A DNA stretch of 64,000 nucleotides from Candidatus Omnitrophota bacterium (GTDB lineage: Bacteria > Omnitrophota > Gorgyraeia > Zapsychrales > Zapsychraceae). Below are positions 1 through 64,000 of this stretch, one piece after another. Numbering within the stretch: position 1 is the stretch's first letter; each line of letters starts with the position of its first letter. Location of the stretch: positions 702,361 to 766,360 of the forward strand of contig JBFWOS010000001.1 of the NCBI GenBank assembly GCA_050250375.1. Direction: 5' to 3'. The notes beneath the pieces are model-generated. The model saw nothing but the letters and a program-made list of their open reading frames with translations. It did no database searches and was not told the origin of the DNA. Made by a program: the position numbers and the translations under genes.

Positions 1-1391
1 CCGACCGGTTGATCTCGTTATCGTACTGCAGGACTGCCACCAGGTCCGGCGCGAATGTTGACGAACCGCTCAGGATGGCCGACGTCGCCAGGACAATGTC
101 GGTCCCCGGCGGGATCGTCCTGGAATCTTTGTCAATCAGCGCCACGCGGACATACGGGTAATACCGGTGGACCTCGCTTTCCAGTTTTTCAATCCCCATA
201 CCCATGGACCGCAGGTACGATCCTTTGCACTGCGGACAAATCGACGGCAAATCCATATGAAAATTGCAGCCGCGGCAGAGCATCGTTTTTTTTGAATACA
301 AATAAGAAAGGTTCGTGTTGCAGCGCGGGCATTTCACCATGTGCCCGCACTGGTTGCACTGGGTGAACGTGCTGAACCCTTTGCGGTTGAAATACAAAAG
401 CGCCTTGCCTTTCTGTTCAAAGACTTTCTGCAGGCTGTTTTGCAAAGGGAACGACAGGATGGATGACTTCTGCGGGTTGTAGTTGTTCATGTCAACCAGC
501 TGGAATTTCGCCGTCGCGGTGTCCGGATATTCTTTGACCGTCCACTGTTCCTGTTTGGCCGCGTGCCAGTGTTCAATATTGGGATTGGAACTGATAAGCT
601 TTAAGGAACATTGTTCGATCCCGGCCCTGATCTGCGCCACACGGTCGGCCCGGTAATGCGGGGACTGTTCTTCTTTGTACGCCTCGTTTTCAGCGTCCAG
701 GATAACAATCTGTCCGACGTTCGGGCACGGCGTGAACACGGCGGACCGGGTGCCGATCATCACGCACGGGGCGCGGCCGGTGATCTTCAGATGCTGCGCG
801 ACCTGTTCCTCCACCTTTAATTTTTTCTCGAGCAGGATCACCGGTACACTCACCAGATCCCGGATCCGCTTTCCGATTTGCCCGGCGTGGTCTTTTTCCG
901 GAGCCAATATAATGACGCTCCGGTTTTCCAGCGTAATCCGTTTAACCGATTCAATCAGATCCGGCCAGAATTGCCTGGACGACGCGTCAACCATCAGTTC
1001 TTTAACGGCCGGCGCTGACGCACGGGGCGCGGCCGGTTCAGCCTCCTCCAAATATTCAACCTTGCGGGCCTTGCGCATCGTCATGGGCAGCAGCCGTTCC
1101 AGGATTTCTCCCCAGGAACAGGCGTAATAGTCCGCGACCAGTTTGGTCCAGCGCAGCATCGGCTCCGTAATACCGGGCCGGCTGTCGAGGATGTCGATAA
1201 CCGGGTTTAACCGCTTGAATTCACTCTGCTCTTTGAATCCGACCACATACCCGGCCATCTTGCGGCCGTTAAATAATATTTTCACGCGCATACCGGTCTG
1301 GATGCGGCTGGTCTGGTCCGGCTGGATAAGATAATCAAAAGGGCCGTCAACGGGCAGGGCGACGACAACTAGGGCGATATTTTTTTTCATG
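1..1391 (-). CDS. priA: Primosomal protein N-prime (PriA), N-terminal ~460 aa; the 3-prime end runs off the window
   Basis: The minus-strand frame opens at the ATG at 1389-1391 and has no stop before position 1. The translation (MKKNIALVVVALPVDGPFDY...) includes the PriA Cys4 zinc-binding segment CNQCGHMVKCPRCNTNL...CRGCNFHMDLPSICPQCKGSYL. It is absent from the ORF track only because it lacks an in-window stop. Confidence 0.8.
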
Positions 1392-1412
1392 GCGTGGAGG
1401 TGTCAGGACCGG

Positions 1413-2480
1413 TTAATAAATGGATACGCCTTCGGCCGTTAAAACAACTTTATAGGGTCTTCCGTTAAAGAATTCTTTATGTGTGATCTTCTCGATTGCA
1501 TATTCCGCTTTTAAATTCCTTTCCAGCGCGATGGCCTTGGAAAAGGAAACAATATTCTCGTACGGCCTCGCGCAGACCACCGTCAACTCATAGTCCGCGA
1601 TCCCGCCGGGAGAGTATTCAAGCAACTGCTTATTGATCTTCGTAATCCTGTCTTTGACAGCCCTGGAGCTGTCCGTCAGATGAAGGACAAAGGCCGTTTT
1701 GGAATAGTCATTAAAACCCGTCAGAAAAATAGAATGTTTCGTGCCTGCTGCGAAAATGACCTGATTCAATTTCATGGTGTTGAAATTGTAGACGATCTCT
1801 TTTTCCGGTTCGACATTGATCACGCGGATGGCGTTTGCCTTCCCCGTCACGGTAGAAACCGTAAGGAGATATTCATTTTTACGGTTGGCGGCCGAAAGCC
1901 AAATCTCCTGCTGGTCTTCTTTATAAAAGGCCGAATCATAATCCATGGAAAACGTCCGGCTGAGGTCGGCCAGCCGCGTCACCTCCCCGCGGTGCGGATC
2001 TATCCGGATGGTCTTTGAATTGGCATTTTTGTTCTGGGCCAGAGCGATGAGCGAACCCGACGGTTCATCGTAATACATCGCGTTGACCTTGAATTCGAGG
2101 GACGATTTATAGAGAATTTCGCCGCTGTCCAGGCTCAGGACATATAATATGGATTGGTTATCGGATGTTGTGGTGAAAAAATACCGGCGGTTATACGGGT
2201 CAATCGCCGACGTGGATTTGCTCAGGTCTTCCAGATTGAACAAATTGGTAATGCTGAAGACTTCATTAAAATACCCGTTAAACTGGACATACTTGTAATA
2301 GTTTCCCTTTTTGACCAGGGCAAAAAACCTGTTCTGCCCGGGGTCTTCCTCCAGCAGTAAAAATTCGTCGTTTTGATACACATCAACTTCATCCTCGGTA
2401 AAGTCACCATAAGACCCGGCCGGCCACCCGATGATCAGCGTGATTAAAACAACCCATTTTATAAGATGCCGTTTGGCCAT
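1413..2480 (-). CDS. Hypothetical secreted protein (N-terminal signal peptide, no recognisable domain)
   Basis: 355-aa ORF. N-terminus MAKRHLIKWVVLITLIIGWPAGSYG is signal-peptide-like. It fits tightly between priA and the GT28 gene. Confidence 0.55.
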   Translation of the reverse strand: MAKRHLIKWVVLITLIIGWPAGSYGDFTEDEVDVYQNDEFLLLEEDPGQNRFFALVKKGNYYKYVQFNGYFNEVFSITNLFNLEDLSKSTSAIDPYNRRYFFTTTSDNQSILYVLSLDSGEILYKSSLEFKVNAMYYDEPSGSLIALAQNKNANSKTIRIDPHRGEVTRLADLSRTFSMDYDSAFYKEDQQEIWLSAANRKNEYLLTVSTVTGKANAIRVINVEPEKEIVYNFNTMKLNQVIFAAGTKHSIFLTGFNDYSKTAFVLHLTDSSRAVKDRITKINKQLLEYSPGGIADYELTVVCARPYENIVSFSKAIALERNLKAEYAIEKITHKEFFNGRPYKVVLTAEGVSIY

Positions 2481-2488
2481 AGAACTCC

Positions 2489-3574
2489 TTAGCGGATGTA
2501 CGCAATGATATCATTCACCGCTCCGGGTTTGCATAACGCTTTTGTCTTTTCCTTCATTTCCTGCAGTTTAACCGCCGACAATCTTATTTCCCTGAGCTTC
2601 CTGGCGATTTCACCGATGGTGCAGTCGCTGATCCCGATGTCATACTCTTTCAGAACTTTAATATTGTTGGTCTCCTGCCCGGGGATCGCGTTAAAAAAGA
2701 TTAACGGCAGGCGGCTGACCAGGGCCTCTGTGATCGACAGCCCGCCGGGTTTGGTCACCATCACGTCCGACACCGCCATCAGTTCATGCATGTTATCCAC
2801 CAGCCCCAGGATCTTCACCTGTTTATTCTGGCCGCCGGACAGCCGCCGGTACAGGTTCTGGTTGTGCCCGCAGATAACAATGATCTGAAAATCATTGAGC
2901 GCCTCGATCATTTCCTCAATCGGCCCGATCCCGAAAGAACCGGTCGCGATTAATATTGTAAACAGGTTTTGGTCCAATGCCAGTTTATTTTTGAGCTCCG
3001 TCAGATCATACGTCTGTGAAAACCGTTTATGCGAAGGGATCCCGGTCACCGATATTTTCGCCGGGTCAACCCCGAGTTTCTTGACTTTCTCCTGTGTCCA
3101 GCCGCACGCCACGCAATAACGGTCAACGGCATCCCCCAGCCAGATCCGGTGCACGTCATAATCGGTCACGCAGGAAATAAGGGTTGACTTGATCAGGTTC
3201 CGCTTCTTCAAAGATGACACAACTTCGTTCGGCATGAAATGGGTGGAGATAATAAAATCAAATTGATTGTCGATAAGAAAACGGTGCAGTTTTTGTGTGT
3301 TGAGGCCGTTCTGAATACGGCGGAGGACCCTGACCAGCGGCTGCAGCCACGGGATATCCACTAGGCGGAAGAAAATCCCCCAGACCAGCGGCCAGCGGGT
3401 GATCAAAAACGTGTAACTGCCCTTGTACATACCTTTGAACCACGGCGTCGCGTAATCCAGGGCGTCGATAAAAACGACTTCATGGGACGTGGTTGCCTGC
3501 AGCTCATCCCGGACGGCCTCGGCCGCCTTTTGGTGTCCCCCTCCCGCAGAAGCATGTATGAGTAAAATTTTCAT
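2489..3574 (-). CDS. Glycosyltransferase family 28, MGDG-synthase/UgtP-like (diacylglycerol glycosyltransferase family)
   Basis: N-terminus MKILLIHASAGGGHQKAAEAVRDEL is typical of the MGDG-synthase N-domain. The C-terminal half is GT28-like (GHNQ...KPGG...E). Confidence 0.7.
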   Translation of the reverse strand: MKILLIHASAGGGHQKAAEAVRDELQATTSHEVVFIDALDYATPWFKGMYKGSYTFLITRWPLVWGIFFRLVDIPWLQPLVRVLRRIQNGLNTQKLHRFLIDNQFDFIISTHFMPNEVVSSLKKRNLIKSTLISCVTDYDVHRIWLGDAVDRYCVACGWTQEKVKKLGVDPAKISVTGIPSHKRFSQTYDLTELKNKLALDQNLFTILIATGSFGIGPIEEMIEALNDFQIIVICGHNQNLYRRLSGGQNKQVKILGLVDNMHELMAVSDVMVTKPGGLSITEALVSRLPLIFFNAIPGQETNNIKVLKEYDIGISDCTIGEIARKLREIRLSAVKLQEMKEKTKALCKPGAVNDIIAYIR

Positions 3575-3610
3575 GGTCTTAAGGCCGGGCTGCCCGTCAA
3601 ATCCTTCGGG

Positions 3611-4219
3611 CTACACACTTTTTTTAGCGGTTACGGTTTTTCTGGGAGATGTCCGTCGGGTTTCGGAATGACCGTTGATCATGATCTTGGCCGCGGCCAG
3701 CAGATTCCTGGCGACAAAGTCCGGCTTGATCTTTTTTTCGCGCAGCCGTCCGGTGTCACTGCGTCCGGACAAGACAAAAATAGTCTTGCAGCCGGCGTTG
3801 CGGCCGGTGGCCATGTCCGTCACGGTGTCCCCGACAAAAAAGGCATTATTGGCGATCTGCATATCTTTTCTCAGCAACTTTACGGCCTTGCGGATGGACC
3901 CGATATTCGGTTTGCGGTCTTGACAATCCGAATCGGACCGGGCCGTGCTGTAATAAACCTCCCGGATGACGCCTCCCGCCTTGTTCACTTCCCTCAGCAT
4001 CTTGTTGGTGATCTGGTCGAGTTTCTTCTGGGTGAATATGCCTTTGCCGACCCCGGCCTGGTTGGAGACCACAAAGATGGTAAACCCGTCTTCGGTCAGC
4101 ATCCGGATCGCCTCGAGCGAACCGCGGATGAACTGGAAATTCTTGACCTTGGTGACATACTTCCCGTTGCCCGGAAATTTATTGATGACCCCGTCTCTGT
4201 CTAAAAATGCGATTTTCAT
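3611..4219 (-). CDS. gmhB: D-glycero-D-manno-heptose 1,7-bisphosphate 7-phosphatase (HAD family)
   Basis: FLDRDGVIN and DRKPNIG HAD motifs, about 200 aa. Collinear with E. coli GmhB. 4-nt overlap with the downstream GT2 gene. Confidence 0.8.
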   Translation of the reverse strand: MKIAFLDRDGVINKFPGNGKYVTKVKNFQFIRGSLEAIRMLTEDGFTIFVVSNQAGVGKGIFTQKKLDQITNKMLREVNKAGGVIREVYYSTARSDSDCQDRKPNIGSIRKAVKLLRKDMQIANNAFFVGDTVTDMATGRNAGCKTIFVLSGRSDTGRLREKKIKPDFVARNLLAAAKIMINGHSETRRTSPRKTVTAKKSV

Positions 4220-4980
4220 TTGGTTCGGTTATTTTTTTTCATTTCCCAATATTTGGCGTAACTCATAATTTGATACAAGGAGGCAAAATAGGCCACCATA
4301 AAACCGATAAACCCATCTTTATAGGCCTTCTTCCTGAAAAAGGTGCGCGTGAAGCGGTCGAACGCGCGCCACAAGGCCTTTCCTAATTTCACTTCACGGC
4401 CCGACTTGATCCATTTGGTCGCCTCCAGCGTCGTCTGACCGTTGAGTTTGGCCAGAAAATGGCTGAAGTCGCGGTAGCTGTAATGAATCATGTCCTTGGA
4501 CAGATGACCGTTTTTCCCGTCGAGTGAAGCGCCGGGATGGACCTCGGCCTCTTCATATTTGAACTTGTCCTTCAAAAACAGGCGCGCCTGGGCCGCCGGG
4601 TATTGTCCGCCCCATTTCACCCAGTAATCGCCGATATAATTCCGGCGCGGGATGGAATACGCCTGGCAGTCCGCCGTGGGCAGGACGGCATCGATCTCAT
4701 CACGCAGTTCAGGCGTGACCCGCTCGTCCGCGTCCAGGCTTAAAACCCAGTTATTTTTAGATTGGGCATAGGCCCAGTTGCGGTGCGCCCCTTCGACGTT
4801 CATCCGGCGCACAAAAAACCGGTCGGTAAATTTCCGGACGATCTGTTCTGTGCCGTCGGTGCTTTCATCATCCACCACAATGATTTCATCCGCCCAGCCG
4901 TGCACGCTTTTCAGGCATTCGTCAATCCGCTGTTCTTCATTTTTGGTAATCACAACAACTGTCACAGGTATCTTGCTCAT
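4216..4980 (-). CDS. Family 2 glycosyltransferase (LPS core/O-chain type)
   Basis: VVVITKNEE...DDESTDGT...LSLDADE is the GT-A DXD architecture. Confidence 0.8.
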   Translation of the reverse strand: MSKIPVTVVVITKNEEQRIDECLKSVHGWADEIIVVDDESTDGTEQIVRKFTDRFFVRRMNVEGAHRNWAYAQSKNNWVLSLDADERVTPELRDEIDAVLPTADCQAYSIPRRNYIGDYWVKWGGQYPAAQARLFLKDKFKYEEAEVHPGASLDGKNGHLSKDMIHYSYRDFSHFLAKLNGQTTLEATKWIKSGREVKLGKALWRAFDRFTRTFFRKKAYKDGFIGFMVAYFASLYQIMSYAKYWEMKKNNRTK

Positions 4981-4989
4981 GCGGCGGCC

Positions 4990-6090
4990 TTACACAAACC
5001 TTTTTAACGTGTCACACACCATATCGATATCATCCCGGGTCATGTGCGGATACATCGGGAGTGACAGGATTTCATTGGCTATCTTTTCCGAGACCGGCAG
5101 GTCGCCCGTCTTATAACCCGCGTCCTGATACGCCTCCTGCAGATGCACGGGGATCGGATAATGGATCAGCACGGCGATCTTGTTGGCCAGCATCTGTTCG
5201 ACGACTTCATCCCGCTTCGGGACCCTGACGGCGTAGGTCTGGAAAACATGCGTCCGGTCCTTCAGGACATTCGGCGTAATCACACTCTTGCATTCGGCCA
5301 GCTGTTCGTTGTAATACGCCGCGTTGTCCGCGCGCATACGGTTCCACTGGTCCAGATGTTTTAATTTCGCCGACAAGACAACCGCCTGGACGGTATCCAG
5401 GCGTGAATTATATCCCTTGATCTTATGGTCGTAACGGTTCTTGCGCCCGTAATCCCTTAACATAAAGATCTTGTCAAAAATCTCCTTGCTGCTGGTGACA
5501 ATCATACCCCCGTCGCCGAACGCGCCCAGGCTTTTGGTCGGATAAAAACTGAAACACGCGACATCCCCCAATGATCCGACCTTTTGGCCGTTATAGGCCG
5601 CTCCATGCGATTGGGCGGCGTCCTCAATCACGGCGATGTTATGGTCGCGGCAGATCGCGCTGATCTCGTCCATGTTTGCCGGCTGTCCGTACAGATGGAC
5701 AACGATCACCGCCTTGGTCCTGGGCGTAATCGCCTGTTTAAACTTGACCGGGTCGATATTGTACGTCTCCTCTTCAATATCGACAAAAACAGGAGTTGCC
5801 CCGGCATACGACACGCACAAGGCGGTCGCGATAAATGTGTATGAAGGCAGGATCACTTCATCCCCCACGGTGATATCCAGAGCCGCGATCGCCAGATAAA
5901 GCGCGTCGGTGCCTGAATTGACCCCGACCGCGTATTTCGCCTGGCAGTATTTGGCAAAGGCGACTTCAAAGTCCTTCTCTTCATCGCCGAGGATAAAATT
6001 CCCTTTTTCAAAAACTTTTTTTAGACCAATATCGATTTCATCCCTGATGAGTTCGTATTGTTGTGAAAAATCGATAAATTTGACGCTCAT
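4990..6090 (-). CDS. DegT/DnrJ/EryC1/StrS-family PLP sugar aminotransferase
   Basis: Catalytic lysine motif FSFYPTKSLGAFGDGG. Length and overall layout are typical of the family. Confidence 0.85.
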   Translation of the reverse strand: MSVKFIDFSQQYELIRDEIDIGLKKVFEKGNFILGDEEKDFEVAFAKYCQAKYAVGVNSGTDALYLAIAALDITVGDEVILPSYTFIATALCVSYAGATPVFVDIEEETYNIDPVKFKQAITPRTKAVIVVHLYGQPANMDEISAICRDHNIAVIEDAAQSHGAAYNGQKVGSLGDVACFSFYPTKSLGAFGDGGMIVTSSKEIFDKIFMLRDYGRKNRYDHKIKGYNSRLDTVQAVVLSAKLKHLDQWNRMRADNAAYYNEQLAECKSVITPNVLKDRTHVFQTYAVRVPKRDEVVEQMLANKIAVLIHYPIPVHLQEAYQDAGYKTGDLPVSEKIANEILSLPMYPHMTRDDIDMVCDTLKRFV

Positions 6091-7169
6091 AAGATTAACC
6101 CTACTTTGTTAAAGACTTCATCCACGGTGATTTCACTGAGACAACTCAGATGGGAACAATCGGTCATCCGGAACTTTCGGTAACACGGACGGCAGGCGAT
6201 GCCGGAAACCACGACGAAATGTTTTTTCTGGTTCGGCCACGGACCGTAAACGTTGTGGTCCACCGGCCCGAACATCGACACCGTGTTGGTCCCGGCCGCA
6301 ACCGCCATGTGCAGGGGACCGCCGTCATTGCAGACAACACCACGGCACCTGTTGAGGAGAGCCAATGACTGTCCTAAACTGGTCTGACCGAATGATTTAT
6401 ATACATTAGGGCACTGCCGGACAATTTCGGTGCAAAGTGTTTCCTCTGATTTGTCACCCATCAGTATAATCTGCACAGAGGATTTTTCAACGATTTTGTG
6501 GATTAATTTGATGTAATTTTCCTGCCCCCAGCGCTTGGAACCCGCGGATTTTCCCCAGCTGGAACCGCCTCCCGGAAATATCCCCAGCACCGGTTGGTCG
6601 GTCGATATTTTGTTTGATTTTAAAAACTGTGCGGCCCAGTCGCGGTGTTCCGGGGTGATGGTGATCTCTAGTTCACGTTGGATCGTTTCCACTCCGCAGT
6701 CAGACAGCAGGTCCAGGTAATATTGAACGACATGTTTGTCCTGAAAACCGGTCAGTTTGATTTTCTCAGTCAGAAACCGGGACCTGTTTTTATAATTAAA
6801 CCCGATCCGGGTCCTGATCCCGACCAGACTGGAGATCACGTTAAACATCTGGTTCATGGAAAAATCAAACAGGACATCGTATTGTTCCGCTTTGATCGTG
6901 CGGACAAAGCCGGAAAATTTTTTCAAGAATTCCCTTTTGGATTGTTTCCTGACGGCCTCAAATTCATCGCGTTCGTAGATATGGACTTTGCGGATCAGTG
7001 AGTGGTCTTCCAAGAGCGGGGCAACGCGTTTGTTCGCCATGTAATCGATGGCCGCGCCGGGAAAGTGATGGCGCAGGTTACTGACCAGCGGGGTCGTGAA
7101 CAGCACATCCCCGATGCCGAATATGTTGACGATCAAGATCCGCGAAGGATTCAGTTTCTTCAGGTTCAT
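6087..7169 (-). CDS. Family 9 glycosyltransferase (ADP-heptose:LPS heptosyltransferase family)
   Basis: N-terminus ILIVNIFGIGDVLFTTP and C-terminus GVVCNDGGPLHMA are GT9 heptosyltransferase signatures. Confidence 0.8.
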   Translation of the reverse strand: MNLKKLNPSRILIVNIFGIGDVLFTTPLVSNLRHHFPGAAIDYMANKRVAPLLEDHSLIRKVHIYERDEFEAVRKQSKREFLKKFSGFVRTIKAEQYDVLFDFSMNQMFNVISSLVGIRTRIGFNYKNRSRFLTEKIKLTGFQDKHVVQYYLDLLSDCGVETIQRELEITITPEHRDWAAQFLKSNKISTDQPVLGIFPGGGSSWGKSAGSKRWGQENYIKLIHKIVEKSSVQIILMGDKSEETLCTEIVRQCPNVYKSFGQTSLGQSLALLNRCRGVVCNDGGPLHMAVAAGTNTVSMFGPVDHNVYGPWPNQKKHFVVVSGIACRPCYRKFRMTDCSHLSCLSEITVDEVFNKVGLIL

Positions 7170-7215
7170 GGTAGGATTGTAACACCAGGGCCGGACATTT
7201 GTCGATCAGTGAATG

Positions 7216-7269
7216 AAAAAGGTGACGGACACCGTTTTTATATTGAAAAACGGTGTCCGTCACCTTTTT
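7216..7269 (-). terminator. Rho-independent terminator, bidirectional-capable hairpin
   Basis: Perfect inverted repeat AAAAAGGTGACGGACACCGTTTTT-atattg-AAAAACGGTGTCCGTCACCTTTTT. It lies directly after the methyltransferase stop at 7272 and is flanked by U-runs on the transcribed strand. Confidence 0.75.
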
Positions 7270-7271
7270 CT

Positions 7272-8351
7272 TTATTTCCTCACAATGTAATAATAATTGA
7301 GCGGATCGTGGTCCAGTTCCTTGATGTCGACCGAAGTAAACCCCGCTTCCTTCATCAGCGTCGTGGCCAGTTCCTTCCCCCACATGGCCCCGAGCCCTTC
7401 TCCGCCCTGGGCCAAAGACACACTCATGCAATGCGTGCAGGAAATGGTGTAAATGAACGGGGCCAGCGGATGGTCCAGGTTCTTTTCCACGTGGCTGGAC
7501 CCTTTGATGTCCTGGCAGAAATACGTGCCGTCTGGTTTAAGCGCGCGGTGGATGTTGGCGAGCATCTTGCGCGGTTTGGCCTGGTCGTGCACCGAATCAA
7601 AAGTGAAAATGACGTCGAACGTTTCTTTGTCATTAAACGCGGCGGCGTCCTGGACGGCAAAATCGATATTGCGTAATCCTTCCTCATGCGCCGCGGCCCT
7701 GGCTTTGGCAACAGCCTCGGCCGAAAAGTCGTAACCGGTAAACCGGCTTCTGGGGAAAGCCCGGGCCATCGCGATGAGCGCGCGCCCGCTGCCACAGCCG
7801 ACATCCAGCACCCGGATGCCTGACTCCAGCTGTTCCTTGAGACCATCGACCAACGGAAGGAGTTTTTCAACCAGCGGCGACACCACGGACTGATAACTTT
7901 CTTCGGCCATGACCTCGTGAAAACGGTTGTATTCCTCGTAACGCAGTCCGCCGCCTTTCTGAAAACTCTCCACGATGCGGTCCTCGACGTACGCCATGAC
8001 ATGGATCCACTGCGCGGTCACCGCGATGTTGTTGGGCGCGTTCCCGCGCGTCAGCCACGCCGCGTGCTCCGCCGGCAGGACGTACGTCTTCTTGACGGGA
8101 TCGTAATCCACGATGCGGCCCGTGACCATGGCCCCGAGCCATTCCCGCACATAACGCTCCTGAAGCCCGGCGGCATCGGCGATCTGTTGACTGGTAGACG
8201 GCGTAAGTTTCGCCATCGTGTCAAAGAGCCCGGTGCGGTAACCGATGCTGATCATCAGCCCCACGGCGCTCTGGTTGAGGATGCCGACACAGCGTTCGGC
8301 AAACGCGTCTTTTTTGGATGGATCGATTACGACTTGACAACTGTTACACAT
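7272..8351 (-). CDS. Class I SAM-dependent methyltransferase with an N-terminal winged-helix dimerisation domain
   Basis: VLDVGCGSG motif. AAGGAG lies 6 nt upstream of the ATG of MCNSCQ..., so the track N-terminal extension up to 8435 is 5-prime UTR. GC-rich relative to its neighbours. Confidence 0.8.
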   Translation of the reverse strand: MCNSCQVVIDPSKKDAFAERCVGILNQSAVGLMISIGYRTGLFDTMAKLTPSTSQQIADAAGLQERYVREWLGAMVTGRIVDYDPVKKTYVLPAEHAAWLTRGNAPNNIAVTAQWIHVMAYVEDRIVESFQKGGGLRYEEYNRFHEVMAEESYQSVVSPLVEKLLPLVDGLKEQLESGIRVLDVGCGSGRALIAMARAFPRSRFTGYDFSAEAVAKARAAAHEEGLRNIDFAVQDAAAFNDKETFDVIFTFDSVHDQAKPRKMLANIHRALKPDGTYFCQDIKGSSHVEKNLDHPLAPFIYTISCTHCMSVSLAQGGEGLGAMWGKELATTLMKEAGFTSVDIKELDHDPLNYYYIVRK

Positions 8352-8501
8352 AACATGCTCCTTTCTCAGGCGCGGCCCCGCTTCCGGGACGGCCCTAATT
8401 CCGTTTGTGGTTATCGGTTTGTTCCTGAAAAACATACAGGGTGTTTAAGGTTAAGATGGTGAATAATTCGGTCATGGTTTTCCTCCGTTTATCGTTTGAA
8501 T

Positions 8502-8657
8502 CTAAACTTCAATCCAATGGGTTCCGGGCATAGGCGCTGCAGACTTAAAAAGGTCTGCGGTGATCTCCACCCCGGGAAATTTTTCCGCCACCAGGTCATT
8601 AAAAGCGTCGATGTCAAAATAGGTTTTGTCTTCAATCCGGTAAAATATACGTTTCAT
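8502..8657 (-). CDS. Small hypothetical protein of 51 aa (start chosen at the internal Met with a GAGGAA SD)
   Basis: The track ORF 8502..8726 contains the TetR-type operator palindrome in its 5-prime part, so I chose the downstream start MKRIFYRIEDK. Confidence 0.3.
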   Translation of the reverse strand: MKRIFYRIEDKTYFDIDAFNDLVAEKFPGVEITADLFKSAAPMPGTHWIEV

Positions 8658-8674
8658 CAGAATTTCCTCAAAAA

Positions 8675-8690
8675 GACCGACCAGTCGGTC
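8675..8690 (-). promoter_or_regulatory. TetR-type operator palindrome GACCGAC-CA-GTCGGTC, copy 2, downstream of tetR and upstream of the small ORF and methyltransferase
   Basis: 16-bp perfect palindrome. A near-identical copy sits in the tetR promoter at 9320-9334. Confidence 0.5.
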
Positions 8691-8709
8691 ACAACTGCCC
8701 AAAAAAATT

Positions 8710-9306
8710 TTATCCCTTTTCTCCAATCAATGGCCGGATCGCCCTGGCCGCCTGGTCATACGGCCACGGGTCCTGATAAATCTCCGCATTGGTTAGCGCC
8801 CCGATCTGGATCAACAGGTACTGGTCCGCGACAAAATCCGGGTCAAGTTCCTTGTATTTCGGGTCGGATTCGATCAGGTCGCGCACCATTTCCCTGATCA
8901 CACCGCGGTAGACCTCATAGTGGTGTTTGGCCTCCTTGCGGATAGGGCTTTTGCCGTCCGTGACCTCGGCCGCCATGTTCGAAAACGCGCACCCGCGGTA
9001 CTCCGTCGAGACCATCCAGTCCCGCATGATCGTGTTGAACCCGATGTACTTCTGGTAAGGGTCCTTGATCCGGCCGACCATTTCCCGCAGTTCATACATC
9101 TCTCTGGCGTGGCGGTTGCGCATGTACGCGGCGCCCAGTTCGTCTTTGGTGGCAAAATGGGTATAAAACGTCCCCTTGGACACCCCGGCCTCATCGATGA
9201 TCTGCTGGATGCCGGTGGCGTTGTAACCCTGCCGGTAAAAAAGGTCGGTGGCGGCTTCGAGGATCCTGTCTTTGGCTGTTCCTTTTATTTGGCTTGTCTT
9301 GTTCAT
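8710..9306 (-). CDS. TetR/AcrR-family transcriptional regulator
   Basis: N-terminal HTH ILEAATDLFYRQGYNATGIQQIIDEAGVSKGTFYTHF. 198 aa. Confidence 0.85.
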   Translation of the reverse strand: MNKTSQIKGTAKDRILEAATDLFYRQGYNATGIQQIIDEAGVSKGTFYTHFATKDELGAAYMRNRHAREMYELREMVGRIKDPYQKYIGFNTIMRDWMVSTEYRGCAFSNMAAEVTDGKSPIRKEAKHHYEVYRGVIREMVRDLIESDPKYKELDPDFVADQYLLIQIGALTNAEIYQDPWPYDQAARAIRPLIGEKG

Positions 9307-9309
9307 GCT

Positions 9310-9346
9310 CTAAATATACGACCGACTGGTCGGTTTGTCAAGGGGT
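9310..9346 (-). promoter_or_regulatory. Sigma70-like promoter (TTGACA-17-TATATT) whose spacer holds the palindrome ACCGAC-tg-GTCGGT; predicted autoregulated, near-leaderless tetR promoter
   Basis: Read on the minus strand: cTTGACAaaccgaccagtcggtcgTATATTtagagcATG. Confidence 0.55.
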
Positions 9347-9435
9347 ATTTTAAAAAACTTTGCGGGAGGCGCGGGACAGGACGTTTGTCGAACATGGATA
9401 ATGACCAACTGCCCTCTACCTTACCTTTTCCACAT

Positions 9436-9906
9436 CTATTTTTTCTTTATCCTCAAATGTTCCTCGGGACCAAATCTGTTAAAAATAGAATGATAAATAA
9501 CGCTTCCTGGCAATCGCCATTCATTATAAGGATAACCGTCTTTCCCAATCTTTGAAATTTTTGGTTCTCCAAATTCCTTTTCAAAATAGTCGTTGAATTC
9601 TTTAAATGATTTATCTAGATCAATATAAGAAGACCGAAAGAATTCCAACTCTTTTAGAAGGCCCTTTCTTCTTGGCTCAAAATGAAATCCTAAATTATGT
9701 TTAAGTCCACCCAATGATTCGCAATAACTTTTGGCATAATAACCTTCAGTGACATGATTAAGCGTCACTTTATTATTTTCAAATATTTCAACAAACAGAT
9801 CTTCTTTAATATTCCAAGGAATAAATAAACTTGGCTTATCTATCTGAAATCCATTTCTTATATCCATAACAACCTTAAAAGAGAAGGGGATTTGTGCCGG
9901 CCACAA
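9436..9906 (-). CDS. Hypothetical protein (AT-rich, no recognisable domain)
   Basis: 156-aa ORF in a low-GC segment. Confidence 0.45.
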   Translation of the reverse strand: MWPAQIPFSFKVVMDIRNGFQIDKPSLFIPWNIKEDLFVEIFENNKVTLNHVTEGYYAKSYCESLGGLKHNLGFHFEPRRKGLLKELEFFRSSYIDLDKSFKEFNDYFEKEFGEPKISKIGKDGYPYNEWRLPGSVIYHSIFNRFGPEEHLRIKKK

Positions 9907-9929
9907 AAAAACGTGCCAGTTTGTGCCAG

Positions 9930-10490
9930 CTATCTATTTTCTTCAATCCAATCATGCGCAAGCTTATTAATTCGTTTAATCTGTTCTGGGGTTAAGCTTC
10001 GCATGATTTGATCTCGTAAACCACGGGCTCTCCATTTGGCCTGCATATCTGAAGATAGCTGCGTGTAAAACCGAGCAATCTCGAGCCAGAAATATGCTTT
10101 TTCAAAAGATTGTTCAATATTATCGCCGTCTCCATACATTACTGCCAAATTAATCATTCCCCTTGGATCTCCGGCATTGGCAGCCTCTTTATATAGAGAT
10201 ATTGCTTTTTCATTATCTTCTGCAACACCTAAACCCAAGTCATACATATAGCCTAAGTTAGTTTTCGCATATGATAAGTCCTGATCCACAGCCTTTTGAT
10301 AATACATAACAGCCTTCTCATAATCTTGCGGAACACCATCTCCAAATTGATATCTGCTTCCCATATTATTTAACCCAGCACCTTCTCCCATCGCCGCTAA
10401 TTTTTGATCCTCAGATAAACTAGAAGCAGTCACAGTTGCGCAGCCACTTAGAAGTAAAGAAAAAATTAACAAATAAATTTGCTTGCTCAT
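9930..10490 (-). CDS. Sel1-repeat lipoprotein
   Basis: Lipobox LLLSGC. Tandem Sel1-like repeats (GVPQDYEKAVMYYQKAVDQ, GVAEDNEKAISLYKEAANAG). Confidence 0.75.
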   Translation of the reverse strand: MSKQIYLLIFSLLLSGCATVTASSLSEDQKLAAMGEGAGLNNMGSRYQFGDGVPQDYEKAVMYYQKAVDQDLSYAKTNLGYMYDLGLGVAEDNEKAISLYKEAANAGDPRGMINLAVMYGDGDNIEQSFEKAYFWLEIARFYTQLSSDMQAKWRARGLRDQIMRSLTPEQIKRINKLAHDWIEENR

Positions 10491-10557
10491 AATATTTTAT
10501 CCTACACTTATACGATGGACACACCGCTTAAGTAGTGGCATTACATTACTTAACTAC

Positions 10558-10697
10558 TGGTCAATCCCCTTCAACTTCAAAAAATCGCGGACGGTTTGGA
10601 CGACATAATCCATCTGGTTCAATTCAAGGTCCTGGTGGATGCCGATATGGGTGCCGCGGGCGGAGCAGTATTCGGCTTCCCGGGACGTACTTAATTA
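10558..10697 (-). pseudogene. Relic of the last ~43 codons of a DegT/ColD-family gene, a diverged copy of the 3-prime end of the gene at 12222..13475
   Basis: Translates to EAEYCSARGTHIGIHQDLELNQMDYVVQTVRDFLKLKGIDQ*. The intact gene ends EAEYCAGHGTHIGIHQDIELNQLDYVAQTVRDFLKAKGINR*. About 80 percent nt identity over ~140 bp. In frame directly behind the Fic stop codon. Confidence 0.6.
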
Positions 10698-11894
10698 TTG
10701 ATTCAGTCCGCTGTCCTCTTTTAATGAGTAACTCGTGCTGCGGCCGCCGGCCGGGTCCTTAACCAAAACACCTTTTCCAACAAGATCAAGAATGTCCCGA
10801 TGAGCGGTATCCTGCGAACACTTGGTGATTTTCGCCCATTTTGAAGTGGTCAGTTTACCCTCAAAACTGTCAAACAACTTGTTGATCATTGTCTTCTGGC
10901 GTTCGTTAATGGATCCAGCCGGAAGAGAATCCCAGAAGCGCACCTTTTTGAACACACCGGACAATGTGGTTTCGGTTGTGTCCAGCGCCCGGCCCAAACA
11001 ATTTAAAAACCACACCAGCCACGCCGTGATATCAATGCCGTCTTTTGCGGCATGGATACTTTTCTGTGTCTTTTCAAGAATATCGTAATAGGCATTCCGT
11101 TCCTGCCGGATATGGTTCGACATGCTGTAAAAACGCTCCCGGCTGCCGTCGGCGCGCGCCAGCTGCATATCGGCAATGGCCCGGGCTATACGGCCGTTGC
11201 CGTCATCAAAAGGGTGAAGCGTCACGAACCACAAATGCGCGATACCCGCCTTGAGCACGGGGTCCAAGTCCTTCGATCCACCTGTGGTGAGCGAAGGCCT
11301 TCGACCTTGCGCAGGCCGAGCCGAACCATTGAACCAAGCCAGAAATTCCTTCGTTTCACTCTTGAGGCGGCCGGCTTCCGGCGCTTCATAATGGACCTTC
11401 TCCCGGCCAACAGGACCGGACACAACTCGCATGGGGCCATGACGGTCGTCGCGCCAGGCGCCAACGGTAATTTTATGCATTCCACTGTGTCCGGTCGGAA
11501 ACAAACCGGCCTGCCAGCCAAACATTCGATCCTGGGTAAGGGGCTTGTCGAAATTCTGAGTGGCATCGAGCATCATTTCCACCACCCCGTCCACGTGACG
11601 ATCAGACGGCACAAGCCCTCCAATGTCCATACCCAGCCTTCGCGCGATGGATGAGCGCACTTTGGCCGGATCAAGGACCTCCCCCTCAATTTCACTGCTT
11701 TTTAAAACGTCAAGAGTGAGCGTCTGTAAAACGGCCTCCGAACGCAAAGAAAATCCCAGCGTTTCCATGCGTCCGATCAATCGCCCCTGCCGGTTGCGCA
11801 CGGGACCTAATATCGACGTGATTTTTTCATGATCCCATGTAAACGTCGGCCAAATATCTAATTCATGGATGTATTTCATCCCGGTTCCCTTCAT
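10695..11894 (-). CDS. Fic-family protein (DUF4172-type N-domain, Fic core, C-terminal winged helix)
   Basis: Canonical Fic motif HPFDDGNGRIARA. The true start is probably the second Met (MKYIHELD, 11879), which is preceded by AAGGGAA. Confidence 0.9.
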   Translation of the reverse strand: MKGTGMKYIHELDIWPTFTWDHEKITSILGPVRNRQGRLIGRMETLGFSLRSEAVLQTLTLDVLKSSEIEGEVLDPAKVRSSIARRLGMDIGGLVPSDRHVDGVVEMMLDATQNFDKPLTQDRMFGWQAGLFPTGHSGMHKITVGAWRDDRHGPMRVVSGPVGREKVHYEAPEAGRLKSETKEFLAWFNGSARPAQGRRPSLTTGGSKDLDPVLKAGIAHLWFVTLHPFDDGNGRIARAIADMQLARADGSRERFYSMSNHIRQERNAYYDILEKTQKSIHAAKDGIDITAWLVWFLNCLGRALDTTETTLSGVFKKVRFWDSLPAGSINERQKTMINKLFDSFEGKLTTSKWAKITKCSQDTAHRDILDLVGKGVLVKDPAGGRSTSYSLKEDSGLNQ

Positions 11895-11919
11895 GTTTTA
11901 AGCGGCAAACAAACGACAC

Positions 11920-12142
11920 ATTCTCCGCATTTTCTGCGTAGAATATAACACATATTCTCCGCATTAACAAGCGGTATTTCAGACTAAAGAAGATGATCTT
12001 GTCGTAAAAAATACCTGCTTTTGCGGCAGAGTAAATTGATTATATATATGTAAGATATTAAAATATAACAACTTGAGATGGGTTGTTTAAACCACGTGTA
12101 TACGCTTAACCTTTGCGGAGATTAGGCCCATTATTCTCCGCA
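11920..12142 (-). promoter_or_regulatory. Array of ATTCTCCGCAT direct repeats (11920, 11954, 12133) plus one inverted partial copy (TGCGGAGAT at 12114) in the Fic upstream region
   Basis: An 11-mer is identical in three copies with similar flanks (acaCATTCTCCGCAT / acaTATTCTCCGCAT / catTATTCTCCGCAT). An A/T-rich stretch lies between them. Confidence 0.5.
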
Positions 12143-12221
12143 TATCCGGCTCTAATCCCAGGGGCACGTACCCTGTCTTTGGGAAGGGGAGTCCCGGTTT
12201 CGGGACAGAACTACAGCTTTT

Positions 12222-13475
12222 TTACCGGTTAATCCCCTTCGCCTTGAGAAAATCGCGGACGGTCTGGGCGACGTAATCCAGCTGGTTCAGCTCGATGTCC
12301 TGGTGGATCCCGATATGGGTGCCGTGGCCGGCGCAATATTCCGCCTCGGGGAATTCACCTTGTTTATGCCCCATAAAGCCGTAACTCGGGCACTGGGTCG
12401 GGATGGAGGAAAATAAATTTCTTGAGTCGATCCCCTGCTGTTCGATGTGTTGCACGAATTCGTCTTTCGTAAACGGGCAGTTTTCTTTCAGGATGATCGA
12501 GAAGGCATGCGGCCCGATTTTTTCATGTTCCTGTTCATGCAATGTGATAAAAAATTCCTGAAAATCCCTGAACAGGTTGATCAGATACAATAAATTCCGG
12601 CGGCGTTTGCCCAGGATATCCTGAAAGATGTCGATATTACCCAGACCGACAGCCGCTTCCATTTCGTTCATCTTGGCGGAAAAACCGATCCGCTGGAACT
12701 CAAATTTGTTGACGATGCCGTGGTTGCGCAGCGACTGCATGGCCTGGGCTTTTTTCTCGTCGTTGGTGATGATGATCCCGCCTTCAATCGTGGTCACGAT
12801 ATGGGCGGCGTAAAGGCTGAAGGCGGCCATGTCGCCGATCGAGCCGATCTTCTTCCCTTTATATTCCGCGCCATGCGCCTCGGCCGCGTCTTCGATAACG
12901 ATCAGGTTATGTTTCTTGGCGATGGCCATGATCTTATCCATCTCGGCCGGTTTGCCCATCAGATGCACGGGCATGAGGGCGCGCGTTTTTTGGGTGATCG
13001 CTTTTTCAATCAGGTCCGGATTGATATTCAGCGTGTGCCGGTCGACATCCACAAACACAGGCGTTAACCCGGCCTGCAGGACGGCATTGGCGGTAGCGAC
13101 AAAGGTCAGCGCCGGGATGATCACCTCATCCCCGCGTTGGGCGCCGTAATCATACAGCACCGCGCAGGCAATCGCGTCGGCGTCGGTCCCGCTGCTGACG
13201 GCCACGGCGTATTTCACGCCGAACAGTTTGGCGAAACGTTCTTCGAACTCCTGCACAAAACGCCCGCGCGTCAGCCATTTTGACCGCAACGCCTCCTGGA
13301 TCAGCTCAACGGAGCGGTCCGTCAGGGAAACGGTCCCGAACGGGACCTTGAAATCTTTCTTAGCCGACATGGCTGAACTATTTTCCATTCCTAAAGAACT
13401 CCATGGCTTTTTCGTAGCGCTCCGGCGTGCCGATGTCAAAAAATTCGCCTTTGGACTTAAACCCGTACAAACCAT
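12222..13475 (-). CDS. ColD/E1(DdhC, RfbH)-type PMP-dependent NDP-4-keto-6-deoxy-sugar 3-dehydrase
   Basis: DegT fold in which the Schiff-base Lys is replaced by His (FSLYAAHIVTTIEGG, cf. ColD/E1 FY.HHI.TMEGG). C-terminal Cys residues are present. The start is more likely an internal Met (13388 or 13370), because the track start overlaps the upstream gene by 98 nt. Confidence 0.8.
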   Translation of the reverse strand: MVCTGLSPKANFLTSARRSATKKPWSSLGMENSSAMSAKKDFKVPFGTVSLTDRSVELIQEALRSKWLTRGRFVQEFEERFAKLFGVKYAVAVSSGTDADAIACAVLYDYGAQRGDEVIIPALTFVATANAVLQAGLTPVFVDVDRHTLNINPDLIEKAITQKTRALMPVHLMGKPAEMDKIMAIAKKHNLIVIEDAAEAHGAEYKGKKIGSIGDMAAFSLYAAHIVTTIEGGIIITNDEKKAQAMQSLRNHGIVNKFEFQRIGFSAKMNEMEAAVGLGNIDIFQDILGKRRRNLLYLINLFRDFQEFFITLHEQEHEKIGPHAFSIILKENCPFTKDEFVQHIEQQGIDSRNLFSSIPTQCPSYGFMGHKQGEFPEAEYCAGHGTHIGIHQDIELNQLDYVAQTVRDFLKAKGINR

Positions 13476-14088
13476 CTTCGATCAGGGAGGGAAACACATC
13501 GTATTCCAACGAAAACTTTCCTTCTTCGGGCATCATCTCAAACACATCCTGGTTGAAACAATACCGCCCGGCGTTAATAAAGGCCGCGCCTTTGTCTTTT
13601 TTTTCTTCAAAGGCCAGGATCCGGTCGGAGTCGTCCATCGTCAGGCTCCCGTAGTCTTTGCTGTCTTCCATCCGCGCGGCCACCATAGACGCGGCCGCTT
13701 TCTTGGACCGGTGGAATTCGGCAAATTTCTTAAAGTCGACCTCGCAGTAACAATCCCCGTTTAACACAAAAAACGGATCGCTTTCAACGATGGGCTGGGC
13801 GTTCTTAACCGCGCCGCCGGTCCCGAGCGGTTCTTCTTCCCGGGAAAAATCGACGACGAAATCCCGGTCGTTCTTCCGGTAATAATCTTCGATCCACTGG
13901 GCCTTGTATCCGGTGCACAGGACAAAACGCTGAAAGCCCTGCTCATATAATTTTTCCATGACGATATCCAGAAACGGCCGCTCTTCAAACTGGACCATGA
14001 CCTTGGGCGTGTCGGGGTCAATGCTTCTCAAACGTTTGCCTAACCCGCCGCACAGGATAACGACATCAAGATTCTCCAGCATTGTCAT
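13378..14088 (-). CDS. Sugar-1-phosphate nucleotidyltransferase (HddC/GDP-heptose guanylyltransferase-like)
   Basis: VVILCGGLGKRLR nucleotidyltransferase motif. Start chosen at MTMLENLD because the track N-extension overlaps the kinase gene. Confidence 0.8.
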   Translation of the reverse strand: MTMLENLDVVILCGGLGKRLRSIDPDTPKVMVQFEERPFLDIVMEKLYEQGFQRFVLCTGYKAQWIEDYYRKNDRDFVVDFSREEEPLGTGGAVKNAQPIVESDPFFVLNGDCYCEVDFKKFAEFHRSKKAAASMVAARMEDSKDYGSLTMDDSDRILAFEEKKDKGAAFINAGRYCFNQDVFEMMPEEGKFSLEYDVFPSLIEDGLYGFKSKGEFFDIGTPERYEKAMEFFRNGK

Positions 14089-15076
14089 ATTCTCCGTTCG
14101 GTTGATAAAAAATAATCTGGCTGCCCAGGCTCTCGAATTCAAACGGTACCAGGAGCAAATCCTTTAATTTTTCCCTGACCTTCTTCTGTTTCTCCGGGGG
14201 GACAAATAATAATACGAACCCGCCTCCGCCCGCCCCGAGCAATTTTCCGCCGACCGCGCCGGACGCCTTGGCCGAGTCATAAATCTCGTCAATCATCGGG
14301 GTCGAAATCTTGTCGGAGAGTTTTCTCTTGATCTGCCAGCCCTCATCGAGGAGTTCGCCGAATTCTTTGAGCCGGTCTTCCTTGAGCAGTTCAAGCCCCC
14401 TGACCGCCATTGCGTGCATGGCCTTCAACTCCGGTTTCTTTTTGGGGATATTTTTAATCTGATGGGCCGCGATCACCGAGGCGGTCCGGGAAAACCCGGT
14501 AAAAAATAACATCAAATGGTCCTGAAACCGCTTCAAGCGGTCCGAGGGAATAATCACCTTGTTGACCTGCAGAAGCTGGCTCCCGCCGAATTCAATAAAA
14601 TTAAATCCTCCGTAAGCCGCCAGCGCCTGGTCCTGGCAGCCGACATTTTCATGGCACATCTGCTGTTCGATATAAATGGCCTCTTCCGTCAGTTTGGACT
14701 TGCTCGTCATCCGTCCCAGCAGGGCGTAAAGGCTGTTTAACAATCCGACGGTGAATGAAGAACTTGAACCCAGGCCGGTCCGGGCCGGCAAATCGCCGTC
14801 GTGGTGGATCTCGATCCCTTTATGGATGTCCAGGTATCGAAGGACTTCCCGCACGGCCGGGTGATCAATATCATTGATTTCGGAAACATGTTCCATCTTG
14901 GAGTAGATGATCCTGGACTTATGGTCGAAGAACGGCGGCAGGTACCGGCAGGTGATATAACAATATTTATTAATCGTCGTTGCCAGGACAGCCCCGGGGT
15001 TGTTTTCAAACCAGGCCGGATAATCCGTCCCTCCTCCGAAAAACGACATGCGAAATGGTGTGCGGCTGATGATCAT
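14066..15076 (-). CDS. GHMP-family sugar kinase (HddA-like D-glycero-D-manno-heptose 7-phosphate kinase / fucokinase-like)
   Basis: MIISRTPFRMSFFGGGTDYP N-terminus. GHMP motif PARTGLGSSSSFTVG. Confidence 0.8.
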   Translation of the reverse strand: MIISRTPFRMSFFGGGTDYPAWFENNPGAVLATTINKYCYITCRYLPPFFDHKSRIIYSKMEHVSEINDIDHPAVREVLRYLDIHKGIEIHHDGDLPARTGLGSSSSFTVGLLNSLYALLGRMTSKSKLTEEAIYIEQQMCHENVGCQDQALAAYGGFNFIEFGGSQLLQVNKVIIPSDRLKRFQDHLMLFFTGFSRTASVIAAHQIKNIPKKKPELKAMHAMAVRGLELLKEDRLKEFGELLDEGWQIKRKLSDKISTPMIDEIYDSAKASGAVGGKLLGAGGGGFVLLFVPPEKQKKVREKLKDLLLVPFEFESLGSQIIFYQPNGEYDNAGES

Positions 15077-16584
15077 ACCGGCTTCCTCTCCTCCAGGATT
15101 TTTCTCTTAAGTTTGATCGTGGTTGAACGGACCGTCTCATCATAGGCCGTCTGGCCGAATTTGGTTTTGAGCAGATCCAGGAATTGGCTGTTCGTGTGAT
15201 ATTTCATCCAGGCCTCGTCCCGGAAGGCGAGCACTTCCTGCGCCGAGAGATATTTCGTCGGCAGCGGCAGCTGATGATAGGAATGCTGGGAATACCCCGT
15301 ATACGTGTCCGGAAGTTTCCAGCCCTTTTCAAGCGCCATGCCGTACAGCGGACTGCCGGGGTACGCCATAGCCGAATAAAAATTGGCCTCTTCGGTGTTC
15401 ATCTCCATCGCCAGGTCCAGGGTCGTCTGCATGCTCTGGTGATCATCCTCGGGAAGGCCGAAAATGTAATTGGCGATGACGTTGATGTCATGCTCCCGGA
15501 TTTTCCCGACCACGTCCCTGATGTCGACATCTTCAAACCGGCCTTTGGTGACATCCTTGCGCACCCGGGTATTGCCGCTTTCGATGCCCAGGGCCAGCCA
15601 ATTGACACCGGCTTTTTTGAGGGTCTCGAGAAATTTTTCTTTGACCGTGTCCACCCGGGAATAACACCAGATGTTGAATTTGTATTTCCGTTCGATGATC
15701 AGTTCACACAGCTTCATAAAATGATTTGAGTTCAGGACGAACAGTTCGTCGGCGATCTTGATATTGGTGATCCCGCGTTTGGCGAGTTCATCAAATTCTC
15801 CAATGATGAATTCCGGGTCCCAGTAACGGAACACGGCACTTCCGTCGGAATACTGGTTTTCCTGCCGGTTGATGATGTTGATCATGCAAAACGAACATTT
15901 CATCGGGCAGCCGAGGCTGGTGTACAAGGCCGCGAACGGCTGGCGTTGGGAACCGTTCGGGTACGAATGCCACAGGCTTGTCCGGTAATTTTTCATCGGC
16001 AGTTTGTCCCAGGGAATACCCGGCAGTTCTTTGGGCAGGTCCGCCTTCTCGACGATCGGGGAGGGCGCGTTTAACACGACTGTTCCGTCCTGCCTGTATC
16101 CGAGTCCGGGAACGGCACTAAGTTTGTCTTTCAAATTGGTCTTAAGCAAAGTGGAAATCGTGTAAACCCCTTCGTTCTGGCAGACAAAATCGATGCACGC
16201 GTGATTCTCCAGCACTTCGCGGGATAACGCGGCGATGTGGCCCCCGACAAACAGAATCTTTACCTCCGGCAAGATATTCCTGAGCTCCTGCGCGAGCGCG
16301 ACGGCGCCTTCCATATTCTGCGAACTCGCGGACGGCTGCTGGCCGTAAACGACAAAACAGGCCACCTTCGGCTTTATCTCCTTGATCTTCCGGGCTGATT
16401 CTTCATCCGTTAAGTGCAGGGCCTCACAGTCGAGGATGTCCGCCGAAAACCCTCTCGAGAGACAGTGGCTGGTCAGCATACCGGCCCAGATCGGCGGCTC
16501 AATGGCAGAAAAATCTTTGCTTAAATCCTGGTAGATTTTATGCGAGGCATTGGGATGAACAAATAAAATATCAAGCTGTCCCAT
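15073..16584 (-). CDS. Cobalamin(B12)-binding radical SAM protein (class B rSAM)
   Basis: N-terminal B12-binding Rossmann-like domain (KILFVGGHIAAL). CPMKCSFC radical SAM cluster motif. 503 aa. 4-nt overlap with the kinase gene. Confidence 0.85.
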   Translation of the reverse strand: MGQLDILFVHPNASHKIYQDLSKDFSAIEPPIWAGMLTSHCLSRGFSADILDCEALHLTDEESARKIKEIKPKVACFVVYGQQPSASSQNMEGAVALAQELRNILPEVKILFVGGHIAALSREVLENHACIDFVCQNEGVYTISTLLKTNLKDKLSAVPGLGYRQDGTVVLNAPSPIVEKADLPKELPGIPWDKLPMKNYRTSLWHSYPNGSQRQPFAALYTSLGCPMKCSFCMINIINRQENQYSDGSAVFRYWDPEFIIGEFDELAKRGITNIKIADELFVLNSNHFMKLCELIIERKYKFNIWCYSRVDTVKEKFLETLKKAGVNWLALGIESGNTRVRKDVTKGRFEDVDIRDVVGKIREHDINVIANYIFGLPEDDHQSMQTTLDLAMEMNTEEANFYSAMAYPGSPLYGMALEKGWKLPDTYTGYSQHSYHQLPLPTKYLSAQEVLAFRDEAWMKYHTNSQFLDLLKTKFGQTAYDETVRSTTIKLKRKILEERKPV

Positions 16585-16587
16585 AAC

Positions 16588-16707
16588 TCAATACTGCCTA
16601 GTTAGTAGGGCACCCGCCAAAACTTTCTGTTTTGGCGAGGCCTCGCCCAATGAACAGCGTTCATTGGGCGGGTTAGGGTGAATAAATAGAATGTCTATCT
16701 GGCTCAT
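16588..16707 (-). repeat. Nested-palindrome element plus a relic duplicate of the first 12 codons of the rSAM gene
   Basis: Three overlapping perfect palindromes: GCCAAAAC-tttct-GTTTTGGC (16616-16636), GGCGAGG/CCTCGCC (16634-16647) and CGCCCAATGAAC-agc-GTTCATTGGGCG (16644-16670). Upstream at 16707-16672 is ATG AGC CAG ATA GAC ATT CTA TTT ATT CAC CCT AAC = MSQIDILFIHPN. The real gene starts MGQLDILFVHPN, and the differences are mostly at wobble positions. Confidence 0.5.
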
Positions 16708-16715
16708 CGGCTTGT

Positions 16716-17663
16716 TTAAACGTTACTGAGTTGGGATGTCACCTGCCGGACCTTCGGGATCACCGTGTAGCCTTTAATCAACTCGGTAATACCGTCCGCC
16801 AGGGAGACATCGGGCCTGAAGCCCGTCTTTTCAATTTTTTCATTACTGACGATATAATCCCTCTTATCAGGATCTTCGCCGGCATGGGATTCACTAAAAT
16901 TAAACCCGGGCACCTGTTTTTTGATTTCTTCGCACAGCTGCAACTTGCTGATATTCGCGTCACTGAGACCTACATTATAGGGTTCATCCTTCATCTTGTC
17001 AAAATGGTCGAGGGCATGCATGAACGCCTTGGCAATATCACGGACATGGATAAAATTGCGCATAAAATGGGCCTCAAACAATTCAACCGATCCGTCAAAG
17101 ACGGCCTTGTACGTAAAATCATTCACCAGAAGATCAAGCCGCATGCGCGGCGACACACCAAAGGCCGTGGCCAGGCGCAACGTGATCCCCTCTCCGGCTT
17201 CAAGGACCATCTGTTCGGCCTGGACCTTCAGCCGGCCGTAAACCGAGATCGGTTTTAACGGTGTTTCCTCCGTGCAGAACTTTCCTTTTTCCCCGATGCC
17301 GTAACCGCTGTTGGTCGTCGGATAAATGATCTTCTGTCCCGGACGGCGCAGTTTGATGATCTCCCTGAGGGCGTCAATTATAATTTCCTCGGCTTCTTTA
17401 GGATGACGGTCGCAGATCGGCGCTCCGGTCAGACACGCCAATGGAAAAACGGCATCGGCCTGCGGAACCAGCCGCTTTAACAACGCCGCGTCCCGCGTGT
17501 CGCCCCGGACAATGGCCAGGCCTTTATGGTGACAGCAGTCCAACAGCGACGTCTGGTTATACATAAAATTATCCAGCACCGTCACGTTATGCCCGGCCTG
17601 CAAAAGACGCGGGACCATAACCGACCCCAGATATCCGGCCCCGCCGGTGATTAATATATTCAT
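16716..17663 (-). CDS. NAD(P)-dependent epimerase/dehydratase (extended SDR)
   Basis: NILITGGAGYLGS Rossmann motif and YGRLK catalytic dyad. Start taken at MNILITGG, giving an ATGA overlap with the upstream gene. Confidence 0.8.
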   Translation of the reverse strand: MNILITGGAGYLGSVMVPRLLQAGHNVTVLDNFMYNQTSLLDCCHHKGLAIVRGDTRDAALLKRLVPQADAVFPLACLTGAPICDRHPKEAEEIIIDALREIIKLRRPGQKIIYPTTNSGYGIGEKGKFCTEETPLKPISVYGRLKVQAEQMVLEAGEGITLRLATAFGVSPRMRLDLLVNDFTYKAVFDGSVELFEAHFMRNFIHVRDIAKAFMHALDHFDKMKDEPYNVGLSDANISKLQLCEEIKKQVPGFNFSESHAGEDPDKRDYIVSNEKIEKTGFRPDVSLADGITELIKGYTVIPKVRQVTSQLSNV

Positions 17664-18592
17664 GTCGAAACCTCGTTTTTGTACCAATCGATTGTCTTTT
17701 GAATTCCAACGTTTAGATCTTCTTTAACCTTCAGCCCCAATTTGTTCATCCTGCCCGTATCCAACAGCTTCTGCATAACCCCATCCGGCATCGAACGGTC
17801 ATATGTAATCTGGCCTTTAAACCCGGTCAATCGGGCGATCAGCTGCGCCAACTCTTCAATGGTGATATCCTTCCCTGTCCCGATATTGACCACATCCTCA
17901 CCCGCATCATTTTTCAGCATAAACAGGGCCGCTTCGATAAAATCATCGACAAAAAGAAATTCCCGTCTCGCCTTCCCGGAACCGCCGACACTGACTTCCG
18001 GGCGGTTATTCCGGACCGCGTCGACAAATTTGTGGATCAACGCGCCCATGACATGCGCGGTCTTTAAATCCGTATCCGATCCCGGCCCGTACACCGTCGC
18101 GGGGATCATCACCGCCGTGTTCAGCCCGTACTGTTTCCGGAAACTGCGGGCGAGAGAAATACCGGCGATCTTCGCGATGGAATACGGCTCACTGGTCTTT
18201 TCCAGCGGGCCGGTCAGGATGGCGTCTTCGTTCATCGGCTGCGGGCATTCCCCGGGATAAACGCATGAACTGGCCAGATAGAGAATCTTTTTGGCTTTAA
18301 ACTTATTCGCCGCGTAAAAAATATTGCATTCGCTTTGAAGATTATGATAAATAAAGTCCGCAGGAGATTGTTCGTTCGCGGTGATCCCGCCCGACCGGGT
18401 CGATCCCAAAACCACATAGTCTGGACGGTGGGTCTGAAAAAAATCGTAAACCGATGCCTGGATGGCGGCGTTAAGCGCCAGGGCTGAAACGCTGAAGACG
18501 GATGGAAACCCCTGCGCGGTGAAATATCGGCAGAGCGCTTGTTCGATTATATCATTGTGCCCGACCAGTAATATCTTCGATGATTTGTCCAT
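17660..18592 (-). CDS. GDP-L-fucose synthase (Fcl/WcaG/ColC) homologue with a degenerate dinucleotide-binding motif
   Basis: Collinear with E. coli Fcl (PADFIYHNL, LASSCVYP, EPYSIAKIAG, NIGTGKDITIEELAQ, MPDGVMQKLLD). Catalytic S/C/Y/K/H are retained, but GxxGxxG reads GHNDIIE. Confidence 0.8.
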   Translation of the reverse strand: MDKSSKILLVGHNDIIEQALCRYFTAQGFPSVFSVSALALNAAIQASVYDFFQTHRPDYVVLGSTRSGGITANEQSPADFIYHNLQSECNIFYAANKFKAKKILYLASSCVYPGECPQPMNEDAILTGPLEKTSEPYSIAKIAGISLARSFRKQYGLNTAVMIPATVYGPGSDTDLKTAHVMGALIHKFVDAVRNNRPEVSVGGSGKARREFLFVDDFIEAALFMLKNDAGEDVVNIGTGKDITIEELAQLIARLTGFKGQITYDRSMPDGVMQKLLDTGRMNKLGLKVKEDLNVGIQKTIDWYKNEVST

Positions 18593-19131
18593 TATTTCCG
18601 GTTGTAATAATTCCCGTGTTCAATCAGCAGTGTCGGGCGGTTGTCTTTTCGTTCAAGGGCCTCTTTGTACGCCGGAAAAATATCTTCCGGTTCCTCAAGC
18701 TCAACTACATGGACCGTGGTCAGGAGCCGCCGGAAGGCCTCGGCATAATTCCCGACGTGCTGATGGCCGGGGTTGACCGGTTCATCCGGGCCGGTGGCCA
18801 CACGGATAATCACTCTGGGGACAAGCCGGTCCCCGCTGATCGCGGGTATTTTATCGAGCATGTTGGCCATATCACCCGTGGCCAGCAGTAAAAAATTCTG
18901 ACGCGGATAAACACTGATCGGAATATATCCGGCCAGCGCCATGCCGATGGTAAACTGCATCTGGAAACTCTCGTTGATCGGCATCTCAAGCGTCTTTTCC
19001 CGGGGCACATCCCGCAGGGTCTGGAACATAAACGTACCGGGTCCGGCGACCGTCTGCCCGACAAACATCGTATTCGGCTGCTGCGCCAGCCACTCCATGG
19101 TCCTTTTTAGTTCATCAAAATATTTCATCAA
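18592..19131 (-). CDS. TPP-enzyme Pyr-domain subunit (2-oxoacid dehydrogenase E1-beta / transketolase central domain-like), short form without the C-terminal E2-binding domain
   Basis: FVGQTVAGPGTFMFQTL...PINESFQMQFTIGMALAGYIPI resembles the E1beta N-domain. Only 179 aa. Confidence 0.6.
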   Translation of the reverse strand: MMKYFDELKRTMEWLAQQPNTMFVGQTVAGPGTFMFQTLRDVPREKTLEMPINESFQMQFTIGMALAGYIPISVYPRQNFLLLATGDMANMLDKIPAISGDRLVPRVIIRVATGPDEPVNPGHQHVGNYAEAFRRLLTTVHVVELEEPEDIFPAYKEALERKDNRPTLLIEHGNYYNRK

Positions 19132-19141
19132 TCAAATCCGT

Positions 19142-19756
19142 TTAAAATTTTATTTTCCAGCCCAGCCCGGAATGGGGGTATTCATTCTTGTATTGAAAAT
19201 AAATGATTTTCTTTTCGTATTTAGTCCCTTTAAACCACGGGTCAGGGCTTCCCCAGACTTCGCGGGTATCGGTCATGACGCTCAGACCGTTATCGCCGAC
19301 AATAAATTTGACAGGCAGATCAAAATTGACCGCGTATTTCACCGCTTCGTGAAAGATCCCTGTTTCCGCCGACATGTCCCCGCAAAAAAGAAAGGCACGT
19401 CCATTTTTCTTCTGGTTTTTCAGGCTCCAGGCCGTGCCCACGGCCGTGCCCATCAGGCTGCCGACAATCCCTGAACACAGGACTTTGTGTTCCGGAAAAC
19501 ACAGCGCGATGCTGTTCCCCTGAAGGATCGATTCTTTCAACGCATCCCGGGGAACACCTTTCAACAGGGCCAGTTCATGCGAGTCCCAGAACCCGAACAC
19601 AAAATCATCCGGCCCGATATTTTCTTCCCGGAAAATCCGGATCAGGGCATCTTCCCGCCCCGCCCTCAGATGGACCGGAGCGCGGATAACGCCCTGGGCG
19701 AAGATTTCAGCAATTTCCTTTTCGAAACTGATCAGATCGTCTTTAGTAATATTCAT
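19142..19756 (-). CDS. TPP-binding PP-domain subunit (E1-alpha / transketolase N-terminal-like), short form
   Basis: TPP motif GDMSAETGIFHEAVKYAVNFDLPVKFIVGDNG (GDG-x26-NN pattern). 204 aa. Confidence 0.65.
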   Translation of the reverse strand: MNITKDDLISFEKEIAEIFAQGVIRAPVHLRAGREDALIRIFREENIGPDDFVFGFWDSHELALLKGVPRDALKESILQGNSIALCFPEHKVLCSGIVGSLMGTAVGTAWSLKNQKKNGRAFLFCGDMSAETGIFHEAVKYAVNFDLPVKFIVGDNGLSVMTDTREVWGSPDPWFKGTKYEKKIIYFQYKNEYPHSGLGWKIKF

Positions 19757-19759
19757 TTG

Positions 19760-19918
19760 TTAAAAAATCGTGTAAATAAAAGGAGTCACCGCCGAAGTCT
19801 GAGCAAAAATGATCAGCAGACTTAAGATCACCAGAATAATGATGATCGGCGCGAGCCAATATCTTTTTCTGACCTTAAGAAACTCCCAGAATTCTTTTAA
19901 GATTGTAATTTTTGCCAT
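19760..19918 (-). CDS. SxtK-like small membrane protein (DUF5989-type), 52 aa
   Basis: MAKITILKEFWEFLKVRKRYWLAPIIIILVILSLLIIFAQ... is a single TM helix. Not in the ORF track because it is too short. Confidence 0.5.
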   Translation of the reverse strand: MAKITILKEFWEFLKVRKRYWLAPIIIILVILSLLIIFAQTSAVTPFIYTIF

Positions 19919-19920
19919 AA

Positions 19921-20466
19921 TTAAAATTGTTTGGTGTAGTGTTCCTGTTTAAACTCTTTAATTTCACGTTTGATCCAATAAGAATCCGCTTTCGGATCAA
20001 GCGCCCTGGTCAGATAATCCTTTTTCGCCATTTTTAAAAATAAGGCCACCGGTGTAAAAACCAGATAATACATCAATCCCAAAATGACGGCCGTTAAAAC
20101 ATGGCTGATCGCGTGCCCGCCCTTCATCCATACTTTGTAAACAGGCGCCAGCTGATCGACGTTAAGGATTGTCGTTATCAAAAATGCCGCGGCTATACAG
20201 AAAAACAACATCGGGAGCGGCGTCGGGTGGGACTGAAAAATCCGGAAAGCCGTAAATATCAAAACAAGGAATATCCAGGCATTTGCCTTCGGGGTCAGCT
20301 CGGAAGTCTTCGTCGTTACCCACAACACACCGGAAAAACCGGCCAGCAGGATCAGCACGGACACCGCACTAAAGCCAAGTTTATAGCTGTGAAAGCAGAT
20401 CAGGTACGGGATAATCAAGGACATCCCGTAACCATACACATATAAATCTTTTTTTTCTTTTTCCAT
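19921..20466 (-). CDS. SxtJ-like membrane protein
   Basis: Four predicted TM helices. Start chosen at MEKEKKDLYV, 1 nt after the carbamoyltransferase stop; the track extension overlaps the upstream gene by 146 nt. Confidence 0.55.
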   Translation of the reverse strand: MEKEKKDLYVYGYGMSLIIPYLICFHSYKLGFSAVSVLILLAGFSGVLWVTTKTSELTPKANAWIFLVLIFTAFRIFQSHPTPLPMLFFCIAAAFLITTILNVDQLAPVYKVWMKGGHAISHVLTAVILGLMYYLVFTPVALFLKMAKKDYLTRALDPKADSYWIKREIKEFKQEHYTKQF

Positions 20467-20467
20467 C

Positions 20468-22285
20468 TTAATCCAGAACCAGCGACATATTTTCTTTCTT
20501 ATACTTGTCCGACTTGGGCTGAAGGTTTTTATCCAGGATATAATTCTCAAGGACCAGGTAATCCATATCGGTGCACATAAAACACCGGTAGGCATCCTGG
20601 GGACTGCACACAATCGGCTCTCCCCTGATGTTGAACGATGTATTGATGATGACCGGGCATCCCGTCAGTTTGTCGAATTCCTTAATGATCTTGTAATACA
20701 ACGGATTGTCCGTTTCGTCAACCGTTTGTATCCGGGCCGAATAGTCAACGTGTGTCACCGCCGGAATGACGGAACGGCAGATTTTCAGTTTATCGATCCC
20801 GCTGGCCGACACTTTCTTCGATTCCGCGTTAATTTTCTTTTCGTTAACGTCCGCCACCATCAGCATGTATGGGCTGACCGTCGTATAATCAAAATACTCG
20901 GACACTTTTTCCTTAAGCACACTCGGAGCAAACGGGCGGAAGGATTCCCGGAACTTGATTTTCAAATTGATGATGGACTGCATCTTCTCGGAACGGGCAT
21001 CCCCGATAATGCTCCTGGCGCCCAGCGCTCGCGGGCCGAATTCCATCTTTCCGACGACCAGGCCGATCACCTTCTGATCATTGATCAAATGGGCGACCTT
21101 CAACGGCAGTTCGTCCGGATTGATACGGGTAAACGGCAGATTCTCCTGGCGTAAAAATTTTTCAATCTCTTCATTGTCGAAACGCGGCCCCAGATACGAT
21201 CCCCTTTGCAAATCATTGATCCCGTCCACGTCCCGCTTATTTTGTAAATATTGATACCAGATGAATGACGCCACCCCCAGGGCCCCTCCGGCATCACCGG
21301 CCGCCGGCTGGATCCAGATATTTTTGAACGGACCTTTTTTTAAAATCTTCCCGTTCCCGACACAGTTAAGAGCAACACCGCCGGCCAGACACAAATTGTC
21401 GGCCTTTGTCTGGGCATAAACATAGTTCGCCATCTTCAGCATAATTTCTTCCGTGACTTCCTGGATGGAACGGGCCAAATCCATGTGGTGCTGTTTCAAT
21501 TCCGATTCCGGGTCGCGGCGGGGATGGCCGAACAATTGGTGGAATTTTGAATTCGTCATCGTCAACCCGACGCAATAGTTGAAATAATCCATGTTCAGCC
21601 GGAACGATCCGTCATCTTTAATGTCGATCAGATTCTGCCTGATTAAATCTGTATACTTCGGCTCACCGTATGGAGCCAGCCCCATCACCTTGTATTCACC
21701 CGAATTCACCCGGAATCCCAGATAATACGTGAACGCTGAATAGAGCAGTCCCAAAGAATGGGGAAAATTAATTTCACCCAGAAGCTTGACGCCGTTGTCT
21801 TCACCCACTCCGTAACTGGTCGTGGCCCATTCACCGACGCCGTCCATCGTCAGGATCGCCGCTTTTTTAAAGGGCGACGGAAAAAACGCCGAAGCGGCGT
21901 GCGATTCGTGATGTTCGGTAAAAATGATCTCCCCGTCATAATTCAATTCACGAAGGAGAAGATCTTTGAGGAAGATTTTTTCTTTCAGCCAGACCGGCAT
22001 GGCCTTCAAAAAGGATTGGATGCCCAAAGGAGCGTAACTCAGGTAGGTCAATAGCAGCCGTTCAAATTTCAAAAAGGGTTTATCATAAAACCCCACGTAA
22101 TCCACCTCATCAATCGATATGTTCCCTTCCTTCAGACAAAATTCAACGGCGTTTTTGGGAAACGATTCATCGTGTTTCTTGCGGGTAAACCGCTCCTCCT
22201 GGGCCGCGGCGATGATTTCCCCGTCCCTGATCAAACAGGCCGCGCTGTCATGGTAAAATGCGGAAATTCCTAAAATATTAACCAT
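20468..22285 (-). CDS. NodU/CmcH-family O-carbamoyltransferase
   Basis: MVNILGISAFYHDSAACLIRDGEIIAAAQEERFTRKKHD and HHESHAASAFF motifs. 605 aa. Confidence 0.85.
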   Translation of the reverse strand: MVNILGISAFYHDSAACLIRDGEIIAAAQEERFTRKKHDESFPKNAVEFCLKEGNISIDEVDYVGFYDKPFLKFERLLLTYLSYAPLGIQSFLKAMPVWLKEKIFLKDLLLRELNYDGEIIFTEHHESHAASAFFPSPFKKAAILTMDGVGEWATTSYGVGEDNGVKLLGEINFPHSLGLLYSAFTYYLGFRVNSGEYKVMGLAPYGEPKYTDLIRQNLIDIKDDGSFRLNMDYFNYCVGLTMTNSKFHQLFGHPRRDPESELKQHHMDLARSIQEVTEEIMLKMANYVYAQTKADNLCLAGGVALNCVGNGKILKKGPFKNIWIQPAAGDAGGALGVASFIWYQYLQNKRDVDGINDLQRGSYLGPRFDNEEIEKFLRQENLPFTRINPDELPLKVAHLINDQKVIGLVVGKMEFGPRALGARSIIGDARSEKMQSIINLKIKFRESFRPFAPSVLKEKVSEYFDYTTVSPYMLMVADVNEKKINAESKKVSASGIDKLKICRSVIPAVTHVDYSARIQTVDETDNPLYYKIIKEFDKLTGCPVIINTSFNIRGEPIVCSPQDAYRCFMCTDMDYLVLENYILDKNLQPKSDKYKKENMSLVLD

Positions 22286-22413
22286 AGATCCTTTAAATAT
22301 TTGATTATTTCTTCATATAAAAGTGTACACTTCTTCGGGAGATACGCCATCCTAATATATACCTCCCTCACAACCAATATCGAACTTTAATGCACAGTGC
22401 GAAACGTTGAAGT

Positions 22414-23268
22414 TTACTTCAGAACTATATCCAACATTTTAATATATTTAGGATTTAAAGGCGTGCCATCATTCTTAATTGATTGTGAAATATAAAGAAG
22501 CGCCTCTGCCTGTCCATACTTGTTTTCAGTCCGAGTTACCAAGTAAAGAGCAGTATCGAAATCTTGCTGATCACTGTAATATTTAATCATAGGAAGGGTT
22601 GTATCGCTCCAGAAAGAAGTATCTTGTGATAACATTACGACATCAGTAGCCTTTTTATACTCTTTCAGCCCACTGTATGCCCCCGCAATACCAAGTAAAT
22701 GGCCATTCGCGTAATTTCCTGTTTTAAATTCTTCAATCGCTATGCCAACTAATTCAAGAGCCATTTTATAATCACCGGTTTTTTCATACAAGGCGTGTGC
22801 AGTATTAGCTAAAGCGTACGGGTCTTTTTGAGAAGCCGTAACGGCTTCCTCGTATTTCCCACTTTTTACCAATAACTGCACCGTATCCCATTTTTTCTGA
22901 TAACTCGGTATAGATGTTACTAAATAGCTGGTACCCGTGGTATCCTTTTTATATCTAGCATAAAGTTCCATTAGCTTTTTATGTTTATCGTCAATTCCCA
23001 AATTTTTATACTCGTCCGCAATATTTTTTAATATAGATAACTTTTCTGGCACAAAGCTATAATCTGAATGCAATATCCAAAAAGAATAATTCAATAGCGT
23101 CGCTTTCGCATTCTCTCCTTCTATTGATTTAATAATCATACCGTTAACCGGCTTTGCGGATAGATTTGGTCTAACGTTCTTAATCGAGCGTCCCTCAAGA
23201 AAGACTAATGCGCAGTAAACCAAGAAGGCTCCCACAATAAACAAAAATAAAACAGCTAATTTCTTCAT
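22414..23268 (-). CDS. Hypothetical membrane-anchored protein with TPR-like helical repeats
   Basis: N-terminal TM helix. AT-rich gene. Confidence 0.45.
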   Translation of the reverse strand: MKKLAVLFLFIVGAFLVYCALVFLEGRSIKNVRPNLSAKPVNGMIIKSIEGENAKATLLNYSFWILHSDYSFVPEKLSILKNIADEYKNLGIDDKHKKLMELYARYKKDTTGTSYLVTSIPSYQKKWDTVQLLVKSGKYEEAVTASQKDPYALANTAHALYEKTGDYKMALELVGIAIEEFKTGNYANGHLLGIAGAYSGLKEYKKATDVVMLSQDTSFWSDTTLPMIKYYSDQQDFDTALYLVTRTENKYGQAEALLYISQSIKNDGTPLNPKYIKMLDIVLK

Positions 23269-23359
23269 TTTTCACCTTTTGTTTTCGATGTCTTTGTCTC
23301 AAGTTAAACACTTAACCCACCATAGCCAACAACTCCGCCAGTTGTTAATTGCCAAACTT

Positions 23360-26300
23360 CTACAAACAATTTCCAGATTCACTGCCTGCATTGATAGTAG
23401 CTGATCCACTGATACTACAATCTCCAACAGTGGCCGCTTGCATATGAAAATTATTTGTTACAGTAACTTCTGAAGCTGCACTTAAGATGGCGTCGTCACC
23501 ACCAATCATATCAAATGAATCCGCGGTAATCTCTGCTCCCAAATTTATTTTGACGTCACTTGTTGACGTTGACCCCGTTGAGATCATTGAAGCACCCTCA
23601 GTAACTGTGACTTCGGATTCTGTACCAATCTCCACCTGTCTGTCGGCGCTCATTTCGAGGCTGGCAGCGGTAATCGCCGAGCTAATGCCAATCAATGCCT
23701 TACTGTTTGAACTCGTTCCCGTTGAAATGATCTCAAGTTCATCGTCAACATCCAAAATCATACCTGGACCTGTAGAGGCCTCTTGATTTGCTTCAAGTCG
23801 AACACTACCCGCATGAATTGTTGAAGTCTGCCCCATATGGGCTTTATTAGTGGAAGAGGTGCCCAGCGATTTAATGAGAAGCGGCCCGTCAACGTCGACT
23901 TGGGCGTTGCTGTAGATTTGTGCTATCTTGTATGCTTGCAAGGTCAATTCCGTGGCATTAATCGTTGAATTTGAACCCAGCTCTGTATCCCCGGTTTCTG
24001 AAACTAACGTCACGAATGTCCCGTTGATTGTCATTCCGTTCGAATTTGCGACCCCGGTTCGCCCATCAATGCAAATCCTTTCACCTGTGAGAACTTTTCC
24101 GGTTGCTATGGTTACCTTACAGGGAGAATGAATGTCAATGTTATCCATCGTGACATTGTAGTTAATTGTTAAATTTCTGTAATAAGTTCCCGTATAATCA
24201 TAATCAACAAGATAGTCTTCCAACTGTGAATCATTTGTAACGGTCGTTGTTGATGAACAGGTAACGCCAACCAGGTAGTCAGTTTTTATAGTACATGGCT
24301 CTTGCATAGGGTCGTTAATTGTGATCGTCAAATCCGGTGATCCTGGTGCATCTTCCCTATTTCCAACTTGGTCGGTTGCTATAGTATAAAACGAATATGT
24401 AGAACCGTTTACACCGACGAAGGACGTGAACGTTCCCGTGGTGGTTAAGGTTTCAGCATACGGACCTGAGTTTTCAGATACATAGATGGTGTATTCTTTT
24501 ATCCCCGAATGCGCGTCACTTCCTGACCACGAAATGTCAAAACTGGTCAAAGTGCCCGTTGATGCCATACTGTTCATGGAACTGGACGGTTTTGTATCAT
24601 CAATGGTGTTCAGCCAGGTATTGGTGGTGATTGGACTATTAGTGTCAAAAACTATGCTCGCACTATTGATTATTTCATCATTTGTTTCTACTGAATCTTT
24701 CGCCCGCACGGAAAATGTCACAAACCCATCGCCTTCGGGAGGATTATCATTAGGCGGTAAGAATCCAGCATTCGGATCATCCGTAAACATATGTGACTCC
24801 GGATCAAGAGAAATAAATTTCCACACGACGTCACCGGAAGCTGTGTTTAATGCAACCTCTATCCTCAAGATTAAGTCATTGTCAGGTCGCAAATCTACCT
24901 CGGTTATAAACTCTTGAATTCCGCTAGGCAGATTGATTATTTTTTCCGCAACTCCAATAGGTCCTAATTCAAAAGTACTTAAATCCAGAACCGTTGTATC
25001 TAGTTGGTCCGAAACGATAACTTCCTGCGCGGGTGCGCTTGCCGATTCGATATTCTCAAAATAAATTATATATTGCAAAGGCTGTCGTTTAGCAATATAT
25101 TTTTCTGAACCAAAACCCTGCGGACCAACAATAGCGTTAGGGTCTCGTGAAGTCACAAGAAAAATTATTTTCGCTAACTTATTTGCACCCCACCAAAAAT
25201 CCCAAGCTGTACTAACAACTCCTGAAGTGAGTTCCCATGTCACAATAGCTTTATCTATTAGCTGATTAAGTTCAGTCCATTTCAATACTTCATTAAACCC
25301 ACAGGTCGCTTTGCCCAGAGTCTGACCACAAAGTGATATCCACGGTTGTTCCCTTTGTTCCACAACACCATTGACCAATTTTCCATACGTTAGCAAAGAA
25401 TAAAATCCCAAACAAGATGTGTCGTATGGCGTTTCGATAGAACATCCCGTACCATTTGAGCTCCATTCACAAAATGTAACATTCGCCATAAGCACGGGTA
25501 AATTTTCTCTAATCCTGGAAACTAATGCAGGCATTTCTCCTGGTCTAATAGGTCTCAGGCCATATAAATGTTCTATTTGTATAGTTTTCGTTCCACCTCC
25601 GGGTAAATCAATCGTAACTTCTCCATCCTTGATGTCATTAAAAGGTATCTCAACAGGTCCCACCCCTCTTAGATTTAGGTATGTTTTATCATCCAATCGT
25701 GTTCCAATATAACCTTCCCCTTCAGGTTTTATGCTGGAGAACTCAGAATCATATATATTAAACCAGTCCAGAATACCATCCGGGGCATCTTCATTCGCCT
25801 TGTACCTCTGATTGGCATATTTTAGAGTTGTTGAAGGATTATTTGTTGCAGTTAGCGAGTCAGGCAATGGAAGTGTATTGTTTGTTGGTTCAAAATGTGT
25901 GACATTGTCACCAAAGCCAAAATCAATCACAGTACTACCAAAATTAAGACTGATGTTTCCAGAAGATAACGACGATTTTATTCTAATGGGAAAACTACGA
26001 GATGAATGAACCGGCAAATTTGCAACTATAAAACCTGCAACTGTGTCTTCAGCCAAATTCTTAAATGAGTCTGAGAATTCTGGGATCAGATAATCGACCT
26101 CATCAGGTATACCAACAAATAATTCCGCTGAAGTAATATCATTGTTTCCAATATTTCCATATGTAACCAAATAAGTTTGCTCTCTGTCGGGACGCATGTC
26201 TGTTCTACCAATAATATCCATCCACAGCCCACTTGGTGCTCCATCTTCAACGGTAAAAGCATTTTCACTTGTTATGGTATTTCCGGAATTTATTATCACA

Positions 26301-28135
26301 ATGGTCCAATCACCCTGTGCTTTTCCAGCTAGATCAAATGTCGCTTTCAACACTAGACCGTTATTTAGAATTTGAAGAAAGTCCCCTTCTATATCGTCTT
26401 CGCCAGATTTGGTTAACATAACATGGGTTCCTTCATCAAATACGCTGCCTGAAAACGTAATTGTTAAATTCCCAGTATCACCCCCTCGATCCGGATTGAT
26501 TGCCAACACGGTTTGTTGCTGAACAACTGTCCCATCATCACCATCTTCACCAACACCGTTTCCGCCGGTTGCGGTCGTAGTTCCGGTAAATGTTTCATTT
26601 TGACGGTGATAAATAGCTATTCGTCCACCGCCACCACCGCCGCCGGCGGCTGAACCGCCTACTAACTGGCTGTTTCCACCATTGGCCGTAATTACTCCGC
26701 TCCCGGTAAAATTCTCCGTAATGACATATATACTACCACCCGATCCGCCGCCAGACTGACTCCCCTGCGGCAATCCCATCCCGCCATTTGCAGATAATAC
26801 CCCGTTTACTGTTAACGTATCAGCAATATTTAGTTGAATCTTTCCACCACCTGTGCCGCCGCTACTAGGCGTGTAGACATTATTAATTGTAAATCCCGGT
26901 CCGGCACCCCCGCTGCCAAAATCTACCGGGGCTGTTGGTGAACCGTATGCAATCCCTCCCTGAGCTGTGCCACCTTCGCCGCCATACCCACCGCCTCCGC
27001 CGCCTTGCCCCTGATTCTCTAATGCGGCCCCAACTCCCATCCCGCCTTTGAACCCTTTGGAATCCGCGGAGACTTTTGAACCGGAAGTTATGGTGAGATT
27101 ATTGGCTTTTAAGAACAGGTTCCCCTCAATCAACGAGGTTCCTGTGACCGTTACGTCTTTGATATTGAAAGTTTCCTCACCATTAAGAAAAAATGACGAA
27201 GCGCCATCCAAAATTAACTGGGTCCCTGAAATAGTTACAGTCCCATCCGTAGTTGTCACGGAAGCATCATCGAGAGTAATGGTATCAAATTCAAGAGGAC
27301 TGTCATTCAACTGAAACCGCCATTGATGTCCAGCGATAAACTCATTGTTAGCCATGTCAATAAATCCGACCGTTCCGTCACCACCATCACCGCTTTCACC
27401 CAATTCTGTATGCCCGTGCCCACCTATGGCCCTTGCTGAACCGGTAAATGTTGACGATTCATAGTATACGGCAATGCGCCCGCCGCCACCACCGCCGCCG
27501 CGTAATGAACCTCCGTTTCCTCCATTAGCAACGATATCCCCTGAACCGGCCAGAGTACTTGTCGTAATATAAATTCCGCCGCCCGCGCCGCCGCCGCTTC
27601 TAAGATCACACTGAAATACACTTTCCCCATTAGCCGAAAGAGTCCCGCTCACCGTCAATGTATTTGCAACATCAAGCCAAATTGCGCCCCCGCCTCTGCC
27701 GCCGCTTTGATTACCGCCGCACACTGCCCCGCCCCCGCCGCTTCCCATTTGAAATGGCTGTGTGGCTGATCCATACCAAGGTCCTTTAGCCGACAGGATA
27801 GGCGTCGTTCCACCATTCCCACCGTGCCCGCCGCCACTTCCCCCAGTCACCGATGCTGAACCTGCCCCGGGGCCCTGATTGGCATTGTATCCCTTTTTAT
27901 CGGCGCTGATCCTTGATCCCGATGAAACTGTTATATTATCGGCGGTGATGCGGACTGTTCCTTCCAGCGTCAACGCCGCGTTGTTGGATACGGTCACATC
28001 ATCATAGGTGTATGCGCCGGTTGTAAGAGTGGTGTTGGTGGTTACGGTCAAGTCTGCGGCGAAAGCTGAATGACTAATTAAGAGAAAAGAAAGCAAGACG
28101 AAGGATTGTATAAATTTGAAAGGCCGTAGAATCAT
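23360..28135 (-). CDS. Giant secreted glycine-rich beta-solenoid protein with Ig-like/FN3 domains (adhesin-like)
   Basis: Signal peptide MILRPFKFIQSFVLLSFLLISHSAFA. Two tandem ~230-aa modules rich in GGxGG rungs (e.g. ANGGNGGSLRGGGGGGGRIAVYY / ANGGNSQLVGGSAAGGGGGGGRIAIYH). A clear FN3 domain (DISWSGSDAHSGIKEYTIYVSENSGPY...). Ser/Thr-rich beta-helix-like C-terminus. Confidence 0.75.
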   Translation of the reverse strand: MILRPFKFIQSFVLLSFLLISHSAFAADLTVTTNTTLTTGAYTYDDVTVSNNAALTLEGTVRITADNITVSSGSRISADKKGYNANQGPGAGSASVTGGSGGGHGGNGGTTPILSAKGPWYGSATQPFQMGSGGGGAVCGGNQSGGRGGGAIWLDVANTLTVSGTLSANGESVFQCDLRSGGGAGGGIYITTSTLAGSGDIVANGGNGGSLRGGGGGGGRIAVYYESSTFTGSARAIGGHGHTELGESGDGGDGTVGFIDMANNEFIAGHQWRFQLNDSPLEFDTITLDDASVTTTDGTVTISGTQLILDGASSFFLNGEETFNIKDVTVTGTSLIEGNLFLKANNLTITSGSKVSADSKGFKGGMGVGAALENQGQGGGGGGYGGEGGTAQGGIAYGSPTAPVDFGSGGAGPGFTINNVYTPSSGGTGGGKIQLNIADTLTVNGVLSANGGMGLPQGSQSGGGSGGSIYVITENFTGSGVITANGGNSQLVGGSAAGGGGGGGRIAIYHRQNETFTGTTTATGGNGVGEDGDDGTVVQQQTVLAINPDRGGDTGNLTITFSGSVFDEGTHVMLTKSGEDDIEGDFLQILNNGLVLKATFDLAGKAQGDWTIVIINSGNTITSENAFTVEDGAPSGLWMDIIGRTDMRPDREQTYLVTYGNIGNNDITSAELFVGIPDEVDYLIPEFSDSFKNLAEDTVAGFIVANLPVHSSRSFPIRIKSSLSSGNISLNFGSTVIDFGFGDNVTHFEPTNNTLPLPDSLTATNNPSTTLKYANQRYKANEDAPDGILDWFNIYDSEFSSIKPEGEGYIGTRLDDKTYLNLRGVGPVEIPFNDIKDGEVTIDLPGGGTKTIQIEHLYGLRPIRPGEMPALVSRIRENLPVLMANVTFCEWSSNGTGCSIETPYDTSCLGFYSLLTYGKLVNGVVEQREQPWISLCGQTLGKATCGFNEVLKWTELNQLIDKAIVTWELTSGVVSTAWDFWWGANKLAKIIFLVTSRDPNAIVGPQGFGSEKYIAKRQPLQYIIYFENIESASAPAQEVIVSDQLDTTVLDLSTFELGPIGVAEKIINLPSGIQEFITEVDLRPDNDLILRIEVALNTASGDVVWKFISLDPESHMFTDDPNAGFLPPNDNPPEGDGFVTFSVRAKDSVETNDEIINSASIVFDTNSPITTNTWLNTIDDTKPSSSMNSMASTGTLTSFDISWSGSDAHSGIKEYTIYVSENSGPYAETLTTTGTFTSFVGVNGSTYSFYTIATDQVGNREDAPGSPDLTITINDPMQEPCTIKTDYLVGVTCSSTTTVTNDSQLEDYLVDYDYTGTYYRNLTINYNVTMDNIDIHSPCKVTIATGKVLTGERICIDGRTGVANSNGMTINGTFVTLVSETGDTELGSNSTINATELTLQAYKIAQIYSNAQVDVDGPLLIKSLGTSSTNKAHMGQTSTIHAGSVRLEANQEASTGPGMILDVDDELEIISTGTSSNSKALIGISSAITAASLEMSADRQVEIGTESEVTVTEGASMISTGSTSTSDVKINLGAEITADSFDMIGGDDAILSAASEVTVTNNFHMQAATVGDCSISGSATINAGSESGNCL

Positions 28136-28205
28136 TTTATTGTCCTTTTATAAAATGGCGACTGGCGGAATTTTATTCCGTGTTCATCCAGTTTCTTCTT
28201 AGACG

Positions 28206-29159
28206 TTAACATTTTTGATGCCGCTGTTCAAACCAGTCGAATGTTTCCTTAAGCCCCTCATTAAGCTTGACCTTCGGCGTCCACTTTAAAACTTTTTTGG
28301 CTAATGAAATGTTCGGCTGCCGGGTCTTCGGGTCGTCAACGGGTAAGGGTTTATAGACAATCTTGCTTTTGGTTTTGGCCATCGTAAGGACCAGCTTGGC
28401 AAACTCCATGATCGTGAACTCATCCGGATTCCCCAGATTCACCGGACCGGAATGGTTTGACTTGATCATCCGGACGATCCCGTCCACCAGGTCGGAATAA
28501 AAACAGAACGACCGTGTCTGCTGTCCGTTACCGTAGACCGTTAAATTTTTGTTGTTTAAAACCTGGTCGATGAAATTCGGGACGACCCGTCCGTCCTTGA
28601 TCCTCATCCGGGGGCCGTAAGTGTTAAAAATACGGATGATCTTCGCGTCCACCTTGTGATAACGGCGGTATGCCATGGTCATCGCTTCCGCGAACCGTTT
28701 GGCTTCGTCATACACGCCGCGCGGACCGATGGGATTAACATGGCCCCAGTAATCTTCGGTCTGTGGATGGACCTGCGGGTCCCCATAGACTTCCGACGTT
28801 GACGCGATCAGGTACCTGGCCTTTTTCAGTTTGGCCAGCCCCAGGGAATTGTGCGTCCCTAACGCGCCGACCTTTAATGTCTGGATCGGATAGTTCAGAT
28901 AATCGACGGGTGATGCCGGTGAAGCGAAATGCAGGACATAATCGACATCGCCTTTGATGGTTATTTTTTTGGAGACATCGTGTTTCTTAAAGGCAAAGTC
29001 CTTGTTTTTCTTCAAATGTTTTATATTGTTCAGGTTCCCTGTGATCAGGTTATCGACACAGAGCACCTTGTTTCCTTCCGATAAAAACCGGTCACACAAG
29101 TGGCTCCCCAGAAAACCGGCCCCGCCTGTAATGACCACCACTTTCTTGTTCTTACTCAT
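28206..29159 (-). CDS. UDP-glucuronate decarboxylase (UDP-xylose synthase-like SDR)
   Basis: [35 protein letters not shown] closely matches the UXS family. Confidence 0.85.
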
Positions 29160-29176
29160 ATTTAAACTCCTTAAGT

Positions 29177-30478
29177 CTAAAAACGGATGACATTTTTATT
29201 GATTCCGGAACCGTAAATGTTTTTGATATCGAAGATCAGCCGGGCATTGCTCAGGACCAGTTTCCAGTTCACATTCGTGTGATCCGTCGCGGTAATCACG
29301 GCATCGTATTTCGCGACCGTGCTTTTGGTTAATTCAATGCTTTTCAAATCAAGGCCGCCGATCTTCAGGTACGGGATGATCGGGTCAAAATAATCCACCC
29401 GGCATTTCTTCTCCTGCAGGATTTCGATCAGCTTCAGCGGCGGAGATTTGCGCAGATCTTTGACGTCTTTTTTATAGGTCGCGCCGATCACCAGGATCCG
29501 GGCGCCCTGAAATTTCTTTTTCCTTAATTGAAAGGCCTGCTTTAAATAGTCAACCGCGTAAGCCGGCATGTTCGAATTGGTATCCGCGGATAATTTGATA
29601 TATTTGGAACTGAACCCATGATGTTTGGCCTTCCAGTAAAGATAAAGCGGATCATCGGGGATACAATGCCCGCCGACACCCAGGCCCGGATAAAACGGCA
29701 TGAACCCGAACGGTTTTGTTTTGGCGGCCTCGATTACCTCCCAAACATCAATCCCCATCTTGTGGCACATCATGGCCACTTCATTGATCCAGCCGATGTT
29801 GATGATCCTGAACGAATTCTCGAGGAGTTTGGTCATTTCCGCGGCTTTGGGCGATGACACCACATGGATTTTATTAATAATCTTTTTGTACAATAATTCG
29901 GTCAGTTCACCGCTGGCCGGATCCATCCCGCCGACCACCTTTGTAATGCGGGTCACATCATATTTTTTATTGCCCGGATCAATGCGCTCCGGCGAGAAAG
30001 AAAGAAAAAAGTCCCGCCCCGCTTTTTTGCCGTTCTTTTCCAGTTCCGGCAGGATAAGTTCTTCGGTCGTGCCCGGATAAGTCGTACTTTCCAGGATGAT
30101 CAAAGAATTTTTCTTGAAATATTTCCGGATGGTCCTGACCGCGCTGAGAATGTAGGTGATATCCGGCGTGTATTTTCTTTTTAAAGGCGTCGGCACGCAG
30201 ATGATCAGCACGTCCAGATCTTTAATTTCACTAAAATCGGTGCTGGCGGTAAATTTCCCGCTTTGCACAACTTTCGATAACTGCGCCGTCGGGATGTCAG
30301 AAATATAACTTTTGCGGCGGTTGACCTGACTCACACGGTCCACATCCATATCCAATCCGCGGACTTCATACCCGGCCTTCGCGAAATTAACAGCGAGCGG
30401 AAGGCCGACATAACCTAATCCGATGACGCCGATTTTCGCTTTCTTTTGATTGATTTTTTGTTTCAATTGCGTGGACAT
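29177..30478 (-). CDS. Nucleotide-sugar dehydrogenase (UDP-GlcNAc/ManNAc dehydrogenase WbpA/TviB/WecC-like)
   Basis: [30 protein letters not shown]-terminal Rossmann. Central and C-terminal UDPG_MGDP_dh domains. Confidence 0.8.
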
Positions 30479-30499
30479 ATGATTCCTCTTTATCGTTTA

Positions 30500-31819
30500 T
30501 CAGGCCGGACGTCCGATCCCGTAATATTCAAATCCCAGTTTATCCAGGCCTTTATCATGATAAAAGTTACGGCCATCGAATATCACCGGGTGATTCATCG
30601 ATTTCTTGATTCTTTCAAAATCCAGTTCACCAAACTCTTTCCATTCGGTAATCAGCAGCAGACAGTCGCACCCTTTGGCTAATGTGTACGCGTCGCTGCA
30701 ATACTGAATATCCTTAACCATCTTCTTGGAATTCTCTACCCCTTGCGGATCATAAGCCTTGATTTTCGCGCCTTCCTTCTGCAAGGCATGGATAATCTCG
30801 ACCGACGGCGCGTTGCGCATGTCATCGGTATCAGGCTTGAAGGCCAGCCCGAGCAAACCGATTGTTTTGTTTTTGACTATCCACATCTTGTCTTCAATCA
30901 GCTTGAGGAATGATTTTTTCTGGTCCTCATTGATCTCACGGACCTCTTCCAACAGTTTGAACTTATACCCGCTTTTCTCGCTCAGGCGGATAAACGCGTC
31001 AACATCTTTCGGGAAACAGCTCCCTCCGTACCCGATCCCGGCGTTCAGGAACTGCCGGCCAATGCGTTTATCATACCCCATCCCTTCGGCGACTTTGAGG
31101 ACATCCGCCCCCAACTGGGAACAAATCTGGGAAATGGCATTGATGAACGATATCTTTGTCGCCAAAAATGAATTGGACGCGTGTTTGATCAGCTCCGCCG
31201 AATTAATGTTGGTCACGACCATTTTCGGTTTTAACGGCTGATAAATCTCGCGTAATAATTTCTCGGCTTTCTTACTTTCGACACCGATCACCACCCGGTC
31301 CGGATTCATAAAATCTTCAACCGCGGAACCTTCCCTCAGGAATTCCGGATTTGAGGCGACGTCGAAATCAATGGTCAGCTTATCGCCTTTGCGGTATTTC
31401 TTCGGGATATATTTACGGATGGTCTGGGCCACCTTCTTGCCGGTCTCGGCCGGAACGGTGGATTTCTCGATCACGAGTTTATATCCGGTCATGCTCTCGG
31501 CGATTTCTCGGGCCACATTCTCGACATAGGTCAAATCCGCGTCCCCATTTTTCTTGGAAGGCGTTCCCACCGCGATAAAAATAACCGTCGCCTCTTTGGC
31601 CCCGTCCTTGATGGAATAGCTGAACGACATCCTTTTATTTTTGATATTCTTTTTGAGGAGATCTTCAAGCCCCGGCTCATAAATCGGGACCAACCCTTTT
31701 TTTAGTTTGTTGATTTTTGTCTTGTCCACATCAATGCACGTAACCTGATGCCCGATCTCCGCTAAACAAACTCCTGTGACGAGGCCGACATACCCGGACC
31801 CTACAATTGCGATTTTCAA
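30500..31819 (-). CDS. ugd: UDP-glucose 6-dehydrogenase
   Basis: MKIAIVGSGYVGLVTGVCLAEIGHQVTCIDVD...GGSCFPKD (catalytic Cys). Confidence 0.85.
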   Translation of the reverse strand: MKIAIVGSGYVGLVTGVCLAEIGHQVTCIDVDKTKINKLKKGLVPIYEPGLEDLLKKNIKNKRMSFSYSIKDGAKEATVIFIAVGTPSKKNGDADLTYVENVAREIAESMTGYKLVIEKSTVPAETGKKVAQTIRKYIPKKYRKGDKLTIDFDVASNPEFLREGSAVEDFMNPDRVVIGVESKKAEKLLREIYQPLKPKMVVTNINSAELIKHASNSFLATKISFINAISQICSQLGADVLKVAEGMGYDKRIGRQFLNAGIGYGGSCFPKDVDAFIRLSEKSGYKFKLLEEVREINEDQKKSFLKLIEDKMWIVKNKTIGLLGLAFKPDTDDMRNAPSVEIIHALQKEGAKIKAYDPQGVENSKKMVKDIQYCSDAYTLAKGCDCLLLITEWKEFGELDFERIKKSMNHPVIFDGRNFYHDKGLDKLGFEYYGIGRPA

Positions 31820-31853
31820 TTTAAACTCCTTTCTTTACTGCCTTAAATCCTGT

Positions 31854-33995
31854 TTATTGACGGATGGCGTCAGAACCGCTTTGTTTTCGCTCAAAAGTGG
31901 TCCCGAAATCAAATCCCATATCCGGAAAAGCCTTTAAGCGGAACAACAGCAGGAATTCCGTGCCGTCACCCGTCGTATCGTTGATCTTCAGATCCATAAT
32001 CCAGGAGTGCAGGTCCCTGGTCAGGGTGTATTCCTGCTCTTTTAGCTGGCCGCTTTCTACGTCGACACGCACGTAATTTCTAAACGCCCATTTAGGATTG
32101 ATCTTATAGATAAAATCGGTGGTAATCTGGTCATCCGCATCGTGGCTATAACGTTTGCCTAATCCGAAGGTCCATTTCGGGCCGCCATTGACATACATAT
32201 CGAAATTGGCCGTGTCCATATGCCCATCTCTTGTATCATAATCCGAATCAAAATACAAGGTCAGCCACTTATTCGGCTTAAAATCCACATCCGCCGTGAC
32301 CGTATCAAAACCGCTGTCGCGGTGGTCTTTGGCCAACCGGTAATCAACGCCGAAAATGGTCCGCAGGAGTTCCACGGTTTCCCCCCCGCGTTTGGTCTGT
32401 AATTTGTTTTCCACAGAGAAATTAAGATTATGGAGCTGATCCAGTTCATCAATCTCGTCAAACGAATTGAGTTCCGTGGGAAGGAGTGTCGGTTTGGTGG
32501 TGATCTCATAATTGATGGACGGGGTGATAATATGACGCAGCCGTGATATGTTAAGCCCCAGGGTATCCGTTTCCAAATCATAGATTTTATAAAATTTGGT
32601 GCTTAAACTGGCCCCGGTCCTGTAAACCTGCCGTAATTCATCTGTAATATCCGCATCCTCCGTTCGGGTATAAAACGTCTCTCGCCCGCCGACAAACGGT
32701 TTAACTTCAAAGATACCGGCCTTCATGGGATAAGAAATCTCATAATCCGTGTCCACCCGTTTCGTGCTTTCGCGGACCTCGCTCGGGGAGGCGTCTTTTT
32801 TGACCAGACTCACAAAAGAAGAAACATTTTTAAAGTAAAACCCGGAATCGTAGATTTCCGTGTTGTTCAGGTCGTAGCGCAATTCCGGCAAACGTTCGAC
32901 ATCGCCGACAAAACGGTTCACCCGGACATCCGACCTGAGACTGAGGGTTCCTCTGGGGAGAGTGTGGGTCATCAAAAAGAACGTATCAGGAAACGAATCT
33001 TCCTCGAATTCCCGTTCAAAATAGTCTTTTAGAAAATTATGATCGCTAAGCTTATAGTATTGGGCAATGGCGGTCGTGCGTTCATCGAGAATCCACTTGT
33101 GCCGCCATTCGATCTTATAGCGGTCCCTTTCTTGGGTGGGCGACAGCCGTTCATCCCAAATCCGGTCGGCATCAATCTTTCGTTCGTGGGTAAAATAAGT
33201 CCGCAGCATACCGGTCCCGTAGTTATCCGTCTTGTATTCGAAATCCGCCCCGGACCCTACATCCAGCAGTTCGCGGTAGTCCAGGTGGAGTGTCCCTTTA
33301 ACACGGTCCGACGCATAAAACCGGTATTGGGAAAGCAAAAACATGCCCCAATCACTGTCATACCCCGGGGACAGCAGCAGTTTTGGTTTTGTATCGTCGA
33401 TCCTGTGCCAGAACCGCGGCAGATACATCAAAGACACATCGCTCAGTTTCATCTGGACGCCGTGGGCGACGACCTTGTCTCCCGGATAGACCTCAATCCG
33501 CTTTGATGCAATACGGTATTCGGGTTTATCATAATCGCTGGTGGTCAGGTACCCGTTGGTCATGACGATCTTATTATCTTTTTCCATGGAAAGCTTTTCC
33601 CCGCCGCCGTAATATGGATACGCTAAAATCTTGGCCCCCATAAAATCCCCGGTCATGGTGTTGTAATCAAATGTCAATTCATTCCCGCGCAATTCACCGT
33701 GTTCCGTGATCAGCCGGACATTTCCGTTAGCCTTCGCCATATTTTTTTCCTGATAAAATTCGGCTTTATCACATATGAGGGTTGTCTTTTTATATTTGAT
33801 GACAACATTGCCCTGGACCATCACCTGGTTTTTCTCACGGTCATACTCAAGCACATCGCCGTTAAGTTCGACTTTTTCTTTATCAGGCTGGGCCAATCCG
33901 GCCGGAGGGTTTACGAACGGCAGAAAAACAAAAAGAAATGAAAGACATATCAGGGACAGCCGGTGAACACATTTATGGCGAGGTTTATGTTCCAA
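31854..33995 (-). CDS. lptD: LPS-assembly outer-membrane protein LptD (OstA family)
   Basis: Signal peptide, then an OstA-like N-domain (GDVLEYDREKNQVMVQGNVVIKYKKTTLICDKAEFYQEKNMAKANGNVRL) and a large C-terminal beta-barrel. Confidence 0.8.
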   Translation of the reverse strand: MEHKPRHKCVHRLSLICLSFLFVFLPFVNPPAGLAQPDKEKVELNGDVLEYDREKNQVMVQGNVVIKYKKTTLICDKAEFYQEKNMAKANGNVRLITEHGELRGNELTFDYNTMTGDFMGAKILAYPYYGGGEKLSMEKDNKIVMTNGYLTTSDYDKPEYRIASKRIEVYPGDKVVAHGVQMKLSDVSLMYLPRFWHRIDDTKPKLLLSPGYDSDWGMFLLSQYRFYASDRVKGTLHLDYRELLDVGSGADFEYKTDNYGTGMLRTYFTHERKIDADRIWDERLSPTQERDRYKIEWRHKWILDERTTAIAQYYKLSDHNFLKDYFEREFEEDSFPDTFFLMTHTLPRGTLSLRSDVRVNRFVGDVERLPELRYDLNNTEIYDSGFYFKNVSSFVSLVKKDASPSEVRESTKRVDTDYEISYPMKAGIFEVKPFVGGRETFYTRTEDADITDELRQVYRTGASLSTKFYKIYDLETDTLGLNISRLRHIITPSINYEITTKPTLLPTELNSFDEIDELDQLHNLNFSVENKLQTKRGGETVELLRTIFGVDYRLAKDHRDSGFDTVTADVDFKPNKWLTLYFDSDYDTRDGHMDTANFDMYVNGGPKWTFGLGKRYSHDADDQITTDFIYKINPKWAFRNYVRVDVESGQLKEQEYTLTRDLHSWIMDLKINDTTGDGTEFLLLFRLKAFPDMGFDFGTTFERKQSGSDAIRQ

Positions 33996-34887
33996 TCGTC
34001 GGGTCCTTTACCAGTATTTGCGCGCCGATGATCCCGGCATCATCCTGCAATTTGCAGCGGACGACCTTGACCATCCCGGCCTGGACCTTCATGCATTTTT
34101 TCTGCAAGGTGTCCTTGATCGCGGGATTTAGAAATTTGAAATTATTGGAAACACCGCCACCGATAATGACCAGCCGCAAATTGAGCAGGTTAATAACCCC
34201 GGCTAACGTCGTTCCGATGTAAGCGCCGGCTTCCTGCCAGAATTCTTTGGCTAACGTGTTCCCGATTTTGGCCAGATCATAGACTTCTTCCAGCCGGATA
34301 TTTTTGTTTTTGAACATTTTGCCGGCCTTTTCCTGCAGCACACCATTACCGACAAAACCCTCAAGCGTTCTATCATCCAACGGCATATGCCCGATCTCCC
34401 CGGCCACATAACCTTCCCCTCTGTACATCGCATTATTGAGGATCAGTCCTCCGCCGACTCCCGTGCCCAGGGTCACACAGATAAAATTCTGATATCCGAT
34501 CCCGGCCCCGTACTTCCACTCCGCCAGGGTGATCACATTCACGTCATTATCGATAAATACTGGCAAACCGATTTTATCCTGAAGTATTTTCTTGAGAGGG
34601 ACATTCCTCCAGCCGGGGATATTGGGTAAATAACTGACAATGCCTTTGACCGGATCGATGAGTCCGGGCAGACCGATTCCAAGGGCCTCAATGTCCCCTT
34701 TTGAAAGCTTTTGCTCCAAAAGCAGACCTTCGGCCGTCGAAACGATCGCGTTGATCAATTTAGTTTTATTCCGGCTGAACTTTTTGGTGGAAAAATGCTG
34801 GCGGGCGATAATTTTCCCATCCGGTGAAACAATCCCTAACTTTATATTTGTTCCACCGACATCAACACCAATAATATATTTATTCAT
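33985..34887 (-). CDS. ROK-family sugar kinase
   Basis: IIGVDVGGTNIKLGIV N-terminus. ROK Zn motif region CGCG-like (HMPLDDRTLEGFVGNG). Confidence 0.8.
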   Translation of the reverse strand: MNKYIIGVDVGGTNIKLGIVSPDGKIIARQHFSTKKFSRNKTKLINAIVSTAEGLLLEQKLSKGDIEALGIGLPGLIDPVKGIVSYLPNIPGWRNVPLKKILQDKIGLPVFIDNDVNVITLAEWKYGAGIGYQNFICVTLGTGVGGGLILNNAMYRGEGYVAGEIGHMPLDDRTLEGFVGNGVLQEKAGKMFKNKNIRLEEVYDLAKIGNTLAKEFWQEAGAYIGTTLAGVINLLNLRLVIIGGGVSNNFKFLNPAIKDTLQKKCMKVQAGMVKVVRCKLQDDAGIIGAQILVKDPTIGT

Positions 34888-35091
34888 TTTAAGTATTAAC
34901 TAGATATGTACTAGAATTATTCTTATATAGATAGTTTAAGTAATATTAATTTATTAGGCGTGAGGTCACTCAAGTTGGTTTTTATTGTACATGAAGGGTC
35001 CGGGCGATTCAACTATTGTTTATGCTTTTTAACGAGGGTATTGGACAATATTTCACGAATGAAAGTTTAGAGAAATACATGTTTTAGACGT

Positions 35092-36102
35092 CTATTCCCC
35101 GAACGAACAGACCCGGTTTCTGCCCTGCTTTTTTGCCTTGTACAAAGACCAGTCGGCCTTATCGATCAGTTCATCTTTTTTCCGGGCATCGGCCGGGAAC
35201 GTCGCGATCCCGATGCTCACGGTCACAGAAAGTGTGGCATCATAGGCCTTGACGACCCTTCCTTCAGCCACCGACCGGATACGTTCGGCCACATACTTGG
35301 CCCCTTTTATATCAGTATCCGGCAAAACAACACAAAATTCCTCCCCGCCGAACCGTCCGGGTATATCGATTTCCCGCGTGCTTTGTTTTATGATCTGCCC
35401 GATTTCCCGTAAAATCTGATCCCCCACCAGATGTCCGTAATTATCGTTGCAGTCTTTAAACCGGTCCACATCAATCATGAGAAACGCCAGGCTGAACCGC
35501 CGGGCCTTGGAACGGCCGATTTCTTCCTCAAGCCGCTGAAGGGTGTATCGTCTTGTATACATATCGGTCAGGCTGTCCGTGATGGCCGTGCGTTCAATCT
35601 CCTCATATAACCGAACCCTCCTCAGGGCCAGGGCGAATTGATGGCACAGGATCGCGGCCTTTTCTTTATCCTGAGGATTCAAGTCATCAATGCGGATGTA
35701 ACCCATTTGTGTATCCTTACTTTTCAGAGGGAAAACGTATTGACCGCTGCCCTCTTTATAAATATCCTTGTCCTTGACCGGCGTAGATATCAATTCACAC
35801 GATCCAAACCGGACGTGTTTCTGCAATTTTTCCTTAAAGATTTCAAAGGCGTCCTGCTGGGACAGACTCTTGGTGATTTCCCTGGTCATGTCGTACAATG
35901 TAAAAATCTTGATGGCTTCAGTTTCGACACTGCCTTTATTGGCGGACACGGCCTTCTGCTGATCCAGCAGTCCGGCGTGGATCTTGCGCATTTCCGCGGT
36001 TTTCTTTTCGTTGTCCTGCCGGATGTTATTAATCAGTTTCCGGATATAGGTCAGGACGACAATAACATAAAGCACGCTTAATATGGATAGACTTTCAAAC
36101 AT
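35092..36102 (-). CDS. Membrane-anchored diguanylate cyclase (GGDEF)
   Basis: RFGGEEFCVVLPD active-site motif. N-terminal TM. Confidence 0.85.
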   Translation of the reverse strand: MFESLSILSVLYVIVVLTYIRKLINNIRQDNEKKTAEMRKIHAGLLDQQKAVSANKGSVETEAIKIFTLYDMTREITKSLSQQDAFEIFKEKLQKHVRFGSCELISTPVKDKDIYKEGSGQYVFPLKSKDTQMGYIRIDDLNPQDKEKAAILCHQFALALRRVRLYEEIERTAITDSLTDMYTRRYTLQRLEEEIGRSKARRFSLAFLMIDVDRFKDCNDNYGHLVGDQILREIGQIIKQSTREIDIPGRFGGEEFCVVLPDTDIKGAKYVAERIRSVAEGRVVKAYDATLSVTVSIGIATFPADARKKDELIDKADWSLYKAKKQGRNRVCSFGE

Positions 36103-36111
36103 AACTGCCTC

Positions 36112-37407
36112 TTATGCCGGACATACCTTATTCCGCCCGGTTTCTTTTGCTTCGTAAAGCGCCTGGTCGGCCTTATGGATCAGTTCGTCCATAACCTTGG
36201 CATCGTACGGTAAACAGGCCACGCCGATCGATATGGTGATATTTGTTTTCTCACGCCTGAGAATGACCATGCGCTGCGCGACCATTTCGCGGATTTGTTC
36301 GGCCAGTTCACAGGCCGTCTTTTTCGAACAGTCCGGCAGCATGACGGCAAACTCTTCCCCGCCGTACCGGCAGACCAGATTGCCGGGCTGATTAAAGAAT
36401 TCATCCATCAGCGCGCCGACCGTCTTTAGAACGATATCCCCCGCCATATGGCCGAACTTGTCGTTGTACCCTTTGAATTTATCGATATCAATCATTAAAA
36501 AAGCAAGTTCACCGTCTTTATTTAATTGCCGTGAAATTTCTTTGGACAAACGTTCAAGCAAATACCGCCTCAAATAAAGTCCGGTTAGACCGTCTTTGAT
36601 GGCCAGTTCCTGGACATGGCTGTAGAGCTGGGCGTTTTCAATCGCCACCGCGCCCAGGTCGCCGATGGTCGTGAGGAAACGTAAATCCTGGGTGGAAAAC
36701 TTCTGGCTTAACGGGCTGTCTATTCTTAAAATCCCCAGCGCCTTTCTCCCGACGGTCATCGGAACGCTGATCAGCGAACGGATTACCCGTTCGTCTTCGA
36801 TCTTGATTTTATCGATATCAAACCTGAAATCATTCTTTATATCTTCAATCAGCAGCGGCTGCATGGTCTTGACGATCCAGTGGTCAAATTCATCGCCGTT
36901 TTTGGACTTAAGATTGATGCGCATTTGGCCTTTATGAGAGGACAAAATCCCCAGATCCCCGGTCTTCGAATGGAACAGGTACAAGATGACCGTTGAATCT
37001 TTATCGCCTAACAGATTGCGAACCTCGCGGGAAAGAGATTTGGTCGTATCTTCAAGGGACAAACACATGCTCAACCGTTCCGTCAGCCCTTTCAATTCAG
37101 AAAAATCCGTGATCTTGTCCTGAAACGAACGGATGGTCGCCCCTTCTTTTTTCAGGGAAAAATCAACCAGATTCATCTGCTCCCGGATATCCTGCAGATG
37201 CAGTTCTGTTTCAGCTTTTAATTTGTTGAGTTTCAGATGGGCGGGAACAAGGAACGCCAAAATCGCGGATAAAGAAAACCCGATTAAAAAAAATATCCTC
37301 GCATCAAGCGTGATTGCAAGGATAAACAGGCCTATTAAAGGAATAAATAGGATTAAAATGAGCGGGATAAAATTTTTATGATATTCTTTTTTCAGTTTCT
37401 GGGTCAA
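36112..37407 (-). CDS. Membrane-anchored GAF-GGDEF diguanylate cyclase
   Basis: [16 protein letters not shown]-like central domain. Two N-terminal TM helices. Confidence 0.85.
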
Positions 37408-38479
37408 AGAAGTGCACCTTGCTCATATCAAAAACGAGATCCATGTCGCGATTGACTTCTGGTCTGTTATGAGCCCCTACCCGGGCAATAAATGTGTGTT
37501 TGCCCGAATTTAGATACAAATACACCTCTGATCCTAAAGGCTCTACGACTTCGCAGACAGCCCGAATCGTGTTATCCGGAGACGACTGAGACACAAATAG
37601 TTTATCATAGATGTCTTCAGCGCGGATTCCAAAATCGACTTCTTTTCCTTCATAGGGTTTGATCGCCTTAAACATTTCTTCCACCAGTTTCACCTGAAAT
37701 TTACCCTCATCAAAATAATATTTCTGCTCTTTCTTGATAATCTTGCCTTTAAAAAGACTTATCGGCGGAGAACCGATAAAACTGGCGACAAATTTATTGG
37801 CCGGCTGGTCATAAATCGTCATCGGGTCGGCGCATTGCTGAACTTTTCCGTCTTTCATGACACAAATGCGGTCGCCTAATGTCAGGGCTTCGGTCTGATC
37901 ATGGGTCACGTAGATAAAAGTTGTCTGCAGCCTCAAGCGCAGTTTATGAATCTCTGTCCGCATCTGGACCCGCAATTTGGCATCCAGGTTGCTTAAAGGT
38001 TCGTCAAACAAAAAAACCAGGGGTTTGCGGACGATGGCACGCCCGAGAGCAACCCGCTGGCGTTCCCCACCCGAGAGTTGCTTCGGTTTACGTTTCAGCA
38101 TTTTCTTGATCCCGAGAATTTCCGCCGCTTCGGTGACCCGTTTTTCAATTTCCGGCTTTGGATATTTCCGTAATTTCAGCCCGAAGGACATATTTTCGTA
38201 GACCGTCATATGCGGGTAAAGGGCATAATTCTGGAAGACCATGGCAATATCGCGATCTTTGGCAGGGACATCATTCACCAGCCTGTCCGCTATCCAGATA
38301 TTACCTTCTGAGATATCTTCAAGTCCGGCAACCATGCGCAAAGTGGTCGATTTGCCGCATCCGGACGGTCCCACCAGGACCATAAACTCTTTGTTTTCAA
38401 TCCCCAGGCTGACATCATCAACCGCTTTGACGCCGCCTTTGTATATCTTAGAAACATTTTTTAATGATATTTGTGCCAT
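37376..38479 (-). CDS. ABC transporter ATP-binding protein, MalK/UgpC/MsmX type (no permease genes adjacent)
   Basis: Walker [10 protein letters not shown], signature [14 protein letters not shown], and the C-terminal TOBE/regulatory domain. Confidence 0.85.
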
Positions 38480-38638
38480 AAGTTTTAATTTTTCTCAGTT
38501 TGTTTAATATATTAGTTTTCTATTCTATTAAAAAACGTATCATTTTGCAAACAATTAAATTATATTTCTTGATAAATAATGGCTCCGTGCGGAAAAAAGG
38601 GGAATCGTTTGATGAACGCGGTGTTGGGAGATTAACGG

Positions 38639-39487
38639 TTAACGGCGGGAAGAGTTTGTATACTCAATAATCCTGGAAATCTGGTCCTTGAGATTTTTAC
38701 GTTCAACGATCATATCGATCAATCCATGGGCCAGCAGGAATTCGGAACTTTGAAAACCTTCCGGTAACTTTTGCCGGATGGTTTGCTCAATGACCCTGGG
38801 GCCGGTAAAACCGATCAGGGCCTTTGGTTCTGCCATAATGATGTCGCCGACTCCCGCAAAGGAGGCCATAATCCCGGCCATAGTCGGGTTGGTCAGACAG
38901 GAAATGTGCAGTTGTCCGGCCGCGTGATGCCGAGCCAAAGCGGAACAGGTCTTGGCCATTTGCATGAGGGAAAACACGCCTTCATACATCCTGGCCCCGC
39001 CTCCTGAACCGGAAACGATGATGACAGGAATTTTTCTTTGAGTCGCTGTTTCAATCGCGCGGGTAATCCTCTCGCCTACAACAGATCCCATCGAACCCAT
39101 GATAAATCTGGAGTCAGTGACGGCAACCATGACCGGAAGACCGTTCATCTGGCCTTCGCCGGATATGACCGCATCCGTCAATCCGGTCAATTTCTGATCC
39201 CCCGCCAGCTTTTCTTTATAAGTTTTTGGCCCTTTAAATTTTAACGGGTCCATCGAAATCAGATCACTGTCACGTTCTTTGAATGTCCCCGGATCAATTA
39301 ACTGGCTTATCCGTTCTTTGGCCGTTAACGAAAAATGGTACCCGCATTTGGTGCAGACATTGAGGTTCGCTTCCAGCTCTTTTTTATAAATGGTAGCGGA
39401 ACACTCCTTGCATTGGGCCCACAGCCCGGCAGGGATATCTTTCTTTTTAACATTAATGAGGGTAAATTTTTTTCGGCCGAATAACAT
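38639..39487 (-). CDS. accD: Acetyl-CoA carboxylase carboxyltransferase beta subunit
   Basis: N-terminal Zn ribbon CKECSATIYKKELEANLNVCTKCGYHF plus the carboxyltransferase domain. Confidence 0.9.
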   Translation of the reverse strand: MLFGRKKFTLINVKKKDIPAGLWAQCKECSATIYKKELEANLNVCTKCGYHFSLTAKERISQLIDPGTFKERDSDLISMDPLKFKGPKTYKEKLAGDQKLTGLTDAVISGEGQMNGLPVMVAVTDSRFIMGSMGSVVGERITRAIETATQRKIPVIIVSGSGGGARMYEGVFSLMQMAKTCSALARHHAAGQLHISCLTNPTMAGIMASFAGVGDIIMAEPKALIGFTGPRVIEQTIRQKLPEGFQSSEFLLAHGLIDMIVERKNLKDQISRIIEYTNSSRR

Positions 39488-39501
39488 CTTATTTTTTCCC
39501 T

Positions 39502-39576
39502 AAAAAAAACTGGTCACAAGCTGAACAACCCAAAATACAGATATTATGTATTTTGAATTTTCCGACATTGTGACCA
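39502..39576 (-). terminator. Putative terminator: long-range stem TGGTCACAA...TTGTGACCA enclosing an inner 8-bp hairpin, followed on the minus strand by a U8 run
   Basis: Lies between the DUF1015 gene stop and the accD start. Confidence 0.45.
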
Positions 39577-39610
39577 ATCTTCATTTATCCTATTATAATA
39601 TTATTATTAA

Positions 39611-40876
39611 TCATTCCAGGCTGTAAACGGTCATTCCGGACAAAACCTTTGGATAAAAATAGGTCGTTTTAGGAGGCATCTTCTCCCCGTTCAGCGCGAT
39701 GGCTTTCAGTTGGGCAATCTTGACCGCATTCATGATAAAGCCTGCTTCCGCGTTTGAATTATCCACTTCACTCGTAAGATCGTTCAGATTTTTTGTATAG
39801 GCGATATCGTCTGATTTTACCCCGACCTTGTCAAAAATAAAACACTTAAGAATGTTAGCATCCAGACTCTTTAATTCTTTCGACCCTTTTTTGACAAATT
39901 CATCAATCAATAATTTATTTTTAAGCCGCAGCAATTTAATCCCCTCCCGGGTATACAAACCGAAGGCGTGTTCATTTTGCCCCGCCTTGGCCAGCAGGAT
40001 TTGCAATTCATTTATCGTCTTGATCTTGTCGATCCGGAAATATTCTTCCAGAAAATCCATTTTCTTAGGGATTTTTTTGACAATCCGGTGCATGGGAAAA
40101 ATCTGCAGGTCCTTAGAATCCAGATTCGTGAAATACGTCATGACAAAGTTAAAGGGTTCTTTCCCGTTTGAATTCGGTGTTTCGCTTAATTTGAGCTTTC
40201 TGAGCTCATTCGCCATCTTGAACCGGTGGTGGCCGTCCGCGATAAACAGGTTCTGGTCAACGATTGAATCCTGAATCTCAGCAATGATGTCCGGATCCGT
40301 AAAATTCCACATCTTGTGGCGGACCCCGTCAGCATCCTTGATATCGATCATCGGCTCATTACTGAGTATATGTTTATTGAATATTTTCTCGACTTTGCGC
40401 TGCCGGTCGGAATAACAGACAAAAATTGAACTCAAACTTGAATTCAATGTCTTGGTCAGCTTAAAACGGTCATCGACCGCGTCATCATGCGTATTTTCAT
40501 GCGGATGGACCTTGGATTCTTCATCCTCCTGCATTTCGAGCAAAGCGACAAAACCCAGCCGGGAATGCTTTTCTCCCATGACCTTATATTCCTGCTTATA
40601 AAAATAAATAGCCGGTTTTTCATCCTGGATTAGGATCTTTTTCTCAATCCAGCCGTCATAAATCTTTTTCGCCCGGATATATTTATTGTTTTCCAGGTTG
40701 TCCCCCGGCATATCCTTGGCCAGATCGATATGCGTAAAGTTATACGGGCTGAGGTTCTGGAGCTCCGTCTGTAATTCCTGTGAAATGACATCATACGGAG
40801 GTGTAACGACCTCGGTGAAATCTTTGATTTTATTCTTATTGTAAAAGTAAGCTTTAAATGGTTTAATTCCAGGCAT
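39611..40876 (-). CDS. DUF1015-family protein
   Basis: MPGIKPFKAYFYN...VTPPYDVIS N-terminus and the conserved IADGHHR motif. Confidence 0.7.
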   Translation of the reverse strand: MPGIKPFKAYFYNKNKIKDFTEVVTPPYDVISQELQTELQNLSPYNFTHIDLAKDMPGDNLENNKYIRAKKIYDGWIEKKILIQDEKPAIYFYKQEYKVMGEKHSRLGFVALLEMQEDEESKVHPHENTHDDAVDDRFKLTKTLNSSLSSIFVCYSDRQRKVEKIFNKHILSNEPMIDIKDADGVRHKMWNFTDPDIIAEIQDSIVDQNLFIADGHHRFKMANELRKLKLSETPNSNGKEPFNFVMTYFTNLDSKDLQIFPMHRIVKKIPKKMDFLEEYFRIDKIKTINELQILLAKAGQNEHAFGLYTREGIKLLRLKNKLLIDEFVKKGSKELKSLDANILKCFIFDKVGVKSDDIAYTKNLNDLTSEVDNSNAEAGFIMNAVKIAQLKAIALNGEKMPPKTTYFYPKVLSGMTVYSLE

Positions 40877-40878
40877 AA

Positions 40879-41256
40879 TTAGTAGGTTCTCTTTTTCTTA
40901 AAGTTGTCTATCCAAGTGTATGTTAATCCCCCCAAAAAACCCCCGGCTGTGTCAGCCAATACATCCAATAACCCGGACTCTCTTCCAGCCACGAACGATT
41001 GATGATATTCATCGCTCAGGCCGTATAACAAAGATCCGATGGTTGCCAACATGATAATCGTTGGGCGGTCGATCCCGGGCCGGGAACCTTTTATAGCCCT
41101 GGCCAGCAGAAGACCGAACAAACCGTATTCGACAAGGTGGCAAAATTTATCAAAATGCGGTATTTTCTGCGGTGCCGGCACGTGGTGCAGTGACGACACA
41201 TAAAAAATAATACCAGAATAAAGAATAACTGGAAACCAAAATCTAATAAAATTCAT
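40879..41256 (-). CDS. VanZ-like family membrane protein
   Basis: 125 aa with 3-4 TM helices. FDKFCHLVEYGLFGLLL motif. Confidence 0.6.
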   Translation of the reverse strand: MNFIRFWFPVILYSGIIFYVSSLHHVPAPQKIPHFDKFCHLVEYGLFGLLLARAIKGSRPGIDRPTIIMLATIGSLLYGLSDEYHQSFVAGRESGLLDVLADTAGGFLGGLTYTWIDNFKKKRTY

Positions 41257-41271
41257 AAAATACGAACAATC

Positions 41272-41547
41272 CTAATCGTCCGACTTATTATCGCTTTTTA
41301 CCGCCGTTGCATCAGAGGCAGCCTTGGGAGCCCCTTCGGATTCCTTCTTTTTCGGTTCAGTTTTGGTCTTAAAATCGGTTTCATAAAAACCGGTCCCCTT
41401 AAATATGATCCCGCCGCCTGTCCCGATCAGCCGCTGGAGTTTCATCTTTCCGCATTTCGGGCATTTCCGAAGCTTTTTCTCCATCATTGATTGCAATTCT
41501 TCAAAACTGTGACCGCATTCCGTACACTCATATTCATAAGTCGGCAT
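41272..41547 (-). CDS. FmdB-family zinc-ribbon protein
   Basis: MPTYEYECTECGHSFE...CPKCG. Confidence 0.7.
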   Translation of the reverse strand: MPTYEYECTECGHSFEELQSMMEKKLRKCPKCGKMKLQRLIGTGGGIIFKGTGFYETDFKTKTEPKKKESEGAPKAASDATAVKSDNKSDD

Positions 41548-41556
41548 AAAACACCT

Positions 41557-42684
41557 CTATTTAAATACTTTCTTGATTTTTTCTTTGATTGTTTCCCCTT
41601 TGGCGATATCAATACCGCTGATCTTGGCCAATTCCATCAGTAATTTCCGCTGTTCCACCGACAATTTCTCCGGAACATCCAGCATGATTTTCACGTATTG
41701 ATCGCCTTGTCCGCCGCCGCGTAAATCAGGAACACCTTTTCCTTTCAACCGAAAAACCTTACCGCTTTGGGTGCCGGCAGGGATCTTCATGGAGACTTTC
41801 CCGTCTAATGTCGGGACCGATATTTCGGAACCTAACGCGGCGATTAAATAATTAATGTGAAGTTCCAGATAGATGTCATTATGATCCCGCTGAAACTGGC
41901 CATGCGGTAAAACATGAATATAAATATACAAATCACCTTTTCCGTCACGGCCGGTTTCACCTTCTCCCTGAACCCGCAGGCGTGAGGAGTTGTCCACCCC
42001 GGCCGGGATGTTGACATCGATATTACGCGTCAAACGGATTTTCCCGTGGCCACTGCAGTCAGGGCATTTTTCCGTAATCGTTTTGCCTTGCCCGCCGCAA
42101 TGGTGGCAGGTCTGCTGCATCCGGAAGAATCCGCTGGAGACAACCGTGTACCCTGAACCCTGGCATGCCGAACATTTGGTTAAACTCGTCCCGTTCTTGG
42201 CTCCCGTCCCCTGACAGGGCGCGCAATATTCATGCCGGGGAACTTTAATATTCTTCTTTATCCCCTTATAAACTTCTTCCAGGGTGATTTCGACTTCGTA
42301 CTGGATATCAGCGCCGCGATCGGCCCGGCGGCCGCCCCCTCGGGAAGCCCCGCCGAATATATCGCCAAAATTACCGCTTCCAAAAAACTGGCTGAAAATA
42401 TCACCCAGGTCGCCAAAATCCGCGCCTTTAAATATATCTTCCGCCGTGTAATTCTGGTCGATACCCGCATGACCGTACTGGTCATACAACTGCCTTTTTT
42501 TAGGGTCGGATAAAACGCCGTACGCTTCCGAAATCTCTTTAAACTTCTCCTCGGATTCCGCTTTCTTGCTTTCTTCAACGCGGTCCGGATGGAATTTCAG
42601 CGCCAGCGACCGGTATTTCTTCTTTATTTCCTGCACGGTCGATTCCTTGGATACACCTAAAATTTCGTAATAATCTTTTTTCAT
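41557..42684 (-). CDS. dnaJ: Chaperone DnaJ
   Basis: J domain (YYEILGV...HPDR), G/F region, and four CxxCxGxG repeats. Confidence 0.95.
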
Positions 42685-42760
42685 TCTGAGAATCCCGTCC
42701 CCATAAGATAACGTAATTGATTAAAATCATTCCTGACTTCAATTAACCAACACGATTGAT

Positions 42761-44701
42761 TTATTTTTCATCCTCTGCCTTAAAGTCGGCATCAATAACG
42801 TCATCGTTGCCTTTTGCTCCGCCCCCGGAACCGCCGTGAGAAGATCCTTCCTGCGATCCACCGGCAGACGACGATTTTTGTGACCCCGCTGCTCCGGCCC
42901 CGGCTGTTTGTTGGGCATCCTGGGAGGTGGCCTTGTAAACTTCTTCCGCCAGTTTATGGCTGGCCTTGGTCAAAGACTCTTTGGCTGTTTTTATCTTTTC
43001 GAGATCCTTGCCGGCAATGGCTTGCCGAAGTTTTTCCAATTCCGCCTCTATGTTCTTTTTGTCACTGTCTGATACCTTATCCCCATACTCCTTCAGGGAC
43101 TTTTCGGTCGAATACAAAAGGGCATTGGCCTCATTGGTCGCTTCAACCTCTTCCTTTTTCTTTTTATCCTGCTCGGCATACTTTTCAGCCTCTTTAACCA
43201 TCTTTTCAATTTCCGCATCGGATAATTTTGTTGAAGCGGTAATCTTGATGGACTGTTCTTTCCCGGTCCCTTTGTCTTTGGCCGTGACGTGGACAATCCC
43301 GTCCGTGTCGATGTCAAACGTAACCTCAATTTGAGGGACGCCGCGCGGTGCCGGAGGAATCCCGACCAGGTCAAAACGGCCTAATTCCGTATTGTCGCCG
43401 GCCATCTGACGTTCACCCTGCAAAACACGGATTGTCACCGCTGACTGATTTTCATCCGCGGTTGAAAATACCTGGCTTTTCTTAATCGGGATGGTTGTAT
43501 TCCGTTCAATCAACTTGGTCATGACCCCGCCCATTGTTTCTATCCCCAGCGTTAACGGGGTAACATCCAACAGCAACACTTCTTTCGCGTCACCCTTGAC
43601 GATACCGGCCTGAACAGCCGCTCCCAGGGCAACACATTCCATCGGATCAATGCCGCGTTCAATCTTTTGCCCGACCTGTTTTTCAACAAATTCCTGGACA
43701 ATCGGCATACGCGTCGGACCGCCGACCAAAATAACTTTATCCACTTTGACGTCCTCGCCCAGTTTACTGCTAGCGTCTTTCATGGCCTGGACAAGCGGAA
43801 TCTTGCACCGGTCAACAATGGAAGACACCAGACTTTCCAATTTCGCCCGGTCAATCGTCAGGGTTAAATGCTTTGGTCCCGAGGCATCCGCCGTGATAAA
43901 CGGGAGATTGACGTCCGTCGATACGGTACTGGACAATTCCACCTTGGCTTTTTCTGCGGCTTCGCGTAACCGTTGAAAGGCCATCTTGTCCGTCTTCAGG
44001 TCAATCCCTGTTTCCTTTTTAAATTCATCAATAATATGATCAATCAGGACATTATCCATATCCGTCCCGCCCAGATGATTGTCTCCGTTGGTGGCCAAAA
44101 CTTCAAAGGTGCCCGCCTCGTGTTCGGCATCCCATCCCATCTCCAGGATGGTGACATCCAGCGTCCCGCCGCCCAGATCAAAGACCATAATTTTCTGTTC
44201 TTTCCCAGCCTTATCGACACCGTAAGCCAGACACGCGGCTGTCGGCTCGTTGATGATCCTCAACACTTTTAAACCGGCAATTTCACCGGCGTCTTTTGTC
44301 GCCTGTCGCTGGTTATCATTAAAGTAGGCCGGCACGGTAATAACGGCCTCTTCGATTTTATCTCCCAGGAATTTTTCCGCATCGGCTTTTATTTTCTGCA
44401 GGATAAAAGCACTGATTTGCTGTGGAGTGAATTCTTTTCCGGCGACTTCGAATTTATGGTTCGTGCCCATTTTTCGTTTGGCCGCATAAATCGTCCCCTG
44501 TGAATTGACAGGCGCCTGCCGTCTGGCTGGTTCTCCGACCAGCTTTTGTCCGTCTTTAGTAAACGCAACGAAAGACGGAAATGCTTTACCCGAAGCAACA
44601 CCGGCTCCTTCAGCCGACGGAATAATAACCGGACGGCCGCCTTCCAAAACAGCCGCCGCTGAATTTGATGTCCCTAAATCTATGCCAATTGCTTTTGCCA
44701 T
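42761..44701 (-). CDS. dnaK: Chaperone DnaK (Hsp70)
   Basis: [18 protein letters not shown] and related Hsp70 signatures. 646 aa. Confidence 0.97.
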
Positions 44702-44729
44702 GGTTTCTTCCTCCTGATAATTTGAAATC

Positions 44730-45353
44730 CTATTTCGACGTTTTCATCGACACTTTAACTTTGACGGTCCGGATAACCTTTTCCCCCAGACGATACCCCT
44801 TCTGGAATTCCTCAAGAACAGTACCGTCTTCATGTTCGTCATTTTCCTCCTGCAGCAGAATTTCGTGCGCATGCGGATCAAACGGTTTACCTTTGGCTTC
44901 AATGGGGACCACCCCGTTCTTCTTTAACAAATCTTTAGCCTGGGACACGACCATCTCAATCCCCTTAATCAGGGCGTCCTGGTCCTGCTTTTGCTTGGCG
45001 GAGGACAGTGACAATTCCAGATTGTCCAACACCCCGAGAAAATCCAGCAAAAGCTCTTCATTCGCATACTTAATGAATTCAATCCTGTCCCGTTCCATAC
45101 GTTTTCTGGCGTTGTCAAATTCGGCGAATAGACGAATATATTTATCTTTGTATTCAGCGGCGTCCGCCGCCATCTTGTTGTATTCCGATTCCTTGATGCT
45201 GACCGTCTTGTCCTCTTTACTTTTAATTTTTTCGTCTTTACCCGCCTCATGCTCCGGGGAAACATCGCCGGCCTTACCTTCTTCAATGGGTTTCCCTGAA
45301 AGATCGTTTTTAGCTTTGTCTGTCATTTTTAAATCTTCTGTCATGTCCTTCAC
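44730..45353 (-). CDS. grpE: Nucleotide exchange factor GrpE
   Basis: [18 protein letters not shown] motif. Confidence 0.9.
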
Positions 45354-46091
45354 CTACGATAATTCTTCAATTAAGTTAGTAAAATACTCTAAAGTAGAAA
45401 CAACGCGTTCATAATTCATACGGGTCGGTCCCAAAATAGCCATTCTTCCCGTCGGTCCTGTCTTTGTCCGATAAGTTGTGATCACAAGCGAACAAGTGTT
45501 CATTTCAGCCAGGGCAATTTCCTGACCGATATAAATGTTGACCTTTTCTCTTAATTTCTGGTTGATTAACAACAGCAATTGTTCTTTTTCATCCAATGCT
45601 TTCAAGATGCTCTTAATTTTTTCGATATCCTGATAATCCGGGTACTGCACCACGTGATTAGCCCCCCGGAGGAAAATCTGATGCTCCTGGCCGTCAATAG
45701 AAATAATGCTGGTCAAACTTGTAATGTTGGATAATACCCTTGATGTTTGATCCAGTAAATTGTCCAGTTCGAGACTTTGTTTATCATATTCGTTTTTGAT
45801 CCTTTTTTTCTCTTCTTCAAGCAGATTGATTTCGTTCATCAAATTATCGACATAATACCGGTACCCTTTTTGGGTCGGTATACGCCCGGCTGACGTGTGC
45901 GGATGGGTCAAAAATCCTTCTTCCTCCAATTCCGCAAAGATATTCCTGATCGTTGCGGAACTCAACCCGATCGGATAGACATTTGAAATAAATGTAGAAC
46001 TGACCGGAGTCACGGTCTGGATATAATGCGCAATGGTCAAGGCGAGTATCCGGTCTTTCCTGAATTTTATTTCTTCTCTGGTTAAAACCAC
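45354..46091 (-). CDS. hrcA: Heat-inducible transcription repressor HrcA (short form, GTG start)
   Basis: N-terminal wHTH LSSATIRNIFAELEEEGFLTHPHTSAGRIPTQKGYRYYVD. Canonical hrcA-grpE-dnaK-dnaJ order. CIRCE immediately upstream. Confidence 0.8.
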   Translation of the reverse strand: MVLTREEIKFRKDRILALTIAHYIQTVTPVSSTFISNVYPIGLSSATIRNIFAELEEEGFLTHPHTSAGRIPTQKGYRYYVDNLMNEINLLEEEKKRIKNEYDKQSLELDNLLDQTSRVLSNITSLTSIISIDGQEHQIFLRGANHVVQYPDYQDIEKIKSILKALDEKEQLLLLINQKLREKVNIYIGQEIALAEMNTCSLVITTYRTKTGPTGRMAILGPTRMNYERVVSTLEYFTNLIEELS

Positions 46092-46139
46092 AATTATTTC
46101 CGGGTTAAATGGTTAATATTCTCATAAACTTGCTTAAAA

Positions 46140-46166
46140 TTAGCACTCACGCCCATTGAATGCTAA
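46140..46166 (-). promoter_or_regulatory. CIRCE operator (TTAGCACTC-N9-GAATGCTAA) upstream of hrcA
   Basis: Matches the consensus TTAGCACTC-N9-GAGTGCTAA with one mismatch. Confidence 0.8.
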
Positions 46167-46309
46167 GGGCGTATTATAACAAAATTCTTTATGTTGTCAA
46201 TATTAACGTATTCCGCCAGGCTTAATTTTCAAAATATCGATAATTTTATTGAACAACAAACTTATTAATATAATTAATAATATTATAAGTTTAATGTAAT
46301 TACCCGGGA

Positions 46310-46957
46310 TTACAGGGCTTCCAGCTTTTTGGTTAAAACGAGGACATCATCTAAATACTCTTCAATCACGGATGATTCGGTTACAAACCGCAACGCTTTA
46401 TGTATGCTTCTTCCGGTGGAATCAAATTCGACAATAATAGTCCCGGAAGAGATTTTGACCGCCATCATCGGTCTTCCCCAGGTGTCGACATCCTGGAACT
46501 TCTTCAATATTTTAAGTACCTTTACGTCATCCAAAAACACTTCGGCTGCCGGAGGATTATTACTGAAGGCTCCGAAATTCTGTAATTCTTTCGGCAAACG
46601 GACGACCCCATGCTGAACCGTCTTGGAATGTTCAATTAATTGGGTTCTTTTTTTCTCACCAAACGTTAATGTCAATTTGCTCGTTGTAGAAATTTTAATA
46701 TACGATTTGTAAATCTTATCTTTGAAACTAGCCGCTTCGATATCTTCATAATTAAATTTGTATCCTTCAAAATCAAAACTGATTCTGTAAGAATTCTGGT
46801 AATCCTCAATCGGGACTAACTTACCTTCCAATACTTTAGCCAAATCAGCCAGCAGATCTTCCCGGGATTTCTTTTTTGAGGGAGATCCGCTGTTGAGGAA
46901 CATGATCCCCGCAATAAATAAAATAACCACCCCGATGATAATTAAATTCGTTGTCAT
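46310..46957 (-). CDS. Hypothetical membrane-anchored protein
   Basis: N-terminal TM helix. 215 aa. Confidence 0.45.
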   Translation of the reverse strand: MTTNLIIIGVVILFIAGIMFLNSGSPSKKKSREDLLADLAKVLEGKLVPIEDYQNSYRISFDFEGYKFNYEDIEAASFKDKIYKSYIKISTTSKLTLTFGEKKRTQLIEHSKTVQHGVVRLPKELQNFGAFSNNPPAAEVFLDDVKVLKILKKFQDVDTWGRPMMAVKISSGTIIVEFDSTGRSIHKALRFVTESSVIEEYLDDVLVLTKKLEAL

Positions 46958-47901
46958 TGCATTTTGCCTTTATTTTCTGAAATCAATTGTCCGGCGTTAT
47001 CATAAATCCTGTTTGAGGTCTTAATTCCATTTTGATAACCGATTTCGCTCAACAGACCTCCACTGGCGTTATACATTTTGAAAGTCCCTTCCCTTTGATT
47101 ATTCATAAATTGACCAACGGTTTTTAACGCTCCATTTTCATGAAACTCCTGGTACAATCCTTCTCGCCGGCCTTTTACGATATTCATTTTTTGTTTTAAA
47201 GTGCCTGATGGGAAATATTCAACAATCGACGAACTGACCAGCTCTCCGTTGGTAAGCGTTTTCTCGCTTTTCAATTCTCCCGTGCTGTAAAACTCCTTGA
47301 CGGTGCCGTTTGGCACACCATCGTTCGCTTCGTATGATTTAACCAGATTTCCGGAAGAGTCAAATTCCCGGATCAATCCTTTTTGGGTACCGTTTACAAA
47401 TTCCGCTTCGTGTATGACTGTCCCTTCCGGCGAATATTCCCTGGCCTGGCCGTTCTCGACGTCTTTTTTATAGTTCCGGGTATAAAGCGGAAATCCGTTT
47501 GGCTGGTATTCTACCACCAGACCATCCAGTTGACCATCTTTATAATCGGCTTCACTGACCAACTTTCCATCTTCGCTAAACGTTCTGACCTGCCCATGAA
47601 GAACACCGTCTTTATACTTCATTTCAATTTTAGGCGAGCCGTTTAAATAATATCCTCTGGCCACATTTTGTATAATACCATTCTGGTACAATCCCTCACC
47701 GCTGAGTTTGCCGTTCTTATGAAAAATATTGAAAGGCCCGTTGGGCTGGCCGTCTTTGTATGTAATCAGCCGTTTCAGTTCTCCGGTTTCGTAAAACTCT
47801 TCGTACAAACCGTCCCGAATTGATGTCGGCAAGCCATCAGCAGTGACCGATGAAACAGCTGTTGCAACCATAAAGCAAACCATAAGAATTTTACATTTCA
47901 T
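46954..47901 (-). CDS. Secreted MORN-variant (YwqK-like) repeat protein
   Basis: Signal peptide. About 12 repeats of the G.Y..Y..G.L. type (KDGVLHGQVRTFSEDGKL...). Confidence 0.7.
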   Translation of the reverse strand: MKCKILMVCFMVATAVSSVTADGLPTSIRDGLYEEFYETGELKRLITYKDGQPNGPFNIFHKNGKLSGEGLYQNGIIQNVARGYYLNGSPKIEMKYKDGVLHGQVRTFSEDGKLVSEADYKDGQLDGLVVEYQPNGFPLYTRNYKKDVENGQAREYSPEGTVIHEAEFVNGTQKGLIREFDSSGNLVKSYEANDGVPNGTVKEFYSTGELKSEKTLTNGELVSSSIVEYFPSGTLKQKMNIVKGRREGLYQEFHENGALKTVGQFMNNQREGTFKMYNASGGLLSEIGYQNGIKTSNRIYDNAGQLISENKGKMQ

Positions 47902-47970
47902 ATAAATGTCCTGGCATTAACCACACGACCTTACGAGTTGGCCTGATATTTTCTACTATTATAGTATGCT

Positions 47971-50553
47971 TTAATTAATGGAAAATACTAATTCACCATT
48001 TTTTCCTTTTTCAATCAGGATTGAATCCTTTTCCTTGATCTCACCTTTTAACAGTTTCATCGCGAGCTGATCTTGAATCGATTTCTGGACCACCCGTTTT
48101 AAAGGACGGGCCCCGTAGACAGGGTCATATCCCCGCTGTCCTAATAATTCTTTCGCCTGTTCGGTTAATTCGAAGGTGATCTCTTTATCATGAAGCCGTT
48201 TCTTAAGGATTTCGATCTGGATATCCACAATCCGGTGAATATCTTTTTCCGTCAGCCGGTTAAAGATGATAATCTCATCAATACGGTTTAAAAATTCCGG
48301 TTTGAAATAATGCGTCAAAGCCCTTTGGATCTCTCCTTCAATCTCTTTCTTTTCAGACAGCCCCGCGATATCCCCGGAACCAATATTTGATGTCATGATA
48401 ATGACTGTATTCCTGAAATTAACCACACGCCCCTGTCCGTCGGTCAAACGGCCTTCATCGAGAATCTGAAGCAGTGTGTTAAAAACATCCGGATGGGCTT
48501 TCTCGATCTCATCAAACAGCAAGACCGCATACGGTTTTCGGCGCACGGCCTCCGTTAACTGCCCGCCTTCATCGTACCCCACATATCCCGGCGGAGCCCC
48601 GATCAGCCTGGACACACTATGTTTTTCCATATACTCACTCATATCGATCCGGATCATCGCGGATTCATCATCAAACAAAAACCCCGCCAGGGATTTGGCC
48701 AATTCCGTTTTCCCAACCCCGGTCGGACCGACAAAAATGAACGAGCCGAGCGGCCGGTTCGGATCACTCAACCCGGTCCTTGACCGTCTGATGCAGCTCG
48801 CGATTTTGTCGATGGCTTCATCCTGGCCGACAACCCTCTGTTTTAGGTTTTCTTCCATGTGGATCAGCTTTTCCGTTTCTCCCTCGAGTAACTTCGAAAT
48901 CGGAATCTTGGTCCATTTGGAAATAATCTGGGCGATGTCTTGATCGTCCACTTCCTCTTTTAACATTAGACCTTTTTTCTGCATATCAATCAGCTCTTTG
49001 TTGCGCTGTTGTAACTCTTTGTCCAAATCAACCAGCGTCCCGTATCGAATCGCAGCGACCTTGTCGAGATTTCCAATTTTTTCATACTGCTCCGATTCAA
49101 TCTTGGCCTGTTCAATGCGGGCTTTAATCGAACGGATCTTCTCGATGATGTCTTTCTCATTTTGCCAGCGGAGCCTCAGCTTCTTATTTTCTTCTTTCAA
49201 AGATTCCAACTCTCCCTCGATATTGAGCAGGCGTTGCTTGGAGGCGTCGTCCTTTTCTTTCTTTAAGGCCTGACGTTCAATTTCCAATTGACGAATCTTC
49301 CGTTCATTCACGTCCAATACCTGGGGCATGCTGTCGATCTCAATCCTTAAACGTGATGCCGCCTCGTCAATCAAATCAATGGCTTTGTCCGGAAGAAACC
49401 GGTCCGTTATGTATCGGTGGGACATGGTGGCGGCCGAGATTATGGCTGAGTCCTGTATCCTGACGCCATGGTGTATTTCATATTTTTCTTTTAAACCGCG
49501 CAAAATGGTAATGGTGTCTTCAACGGTAGGCTCAAGCACCATAACCGGCTGAAAACGTCTTTCAAGCGCGGCGTCCTTTTCAATATACTTACGATATTCA
49601 TCCAGCGTTGTCGCCCCGACACAGTGGAGCTGTCCCCGGGCCAGGGCCGGTTTTAACATATTCGACGCATCAAGCGAACCGTCGGTCCGTCCCGCACCGA
49701 CAATCGTATGCAATTCATCAATAAAAAGTATGATCTCTCCGGCTTTGGATTCAATTTCCTTCAAGACCGCTTTTAACCGGTCCTCAAATTCGCCCCGGTA
49801 TTTGGCGCCGGCAATTAATGCCCCCATATCCAGGGACACCACCTTCTTATTTTTTAATCCCTCCGGGACATCCCCCGAACTGATCCGAAGCGCCAGACCT
49901 TCCGCGATCGCCGTTTTACCGACCCCGGGCTCACCGATCAAGACCGGATTATTCTTCGTCCGTCGGGATAAGACCTGAATGACGCGCCGGATTTCTTCAT
50001 CACGTCCGATGACAGGATCCAGCTTGTTTGATTTTGCCAGATTTGTCAGATCTCGCCCATATTTATCCAAGGCCTGATATTTGTCTTCCGGGTTCATGTC
50101 CGTCACTTTTTGTCCCCCCCTGATTTTATGGAACAATTCTTTTAAATCACTTTCCTTGATGCCGTTTTGTTTTAAGATCTGATGAATGACCGTTGATGAA
50201 TCGCGGTAAAGGGCCAGCAGTATATGTTCCTGGGAGACATATTCATCTTTCATGGCTTTTGACTGATTCAAACTGTCTTTTAAGACTTCATTGAGCGGAT
50301 GAGAGACCGCCGGCTGAGAACCTCCCTGGACCGTGGATTTACGGGCCAGACTTTCGTCCAGCTTTTCCATAACTTCCCGACTGTTGACGCCCAGCTTCTC
50401 GATCAGATCACCGATAATCCCTCCATCCTGTTTCAGCAAAGCATAAGATAAATGGTCGGTGTCCACCTGTGCATGCGATAATTCATTCGCTAATTCAAAC
50501 GCTTTTTGCAAAGCTTCCTGGTTTTTCTGAGTAAATTTATCTAAACGGATCAT
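47971..50553 (-). CDS. clpB: ATP-dependent chaperone ClpB
   Basis: Two AAA+ modules ([16 protein letters not shown]) with the middle coiled-coil. 860 aa. Confidence 0.95.
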
Positions 50554-50579
50554 GGCCGAATACCTCTTTTTTGTGATTT

Positions 50580-50617
50580 CCTTTCATAAGGCGGATTTAA
50601 AGCCGCCTTATGAAAGG
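50580..50617 (-). other. 15-bp perfect stem hairpin (CCTTTCATAAGGCGG-atttaaag-CCGCCTTATGAAAGG) between hsp20 and clpB, not followed by a U-tract
   Basis: Seen directly in the sequence. Sits 27 nt upstream of the clpB ATG and its AAGAGG SD. Confidence 0.5.
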
Positions 50618-50639
50618 ATACTTTCCTTGATTATAGTGG

Positions 50640-51092
50640 TCAACCTTCAATTTCGATTTTCCTTACGACTGAATTTTCGTTCTTTTTCACGGTAACTTCC
50701 AACACCCCGTTTTCATATTTGGCTTTGACATTCGCCAGATCAATCTGTTCCCCCAAATCCAATCGTCGGACAAATTGGCCATACGAACGTTCGAGACGGT
50801 GATAATTCTTCTCCTTTTTTTCCGTCTCCTGCTTTCTTTCTCCTTTAATGGATAATACCGTGCCTTCGGCCGAGAGTTCAATATCTTTTTTATCAATCCC
50901 GGGAATATCGGCCCTGATCAAAAAATGATCTTTTTCTTCAGTAACGTCTATAGCCGGATTCCATTTTTGTGAAGATTCAATCAACGGTTTCAATTCCGGA
51001 AATAAAGTTAAGCCGAAGAACGGATGCTCTACCCCAAAAAAATCTTCTGTTGACGGTAAGTTCTTTCTTGGTTTCCAATGTGACAGGTTCAT
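50640..51092 (-). CDS. Small heat-shock protein (Hsp20/alpha-crystallin family)
   Basis: Alpha-crystallin domain (FLIRADIPGIDKKDIEL...GVLEVTV). Start set at MNLSHW because AAGGAGGAG lies 5 nt upstream; the track start is a 5-prime extension. Confidence 0.85.
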   Translation of the reverse strand: MNLSHWKPRKNLPSTEDFFGVEHPFFGLTLFPELKPLIESSQKWNPAIDVTEEKDHFLIRADIPGIDKKDIELSAEGTVLSIKGERKQETEKKEKNYHRLERSYGQFVRRLDLGEQIDLANVKAKYENGVLEVTVKKNENSVVRKIEIEG

Positions 51093-51149
51093 TTTACTCC
51101 TCCTTTTGATAATCCAACCATAAAACATGATTAATTAAATCCAAACTTT

Positions 51150-51176
51150 CTAGCACTCATTTGTAACGAGTGCTAA
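51150..51176 (-). promoter_or_regulatory. CIRCE operator (CTAGCACTC-N9-GAGTGCTAA) upstream of hsp20-clpB
   Basis: Near-perfect CIRCE consensus, 58 nt upstream of the hsp20 start. Confidence 0.85.
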
Positions 51177-51216
51177 CCTCTGGGCAAAAAAAATGGCCCG
51201 AACATAATCAAAAAAT

Positions 51217-51510
51217 TCATCCATCAGCCCCTCCTTTTCTATATTCCATTTCAATAATTAATTTTACACCGCTGATATTAACGCGTTTTTCCTTCATTAA
51301 ATAACGGATATGGATTAATGTGACAATCTGCTGTTTCGAATAACAACGGGTTTTACTCCCGATCCTTTTAGGACTGACGATCCCCAATTCATCAATCTTC
51401 CGTAAAGTCCAAATCGGAATGTCCACCATTTCGCTAACAACACCAATGACAAACAAAGGTGCATTTGGATTAATACTAAAATCAAATTGGTTAGTCGGCT
51501 GTTCAGTCAT
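51217..51510 (-). CDS. MerR-family transcriptional regulator (HspR-like)
   Basis: MerR HTH (LFVIGVVSEMVDIPIWTLRKIDELGIVSP). ATG at 51510 with an AGGAAG SD; the track uses an upstream GTG. Confidence 0.7.
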   Translation of the reverse strand: MTEQPTNQFDFSINPNAPLFVIGVVSEMVDIPIWTLRKIDELGIVSPKRIGSKTRCYSKQQIVTLIHIRYLMKEKRVNISGVKLIIEMEYRKGGADG

Positions 51511-51537
51511 GGTGATCACTTCCTGTAAGCTAATAAA

Positions 51538-51594
51538 AATATAGCATTATCTAATTACTTTGTCAAGATATACTATTTTTTTTAATTAGATAAT
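51538..51594 (-). promoter_or_regulatory. Sigma70-like promoter (TTGACA-17-TATATT) for the merR-like gene, with a perfect 12-bp inverted repeat ATTATCTAATTA / TAATTAGATAAT flanking the -35 box
   Basis: -10 at 51538-51543 and -35 at 51561-51566 (minus-strand sense). IR arms at 51546-51557 and 51583-51594. Confidence 0.5.
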
Positions 51595-51630
51595 CTAATC
51601 ATTTAAGGGGCTGAACGAAAACTTGAGCCG

Positions 51631-52905
51631 TCATTTTAAATTCTTAAATTTTCCAACGAGATTGGTAGGCACAGAGGCCCGGATGTTAATCTTGTCATTA
51701 TAATATTTAATGGAAAGGACCTCCCCCTCCTCATGCACAAGGCTGACCAAATCCATGCGGTGAATAGGGACATTTACATTAATTTCAATAAAAAGCCCGG
51801 AGAGCAATTCTGTAATCTTGTCGAATAACCCCTGAATCCCTTCGGCCTTTAAAACAGAAATGCAGACCGCATGTTCAAAATTCTTAGAAAAATCCGGCAG
51901 CCAGCTGCGATCCTCCAAACGGTCAATCTTGTTAAACACAAGGATGGTGGGCTTGTCCAACGACTCAAGATCTTCAAGAACTTCTCTAACGGCTTCAAAC
52001 ATCTGCCTGAAGTTCGGATGACTGATGTCAACAACATGCAAAAGTAAATCAGCATCCCTGACTTCTTCCAATGTGGCTTTAAATGATTCGATTAGATGGT
52101 GCGGCAATTCATGCATAAGTCCAACCGTATCCGAGAGAACTATTTTCTGATGATTCGGCAAAATGAACTGGCGGGACAGGGAGTCCAGCGTAGTAAACAT
52201 ACCATCCTGTGTTTTTTGATGGGCTCCCGTCAAATAATTCAACAAAGTGGATTTTCCCGCATTGGTATACCCTACCAATGAAACGCTCGGCAATCCTTTA
52301 TTAAATCTTTTCTTACGGCCTGTCTGGCGGTTCTGAACGATTAATTTTAACTCTTTCTTTAATCTTGAAATTCGAACAGAAATCCGCCGGCGGTCGACTT
52401 CAAGCTTTGTTTCGCCAGGCCCCAGCGTTCCTATCCCGCCGCCGAGCCTGGATAATTCCGCCCCTTTTCCGACCAGCCGCGGCAAAAGATATTCCAGCTG
52501 CGCTAATTCCACCTGCATTTTACCTTCCTGGCTTTTGGCGTGTCTTGCAAAAATGTCGAGAATCAACTGGGTCCGGTCGATTGTCTTAATTTTAAACACT
52601 TCTTCAAGGTTGCGTATCTGGCTCCCTTTTAATTCGTGGCTGAAAACGATTGCATCGACAGGTTTAATTTCACACAGAGCCAAAATTTCCGCTGATTTGC
52701 TGTCTCCGATAAAATTTTTGGCCGTCGGCTGCCTTACTTTGCAAATAATACTGTCCACCACTTGCCCCCCGGAGGCCTTGACCAACTCTTCCATTTCCAA
52801 ACGTTTATCCTCAGCCGCCCATTCCGTATGCTCCGTTTTTAAATCAATCGCCACAACCAAAACTTTTTCCAGCGAACCTTGTTTAGTCAAAAACTCACTT
52901 TTCAT
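51631..52905 (-). CDS. hflX: GTPase HflX
   Basis: HflX N-domain plus G domain (GYTNAGKSTLLN, DTVG). Confidence 0.9.
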   Translation of the reverse strand: MKSEFLTKQGSLEKVLVVAIDLKTEHTEWAAEDKRLEMEELVKASGGQVVDSIICKVRQPTAKNFIGDSKSAEILALCEIKPVDAIVFSHELKGSQIRNLEEVFKIKTIDRTQLILDIFARHAKSQEGKMQVELAQLEYLLPRLVGKGAELSRLGGGIGTLGPGETKLEVDRRRISVRISRLKKELKLIVQNRQTGRKKRFNKGLPSVSLVGYTNAGKSTLLNYLTGAHQKTQDGMFTTLDSLSRQFILPNHQKIVLSDTVGLMHELPHHLIESFKATLEEVRDADLLLHVVDISHPNFRQMFEAVREVLEDLESLDKPTILVFNKIDRLEDRSWLPDFSKNFEHAVCISVLKAEGIQGLFDKITELLSGLFIEINVNVPIHRMDLVSLVHEEGEVLSIKYYNDKINIRASVPTNLVGKFKNLK

Positions 52906-53825
52906 AATCCGGTTTTCTCTCTAATAATGTTAACGATATCTTTTTTGGGTGTACCTGGAGGCACGTCCATCCAATTCACACGTTTCTCTTTCCTAAACCA
53001 GGTTAACTGCCTTTTGGCAAACCGCCGGGTATTTTGTTTCATTAAATCTTTGGCGGCATCAAGACTGTATTCGTCCTGTAAATACCCACGAACCTCCCTG
53101 ATCCCAATAATACCCGATGCGCTGGGACTGAGTTCAACGCCCTCAATTCCTCTGACCTCTTCAATCAGCCCCGCTTCAAACATGATATCGACCCGCTTGT
53201 TAATCTGATCATATAAGATTTCCCTCCGGCAGTTTAACCCGAAAATGGCTATATCATATTTCCCCCATAGACCTTCACATTGATGTTGCTTGCCGGTTAT
53301 CGGTTGGCGTTCGACTAGGCAGACTTCAAGGGCACGGATTATTTTCTTCAGGTCATTGAAATGAATTTTCTTGGCCGCTTGCGGGTCCATGGACATCAAT
53401 CGATCGTGGAGATGCTCGTTTCCATAATCCTCCGCTTCTTTTCTTAACTGTTCCCTTAACTCCAGATCCGGGTCCGCCCCTTTGAAAATCCCGTCTAATA
53501 AAACTTTTACATATAACCCGCTGCCGCCAACGACCACCGGAAGTTGTTGGGAGTTTAATATGGACTCTACGGCGGCACTAGAACGTTGGTAAAAACGGGA
53601 CACATCAAATCGATCCGTCAATGAAACAATATTAACCAAATGATGCGGGATACGTTTCAGTATTTCAGCCGAAGGTTTGTTGCTCGCGATGTTTATTTCT
53701 TTATAAACCTGTACGGAGTCACAAGAAACAATCTGTAACGGGATGTCTTTAGCCAGTTCAAAGGCAATATCTGATTTTCCTGTAGCGGTTGGCCCAACAA
53801 TAAAAACGACTTTCTTTGAATGCAT
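52902..53825 (-). CDS. miaA: tRNA dimethylallyltransferase
   Basis: VVFIVGPTATGKSDIA P-loop with miaA-hflX synteny. Confidence 0.9.
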   Translation of the reverse strand: MHSKKVVFIVGPTATGKSDIAFELAKDIPLQIVSCDSVQVYKEINIASNKPSAEILKRIPHHLVNIVSLTDRFDVSRFYQRSSAAVESILNSQQLPVVVGGSGLYVKVLLDGIFKGADPDLELREQLRKEAEDYGNEHLHDRLMSMDPQAAKKIHFNDLKKIIRALEVCLVERQPITGKQHQCEGLWGKYDIAIFGLNCRREILYDQINKRVDIMFEAGLIEEVRGIEGVELSPSASGIIGIREVRGYLQDEYSLDAAKDLMKQNTRRFAKRQLTWFRKEKRVNWMDVPPGTPKKDIVNIIREKTGL

Positions 53826-53835
53826 AGAGAATAAT

Positions 53836-54597
53836 CTAAGGATAAATCCAGGCAGGATAACCTAATTTGGCCAGCTTTGATTTCAACCGTTCCGCTTCCT
53901 TGAGCACCGTCATTTGCCCAACACGGACACGGTAAAATTTTGTATTGTCCCTGTCGACGGTCTCAACAATATATGCGTATTGACCGTTACTTTTCAAAAT
54001 CTCCGCCAATTGCTCCGCTCTTTTAGGATCAACAAAGGCCCCTACCTGAACAGCAAAATACTGCTTCTCATCCAATAATTGCAGAGCTATATGATATTCA
54101 AAACTGTTCGGGAACCTTTCCACAATCTGATCAAGATACCAATTAGCGTCATTCCAGTTGGTCAGTTTTAAATTGATTCTTGCCGCCTTTAAATAAATCA
54201 AACTTAAGAACTGGGACCTAGGGCTTATTTGGAGAAGTTTCTGCAAGGCTTTCTGAGCCATCTTGTATTTTTCCTGCTGGTAATAACATTCAATAAGTCC
54301 AATATGGGCCTTATCTCTTATGTCATCGGGAGGATTGTCTTTTAATAAGCTTCGGAAAACCTTGATTGAATCCGAGTATTCTTCTAACCGCAGATGGCTG
54401 ATGCCCAGATAATATTTGGCCTCAAAAGACACGTCCTTTTTAACCACAGCAAAATTAAGCACTTCCATAGCCAATTTTTTTGAAAGGACAAAATCCTGTT
54501 TCATAACGGCTGTTTCGACATCGTTAATATCGGAAAAGGCCGGGTTCACGAAAAAGGAAACAATCAGGACACTGAGAAGATAATGATGTGATTTCAC
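53836..54597 (-). CDS. Secreted TPR plus SPOR-domain protein
   Basis: Signal peptide and TPR repeats. C-terminal SPOR domain (YFAVQVGAFVDPKRAEQLAEILK...YRVRVGQ). Confidence 0.7.
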   Translation of the reverse strand: MKSHHYLLSVLIVSFFVNPAFSDINDVETAVMKQDFVLSKKLAMEVLNFAVVKKDVSFEAKYYLGISHLRLEEYSDSIKVFRSLLKDNPPDDIRDKAHIGLIECYYQQEKYKMAQKALQKLLQISPRSQFLSLIYLKAARINLKLTNWNDANWYLDQIVERFPNSFEYHIALQLLDEKQYFAVQVGAFVDPKRAEQLAEILKSNGQYAYIVETVDRDNTKFYRVRVGQMTVLKEAERLKSKLAKLGYPAWIYP

Positions 54598-55065
54598 GCA
54601 GATATCGTATCAAAAATAACTATTTATTTCTACCAAAAAGAAAAGTCATCAATTCCTTACAGTCCGCTTGCGATCTCTTTAGCGTTTACATTCGCACAAT
54701 AATTTCCAACAATTCGCTCTTTTGAAATGAAATTCATGACAATGGTCGTCTCTTCGCTGAAGCAGACGATAATGATCGTGTGAACACGACTGCCTCTTTC
54801 CTTTCAGCCTGTGGGACTTACAACAATGTTCGCGCAGAAGACTCCGATGAGAGCGGCATGAAGATCGATATGAATATGGGGGCGTACTTATGCAATGACC
54901 ATAAGCGGTGGACACGACACACAACAAATTTATTAATATCGTAATGGTTATAACCTTCATACCTCTTCCTAAAAATATTTTTATCTTTATAGACATCCCA
55001 TTCTTTGAAGATTCACGCAGTATTAAACATTTTATAACCATAAAAGTTTCGATTTTCTTAGAAAT

Positions 55066-55105
55066 AAAAAACCCCGGATAGATTGTTTGTATCCGGGGTT
55101 GGTTT
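55066..55105 (-). terminator. Rho-independent terminator (CCCCGGATA-gattgtttg-TATCCGGGG, followed by U6 on the minus strand)
   Basis: Directly downstream of the 55132 stop. Confidence 0.75.
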
Positions 55106-55131
55106 ACACCGCTCCAATCAAAGATTTCTCC

Positions 55132-56007
55132 CTACTGGTCATCCTCCTCTTCTTTGTCCTTGCCAAACATCGATGTTTTTCGGTCATTATTCGAAACCGT
55201 GCCGTTTCGAAGCATTTTTCTCTTAAAACCCTTTTCTTCAAAATCTTTTGCCGGCCCGTCAAATCGTTTATTCTTCTTTTCAGAAATTATTTTTGCACCG
55301 AACTCTTTTTTCTTGAAGGCCTTCGTTTCATAACCTTCATCCGGAACCTCATCATCAAGCCTTTTACCACCGAATTTTTTCTTCTTCTTGGTTCGGTTAT
55401 AGTCTTCTATCTTTTTTCGTTGTTCGGAAGAACGGTATACATCGCTCTTACGATCTATTTCTTTTTTATTTTTCTGAAAAGAAGCTTCGCGTTCCGCGTC
55501 TTCTCTTTCACTTGGAGAAGCTTTATCCTTCATCTTCTCTGAGCCGGAAGAAGAACTTTCTTCCTTCTTCCGATTGAGTCTATCATTATTGCTTTCTTGT
55601 TCCCCATCATAAACCAAAGACTTCTTCTGTATTTTGGGCTGTTTAACTGTTATTGGTTTTTCATCATCCAGCGGTTTTTCTTCAACAACAGTAGAAACGG
55701 CGGCCCCATTCAATTCAGAATTTTTTTCAGTTCCCCGAAAATTCTTTTCCGATGGAAGGATATATTGCCGGCCTTTAACGGAATCCAGCATTTCCTTCTC
55801 GCGTTTAGGATCGATCACTTCATCAAATATCTCAGGGATGGATTTCTTTGAAGCCTCAGCTTCTTCAATAATCAATTCATACTCCTCATCCGAAATCTTC
55901 TCATGCAATAAATTTTCCACTTCTGTTTTTGTATAAGCAAAAACATCACTCACCCAGATAGAATTTACCATGAATACTGCAATCAGTAAGGTTTTAATAT
56001 TCATCAC
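55132..56007 (-). CDS. Secreted, highly charged K/E/D-rich low-complexity protein
   Basis: Signal peptide MMNIKTLLIAVFMVNSIWVSDVFA. The rest is low complexity. Confidence 0.5.
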   Translation of the reverse strand: MMNIKTLLIAVFMVNSIWVSDVFAYTKTEVENLLHEKISDEEYELIIEEAEASKKSIPEIFDEVIDPKREKEMLDSVKGRQYILPSEKNFRGTEKNSELNGAAVSTVVEEKPLDDEKPITVKQPKIQKKSLVYDGEQESNNDRLNRKKEESSSSGSEKMKDKASPSEREDAEREASFQKNKKEIDRKSDVYRSSEQRKKIEDYNRTKKKKKFGGKRLDDEVPDEGYETKAFKKKEFGAKIISEKKNKRFDGPAKDFEEKGFKRKMLRNGTVSNNDRKTSMFGKDKEEEDDQ

Positions 56008-56570
56008 TTATTACCCCGTCTTTGGTTTTCATTAAACATTTCAGAATTCTTTCTACTTCTAAATTTCTTCCGCATTTTTGCCTTTTCTTCCAAATCTAAT
56101 TCCTGCCAGCGTTTTCTCTTTTCTTTTATTCTTTCTTTCTGCTCAGGGGACAACTCATTATATTTTCTTCGACGCTCAATGATCTTATGCTTATCTTCAT
56201 CCGAAAGGGATTGCCAGCGCTGCTGTTTTTTATAGATCAATTCCTTTTCATTTTCAGGCATATTTTTAAATTTATCCCAGCGTTCCCTAATTTTGCGTTT
56301 TCGTTCGGGGGATAAATTTTTATACCGTTGGTACCGCCTCTCAATTTCCGCTTTCCTGTCCGGATCAAGTTCTTTCCACTTCTTCAGCCGCTCTTTATAT
56401 TTTGCTTTTTCTTCCGACGTTAACTGTTCCCATTTTTCTCTCGCCTGCTGTATTTTGACCGAGCCATCTTCCTCGGCCACAGCCAAACGAACATCCGCTT
56501 TTAAAAAATAGGCAGAAGACACCAGCAAAAACGCTAATAATATATTAACATATTTATTCGGTTCGTTCAT
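56004..56570 (-). CDS. DUF3106-like secreted repeat protein
   Basis: Four repeats of the ..RW..L.PE.K type (EKWEQLTSEEK / ERWDKFKNMPENEK / QRWQSLSDEDK / KRWQELDLEEK). Confidence 0.6.
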   Translation of the reverse strand: MNEPNKYVNILLAFLLVSSAYFLKADVRLAVAEEDGSVKIQQAREKWEQLTSEEKAKYKERLKKWKELDPDRKAEIERRYQRYKNLSPERKRKIRERWDKFKNMPENEKELIYKKQQRWQSLSDEDKHKIIERRRKYNELSPEQKERIKEKRKRWQELDLEEKAKMRKKFRSRKNSEMFNENQRRGNK

Positions 56571-56775
56571 CTATATCTCCCGGTTCTTCGTTATTCTCAA
56601 TATAATCCGAGTCGTCTTCAAGCATCTCTAAATTTTCCAAAATTTCAAAACTCTCCAGAATTTCTAATTCTTCCTTTGTCAATTTTTCTTCCCCCAAGCA
56701 CCGGGTGGATTGCGCCAGAAATAGGCCGACAATAAGGATTATGTATGCATGTTTAGGCGGCATAAGAAACTTCAA
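56554..56775 (-). CDS. Small secreted acidic protein with LE-x-LE repeats
   Basis: Signal peptide, then EELEILESFEILENLEMLEDD. Confidence 0.4.
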   Translation of the reverse strand: MKFLMPPKHAYIILIVGLFLAQSTRCLGEEKLTKEELEILESFEILENLEMLEDDSDYIENNEEPGDIDERTE

Positions 56776-57268
56776 ACTCCTCTAACTGCTCCAGAAATTC
56801 CATATCTTCAAGAAAATCAATATCTTCGATGATATCAAGATTTTCAGCCAATTCATAGTTTTCAAGGAATTCCAATTCATCAACGCTAAAGCTAACCATT
56901 TCAACTGGTTGCAAAGTATTTATCCTGAAATGATAAACCTGAATAGCCGCCGTAACCAATAAAACCAGACAAAAGGCGGACAATACCGGCACCCATTTTC
57001 GCCAATGAAACCTGATCGGGACGACACCTGACTTCGCCAAAACAGCTTTTTCGTCTGTCAGCCTGGTCCAAAAATCAGAAACATAGGCCGGGGACGGGTT
57101 GATCGTATCAATTCCGTCTAACATTTCCCAGGCCCTCCGCAGTTCCTCGGCATAGGCTTTAAGTTCGGCGTCCTTCTCCAAATATTCCATAACCAATTGA
57201 GAATCATTAGGATCTAGCTCGTTTTCAATATAGAGCGGGATCATTTGACGGATTTTCTTAGAATTCAT
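56753..57268 (-). CDS. Putative membrane-spanning anti-sigma factor
   Basis: Directly downstream of the ECF sigma gene. One TM helix. C-terminal acidic ELEFLENYELAENLDIIEDIDFLEDMEFLEQLEEFE tail. Confidence 0.5.
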   Translation of the reverse strand: MNSKKIRQMIPLYIENELDPNDSQLVMEYLEKDAELKAYAEELRRAWEMLDGIDTINPSPAYVSDFWTRLTDEKAVLAKSGVVPIRFHWRKWVPVLSAFCLVLLVTAAIQVYHFRINTLQPVEMVSFSVDELEFLENYELAENLDIIEDIDFLEDMEFLEQLEEFEVSYAA

Positions 57269-57328
57269 ATTTAACCTCCACTGTACCTTGTACCCACAAA
57301 AAAAACAAAAGTTTCGTTTATAATAATA

Positions 57329-57919
57329 TTATTTTACAAGACTTTTTAATTGTTCCCGCAGGTTTTCTTTGGCCCGGTTGAGCAATGATTTTACCGCCTT
57401 GGGTGAAACGTTCATAATTTGGGAAATCTCTTCATACGAAAACTGTTCGTACCGCCTTAAAAGAACCGCGACGCGTTGATTCTCCGGCAATGTGGCAATG
57501 GCCTTTCGGATCAGCAGGTTTTGTTCGTTCTGCAAGAGCTGTTCCCCCGGCGTTTTCTGCCGTTCATCCTTCAACTGAAACGTGACACGGTCTTCCCCGG
57601 CATTGACCTGCTCATCCATGGAAACCATCTTAAATCTTTTTTTCCTCAGTTCATTTAAACTAAGATTCTTGGCAATCGTAAACAGCCAGGTGAGGAATTT
57701 GGATTGCGGCTGATAATTGCCGGAAGCCTTATATACCCGGATGAAGACTTCCTGGGTTAAATCCTCGGCGATTTCCCGGCTGCCAACGTATCGGTAAATA
57801 AAATTCAGGACCCGGCTGAAATGAGCCGTCATCAGCTTCTCAAACGCCTGTTTGTCTCCCGCCTGAAAATCCAGCATCAGCCGGACATTCGGGTCATCCT
57901 TAAAATCAGCGACGCTCAT
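57329..57919 (-). CDS. ECF-subfamily RNA polymerase sigma-70 factor
   Basis: Region 2 (LTQEVFIRVYK) and region 4 (YEEISQIMNVSPKAVKSLLNRAKENL). Confidence 0.85.
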   Translation of the reverse strand: MSVADFKDDPNVRLMLDFQAGDKQAFEKLMTAHFSRVLNFIYRYVGSREIAEDLTQEVFIRVYKASGNYQPQSKFLTWLFTIAKNLSLNELRKKRFKMVSMDEQVNAGEDRVTFQLKDERQKTPGEQLLQNEQNLLIRKAIATLPENQRVAVLLRRYEQFSYEEISQIMNVSPKAVKSLLNRAKENLREQLKSLVK

Positions 57920-58919
57920 ATTGTTGATAATCCTCCGAACTCCTGACCCCGTCTTTGATCAAAGAAATGATTTCTTCGGTTAACACTTCGGAACCCTTCT
58001 GGTAAAGATGGTTTTTATCCCGCCAATATTCCGGCTTGTAGATATTCCGCAACGTGGGGATATAAATCTCCCCCCATTGTTTAAAATGGTGAAACATCTG
58101 GTCACTCGGAAGCACCGACGCAAAATCCGAAATGAACGCAAACGATAATTCGGTATCATACTCTTTACAAAGACCCCTTATTTTTTTCAAATAATATTCA
58201 GGATAAGACCCTGGCGGAATGATGTGCGGTCCTTTACTGACAGGATAAAACGGCTGGAAACGTCCATATTGATCAGAGAATTTTTTATTTTGTGTCAGCC
58301 GGGAATCATCCGCATAAAATCCTCCGGTTGCATCATTCAAGGGCAGTTCTACTAAATCGGGTTTATTTGCACATAGAGTTAATAACGGCCTCCGATAAAA
58401 ACGCGTTGAAAGCTCAGCCATATAATTAAAGATATGCTTGATCCTCTCTTTAAAATCAGGCGAATACGTCAGGACGCTTGGCCAACTTGAATTCTTAAAA
58501 TGATAATACACTTCATCCACAACTTCGGCGGGAGAGATTAAATATTTTGTGTACGGATGCGGGGCAAAGTCTTCCTGGCCGATCATTTCCACAAATATGT
58601 GCTTCACGTCGTGGTGTTCCAGTAAAGCCTTGATAACCAAATAATCAATGTCCCGGCCGGTCCAGTGCCGGCCGAAATTCCAGACTTGCGTGTGTTCAAA
58701 GGCATTTTCAATTTGTTTCGACCTGACCGCGCACCACGTCCTGGAACTTCCGACAAACACATAATCAACGGTTTGCCGGGGAGACTTGTAAATCTTGGAA
58801 TGGATCCAGGCCCACTTGGAATCGGGGACTTCCAATCCGTCCCAGCCGCTCCAGCAGGATAAAACGGCGGAGACCAGACAAAACACCAGAATAAGAATAA
58901 ATATCTTTAATGTTTTCAT
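57906..58919 (-). CDS. MBOAT-associated periplasmic protein (AlgJ/AlgX/DltD-like SGNH-fold candidate)
   Basis: Signal/anchor sequence. YVFVGSSRTW near the N-terminus resembles SGNH block I. Immediately downstream of the MBOAT gene. Confidence 0.45.
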   Translation of the reverse strand: MKTLKIFILILVFCLVSAVLSCWSGWDGLEVPDSKWAWIHSKIYKSPRQTVDYVFVGSSRTWCAVRSKQIENAFEHTQVWNFGRHWTGRDIDYLVIKALLEHHDVKHIFVEMIGQEDFAPHPYTKYLISPAEVVDEVYYHFKNSSWPSVLTYSPDFKERIKHIFNYMAELSTRFYRRPLLTLCANKPDLVELPLNDATGGFYADDSRLTQNKKFSDQYGRFQPFYPVSKGPHIIPPGSYPEYYLKKIRGLCKEYDTELSFAFISDFASVLPSDQMFHHFKQWGEIYIPTLRNIYKPEYWRDKNHLYQKGSEVLTEEIISLIKDGVRSSEDYQQYERR

Positions 58920-58920
58920 A

Positions 58921-60330
58921 TCAGAACTGAAAATAAATAAACGCCTGCTGGGCTATCCCCTTTAGCCCGATAATGGAAAATATAATAAAAAAACAGAAAA
59001 TGATGACCGAACGGACCGACCAGTGCGCTGCGTTAAACCACCGCCCGATTTTATCCAGATTGGGTTCGCACAAATAGTGTACGATGACGGAAATAGCCAA
59101 AAAACCCAATGCCGTATTCAAAGGTAAATGTCCTGCCGGACGATTAAAATCAAAGATTCCTGAAACATATTGTCCGGCTGACGTCAAAGTACCTGACCGG
59201 AAAAAAATCCAGGCCAGGCACGTCAAATGAAAAAAAACAACATTCCCGAAAAAATTATATTTCCGCGTTGAATGGTCAGTCTCTCTGTCGAACAATTTAT
59301 AAACCGCCAGGTACAGCCCGTGAAGGCCGCCCCACATGACAAACGTCCAGCTGGCCCCGTGCCAAAGCCCGCCCAACAGCATCACGGTCATCAGGTTAAA
59401 GATGCGCCGGCGCCGCCCAACACGGTTTCCGCCGAGCGGAATGTACAAATAATCCCTAAGCCAGGTCGACAGCGTGATGTGCCACCGCTTCCAGAAATCC
59501 GTTGGGTTGGCGGCGAAATACGGGCTGCGGAAATTCACCGGAATGGACAAACCGAAAATCAAACCCAACCCGATCGCAATGTCGGAATAAGCGGAGAAAT
59601 CGAAGAAAATCTGAAAGGCGTACGCGTAAGTACCCAAGAGCAATTCGAAAGAACTGTAACGCTCCGGCATTTGAAAGACCGGGTCCACCATGTAAAACCC
59701 CAGCATATCGGCCAATAAAATCTTCTTGGCCAGACCGTACAGGATAAGAAACAGCCCCGCGTCATCGCTGCGCCTGAATAAATTCTCTTTAAGCTGCGGA
59801 AGGAAATCTTTGGCCCGGACAATCGGCCCGGCGACTAACTGGGGAAACGCCGCGACAAAAAACAAAAAATTCAGCAGGGATCGTTCCGGTTTGATCTTCC
59901 CGAAATAAATATCCAGGGAATAACTCATCGTTTGAAAGGTATAAAAGGAAATCCCGACCGGAAGGATAATATTCAATACCGGCCAATGCGGGTCAAGCCC
60001 CAATGAAGCAAGAAGTCCCCCCAGGCTCTCGACAAAAAAATTAGCGTATTTAAAATAACCGAGCAGTCCTAGATTACCCGCAAGACTGACCGTTAAATAA
60101 ATTTTCTTCCTGGCAGGCGTTGCCGCGTAGAAAATCAAATACCCCATGCTGAAATCCAGCAAAGAGGAAAAAATGATCAGCCATAAAAAAGTGACGTTCC
60201 ACCAGCCGTAAAAAATATAACTGGCCGATAATAAGACAATAATCTGCGCCTTCGGATAATTTCGGAAAAAGAAAAAAAAGAGGAAGGTAAAAAACAAAAA
60301 CGGAGCAAAAATAATTTCCGTAAATGACAT
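58921..60330 (-). CDS. MBOAT-family membrane O-acyltransferase (AlgI/DltB-like)
   Basis: Many TM helices. Conserved [22 protein letters not shown] and WHGASW His motif. Confidence 0.85.
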   Translation of the reverse strand: [469 protein letters not shown]

Positions 60331-60374
60331 AGTTAACGCGGGGTTCCCCCGGCCTTATTGCGGCGCGTGAAAAT

Positions 60375-61514
60375 TTATGACTTCAGGGCGTTCTTCAGAT
60401 CGTCAATCAGGTCTTGCGCCCCTTCAATCCCCAGCGACACGCGGATGGTTTCCCGGGTAATTCCTGATTTTTTCAACCCGGCCTCTCCCATCGAGGCATG
60501 GCTCATCAGCCAGGGGTGTTCGATCAATGACTCAACCCCGCCCAGCGATTCCGCCAATGAGAAATATTTAAGTTTACTGAAAAATTTGTCAGGGGAAATC
60601 TTTGCTGTGTTCAGCTCAAACGACAGCATCCCGCCGAACCCGGTCATCTGTTTCTTGATCAGGTCCTGCTGGGGATGGCTTTTGAGACCCGGATAATAAA
60701 CCTTCTTGACATTTTTATGGGTTTCCAGAAATTGGGCAACCGCCAGAGCATTCTCCTGATGGGCTTCCATGCGCGGGCCCAGCGTCTTGATCCCACGCAA
60801 AACCAGCCACGCGTCAAACGGGGATTCGGAAACGCCCAGCGCGTTCACCAGGAATTTCCCGCGCTCCTGCGAATTTTTGTCGGCATAAATGATCGCGCCG
60901 CCGACCACATCACTGTGCCCGTTCAGATATTTGGTTGTTGAATGCACCACGATATCTGCGCCTGACTCAATCGGCTTCTGGAAATATGGTGAAAGGAACG
61001 TATTATCAACCACCGAGATGCATTTGTTCTCTTTGGCGATCCTGATCACCGCTTCCATGTCGACAATATTTAATAACGGATTGGACGGCGTTTCAATCCA
61101 GATCATCTTTGTTTTTTTAGTGATTGCTTTTTTAACGGCCTTCAGATCCCTCATATTAACAAACGAAAATGACATTCCCATCCCCGGGAAAACCTGATTA
61201 AACAACCGGTATGTCCCCCCGTAAATGTCATCCCCGGTCACTACGTGATCCCCGCTTTTCAGGAAAAATAAAACCGCGGTGATGGCCGACATCCCGGTGC
61301 AGGTCGCGGAAGCGCCTACCCCGCCTTCCAGCTGGGCGATATTCTCTTCCAGCGCCGTGCGGGTCGGATTCCCGGAACGGGTATAATCATAACCTTTATT
61401 TTTTCCCAGGGCGTCAAAATAAAACGTGGACGTCGGGTAAATGGGTGTCGTGACTGAATTGTAACTGGAATCTTTATAAACGCCGGTGTGCACGGCCTTG
61501 GTTCTGATATCCAT
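60375..61514 (-). CDS. Cys/Met-metabolism PLP-dependent enzyme (cystathionine gamma-synthase/beta-lyase or methionine gamma-lyase family)
   Basis: VVHSTTKYLNGHSDVVGG PLP-lysine motif. 379 aa. Confidence 0.85.
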   Translation of the reverse strand: MDIRTKAVHTGVYKDSSYNSVTTPIYPTSTFYFDALGKNKGYDYTRSGNPTRTALEENIAQLEGGVGASATCTGMSAITAVLFFLKSGDHVVTGDDIYGGTYRLFNQVFPGMGMSFSFVNMRDLKAVKKAITKKTKMIWIETPSNPLLNIVDMEAVIRIAKENKCISVVDNTFLSPYFQKPIESGADIVVHSTTKYLNGHSDVVGGAIIYADKNSQERGKFLVNALGVSESPFDAWLVLRGIKTLGPRMEAHQENALAVAQFLETHKNVKKVYYPGLKSHPQQDLIKKQMTGFGGMLSFELNTAKISPDKFFSKLKYFSLAESLGGVESLIEHPWLMSHASMGEAGLKKSGITRETIRVSLGIEGAQDLIDDLKNALKS

Positions 61515-61621
61515 ACTTACTCCTGATCATGATAAGACATTGAACGCGTTAATTTTCTAGCTATTATCGTGAAAAACCCGGCATTTGTCAAAAATAATAT
61601 CCGTCCGGAATGAATGCCTGT

Positions 61622-62113
61622 TTAGAATTGATACACAAAACTGTCCTTGAATTTCGGTTTCAATTTTGTGTTCAGCGCCCTGGCCTGCTCCATGCTGATC
61701 GTTTCCCCGATGCAGACCCGGTAACGGTTGACCGGTTCGGATGGGCGTGACGGGGCGATATACGCGTCGAACTCCTGTTTGACCAATTGTTCGACATATT
61801 GCGCGGCCTGTTCCCTGGTCTTAAACGAGGCGACCTGCACCGAATAAACTTTTTCCCGGCCGAACGGCGCTTCTTTGGGGGGAACCGCCTTCACTTCTTT
61901 TTGTTCCGCCGGTTTCGGCTGAGGCTGAACAATCTCGACCACCTTTGGTTTTGGCGCCGGTCCGTTGCTCACGACCGAAATGGTCTGCGTCTTCTCCTTT
62001 TGGTCACCCTTTTGGGAAATCAGGTTTTTCGTTTTATTCAGCAGCAATCCCAGGTCTCCCCCAAAAAAACCGCCCAGGAAAAACCCGATAAGAAAAATAA
62101 CAAAGTAACGCAT
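61622..62113 (-). CDS. SPOR-domain protein (N-terminal TM, Pro/Lys-rich linker)
   Basis: C-terminal SPOR domain YSVQVASFKTREQAAQYVEQL...YRVCIGE. Confidence 0.7.
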   Translation of the reverse strand: MRYFVIFLIGFFLGGFFGGDLGLLLNKTKNLISQKGDQKEKTQTISVVSNGPAPKPKVVEIVQPQPKPAEQKEVKAVPPKEAPFGREKVYSVQVASFKTREQAAQYVEQLVKQEFDAYIAPSRPSEPVNRYRVCIGETISMEQARALNTKLKPKFKDSFVYQF

Positions 62114-62206
62114 GGAACCTCCACTTAAATTAATTCAATAGCAAAACTAAGTTCAACCAGAGACTATAATACCAAGAGTCATCCGAATAATCAACGAAGC
62201 GAATCA

Positions 62207-64000
62207 TTATTCTCGGTCATCGACCGTGATCACCATTTCCGAACTGTTGGCCCGGATTTCCGGGACATACATCGCATGCGTCTGGTTCGGCATGCCGTGG
62301 AACGTCCCCGGCACTTCCGCCCGCAGTTCATAAGAGATCAGGTGTTTGCCTTCTTTCAATTTATCCACGAAGAACGCTGCCTTCTGGTCTCTTAACTCCT
62401 GGTAAATCCACGTCGTTTCCCCGGAAGGTTTGCCTTTAGAATCCAGTTTCTGCGCGTAAACCGATCCGCTGGTCAGCTGGACCGCCTCAAGCCCAGCCGG
62501 TTTATAATCTTCGATGATCAGATATTCATAATGGTTCTTTGCGTCGAGGATGATTTCCACCTTGATCCGGTCTCCGCTTTTAACGGTCGCGCCGTCTTCC
62601 AGCGGACGCCAATCGGTGTCATAACCTTTTAACAGCGTCTCCGCCGTGTCTTCAATCAAGTACCGGCGCTCCACAAAAACCTCATTGCCGGCCGGAGTGA
62701 TATTTTCCTCAAGGGTAAAATACTTCAGATATCCCGACGTATACAGGGAACCGGCGCCGTTCAGTCGGACTTCCACCGTGTTCTTCCCGTCTTTTAACGC
62801 CTCGTTCGGGAGTTCAATCATCCGGTTGAACGTGAATAAATTCCCGCGGTCAACCTGGCCCTCCCGGACCACCTTGCCGTTAAGCGTGACGGCATAGGTG
62901 AACTCAGGCGCGAGTTCATTGGTGGTTTTTAAATAATCCGCCAGTCCCAAAATCGCAATGGCGGTATCACGGGTGTTTTTCCAGCGCGCACCCCGTCGAT
63001 TCAGGGCCATCCACTTCACGGCCGGCTGGATCAATTCACTTTCAGGGCTGATGTTGGACAAGGCCTTGATCACAAACGCCGTCGCCTCCACGCCGCCTTC
63101 GCTGAACCGGTAATAAATCCCCGACTCACCCCAATGGACGGTCCCGTTCTCTTTATCTTCGATCATCCCGTTCGCCAGATTTCTGGCGAGGACCTGGGAC
63201 TTCTGCACGTCCCCGCGGTAATGCTGGGACAAGGCAAACAAGGCCCGGGTATACGGATTCAATTTGTCACGCATCTCCCACAACCGCAGGATTTGTTTAT
63301 TTTCATATTCACTGTTTGATTGGACCGCGGCCAAAGCGTGCAGCATCCAGGCCAGCATGTCCGGATTATTTTCTTCCTCCACCAATTCCTTCTGCAGATA
63401 CCGGACAGCTGAATCAATGACATTCCCTTTTACAGAAAGGCCGGCGGACCGGGCCGTGCCCAGGCCCCACACCACATACGCCGTCATGAAGCGGTCGGAG
63501 GAGCCTTCTTTCCACCAGCCCCAGCCTCCGTCGGAATGCTGAAAATCATACAGCCGTTCCAGACCGGCGGTGGTCATTTGGTTGAGTTTATTGACCGTGA
63601 GTTCCGTTTTTCGCTGCGGATGGTCAGGGTCTTCCCGCGGGATCAACACCTGATTAATATAATTGTCGATATCTTTTTCGCTTAAGCCCAAATCCTTGAG
63701 GGTCTTCTTGACAATGACCGCCGGTAAAAATCGGCTCATCGTTTGTTCCACACACCCGTAAGGAAAATCCGCCAGGTACGGCAAGGCATCAAGCATCGCC
63801 GCGGCTAATGACGGGGACAGGGTAATATTAAGGGAAGTCGATTCCTTGATCCGTTCTTTGGGAAGATCCAGCACAAACGTGTTGACGCTTTCGCCGGCCG
63901 GCTGATTGCGGTTGACGATAGACTGCGCGATGAACTTCTCGATCCCGTGCGGAATGACCGGGTAGGATTTGACCATCGCGTCCGCGTCCTCGGTCGCCTG
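62207..64000 (-). CDS. Alpha-2-macroglobulin-family protein, C-terminal ~590 aa; the 5-prime end is outside the window
   Basis: Thioester-region motif YGCVEQ with the downstream macroglobulin/receptor-binding-like domains. The minus-strand frame stays open to the window edge. Confidence 0.7.
   Translation of the reverse strand, partial: QATEDADAMVKSYPVIPHGIEKFIAQSIVNRNQPAGESVNTFVLDLPKERIKESTSLNITLSPSLAAAMLDALPYLADFPYGCVEQTMSRFLPAVIVKKTLKDLGLSEKDIDNYINQVLIPREDPDHPQRKTELTVNKLNQMTTAGLERLYDFQHSDGGWGWWKEGSSDRFMTAYVVWGLGTARSAGLSVKGNVIDSAVRYLQKELVEEENNPDMLAWMLHALAAVQSNSEYENKQILRLWEMRDKLNPYTRALFALSQHYRGDVQKSQVLARNLANGMIEDKENGTVHWGESGIYYRFSEGGVEATAFVIKALSNISPESELIQPAVKWMALNRRGARWKNTRDTAIAILGLADYLKTTNELAPEFTYAVTLNGKVVREGQVDRGNLFTFNRMIELPNEALKDGKNTVEVRLNGAGSLYTSGYLKYFTLEENITPAGNEVFVERRYLIEDTAETLLKGYDTDWRPLEDGATVKSGDRIKVEIILDAKNHYEYLIIEDYKPAGLEAVQLTSGSVYAQKLDSKGKPSGETTWIYQELRDQKAAFFVDKLKEGKHLISYELRAEVPGTFHGMPNQTHAMYVPEIRANSSEMVITVDDRE

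Follow-up and report, generated by a model that had tools for sequence, protein, structure and literature searches.

REP and BIME elements are recognized by many dispersed intergenic copies; by an imperfect palindrome of 20–40 nt, often paired; and by a RAYT (IS200/IS605-like) transposase. In homology-facilitated illegitimate recombination, DNA integrates by homology at one end and through an illegitimate joint at the other (PMC3240628). This process has been proposed as the source of the orphaned gene ends in Rhs, CDI, and T6SS loci (PMC5361080).

The locus described here is, in our reading, a new instance of these known things: a relic gene end left by recombination, beside an intercistronic palindromic insert. 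It lies in the window, a 64-kb stretch of DNA from an uncultured Omnitrophota bacterium, at the junction between a sugar epimerase gene and the gene for a B12-binding radical SAM (rSAM) enzyme. The junction contains a second copy of the start of the rSAM gene (here called the ghost), followed by two strong RNA hairpins and then the working gene.

The likeness to the Rhs and CDI orphan modules and to the Vibrio T6SS arrays lies in a diverged segment that would have one homologous and one illegitimate end (PMC5361080, PMC3240628); in a working copy flanked by a displaced piece of the resident gene; and in a surface-glycan type of gene cluster with other signs of gene insertion. However, those systems leave 3' ends or whole immunity genes, whereas the fragment here is a single 36-nt 5' end; their events recur and build arrays; and the displaced piece keeps its start position, thereby creating an upstream ORF, with neither a donor nor a homologous anchor found.

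The hairpins invite comparison with REP/BIME elements and MITEs (E. coli REP, Neisseria Correia, Pseudomonas REPINs). The shared features are a short stable palindrome between two genes of an operon; a tandem pair of related hairpins; and a 5-nt direct repeat that may flank the unit. The difference is that the unit here lies inside a translatable relic ORF rather than in an untranslated spacer.

A second start at the epimerase-rSAM junction

Nearly all long ORFs in the window lie on the minus strand. The ghost and its hairpins are set in a sugar-nucleotide/glycan operon with the following order of transcription: a carbamoyltransferase; a split transketolase-like pair; a GDP-fucose-synthase-like reductase; an NAD-dependent epimerase/dehydratase; the B12-binding radical SAM enzyme; an HddA-like heptose kinase; an HddC-like nucleotidyltransferase; and a DegT-type aminotransferase. 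About 5 kb of extra genes (Fic, Sel1, TetR, and methyltransferase) lies between the DegT gene and a heptosyltransferase gene; the related locus L003 lacks them, and by this comparison the locus appears to be recombination-prone.

The epimerase gene (16716–17663, minus strand; 315 aa; identified through Pfam PF01370 and the gene call in the source record) ends in a TAA stop codon at 16718–16716. The working rSAM gene (15073–16584, minus strand; Pfam PF02310 and PF04055) encodes 503 aa beginning MGQLDILFVHPN, and the identical product is on record in three assemblies. Thousands of homologues exist. The best 120 clusters are 77–88% identical over the full length and alike at the N-terminus, and every source-named cluster among these 120 comes from Omnitrophota. 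The family N-terminus, M-x-Q-[LI]-D-I-L-F-[IV]-H-P-N-A, is nearly invariant. In nearly all of 80 related loci the epimerase gene is the immediate upstream neighbor of the rSAM gene.

In the window, 131 nt separate the epimerase stop from the rSAM ATG at 16584. The epimerase stop is followed by an 8-nt spacer, ACAAGCCG (16708–16715, minus strand), a short junction of the ancestral type, and then by the ghost: an ATG and 11 codons encoding MSQIDILFIHPN (16672–16707, minus strand), a copy of the rSAM N-terminus. The frame continues to make a 39-codon ORF (16588–16707, minus strand) that reads MSQIDILFIHPNPPNERCSLGEASPKQKVLAGALLTRQY and ends with TGA at 16590–16588. This TGA is followed by GTT and then by the rSAM ATG, so that the ghost ORF stops 4 nt upstream of the real start and in frame with it. 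The two ATGs (16707 and 16584) are 123 nt, or 41 codons, apart and hence share a frame. A first-pass annotation, made from the sequence alone, had described this layout correctly: a second ATG with 11 rSAM-like codons, and a TGA just before, and in frame with, the real ATG.

Over the first 12 codons the ghost and the real start share 26 of 36 nt and 9 of 12 amino acids. The ten nucleotide differences fall four at first codon positions, none at second positions, and six at third positions, and the amino-acid changes are limited to G/S, L/I, and V/I. The annotation's description of the differences as almost all synonymous or conservative is thus borne out.

Several lines of evidence (profile search, shuffling, decay simulation, and blastn) bear on the reality of the ghost. 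When its 36 nt were shuffled and aligned to the real 5' end, a match as good arose with p ~0.0005. An N-terminal profile was built from the 119 closest homologues, with the window's own protein left out, and was run on all stop-free stretches in six frames over all 64 kb. The top rank went to the real gene and the next to the ghost (E=0.004, 14.7 bits); the stretch that came third had E=8. All 12 ghost residues are in use by several members of the rSAM family. Finally, blastn of the 131-nt spacer against all loci matched through the ghost part alone, to the rSAM starts of relatives, with 30 of 36 nt shared with L011. By these sequence comparisons the ghost is to be regarded as a bona fide rSAM start, its match lying far above chance; the shuffling and profile results (p ~0.0005; E=0.004) dispose of the possibility, raised beforehand, that the likeness of the 12 codons is fortuitous.

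The similarity ends abruptly. The profile alignment of the ghost covers model positions 1–13 only, and the 53 nt after ghost codon 12 show no similarity to rSAM codons 13 onward (p=0.36–0.78). A longer ghost had been suggested by eye from the pairs ASPK and ASHK, GCCTCGCCAAAAC and GCCTCGCATAAAATC, and AGALLTRQ and AGMLTSH, all of which failed testing; extension was ruled out by the end of the profile match at position 13 and by nucleotide alignments to the rSAM 5' end that scored at chance (p=0.43; p=0.36–0.78). The ghost match is followed by 27 further open codons, for which the chance expectation is about 1 in 4, so the open frame alone is no evidence of selection.

The hairpin block and the junction in relatives

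The 87 nt between the two 12-codon starts form two tandem hairpins. Hairpin 1 (16644–16670) has a perfect 12-bp stem and a 3-nt loop (CGCCCAATGAAC GCT GTTCATTGGGCG, minus strand), with a folding energy of −22.6 kcal/mol (z=−5.6). Hairpin 2 (16609–16642) has 14 bp as RNA, including one G-U pair and one bulge, and a 5-nt loop (−22.7 kcal/mol, z=−4.5); its perfect part is 9 bp (16615–16637). A central 14-nt perfect palindrome, GGCGAGG/CCTCGCC (16634–16647), bridges the two. The first 53 nt of the block comprise hairpin 1 and the left half of hairpin 2. The first-pass annotation had listed three overlapping palindromes with stems of 8, 7, and 12 bp; the overlap and the stems of 7 and 12 bp stand, and the stem given as 8 bp is really 9 bp. 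Elsewhere in the whole 64-kb window, only three other perfect hairpins of at least 9 bp occur.

Folding of the minus-strand transcript, as that annotation had proposed, yielded a very stable structure: the 69-nt hairpin core has −42.9 kcal/mol (z=−7.7), a single structure makes up 82% of the ensemble, and no fold competes with the two hairpins. No terminator-like site was detected in the element by scanning; the hairpins are followed by GAGGCC and GCCCUAC, with no U-tract. Nor was any promoter-like site found inside the element by scanning. An Rfam search of 16000–17300 at E≤10 returned two snoRNA-model noise hits only, both outside the element, and revealed no cobalamin riboswitch or other known RNA ahead of this B12 enzyme. 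The earlier suggestion of an RNA switch is therefore not upheld: Rfam gives no match, the ensemble consists mostly of the two hairpins, and neither is conserved in relatives.

In form, the block has the features of a palindromic element. It consists of adjacent hairpins of 27 and 34 nt, each of about −22.6 kcal/mol, whose arms are related (CGCCCAATGAAC versus CGCCAAAAC) in the manner of paired REPs. A 62-nt palindromic unit (16612–16673) has inverted ends, ACCCGCC/GGCGGGT, as any palindrome automatically does. The unit is flanked by CCCTA at 16674–16678 and, past one G, at 16606–16610. This pair could be a target-site duplication; it was spotted post hoc, with an estimated chance probability of about 1%.

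Copies of the block were sought widely. No second copy occurs in about 73 kb of the genome, comprising the 64-kb window and about 8.6 kb of new sequence from 10 kb beyond its low end, nor was any found by blastn in 86 related loci. An exact scan for hairpin 1 in a collection of species-representative genomes gave one unrelated Flavipsychrobacter hairpin, the source locus itself not being returned; in viral contigs, the same scan gave an unrelated giant-virus ORF only, and a scan for hairpin 2 gave no match. Across these data (about 73 kb of the genome, 86 loci, the genome collection, and viral contigs), the proposed REP/MITE-like identity of the block is not supported.

Two other derivations of parts of the block were considered. 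The hairpin arms share CCCAATG and GTTCAT with rSAM codons 9–17, which suggested an origin by fold-back or template switching; the sharing follows largely automatically from the self-complementarity of CAT and ATG, and the idea was dropped. The 34 nt directly before the real ATG (16585–16618, minus strand) resemble an epimerase 3' end. Their best local alignment is to the epimerase tail of L088 (score 12 versus 8.2 ± 1.2 for shuffled sequence, p=0.010), in one of several tests made post hoc; aligned globally to the epimerase tail of the window itself, they gave no significant score (p=0.25). The stretch may have begun as the 3' end of an epimerase gene and since decayed.

The junction was compared in 80 related metagenome loci together with the loci of the nearest relatives, of which 71 non-redundant loci were used for spacer counts. 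In the four nearest relatives, whose epimerase and rSAM proteins are 77–90% identical to those of the window, the spacer from the epimerase stop to the rSAM ATG is 6 nt (L003), 16 nt (L005, which is the same as L087), 8 nt (L088), and 8 nt (L089). None of the four has a hairpin or a second start at the junction, and L005 shares the context AGCCG-ATG with the ghost. Spacers of 6–16 nt lacking a hairpin agree with the earlier view of the block as inserted. In MITE terms, the junction of these relatives is "empty", but since the second start is missing there too, it does not provide an exact empty site. Nor does the ghost occur elsewhere: a profile search of the 800 nt upstream of the rSAM gene in 74 other loci found none, the best other match having E=7. 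The comparison with orthologous loci that had been recommended thus finds no ghost in 74 other loci and no match to the block in 86.

More broadly, the spacer is at most 18 nt, or the genes overlap, in 43 of the 71 non-redundant loci; in five, another gene is inserted at the junction; and in the other 23 the spacer is 26–255 nt. Most of these long spacers fold strongly (z from −2.5 to −9), and most are dominated by long hairpins of unrelated sequence. Some belong to repeats: the dispersed repeat GG-ATTCCCG(N)CGGGAAT-GACA, which occurs 16 times in 12 loci at varied places, lies at the epimerase-rSAM junction itself in L032, L039, and L080, and the junction spacer of L027 has a second copy 3 kb away. 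The other gene junctions that were checked in the same part of the operon all overlap, according to the gene calls, so the epimerase-rSAM spacer is most simply read as the sole place that tolerates such elements.

These comparisons point to the ghost as the ancestral, tightly coupled start position, and to the 87-nt block and the working start as a lineage-specific addition. The block would fit the class of hairpin inserts in form; its membership in a repeat family is unproven. On present sequence evidence, ghost and block together appear to be a one-off of this lineage and not a conserved regulatory device.

Origin of the duplicated start

The divergence between the two starts bears directly on their history. 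Neutral decay was simulated by placing ten random substitutions in codons 2–12 of the real start in 200,000 trials; every residue remained family-allowed in a fraction of only 1e-5. Over codons 5–12, the ghost and the real start share 18 of 24 nt, and compared with the orthologues of other species the two copies share means of 17.3 and 17.9 of 24. The lack of second-position changes, the decay result, and the orthologue-level divergence together argue that both copies evolved as working starts. It would follow that the two starts evolved in separate lineages, or as separate genes, and that they were brought together recently enough for the idle copy to have escaped decay. The first-pass annotation had preferred a homologous allele over a recent duplication as the source of the ghost, and the orthologue-level divergence and the decay simulation (1e-5) favor the same view.

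The explanation that we favor, and hold to be probable, is that the junction carries a recombination scar, formed by out-of-register joining with a diverged homologue. In the ancestral state, the rSAM ATG would have lain a few nucleotides past the epimerase stop, exactly where the ghost ATG and its 12 codons still are. A segment would then have become linked, out of register, to a homologous but diverged counterpart of this junction. The illegitimate joint would fall right after codon 12, where CACCCTAAC meets CCGCCCAATG, possibly through CC(C/T)AA(C/T) microhomology; at the other end, ordinary homology would have served, either within the rSAM gene or past it. In the outcome, the first 36 nt of the gene would be present twice, each version shaped by purifying selection, with the resident start left as a relic. 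The 87-nt hairpin block would be either spacer DNA from the incoming allele or a separately inserted small palindromic element. The weak similarity of the 34 nt before the real ATG to an epimerase tail (p=0.010) is suggestive of an incoming junction fragment, which would carry such a sequence.

A scar of this kind should show a partial duplicate where resident and diverged sequence meet, and this is seen: there are two selection-shaped versions of codons 1–12, one of them ancestrally placed. A donor tract with a phylogenetic affinity different from that of its flanks is not seen. No recombination breakpoint was detected in the flanks, where third-position divergence from the closest relative, L005, is 0.41, 0.42, and 0.41 for the epimerase, rSAM, and kinase genes, and neither the best relatives of each gene nor a protein search with the epimerase gave any signal of mosaic ancestry. 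The closest database relatives rank alike for the two proteins (89, 87, and 86% identity for the epimerase; 88, 87, and 83% for the rSAM enzyme). With the flanks uniformly diverged and the rankings alike, a foreign tract can only be a short one, or else one from a lineage that stands as far off as those relatives do. No donor of the recombined segment was found, the block being unmatched in 86 loci and in the scanned collections. As to which copy is resident, L005 shares 21/24 nt with the ghost and 18/24 nt with the real start, and L003, L088, and L089 are slightly nearer to the real start (19/24 versus 17–18/24; compared by hand).

As a rival account, the hairpin block could instead be a mobile palindromic element, REP- or MITE-like, put into an existing relic. 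The 62-nt unit with its inverted ends ACCCGCC/GGCGGGT, the CCCTA on each side (with an extra G on the right), and the related, REP-like arms of the two hairpins all agree with this, and related Omnitrophota clearly have dispersed hairpin repeats, at the very same junction in L032, L039, and L080. Against it stand the failure to find a second copy in the 64-kb window, the further 8.6 kb or so, and the 86 loci, with unrelated sequences alone returned by the wider scans; many dispersed copies would be expected of a REP, and none is seen within the 64-kb window and 10 kb beyond its low end (about 73 kb of genome). Moreover, the CCCTA pair was noticed only after the fact, and such an insertion leaves the duplicated start itself unexplained. 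A mobile element is thus a possible but rather unlikely source of the block. In-place tandem duplication of about 123 nt across the gene junction, with the inner copies decaying afterwards, would explain why the pieces run as they do: epimerase tail, spacer, rSAM head, filler, a possible tail-like stretch, and rSAM head again, with the ATGs 123 nt apart and the tail-like stretches about 129 nt apart. The sequences themselves speak strongly against it. The two heads differ at 10 of 36 nt, with no change at second positions and every residue family-allowed, an outcome reached in 1e-5 of the neutral-decay simulations; they are as diverged as the orthologues of different species; the stretch due to hold codons 13–29 shows no similarity to them; and the four nearest relatives have no trace of such an event. 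Tandem duplication is accordingly strongly disfavored and very improbable.

Finally, the arrangement could be an assembly artefact that fused two co-existing strain variants. The source record is contig JBFXCX010000003.1 of a metagenome-assembled genome, GCA_050181705.1, and palindromes do break assemblies: a second-run Logan contig stops in the middle of a 25-bp hairpin at 7215–7270, and the L003 and L004 contigs each begin 70 nt upstream of the rSAM gene. Yet an independently made Logan assembly agrees letter for letter with the NCBI assembly (an 868-kb contig) across 19,344 nt, the entire spacer included; a third contig, of more than 1 Mb, has the same protein; and no word long enough to lead a de Bruijn assembler astray is shared at the joint that follows codon 12. 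We give an artefact slightly less credence still than tandem duplication. With these alternatives weighed, the scar remains the preferred explanation: most likely an ordinary recombination event, which this locus makes unusually easy to read.

Expression and significance

The only strong promoter-like site is a perfect TTGACA-17-TATAAT within the epimerase ORF (16974–17002, minus strand), and it precedes the ghost ATG by 270 nt. The scan found no promoter in the element, where one had been named beforehand as the mark of a simple intergenic spacer. A perfect sigma-70-type promoter sequence with matching synonymous codon choices is embedded in the epimerase gene in most lineages. The sequence is a probable internal promoter, and its transcript leader would include the ghost ORF and the hairpins.

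The enzyme would be made from the downstream ATG at 16584. The Shine-Dalgarno (SD) sequence of the rSAM gene is poor (AGG at −15). The first-pass annotation had remarked on the missing SD, and the observation holds; it is hardly noteworthy, as about half of the genes in the window lack an SD of at least 4 nt. The immediate surroundings of the real ATG are unstructured (z=−0.4). Because the ghost keeps the spacer, the ATG, and the early codons of the real starts of relatives, ribosomes should load there too. Ribosomes leaving the epimerase gene would restart at the ghost ATG, translate the 39-codon ORF, and melt both hairpins; they would then stop at the TGA and restart 4 nt on, at the rSAM ATG. 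In this way the ghost ORF probably passes ribosomes on to the real start. The arrangement resembles termination-reinitiation uORFs in several respects: an ATG lies a few nucleotides past an upstream stop; the uORF stops 4 nt before an SD-poor ATG; and a translating ribosome would melt the intervening structure. It differs in that the uORF here would be an accidental gene fragment, and with many SD-less genes present, coupling may be unneeded.

The ghost ORF might be kept by selection as a relay, the recurrent unrelated hairpin inserts across Omnitrophota then being functional intercistronic regulators and not junk; we regard this as doubtful. If true, inserts downstream of the conserved epimerase-embedded promoter would set the ratio of epimerase to rSAM expression. 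Leader-peptide attenuators and riboswitches offer a related comparison, with a short ORF over stable hairpins ahead of a biosynthetic gene; they differ from this locus, which has no U-tract, alternative pairing, Rfam match, or conservation. A selected device of that kind, in which the ghost ORF served as leader peptide and the hairpins tuned the rSAM gene by attenuation, as an RNA switch, or by stabilization, would draw on the very stable structure (z=−7.7), on a leader ORF that crosses this structure and stops 4 nt from the real ATG, on the hairpin spacers repeatedly present at the junction in relatives, and on the conserved promoter-like site 390 nt upstream. It is contradicted by the absence of the ghost from 74 other loci and of any match to the block; by the lack of an Rfam match and of a competing fold, the two hairpins making up 82% of the ensemble; and by the lack of a U-tract after either hairpin, which are thus not intrinsic terminators. 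Further, the hairpin spacers of relatives have no common sequence and sit in the operon's only non-overlapping junction, so tolerance of insertions suffices to explain them. Such a device seems unlikely, marginally more so than selection for a relay.

The layout also resembles bypass systems, namely T4 gene 60 and the mitochondrial "byp" elements. A programmed bypass would carry ribosomes from a take-off at AAC, the Asn codon of the ghost, to a landing 123 nt downstream at AAT, that of the real start, yielding a product MSQIDILFIHPN-ASHK... that is a normal family member. One tRNA would read both codons, and the 12-bp hairpin begins 1 nt past the take-off codon. The gap, however, has its own complete start and codons 1–12, which makes a bypass unnecessary; no stop codon follows the take-off codon; nothing is conserved; and the gap is more than twice as long as in the known cases. 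This reading deserves almost no credence.

As a single locus, the junction matters little; its value is as a clean, datable example of the remodelling of an operon junction. Read as a recombination scar, it has the old start region intact at its coupled position, with the working start 123 nt further downstream, behind strong RNA structure, and so constitutes a natural experiment on translational coupling and on the tolerance of structure in intercistronic regions. For the annotation of Omnitrophota, one junction of a widely conserved sugar-nucleotide operon repeatedly gathers unrelated hairpin inserts. Of greatest use among the by-products are the conserved promoter within the epimerase gene and a catalogue of junction hairpin inserts, some of them from dispersed REP-like families.

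Hairpins and repeats in relatives, including their epimerase-rSAM junction

A dispersed family of REP-like hairpins, of the form GG-ATTCCCG(N4-11)CGGGAAT-GACA, occurs in related Omnitrophota: 16 copies were found in 12 of 86 related loci, in both orientations and at varied intergenic sites. They include L032:2327-2351 and 5018-5042; L029:81 and 1460; and, among others, L039:518, L080:2461, and L061:434 and 4161. The window itself contains no copy of this family.

In one relative (L032/L035, 2350-2500), the spacer between the epimerase gene and the radical SAM gene (rSAM) contains a tandem array, immediately past a REP-like hairpin copy, in which a unit of 23-24 nt (GGAATGACAAGTTTTTAAATGTT) is repeated about six times. 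Seven further loci (L007, L013, L027, L038, L062, L065, and L068) carry spacers of 83-126 nt just upstream of the rSAM start, which fold as long imperfect hairpins. The arms of these hairpins consist of short reiterated motifs (for example GTCAC/GGTGAC, CACAAG/CTTGTG, and GGTTAATGG) with strand-asymmetric composition. The architecture is common to all seven spacers; the sequence is not. Finally, the contigs L003 and L004, from separate assemblies of an 87%-identical relative, both have their first base 70 nt before the rSAM gene begins, so that position 1 of each falls inside the epimerase 3′ end. This shared contig start may reflect a repeat at the junction in that organism, or variation among strains.

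Other hairpins and an accessory gene block

A perfect 25-bp hairpin at 7215-7270, flanked on either side by T-runs, looks like a bidirectional terminator; contig L091 from Logan (second run, SRR27751816) terminates in the middle of it. This hairpin sits at the edge of about 5 kb of extra genes (approximately 7272-12100) that encode Fic/DUF4172, Sel1 repeat, TetR, and methyltransferase proteins along with small ORFs. The block lies between the DegT aminotransferase and Glyco_transf_9 genes, which adjoin each other in the relative L003; its GC content is slightly reduced, and it is probably an inserted accessory block. GC content is markedly lower than in the surroundings (about 0.41) in the region of a minus-strand 1591-aa ORF at 23360-28135, which the source record annotates as DUF7619. 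Apart from the 25-bp hairpin and the hairpin-rich block upstream of rSAM, the window has just two perfect hairpins of at least 9 bp, at 39531-39555 (9-bp stem) and 50579-50618 (16-bp stem); both are intergenic, and neither resembles that block.

A promoter-like site within the epimerase ORF

A perfect TTGACA-17-TATAAT, the top promoter-like site within the window's first 20 kb, lies inside the epimerase ORF (16974-17002, minus strand), where the ORF encodes the conserved peptide FDKMK..PYNV. Of 67 related loci, 42 match both hexamers perfectly, a raw count uncorrected for phylogeny. GAC is the Asp codon used within the −35 hexamer at 48 of 60 loci, compared with a baseline of 36%, likewise without phylogenetic correction. 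These counts suggest that synonymous sites in the epimerase gene are under selection for a probable internal promoter, which would lie some 390 nt before the rSAM ATG.

Follow-up and report, generated by a model that had tools for sequence, protein, structure and literature searches.

The window, meaning the whole 64,000-nucleotide (64-kb) stretch of DNA that was analysed, carries a gene cluster that adjoins lptD. The cluster includes a gene for an extended SDR that resembles GDP-fucose synthase but has a degenerate dinucleotide-binding motif, and we propose that the product is an epimerase that operates without NADPH. The genes considered here are as follows.

19142..19756, minus strand: E1α-like ThDP subunit, truncated, 204 aa (E1_dh, 8.5e-10), with the ThDP/Mg motif GDM-x26-DN
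18592..19131, minus strand: E1β-like ThDP subunit, Pyr domain only, 179 aa (Transket_pyr, 2.2e-8)
17660..18592, minus strand: GDP-fucose-synthase-like extended SDR with the motif G-H-N-D-I-I-E, a proposed NADPH-independent epimerase (hereafter the Fcl-like protein)
16716..17663, minus strand: Cj1427-type SDR with an intact GGAGYLGS motif, proposed as a GDP-D-glycero-D-manno-heptose C4-dehydrogenase that supplies a 4-keto sugar
15073..16584, minus strand: B12-binding radical-SAM enzyme, 503 aa, possibly for C-methylation; co-located in loci L001-L009 except L007
14066..15076, minus strand: GHMP kinase, HddA-like (heptose-7-phosphate kinase family), 141.5 bits against an equivalog cut-off of 600
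13378..14082, minus strand: sugar-1-phosphate nucleotidyltransferase, HddC/ManC-like, with its start chosen to match the 234-aa L001 orthologue
12222..13391, minus strand: DegT-family protein with His for the PLP-binding Lys, a proposed ColD-type GDP-4-keto-sugar 3-dehydratase
6087..7169, minus strand: GT9 heptosyltransferase-like glycosyltransferase, 130 bits against a cut-off of 134.6
4990..6090: second DegT-family protein, PLP Lys retained
3611..4219, minus strand: GmhB-like heptose 1,7-bisphosphate phosphatase, 139 bits against a cut-off of 178

The structured spacer at 16585..16715 has no match in Rfam.

The open reading frame of the Fcl-like gene is intact and encodes a protein of 310 amino acids. 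The NCBIfam profile for GDP-L-fucose synthase (NF047922) matches this protein end to end (residues 4-307, profile positions 2-304) with 331.3 bits, which is under the curated equivalog cut-off of 500 bits. The protein is collinear with E. coli Fcl/GMER (1BSV) over its full length, with 38% identity (E 1.7e-69). Residues Ser108, Cys110, Tyr137, Lys141 and His180 correspond to E. coli S107, C109, Y136, K140 and H179, so the Cys109/His179 epimerisation dyad is present as Cys110 and His180. A sequence-only reading of this DNA had claimed both the collinearity and the retention of the catalytic Ser/Cys/Tyr/Lys/His positions, and the gap-free alignment agrees on both counts. Structure prediction likewise indicates a true Fcl homologue. 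The AlphaFold (AF2) model has the extended SDR fold, with a Rossmann-type N-domain and a C-terminal substrate domain (pLDDT 94.3, pTM 0.92), and its best Foldseek matches are GMER (TM 0.91 to the E. coli structure 1E6U).

GDP-fucose synthase is a textbook bifunctional enzyme that serves as a C3/C5-epimerase and a C4-reductase. The N-terminus of the Fcl-like protein aligns with that of E. coli Fcl without gaps from residue 5 (ILLVGHNDIIEQAL versus VFIAGHRGMVGSAI), and the E. coli sequence G-H-R-G-M-V-G is replaced by G-H-N-D-I-I-E. The first Gly is retained, whereas E. coli G13 corresponds to Asp14 and G16 to Glu17. Thus, the protein lacks the N-terminal GxxGxxG dinucleotide-binding motif that characterises GDP-L-fucose synthase. 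The possibility that the motif is shifted rather than lost is ruled out by the gap-free alignment and by the lack of room for an N-terminal extension, since the start codon overlaps the stop codon of the preceding gene. The substitution noticed in the initial reading is therefore a loss of the motif. Among the PDB matches whose alignments were listed, the motifs are canonical, and no solved or characterised homologue among them carries the motif seen here.

We compared 119 relatives of the protein (55-80% identity), which we call the clade, with 100 representatives of canonical Fcl. Position G13 is Asp in 117 of the 119 clade members and position G16 is Glu in 116, whereas both positions are Gly in all 100 canonical sequences. 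The His of the resulting His-x-Asp-x-x-Glu signature (His12 in the Fcl-like protein) is present in 117 members. Other changes fixed in the clade are A63 to Ser, V66 to Ser and P182 to Gly (118/119 each) and N165 to Thr (119/119), and the changed positions are near-invariant in canonical Fcl. The basic residue at position 36 is mostly gone. Arg12 and Arg36 presumably bind the 2'-phosphate in GMER structures, but canonical Fcl itself varies at position 12, and so this role carries little weight.

Most residues relevant to epimerisation and GDP binding are conserved. The C109/H179 dyad is found in all 119 clade members, as are Tyr136, Lys140 and the GDP contacts R209, K283 and V180. The dyad, the Tyr/Lys pair and the GDP-phosphate ligands are invariant in remote lineages as well. 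Ser107 is relaxed, with Ser in 56, Gly in 53 and Ala in 10 clade members compared with Ser in 97 of 100 canonical sequences. Position 202 is Trp in 108 members and Gly in 8, namely the Fcl-like protein and its nearest relatives, and thus nucleotide binding may differ in this subgroup. The roles of the dyad, the reductase triad and the GDP contacts are taken from previous work (PMC7949155, PMC12362431).

These data show that the motif change is a fixed family trait, beyond chance, and not the oddity of one gene. The gene is under purifying selection; compared with a 79%-identical orthologue, its dN/dS is 0.11 for the whole gene and 0.15 for the first 60 codons. A decaying pseudogene, or an artefact of assembly or sequencing, would explain the unusual motif and nothing else. 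The probability of this explanation is negligible, and we consider it ruled out by the intact reading frame, the low dN/dS, the occurrence of an identical protein on a 1.2-Mb contig of independent source, and the presence of the same degenerate motif in more than 100 independent metagenomic relatives.

The substitutions suggest that NADPH binding has been lost. Because the NADPH motif is missing and the epimerase residues are retained, the protein probably only flips sugar stereocentres. The pattern of conservation in the clade, with an invariant dyad, a relaxed reductase Ser and fixed acidic residues, fits a non-reducing epimerase. There is also a precedent for such chemistry, as GDP-fucose synthase has been shown to epimerise C3/C5 without NADPH (Menon et al., cited in PMC12362431). 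The conservation pattern and this precedent both lend support to the earlier suggestion that the protein may be a pure epimerase.

Tyr136 and Lys140 normally hold the nicotinamide ribose, and their invariance in all 119 members would likewise be consistent with a nicotinamide cofactor of some kind still being bound. In that case, the protein would still be an NAD(P)H-dependent epimerase/reductase, similar to Fcl or ColC but serving GDP-L-heptose, with a non-canonical mode of cofactor binding. The full SDR fold predicted with high confidence, the Ser107 equivalent retained in this protein, and the name 'GDP-L-fucose synthase' given to clade members in many databases are consistent with such an enzyme. 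However, both pyrophosphate-contacting glycines are acidic in more than 97% of the clade and are Gly in 100 of 100 canonical sequences, and the β4 'AAA' strand, V66 and N165 have changed along with them. In addition, Ser107 is Gly or Ala in about half of the clade, the profile score (331 bits) is below the cut-off of 500, and the PDB matches listed show canonical motifs. Reduction of C4 would also destroy the electrophile on which the co-conserved ThDP enzyme described below depends. We therefore view a cofactor-dependent enzyme as unlikely.

The replacement residues do not drift (H 117/119, D 117/119, E 116/119). Given how strongly the His-x-Asp-x-x-Glu signature is conserved, the pocket may have acquired another role instead of simply being filled. 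For example, His12, Asp14 and Glu17 might bind a metal or another ligand and support a different chemistry on the keto sugar. However, the same gene context elsewhere carries motifs broken with other residues (GDKSIIG, STLSLIG, GAETLIG), which argues for loss over the gain of one specific new site, and we judge a re-purposed pocket to be very unlikely.

The two genes upstream of the Fcl-like gene encode the E1α PP and E1β Pyr domains and the ThDP/Mg motif typical of αKADH2-type enzymes. The GDM-x26-DN motif is seen directly in the E1α translation, and a full-length E1β orthologue in L004 matches PDH E1β with an E value of 4e-78. The E1β stop codon overlaps the start codon of the Fcl-like gene by 1 nucleotide (TAATG), and the gap between these genes is -4 to +35 nucleotides in all 17 loci wherein both were found. 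The most conserved linkage of the Fcl-like gene is to this upstream ThDP E1β gene, rather than to the downstream SDR gene. As precedents for the acyl transfer by αKADH2-type sugar-branching enzymes from a 2-oxo acid onto a keto-sugar nucleotide, PDH-E1α/β-like enzymes are known to attach a two-carbon branch at C4 of 4-keto NDP-sugars once a 3,5-epimerase has acted (PMC4802897, PMC12247030).

This linkage also bears on whether the Fcl-like protein is a catalyst at all. Its gene always lies right after that for E1β, the stop codon of one often overlapping the start codon of the other, and the E1 subunits are cut to 204 and 179 aa in many loci and might need a partner. The protein could be a non-catalytic pseudoenzyme or scaffold that stabilises the minimal E1α/β ThDP enzyme or channels intermediates between it and the dehydrogenase. 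However, the Fcl-like gene is equally present in L004, L006, L007 and L009, where E1α and E1β are full length. Moreover, the Cys/His dyad, the Tyr/Lys pair and the GDP-phosphate ligands are invariant in the 119 members and in remote lineages, which is not expected of a pure scaffold. A purely structural role thus seems distinctly unlikely.

On the other side of the Fcl-like gene, the stop codon overlaps the ATG of the Cj1427-type SDR gene (ATGA). Both this coupling and the intact GGAGYLGS motif of the SDR had been recognised from the sequence alone, and both can be read directly in the DNA. The SDR matches PDB entries 6VO6 and 6VO8 over residues 2-302 (E 2.3e-112, ~378 bits), the former of which we take to be C. 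jejuni Cj1427. Close full-length similarity and the intact NAD motif place the protein among Cj1427-type enzymes. Cj1427 is a C4-dehydrogenase that creates the 4-keto group of GDP-heptose. It contains tightly bound NADH and follows a ping-pong mechanism in which α-ketoglutarate is the acceptor for re-oxidation (PMC10680097).

It had been proposed that epimerase and reductase functions are split over these two proteins, such that the Fcl-like protein epimerises, the SDR (or its bound NADH) reduces C4, and the pair is equivalent to one Fcl. The ATGA coupling here and the 4-nucleotide overlap found also in L001, L008, L013 and L014 are in keeping with this idea, and re-reduction of the epimerised 4-keto sugar is chemically conceivable given the tightly bound NADH of Cj1427 (PMC10680097). 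However, the SDR is a close homologue (E 2e-112) of an enzyme with a demonstrated role in C4 oxidation, and the split-reductase idea is unsupported because such a protein makes the keto group. Furthermore, adjacency of the two genes is not conserved: they are 3 kb apart in L004 and L011 and 1.5 kb apart in L018, and the SDR gene is upstream in L009. Reduction would also deprive both the ColD-type dehydratase and the universally linked ThDP enzyme of a keto substrate. A division of labour of this kind is therefore improbable.

The DegT-family protein encoded at 12222..13391 carries FSLYAAHIVTTIEGG, in which His occupies the position of the Lys in the aligned perosamine synthase segment FSFFGNKIITTGEGG. 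All eight co-located DegT orthologues have this His, as in the Lys-to-His signature of ColD (PMC8987622). A 4-aminotransferase that consumes the keto sugar is excluded by the substitution of the PLP lysine in 8 of 8 orthologues. Likewise, an E1/SpnQ-type Fe-S dehydratase was rejected, as the eight orthologues share no four conserved Cys columns that could form the [2Fe-2S] four-Cys motif. The cluster includes no cupin/RmlC-type epimerase and no NADPH-type 4-reductase, and no Gmd was found within the 64-kb window. The GmhB-like phosphatase supports a heptose pathway, and the substrate of the Fcl-like protein is likely to be a GDP-heptose derivative rather than GDP-4-keto-6-deoxymannose. A heptose substrate is probable rather than proven, because the HddA-, HddC- and GmhB-like proteins score under their equivalog cut-offs.

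All 20 examined loci that carry a degenerate-motif Fcl-like gene fall in one gene module. This module consists of the E1α/E1β pair (directly upstream wherever found), the Fcl-like gene, and genes for the Cj1427-type GDP-heptose C4-dehydrogenase, the B12 radical-SAM enzyme, the HddA-like kinase, the HddC-like nucleotidyltransferase and the ColD-type (Lys→His) 3-dehydratase. The nine loci obtained by protein look-up all have the gene order E1α-E1β-Fcl-like and a Cj1427-like SDR. The kinase was seen in each of these except L004, and the NTP-transferase and DegT genes in each except L006, where the contig ends too early. The nine include remote lineages in which the motif is broken in other ways (STLSLIG, GEGDFIE, GAETLIG). 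In a scan of 80 GTDB loci, module genes occur within 4 kb in 11 of 11 loci with a non-canonical motif compared with 1 of 69 canonical loci (a weak match). The corresponding Fisher p value of about 1e-12 is inflated by shared ancestry, which the test ignores, as most loci are from Omnitrophota.

On balance, we favour a model in which the Fcl-like protein is an Fcl derivative that does not bind NADPH and acts on a GDP-linked 4-keto-heptose purely as an epimerase, with acid/base chemistry by Cys110 and His180. Its most likely role is that of an NADPH-independent C5 (or C3/C5) epimerase of GDP-4-keto-(3-deoxy)heptose. In the following pathway, the substrate, the sequence of reactions and all of the catalytic activities are inferred. 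The HddA-like kinase, GmhB-like phosphatase and HddC-like transferase would first generate GDP-D-glycero-D-manno-heptose, whose C4 would be oxidised by the Cj1427-type SDR. The ColD-type His-variant DegT protein would then remove the 3-OH, and the Fcl-like protein would invert C5 (or both C3 and C5), adjacent to the keto group. These two steps may occur in either order; in C. jejuni HS:5, a C3-dehydratase precedes a C5-epimerase (PMC10680097). Since the Fcl-like protein presumably cannot reduce its product, the 4-keto group would survive for attack by the ThDP-bound acyl anion of E1α/β to yield a C4-branched heptose. Finally, radical-SAM, aminotransferase and carbamoyltransferase enzymes might tailor the sugar for a cell-envelope glycan.

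Several known enzymes resemble the proposed epimerase in part. GDP-L-fucose synthase (E. coli Fcl/WcaG/GMER, human GFS/TSTA3) has the closest solved fold and shares the Cys/His dyad, the Tyr/Lys pair and the GDP-phosphate ligands. The Fcl-like protein differs from it in the replaced GxxGxxG motif, the changed β4 strand, N165 and P182, the score below the NCBIfam cut-off, the heptose/ThDP cluster without a Gmd neighbour, and the predicted inability to reduce C4. ColC (GDP-L-colitose synthase), compared here by description, is an Fcl-like enzyme that acts after a ColD-type 3-dehydratase and inverts C5 of a 3-deoxy-4-keto GDP-sugar, much as we propose here, but it is NAD(P)H-dependent and ends with C4 reduction (PMC8987622, and in part general knowledge).

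The C. jejuni enzymes DdahC, MlghC and Cj1428 are SDRs of the GFS family whose substrates are GDP-4-keto-heptoses, and they are structural neighbours of the Fcl-like protein. Cj1428 is also encoded beside a Cj1427-type dehydrogenase, as is the protein described here. These enzymes appear to be its mirror image, as they have kept NADPH and the reductase function and have lost the Cys/His dyad and the epimerase function (PMC7949155). RmlC-like cupin 3,5-epimerases (Cj1430/MlghB/DdahB, Plm42) perform cofactor-free epimerisation adjacent to a 4-keto group, which is the function we propose, but they have an unrelated fold and unrelated catalytic residues. In paulomycose biosynthesis, such a 3,5-epimerisation is the step immediately before C4-branching, which a PDH-E1α/β-like enzyme carries out (PMC4802897). 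Lastly, GDP-mannose 3,5-epimerase (GME), a weaker homologue (E about 1e-13), is an SDR-fold GDP-sugar epimerase whose acid/base pair is Cys-based. GME relies on tightly bound NAD+ to oxidise C4 transiently, whereas the Fcl-like protein would receive a substrate already oxidised by a separate dehydrogenase.

Our literature searches returned nothing relevant on a cofactor-less Fcl-like epimerase, on clusters that combine heptose, ThDP and radical-SAM genes, or on LPS heptoses of Omnitrophota. If the model is correct, the clade would represent the first epimerase-only descendant of GDP-fucose synthase from nature, whereas reductase-only descendants are known from Campylobacter heptose pathways. 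It would also demonstrate that an SDR scaffold can persist for acid/base chemistry after loss of its cofactor. More than 100 database entries of the clade bear the name 'GDP-L-fucose synthase' or are at risk of receiving it, and this annotation is probably wrong.

More speculatively, Omnitrophota and related uncultivated bacteria might produce an undescribed C4-branched 3-deoxy higher sugar from GDP-heptose for the outer membrane, with a minimal two-domain ThDP enzyme fed by the cofactor-less SDR-fold epimerase. In this scheme, which we hold to be a long shot, His-x-Asp-x-x-Glu would be a new site (for docking or a metal, for example) that couples the epimerase to the ThDP enzyme and channels the unstable 4-keto intermediate. 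In the broader view, the Fcl-like gene marks a conserved and unstudied nucleotide-sugar pathway in Omnitrophota, a phylum without cultured representatives. This pathway appears to combine a dehydrogenase of the Cj1427 type and a dehydratase of the ColD type with an E1α/β ThDP enzyme and a B12 radical-SAM enzyme. [quoted passage not shown]

The features relevant to Fcl*, a GDP-fucose-synthase-like protein with a degenerate NADPH-binding glycine motif, are as follows.

17660..18592, minus strand: Fcl* ORF, 310 aa
19142..19756, minus strand: truncated E1α-like ThDP subunit, 204 aa, 'GDM-x26-DN', upstream of Fcl*
18592..19131, minus strand: truncated E1β-like ThDP subunit, 179 aa, upstream of Fcl*
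16716..17663, minus strand: SDR with an intact GGAGYLGS motif, downstream of Fcl*
Downstream of Fcl*: B12 radical-SAM enzyme
Downstream of Fcl*: HddA-like GHMP kinase
Downstream of Fcl*: HddC/ManC-like nucleotidyltransferase
12222..13391, minus strand: DegT protein, downstream of Fcl*
Beyond DegT: a GmhB-like phosphatase gene and a GT9 heptosyltransferase-like gene
Cluster flanks: lptD, ROK, two NDP-sugar dehydrogenases and housekeeping genes

Fcl* matches the Pfam Epimerase model (E 3e-45) and, over its whole length, the NCBIfam GDP-L-fucose synthase equivalog model, scoring 331 bits where the curated cut-off is 500. Its closest solved structures are the bacterial Fcl/GMER proteins 8DU0 (E 4e-70) and E. 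coli 1BSV (E 2e-69). The N-terminus aligns with Fcl/GMER without gaps, placing ILLVGHNDIIEQAL opposite VFIAGHRGMVGSAI, so that Asp14 and Glu17 stand in place of the last two glycines of GxxGxxG. Equivalents of E. coli Ser107, Cys109, Tyr136, Lys140 and His179 are all present in the alignment. The start codon overlaps the preceding stop as TAATG, and the stop codon overlaps the next start as ATGA. Thus, the sequence-only reading was accurate in reporting two replaced glycines, five retained catalytic positions and ATGA coupling to the downstream SDR. A Candidatus Omnitrophota MAG encodes an identical protein, on a contig of 1.2 Mb.

An AlphaFold2 model of Fcl* built from 58 clade sequences (pLDDT 94.3, pTM 0.92) places β1 at residues 6-10 and helix αA at residues 15-26, and Foldseek superimposes it on E. 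coli GMER with a TM of 0.91. Because the model is confident and this match is close, the predicted scaffold is intact, and Asp14 would cap the N-terminus of the helix to which pyrophosphate normally binds.

The degenerate motif is a family trait and not decay. The best 120 database homologues of Fcl* (55-80% identity) have the motif G-H-[N/D]-D-[I/V]-x-E, and 119 of these, here called the clade, were compared with 100 canonical-motif Fcl representatives from a 50%-clustered library (E. coli Fcl numbering). G13 is Asp in 117/119 and G16 is Glu in 116/119, whereas both are Gly in 100/100 canonical proteins. These replacements are accompanied by others that are just as fixed: A63 to Ser (118/119), A64 to Thr, V66 to Ser (118/119), N165 to Thr (119/119) and P182 to Gly (118/119). 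The β4 'AAA' strand and the P-T-N loop are taken to line the cofactor cleft in SDR proteins. Residue 36, which is mostly basic in canonical Fcl, has lost this character. All 119 members carry the Cys109/His179 dyad, Tyr136, Lys140, Arg209, Lys283, Val180 and Asn72, and Ser107 of the reductase triad is relaxed (56 Ser, 53 Gly and 10 Ala, versus Ser in 97/100 canonical proteins). The roles assigned to these residues are reduction for S107/Y136/K140, epimerisation for C109/H179 and the guanine site for Val/Trp (PMC7949155), with Arg and Lys contacting the β-phosphate (PMC12362431). Compared with an orthologue of 79% identity, Fcl* has a dN/dS of 0.11 (0.15 over its first 60 codons).

However, the invariant Tyr136 and Lys140 are not obviously needed by an NAD(P)-free enzyme, a counter-point to cofactor loss. 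Since the His-x-Asp-x-x-Glu that replaces the glycine motif is highly conserved across the clade, the former dinucleotide pocket may have a new function. Separately, Trp202, which stacks on guanine in GDP-fucose synthase (GFS), is Gly in Fcl* (residue 203) and in those relatives that share at least 75% identity with it (8/119), and Trp in the rest of the clade, which may indicate altered nucleotide binding in this subgroup.

The order E1α, E1β, Fcl*, Cj1427-like SDR and radical-SAM gene is common to six clade-member loci, two of which are the 79%-identical L001 and L002. A kinase follows in five of them, the exception being L004, where an insert also separates Fcl* and the SDR by 3 kb. The NTP-transferase and DegT genes are present except in L006, where the contig stops soon after the kinase gene. 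The E1β-to-Fcl* gap is -4 to +35 nt at every locus where both genes were found, and the Fcl*-to-SDR junction is less constant. Degenerate-motif proteins of three remote lineages, P0138 (STLSLIG), P0132 (GEGDFIE) and P0147 (GAETLIG), are also encoded directly 3' of E1β in the same module. In a neighbour-joining tree of Fcl-like proteins that excluded the first 19 residues, the majority of degenerate-motif proteins group in a single clade and a few others in a second, with P0147 on a separate branch.

A scan of GTDB species genomes returned 80 loci, around which module genes were sought within 4 kb. E1α/E1β and/or a Cj1427-like SDR lie within this distance at 11/11 non-canonical-motif loci (Omnitrophota MAGs and three MAGs labelled Planctomycetales), versus one weak match among 69 canonical-motif loci (Fisher p about 1e-12, uncorrected for relatedness among phylogenetically non-independent loci). 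L064, from an Alphaproteobacteria MAG, has a canonical-motif Fcl-like gene (GHRGLIG) with an HddA-like kinase, NTP-transferase and DegT but without E1α/β. In contrast to the degenerate-motif loci, it probably encodes a conventional GDP-heptose reductase pathway that depends on NADPH. The remote locus with the STLSLIG variant, L007, shows a far more complex form of the pathway: its core module is surrounded (1..7000 and 14851..19472) by a run of six or seven radical-SAM genes, a TylF-type methyltransferase, two KR-type SDRs and another split transketolase pair.

The SDR encoded downstream of Fcl* is closely related to PDB 6VO6/6VO8 (E 2.3e-112, residues 2-302), which we take to be C. jejuni Cj1427. 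Cj1427 oxidizes C4 of GDP-D-glycero-α-D-manno-heptose in a reaction that relies on α-ketoglutarate and on NAD(H) bound tightly to the enzyme (PMC10680097). The heptose-pathway proteins of the cluster score below equivalog thresholds. The DegT protein best matches GDP-perosamine synthases and has His at the PLP-lysine position (FSLYAAHIVTTIEGG versus FSFFGNKIITTGEGG of perosamine synthase), as do 8/8 co-located orthologues, among which a conserved four-Cys (Fe-S) motif was not found. Lys-to-His is a hallmark of nucleotide-sugar 3-dehydratases, those without the Fe-S motif being of the ColD type (PMC8987622). Rather than an aminotransferase, the DegT protein is probably a 3-dehydratase of the ColD type with a GDP-heptose as substrate.

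The ThDP pair (18592..19756, minus strand) is minimal, with E1β lacking Transketolase_C and E1α its C-terminal third, as in L001, L003, L005 and L008. Full-length pairs (320-335 and 346-347 aa) occur in L004 (7826..10001), L006, L007 (7934..9993) and L009, so both architectures persist in one module. At 19756..22285 (minus strand), genes for a NodU/CmcH-type carbamoyltransferase (605 aa) and then an SxtJ-like membrane protein immediately precede the ThDP genes, as they do in L001/L002; in L005 they lie downstream instead, and in L001 a DUF5989 mini-protein joins them. This order recalls sxtI/J/K of saxitoxin clusters and suggests that the cluster sugar is carbamoylated.

Relative to syntenic L001, two inserts (7272..11894 and 22414..28135) interrupt the cluster. 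One carries SAM-methyltransferase-like, TetR-like and Fic/DOC-like genes (identified by eye), and the other a 284-aa protein and a 1591-aa secreted protein with Gly-repeat-rich (β-helix-like) segments. The 131-nt spacer between the SDR and radical-SAM genes (16585..16715, minus strand) contains a 39-codon ORF, MSQIDILFIHPNPPNERCSLGEASPKQKVLAGALLTRQY, also conserved in L001 (11890..12010), whose initial 12 residues repeat the radical-SAM N-terminus (MGQLDILFVHPN). The spacer RNA, for which Rfam gave no match, is predicted to fold as a pair of long hairpins (-53.7 kcal/mol, z -6.0). It could be a leader peptide/attenuator or an insertion scar.

According to Menon et al., as cited in PMC12362431, C3/C5 epimerisation by GFS runs without NADPH. 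This step is acid/base catalysis beside the 4-keto group, the cofactor being needed only at the last step, and the conservation pattern of Fcl* is as expected had that step been abandoned. ThDP enzymes of the E1α/β type add a two-carbon branch, derived from pyruvate, at C3 or C4 of keto-sugar nucleotides (PMC4802897; PMC12247030), and in paulomycose biosynthesis branching directly follows the 3,5-epimerase step (PMC4802897). The module provides a separate 4-keto-forming enzyme (Cj1427-like), a 3-dehydratase (ColD-like) and always the E1α/β ThDP enzyme, and the cluster lacks both a cupin epimerase and any obvious 4-reductase that depends on NADPH. Given the separable GFS chemistry, the clade conservation, these partners and the missing cupin, we propose Fcl* as the pathway epimerase.

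The sequence-only reading had offered two interpretations. A pure epimerase agrees with the kept Cys/His dyad and lost cofactor motif, and Fcl* is likely epimerase-only. The other, a split in which the coupled SDR with its intact motif supplies the missing reductase, is unlikely, since that protein is Cj1427-like and would make the 4-keto group. ColD/ColC and the C. jejuni HS:5 route suggest by analogy that the epimerase-only Fcl* would invert C5 of a GDP-3-deoxy-4-keto-heptose. Loss of NADPH binding would be adaptive here because it would protect from reduction the carbonyl needed by the ThDP enzyme. Beyond homology and co-location, we infer the substrate, activities and mechanism.

By its score, its cofactor motif and its genomic partner, Fcl* does not qualify as a GDP-L-fucose synthase, but it retains the epimerase part of the active site. 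C. jejuni DdahC/MlghC show the opposite pattern, being GFS homologues in which NADPH is retained and the dyad has been lost along with all epimerase activity (PMC7949155). The proposed role of Fcl* is that of RmlC-like cupin epimerases, which have a different fold. Our literature search found no description of an Fcl*-type enzyme or of the cluster. Several clade members carry the database name 'GDP-L-fucose synthase', which is probably a mis-annotation, and the gene cluster is an uncharacterised conserved pathway.

Follow-up and report, generated by a model that had tools for sequence, protein, structure and literature searches.

Organisation of the locus

The window (the whole 64-kb stretch of DNA analysed, from an uncultured Omnitrophota bacterium) carries two adjacent small genes, designated here mini-E1 alpha and mini-E1 beta, which lie within an operon among genes of sugar-nucleotide metabolism. 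The features relevant to this study are the following:

3611..4219, minus strand: GmhB-like HAD phosphatase (heptose 1,7-bisphosphate phosphatase type), at the far end of the gene cluster
12222..13388, minus strand: DegT388, PMP-dependent 3-dehydratase of the ColD type, with His196 in place of the Schiff-base Lys and without Fe-S cysteines
13378..14082, minus strand: sugar-1-phosphate nucleotidyltransferase, HddC/ManC-like (GDP-sugar formation), PF00483
14066..15076, minus strand: GHMP kinase, HddA-like (heptose-7-P 1-kinase type), under the equivalog cutoff
15073..16584, minus strand: B12-binding radical SAM enzyme (HpnJ/BchE/PhpK-like)
16716..17663, minus strand: SDR323, Cj1427-type GDP-heptose C4-dehydrogenase matching PDB 6VO6 (function from PMC10680097)
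17660..18592, minus strand: Fcl-like GDP-4-keto-sugar reductase, possibly also an epimerase; candidate pathway reductase, its start overlapping the beta stop
18592..19128, minus strand: mini-E1 beta, 178 aa, Pyr domain only
19142..19756, minus strand: mini-E1 alpha, 204 aa, ATG start, ThDP diphosphate-binding (PP) domain
19760-19918, minus strand: DUF5989
19921-20466, minus strand: SxtJ
20468-22285, minus strand: accessory carbamoyltransferase
28206..29159, minus strand: UXS (UDP-glucuronate decarboxylase), Epi317, which might supply a different 4-keto acceptor
29177-30478, minus strand: UDP-ManNAc/GlcNAc-DH-like nucleotide-sugar 6-dehydrogenase
30500-31819, minus strand: UDP-glucose DH, TuaD-like nucleotide-sugar 6-dehydrogenase

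A preliminary description of this DNA had placed a 3-dehydrase and an Fcl-like reductase next to the pair, and both enzyme types were recognised correctly. The Fcl-like gene does adjoin the pair, but DegT388, the 3-dehydratase, lies about 5 kb further downstream within the operon. Its His196 lies within FSLYAAH-IVTT, at the Lys position of perosamine synthase, and we take the Lys-to-His change in the DegT fold to mark sugar 3-dehydratases. SDR323 aligns with 6VO6/6VO8 over its full length (residues 10-310, E=1.8e-112), and 6VO6 is presumably the structure of Cj1427. The HddA-, HddC- and GmhB-like proteins all score under the equivalog cutoffs, and no GmhA was found within the window. An analogy with the MEP pathway (DXS, IspD, IspE) was abandoned, as the transferase is PF00483/HddC-like and the kinase HddA-like. 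The B12-binding radical SAM enzyme is a candidate for C-methylation. Epi317 is homologous to human UXS1 (E=4.6e-106, about 57% identity) and is separated from alpha by 8.4 kb of inserted genes in this window. The carbamoyltransferase/SxtJ/DUF5989 trio (19760..22285) occurs in just 11 of the 83 related loci.

The alpha subunit

The alpha protein matches the Pfam E1_dh family (E=8.5e-10), but only at profile positions 9-176 of 300. The GD(G)-x26-(N)N motif reported in the preliminary description is found as the Mg-ThDP motif G126-D127-M128-x26-D155-N156; among 46 diverse homologs G126 and N156 are invariant and D127 is near-invariant. Further conserved residues are H29, E35, H60 and a C-terminal YPH195xG. 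The alpha family profile matches human PDH E1alpha with 92.7 bits (E=2.3e-25, residues 44-216), compared with 57 bits for BCKDH, 23-39 bits for transketolases (39 for a split transketolase) and 23-34 bits for DXS, so that by closest profile similarity alpha is neither a transketolase nor a DXS. The hhalign alignment with AcoA spans 16-190 of 320. Both the HMM and the hhalign alignments end near residue 172, and the YPHxG motif (H195) was not mappable onto the active-site His loop of E1alpha. Since the final 32 residues, including the conserved H195, are unalignable to canonical E1alpha, H195 is only a candidate equivalent of the E1alpha active-site His.

With 204 aa, as given in the preliminary description, alpha does not reach the length of a full-length E1 alpha (about 320-400 aa). 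It scores 57.9 bits against the NCBIfam PDH E1 alpha equivalog, whose cutoff is 393.85, and TPP_enzyme_C was matched only under the threshold (19.8 bits vs 21.9). The search for homologs returned 1,162 sequences, the best 120 of which are 203-245 aa long, and an exhaustive search gave 1,341 clusters at 50% identity. In the plasmid database, only canonical E1alpha was found, at 24-32% identity. The names given to homologs in databases include 'pyruvate dehydrogenase E1 component alpha subunit'.

The beta subunit

The beta gene had been described as encoding 179 aa from a TTG at 19131. The homologs begin with MKYFDELKR, and therefore the true start was placed at the ATG at 19128, giving 178 aa. 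As had been proposed, the protein consists of a Pyr domain only: it matches Pfam Transket_pyr at positions 15-169 of 174 (E=2.2e-8), Transketolase_C was not found in it by Pfam, and the chain ends at residue 178. The stop codon and the start of the following gene overlap (TAATG), which leaves no room for a C-terminal domain concealed downstream. In E1 beta subunits, the Transketolase_C domain binds the peripheral-subunit-binding domain of E2. The beta family profile matches the Pyr domain of E1beta (E=2e-11), covering E1beta residues 6-176 of 329 only, and the 31 bits that beta scores against the NCBIfam PDH E1 beta equivalog are far from the cutoff of 321. E53, Q123 and H124 are invariant, and in the alignment with human E1beta they fall into the stretch containing 'TPISE' and 'QHSQ', whose Glu is the cofactor-activating residue and whose His is an active-site residue. 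Thus, beta has conserved residues (E53 and H124) at the positions of the catalytic Glu and His, the lack of which the preliminary description had named as refuting its reading. Among the 1,046 homologs of beta, the best 120 are almost all exactly 178 aa long.

A small native enzyme without E2 and E3

Alpha and beta were confirmed to be the PP half and the Pyr half, respectively, of an E1 of the PDH type, at roughly half the canonical length each. Pfam, NCBIfam, the family profiles and Foldseek all point to E1, in agreement with the minimal E1alpha/E1beta-like pair proposed earlier. The AF2 models of both subunits are compact, with a pLDDT of 96.9 for alpha and of 79.5 for beta, the latter model being built with homologs only about 80% diverse. 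The best Foldseek matches of both are E1 subunits with TMq about 0.8, only ~45% of E1 being covered; correspondingly, TMt against E1 subunits is about 0.45 for alpha and 0.45 for beta. Natural alpha-beta fusions of ~400 aa exist (P0152, P0229 and cyanophage SSM2_198), which indicates that alpha and beta form one enzyme. Across at least 80 species-level Omnitrophota genomes both proteins are conserved at 73-95% identity with their length kept. The same-size homologs, the ~400-aa fusions and the compact AlphaFold models confirm that the short length is native and not a truncation. Truncation or a pseudogene is ruled out by the same-size homologs of both subunits, and neither a frameshift nor the full-length E1 match that its correction might have restored, as the preliminary description had allowed, was found.

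No E2, E3 or lipoyl genes were detected among the scanned ORFs of the 64-kb window. Nor were any found in complete genomes of phages that encode the pair, and no E2 was found in S-SM2, P-TIM68 and a megaphage. The pairing with an E2/E3, also considered earlier, thus finds no partner in either set. By contrast, a canonical acoA-acoB operon used for comparison carries lipA, E2 and E3.

Conservation in Omnitrophota and in phages

Synteny of the operon extends over 83 Omnitrophota loci from at least 80 genomes, collected by a genome scan with a narrow alignment whose matches were Omnitrophota only. UGDH-UGDH-UXS is located immediately upstream of alpha in 78 of the 83 loci. Relatives of the enzyme are widespread on phage contigs, including those of cyanophages S-SM2 and P-TIM68. 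The viral set comprised 55 de-replicated loci, 38 of them with full flanks. The sugar-nucleotide context free of E2/E3 is common to the window, the 83 Omnitrophota loci and the 55 viral loci.

DegT proteins accompanying the enzyme are exclusively of the 3-dehydratase type. His occupies the Schiff-base position in all 36 DegT neighbours from the 55 viral loci and in all 51 Omnitrophota orthologues, and 37/37 DegT partners checked are of the His type. They span both the Fe-S RfbH type (454 bits vs a cutoff of 423) and the ColD type, which indicates that their common feature is the 3-deoxy-4-keto product. There is no DegT within 7 kb in 21/55 viral loci, including S-SM2 and P-TIM68. The B12-radical-SAM gene partners alpha/beta in 25/55 viral loci. 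Genes for NDP-sugar tailoring occur in 34 of the 38 full-flank viral loci, 17 of which possess no activation genes, while the reverse was found in only two. In most cases beta is immediately followed by a gene for a reductase or a 3-dehydratase. Type-2 loci begin from a ready-made NDP-hexose via Gmd or RmlB-like dehydratases.

Comparison with known systems

With canonical E1 (PDH, BCKDH, acetoin DH) the pair shares both folds, the GD(G)...N(N) Mg-ThDP motif and the beta Glu and His at aligned positions. However, alpha is ~100-150 residues shorter (C-terminal region and phosphorylation-loop segment), the whole C-terminal domain of beta is missing, and there are no associated E2, E3 or lipoate genes. 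Split ThDP decarboxylases (sulfopyruvate decarboxylase ComDE, AzcB/AzcC) resemble the pair in having two subunits of ~165-190 aa with a single Pyr or PP domain each. They belong to another superfamily, that of the decarboxylases (Foldseek TMq about 0.62 at 11-12% identity for AzcB/C), and act on small acids rather than as enzymes of sugar clusters.

The preliminary description had referred to yersiniose as an example, which proved inappropriate. YerE is an unrelated ALS-type enzyme, a single chain of roughly 580 aa from the acetolactate-synthase/decarboxylase superfamily with another domain order and lineage and a CDP-linked acceptor. Alpha/beta is not a single TPP_enzyme_N/M/C chain like YerE but comprises two chains, for which E1_dh and Transket_pyr are the best Pfam families. 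What YerE shares with the function proposed below is the addition of a ThDP acyl anion onto a 3-deoxy-4-keto sugar nucleotide, followed by YerF-type reduction, with products entering LPS; the acceptor route also follows the same logic, a 4,6-dehydratase (or C4 oxidase) combined with a PMP 3-dehydrase. YerE is a flavoprotein (PMC4425429), and the acceptor of YerE and its relatives (ErwE, MygE, MMAR_2332, JanthE) is always a 3-deoxy-4-keto sugar nucleotide (PMC9306805). The notion that erwiniose and caryophyllose are heptose-derived was dropped in favour of longer 2-oxoacid donors acting on CDP-4-keto-3,6-dideoxyglucose (PMC9306805).

A more apt precedent is the alphaKADH2 class of full-length E1-type enzymes (AviB1/AviB2, Pau11/Pau12, AlmDI/DII, KbDH-alpha/beta, EvdU5/EvdS3), which use pyruvate to place a C2 acetyl branch on a keto-sugar with no E2/E3 (PMC4425429, PMC12247030, PMC10338323). 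KbDH-alpha/beta has been assayed in vitro, and the class acts on deoxy-keto sugars (PMC12247030). Judged by published descriptions rather than by sequence, both are two-subunit PDH-E1-like ThDP pairs in deoxy/keto-sugar clusters devoid of E2/E3. They differ in size, as seen from one pair, Pau11 of 325 aa and Pau12 of 345 aa (PMC4425429), against 204 and 178 aa here, and in setting, the alphaKADH2 enzymes belonging to actinomycete antibiotic pathways and the present pair to LPS-type/heptose operons of Omnitrophota and to phages.

The other genes of the operon are of the same kinds as those of the Campylobacter jejuni GDP-heptose pathways (Cj1427, C3-dehydratase, MlghB/C, DdahB/C): HddA/HddC/GmhB-like proteins, a Cj1427-type C4-dehydrogenase, a ColD-type C3-dehydratase and an Fcl-like C4 reductase. 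To our knowledge, those pathways include no B12-radical-SAM enzyme. Cj1427 and the C3-dehydratase produce GDP-3-deoxy-4-keto-heptose in vitro, and the main text of the review of the C. jejuni pathways contains no occurrence of the word thiamine (PMC10680097).

Proposed function

The reading of the preliminary description, in which a two-carbon unit passes from pyruvate to a 4-keto sugar nucleotide, is the best supported. It seems fairly probable that alpha/beta is an E2/E3-free ThDP enzyme adding a C2 unit from pyruvate to the C4 of a keto-sugar in a GDP-heptose pathway. As to the donor, the acceptor, the product and the order of steps, we infer the following. GDP-heptose would be supplied by the HddA-like kinase, the GmhB-like phosphatase and the HddC-like transferase, oxidised at C4 by the Cj1427-type SDR and deprived of its 3-OH by the ColD-type DegT388, which makes GDP-3-deoxy-4-keto-heptose the favoured acceptor here. 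Alpha and beta would together form a minimal heteromeric ThDP enzyme, belonging to the E1 lineage of 2-oxoacid dehydrogenases but working with no E2/E3, and decarboxylate pyruvate to hydroxyethylidene-ThDP. The acetyl-anion equivalent would then join the C4 carbonyl of the nucleotide-activated keto-sugar to give a 4-C-acetyl tertiary alcohol, which an SDR may reduce. Before the sugar is finally transferred to an LPS-type glycan, the product could be modified further by the Fcl-like reductase and the B12-radical-SAM enzyme, as well as by the carbamoyltransferase that some genomes possess. A point against this scheme is that the Cj1427-type SDR, the 3-dehydratase and the Fcl-like C4 reductase already make up a complete route to a GDP-3-deoxy-heptose without alpha/beta, so that alpha/beta could act otherwise. 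The viral loci with no DegT nearby, the unaligned end of alpha with H195, the low HddA-, HddC- and GmhB-like scores together with the lack of GmhA in the window, and the UXS as a source of another acceptor also count against it.

It is conceivable, although we would put it somewhat below an even chance, that the operon yields an undescribed branched sugar with nine carbons, a GDP-linked 3-deoxy-4-C-acetyl (or 1-hydroxyethyl) heptose, which would constitute a conserved LPS-type surface component across Omnitrophota. This sugar might in addition be C-methylated by the B12-radical-SAM enzyme and, in some genomes, carbamoylated. On the same tentative footing, the enzyme would enable many phages, the cultured cyanophages S-SM2 and P-TIM68 among them, to produce branched sugars in infected cells, and the 382-residue pair would represent a new architectural subclass and the smallest functional carboligase of the E1-type ThDP enzymes.

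Alternative explanations

The same chemistry might be directed at another acceptor, UDP-4-keto-xylose released by the upstream UXS (UGDH producing UDP-GlcA and UXS the 4-keto-pentose). The assignment of Epi317 as a UXS, the position of UGDH-UGDH-UXS right upstream of alpha in most Omnitrophota loci and the eurekanate precedent, as proposed for EvdS6 with EvdU5/EvdS3 (PMC10338323), fit this explanation. Still, it is rather unlikely: in enzymes of the hUXS1 type the intermediate is normally carried on to UDP-xylose by reduction (PMC10338323), and the inserted genes part UXS from alpha in the window. In addition, no UXS orthologue lies beside alpha/beta in the viral loci, where the best SDR has at most 32% identity to Epi317, against ~57% for human UXS1, and it is the 3-dehydratase and the Cj1427-type SDR that stay with alpha/beta from lineage to lineage.

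A miniature transketolase/DXS-like enzyme could instead build a heptulose, octulose or 1-deoxy-ketose phosphate to be activated by an isomerase, a kinase, a phosphatase and a nucleotidyltransferase. GHMP or PfkB kinases and CTP_transf_like, SIS and HAD genes do occur in a subset of loci, notably in the DegT-less S-SM2 and P-TIM68; there are weak DXP_synthase_N matches among the homologs, and one relative carries a fused APH-type kinase. We regard this as improbable, given the margin by which the PDH E1alpha score exceeds those of transketolase and DXS, the predominance of tailoring without activation genes (17/38 full-flank viral loci against two of the reverse kind) and the use of ready-made NDP-hexose in type-2 loci.

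Other ThDP chemistry within the same pathway has a similarly slight probability. Pyruvate electrons might reduce the PMP-glucoseen of the 3-dehydratase, alpha/beta acting as an E3 surrogate, or the donor might be another 2-oxoacid, or the enzyme might catalyse C-C cleavage or decarboxylation on the sugar. The 100% association with His-type dehydratases agrees with such a role, as do the RfbH-type partners with Fe-S cysteines, together with the lack of an E3-like reductase in the one type-2 locus examined; YerE-like enzymes also use non-pyruvate donors (Steitz et al., PMC9306805). However, the E3-surrogate idea is weakened by DegT388, which is of the ColD type, has no Fe-S cysteines and requires no reductant (PMC10680097). 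Moreover, alpha/beta contains no flavin or Fe-S domain, and those alphaKADH2 branching enzymes that have been characterised accept pyruvate only (PMC12247030).

Finally, a degenerate or truncated PDH or acetoin-dehydrogenase E1 remnant, or a canonical E1 with its E2 encoded elsewhere, is suggested by database names such as the one quoted above but is extremely unlikely in view of the conserved length and sequence across Omnitrophota and >1,000 homologs, the confident AF2 models, the beta chain without Transketolase_C, both NCBIfam scores and the occurrence of the enzyme in phages without E2.

Significance

Full-length E1-type branching enzymes are known from antibiotic pathways, and what is new is therefore the minimal variant and its context in heptose/LPS-type clusters and phages. 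If the C2-transfer function proposed above is true, the E1-type ThDP catalytic core would be reducible to one PP and one Pyr domain of ~380 residues in all (or a ~400-aa fused chain). This would offer a compact scaffold for ketone-accepting carboligases, a class wanted for tertiary alcohols. No structure of an alphaKADH2 enzyme exists (PMC12247030). ThDP branching would widen from the hexose and pentose sugars of antibiotics to GDP-heptose pathways, and E1-type branching would reach the LPS-type glycans of an uncultured phylum, only the YerE type having been known before for LPS sugars. The combination of a mini-E1 with a His-type DegT would then serve as a simple genomic marker for new branched-sugar clusters. 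A widespread phage gene, whose copies now bear the names 'transketolase central region-containing protein' or 'hypothetical', would also gain a function, which would suggest that phages direct the synthesis of branched sugars.

Minimal E1-like enzyme pair and its catalytic residues

All real genes in the part of the window containing the alpha (PP-domain) and beta (Pyr-domain) subunit genes lie on the minus strand. The relevant genes are as follows.

28206-29159, minus: Epi317, UXS (human UXS1, E=4.6e-106)
19760-22285, minus: carbamoyltransferase, SxtJ and DUF5989 trio, directly upstream of alpha
19142-19756, minus: alpha, 204 aa, ATG start
18592-19128, minus: beta, 178 aa from the ATG at 19128 (the ORF listing runs to a TTG at 19131)
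17660-18592, minus: Fcl-like SDR (GDP-fucose synthases, 237-239 bits; MlghC (7ANH), 218 bits; DdahC (7ANC), 154 bits)
16716-17663, minus: SDR323, Cj1427-type SDR (PDB 6VO6/6VO8, E=1.8e-112, full length)
15073-16584, minus: B12-rSAM enzyme
14066-15076, minus: GHMP kinase
13378-14082, minus: nucleotidyltransferase
12222-13388, minus: DegT388, like GDP-perosamine synthase, but with His196 in place of the Schiff-base Lys (FSLYAAH-IVTT)

The preliminary description recognised a short E1alpha/E1beta-like TPP enzyme pair, and profile searches and the native small size of the proteins bear this out. The alpha subunit matches Pfam E1_dh (E=8.5e-10) at profile positions 9-176 of 300 only, and beta matches Transket_pyr (E=2.2e-8); as had been proposed, the Pfam search found no Transketolase_C in beta. 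The missing domain is the E2-binding domain of E1 structures. With 57.9 bits, alpha falls far short of the NCBIfam PDH E1 model cutoff of 393.85, and so does beta, with 31 bits where 321 are required. The genes are separated by 13 nt, with the ATG at 19128 being the true start of beta, since its homologs begin MKYFDELKR. The stop codon of beta overlaps the ATG of the following gene (TAATG); therefore, no sequence is hidden by a frameshift.

The short length of both subunits is native. A collection of 5.8 billion proteins contains 1,162 relatives of alpha, of which the best 120 have 203-245 aa and 75-100% identity; an identical entry comes from a Candidatus Omnitrophota MAG. There are 1,046 relatives of beta, and among the best 120 lengths other than 178 aa are rare. 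An exhaustive HMMER search of 1.84 billion representatives gave 1,341 alpha clusters (50% identity; 64 of them with E<1e-30), the full-length members being nearly all about 200 aa long. Natural alpha-beta fusions (P0152 and P0229, 403-408 aa; SSM2_198 of cyanophage S-SM2, 402 aa) indicate that the two chains make up one enzyme. AlphaFold models (mean pLDDT 96.9 and pTM 0.92 for alpha; 79.5 and 0.80 for beta) were matched best by Foldseek to E1alpha and E1beta chains of PDH and BCKDH. For both subunits TM was about 0.8 when normalised by query and only about 0.45 when normalised by target, so each represents about half of its canonical counterpart.

A profile built from 46 diverse alpha sequences was closest to human PDH E1alpha (E=2.3e-25, 92.7 bits). 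BCKDH E1alpha scored much lower at 57 bits, as did split transketolase (39 bits) and DXS (34 bits); the beta profile aligns with residues 6-176 of human E1beta (329 aa). The TPP motif noted earlier in alpha corresponds to G126-D127-M128-x26-D155-N156. H29, G107, G126, L147 and N156 are invariant among the 46 homologs, and E35, H60, D127 and the C-terminal YPH195xG motif are nearly so. In beta, the invariant E53 and Q123-H124 fall in the regions where the alignment shows 'TPISE' and 'QHSQ' in human E1beta; in E1 enzymes these motifs contain the Glu that activates the cofactor and an active-site His. The last 32 residues of alpha gave no alignment to canonical E1alpha, and for this reason H195 can only be inferred to be the counterpart of the E1alpha active-site His.

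Some alpha homologs have unusual architectures. P0175 (550 aa) carries an intein exactly before the C-G-D-M ThDP/Mg motif (...VFVF|C...HN|CGDMAAE), a catalytic-site position typical of inteins, and P0146 has a 337-aa N-terminal extension with a LAGLIDADG domain. In P0238 (552 aa) the mini-alpha is preceded, in the same chain, by an APH-type phosphotransferase (kinase) domain; this fusion hints that phosphorylation may be linked to the ThDP step in some lineages.

No E2, E3, lipoyl or LipA/B domains were found among the window ORFs scanned, in line with the stand-alone character suggested for the pair. A contrast locus shows the canonical order lipA-acoA-acoB-E2-E3. Only 24 phage-database records have an E2 homolog, and S-SM2, P-TIM68 and a 735-kb megaphage, all carrying the minimal pair, are not among them. 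Locus L179 and records CAKLQF02/CAKLQH02, labelled 'Acinetobacter phage MD-2021a', carry lipA, acoA-acoB-E2-E3, sucB and aceF; the records have the appearance of contigs from bacterial chromosomes wrongly labelled as phage.

Conserved operon in Omnitrophota

When one genome per species was scanned, alpha turned up at 80 loci, all in Omnitrophota-type MAGs (73-91% identity). A tblastn comparison of window proteins with 83 loci revealed one stable order: ROK, LptD, UGDH, UGDH, Epi317, the optional trio, alpha, beta, Fcl-like SDR, SDR323, B12-rSAM, GHMP kinase, nucleotidyltransferase and DegT388. The trio is present in only 11 of the 83, which suggests that carbamoylation of the sugar product is optional. 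The GHMP kinase, transferase and HAD proteins are HddA-, HddC- and GmhB-like, respectively, with every score under the equivalog cutoff. The His of DegT388 is kept in 51/51 Omnitrophota orthologues. Replacement of the Schiff-base Lys by His is a hallmark of ColD/E1-type 3-dehydratases. The pair had been placed next to a 3-dehydrase and an Fcl-like reductase: the reductase directly follows beta, whereas DegT388, although of the His type and in the same conserved operon, is last in the order. At L001, a GT9 heptosyltransferase directly follows the 3-dehydratase.

Related loci of phages

Distant alpha members (31-55% identity) are mostly on phage-like contigs. Two IMG/VR scans yielded 51 and 37 viral loci, which were pooled with other phage-type loci into 55 clusters at 85% alpha identity. 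The neighbours that recurred within 7 kb at the 55 loci were extended SDRs (40/55), DegT (34/55), B12-rSAM (25/55), GHMP kinase (16/55), CTP_transf_like (14/55), RmlC-like cupin (9/55), SIS (6/55), PfkB kinase (5/55) and HAD (4/55).

Two architectures dominate. Type 1 consists of rSAM, alpha, beta, GHMP, DegT (~389 aa) and a Cj1427-type SDR with 48-58% identity to SDR323; some loci (e.g., L159) add SIS, HAD and nucleotidyltransferase genes, which would complete an NDP-heptose route. Type 2 consists of DegT (~440 aa), a 4,6-dehydratase-like SDR, alpha, beta and a short RmlD-like SDR. In the type 2 locus L084, DegT scores 453.9 bits, above the RfbH equivalog cutoff of 423; the SDR upstream matches dTDP-glucose 4,6-dehydratase with 297 bits, and the locus also has a Gmd-like gene.

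His occupies the Lys position in 36/36 viral DegT neighbours; the sole Lys-type DegT analysed is the second one of the window (4990-6090), outside the conserved module. Cysteines conserved among the ~440-aa partners fit the Fe-S cluster of E1/RfbH dehydrases; since DegT388 lacks them all, it is of the ColD type. As partners of both types occur, the shared feature is their product, a 3-deoxy-4-keto sugar nucleotide.

Cultured cyanophages carry fused versions annotated as 'transketolase central region-containing protein':

8983-10191: alpha-beta fusion of S-SM2 (L090)
9049-10194: alpha-beta fusion of P-TIM68 (L091)

Both adjoin Zn-ADH, PfkB kinase, heptose-1-P adenylyltransferase-like and phosphoheptose isomerase genes, with no DegT at either locus; this may be a third context with a different acceptor. 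The phage-like sugar cluster L089 contains both a longer E1-like pair (6355-8068; 278 aa E1_dh and 295 aa with Transketolase_C) and a minimal pair (9001-10247; 224 and 190 aa), along with a B12-rSAM enzyme, SDRs and a His-type DegT.

Proposed function

Every characterised acyl-branched LPS sugar arises through a ThDP enzyme that joins an acyl anion derived from a 2-oxoacid to a 3-deoxy-4-keto sugar nucleotide, YerF-type reduction coming afterwards (PMC9306805). In antibiotic pathways, E1-type 'alphaKADH2' heterodimers carry out the C2 (acetyl) version, using pyruvate; for KbDH-alpha/beta there is an in vitro assay, alphaKADH2 is predicted in about 120 clusters, and no structure is known (PMC12247030). 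Cj1427 with a C3-dehydratase produces GDP-3-deoxy-4-keto-heptose in vitro (PMC10680097). It follows from this literature that the operon encodes all that is needed for a 3-deoxy-4-keto acceptor, and the minimal pair is its only candidate for a C-C bond-forming step.

By family similarity, HddA-, GmhB- and HddC-like enzymes would provide GDP-heptose, SDR323 would oxidise C4 and DegT388 would remove the 3-OH. For the later steps, we infer that alpha/beta decarboxylates pyruvate and adds an acetyl equivalent at C4, and that a carbonyl is then reduced by the Fcl-like SDR, encoded in translational coupling with beta; MlghC and DdahC, among its matches, are heptose C4 reductases (PMC7949155). The B12-rSAM enzyme may then C-methylate the product and, speculatively, GT9 and GT2 glycosyltransferases could move it onto an LPS-type acceptor. 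The earlier suggestion of two-carbon transfer from pyruvate onto a 4-keto sugar nucleotide thus appears supported.

The acceptor could instead be of the eurekanate type, with UDP-4-keto-xylose supplied by the UGDH-UXS genes directly upstream, for which there is a precedent (PMC10338323); however, viral loci have no UXS orthologue alongside alpha/beta, and the normal product released by hUXS1-type enzymes is UDP-xylose. A different ThDP reaction, for instance one that supplies electrons to the dehydratase in the manner of E3, is made less likely by the ColD-type partner in the window, which requires no reductant. A mini-transketolase or DXS feeding the heptose route would suit the cyanophage loci, where kinase, isomerase and transferase genes are present and DegT is absent, but it is contradicted by the profile similarity, which favours PDH E1alpha (92.7 bits against 39 and 34). 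Gene co-occurrence at the 38 viral loci flanked by 5 kb or more on each side also contradicts it: NDP-sugar tailoring genes occur in 34/38, 17 of these without a sugar-phosphate activation gene nearby, and the reverse pattern in only 2/38. A degenerate canonical E1 is effectively excluded by sizes conserved in more than 1,000 relatives per subunit and by the confident models.

A keto-sugar-branching E1-like ThDP heterodimer is an already known kind of enzyme. In the open-access papers searched, an enzyme of 204 + 178 aa was nowhere described, nor was its occurrence in heptose/LPS-type clusters, Omnitrophota or phages. A review of the C. jejuni heptose pathway nowhere mentions thiamine. The minimal pair is relevant to glyco-enzymology, ThDP biocatalysis and phage biology.

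Other features of the window

Two minus-strand blocks of the glycan cluster are absent from 83/83 related loci (tblastn). The block at 22414-28135, of low GC (0.41 against ~0.50), holds a 1591-aa ORF matching only DUF7619 and a 284-aa ORF without a family match; on account of this absence, it looks like an insertion between UXS and carbamoyltransferase specific to the source genome. The block at 7272-11894 (Fic/DUF4172, Sel1-repeat protein, 156-aa ORF, TetR regulator, HTH_65-methyltransferase) is, for the same reason, a second genome-specific insertion inside the cluster. Throughout 1-64000, GC skew is negative and no ORF with a family match lies on the plus strand, so the entire stretch is co-directional. 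Also in the window, outside the glycan cluster, are hrcA-grpE-dnaK-dnaJ, clpB, hflX, miaA, two GGDEF protein genes and an alpha-2-macroglobulin-like gene.
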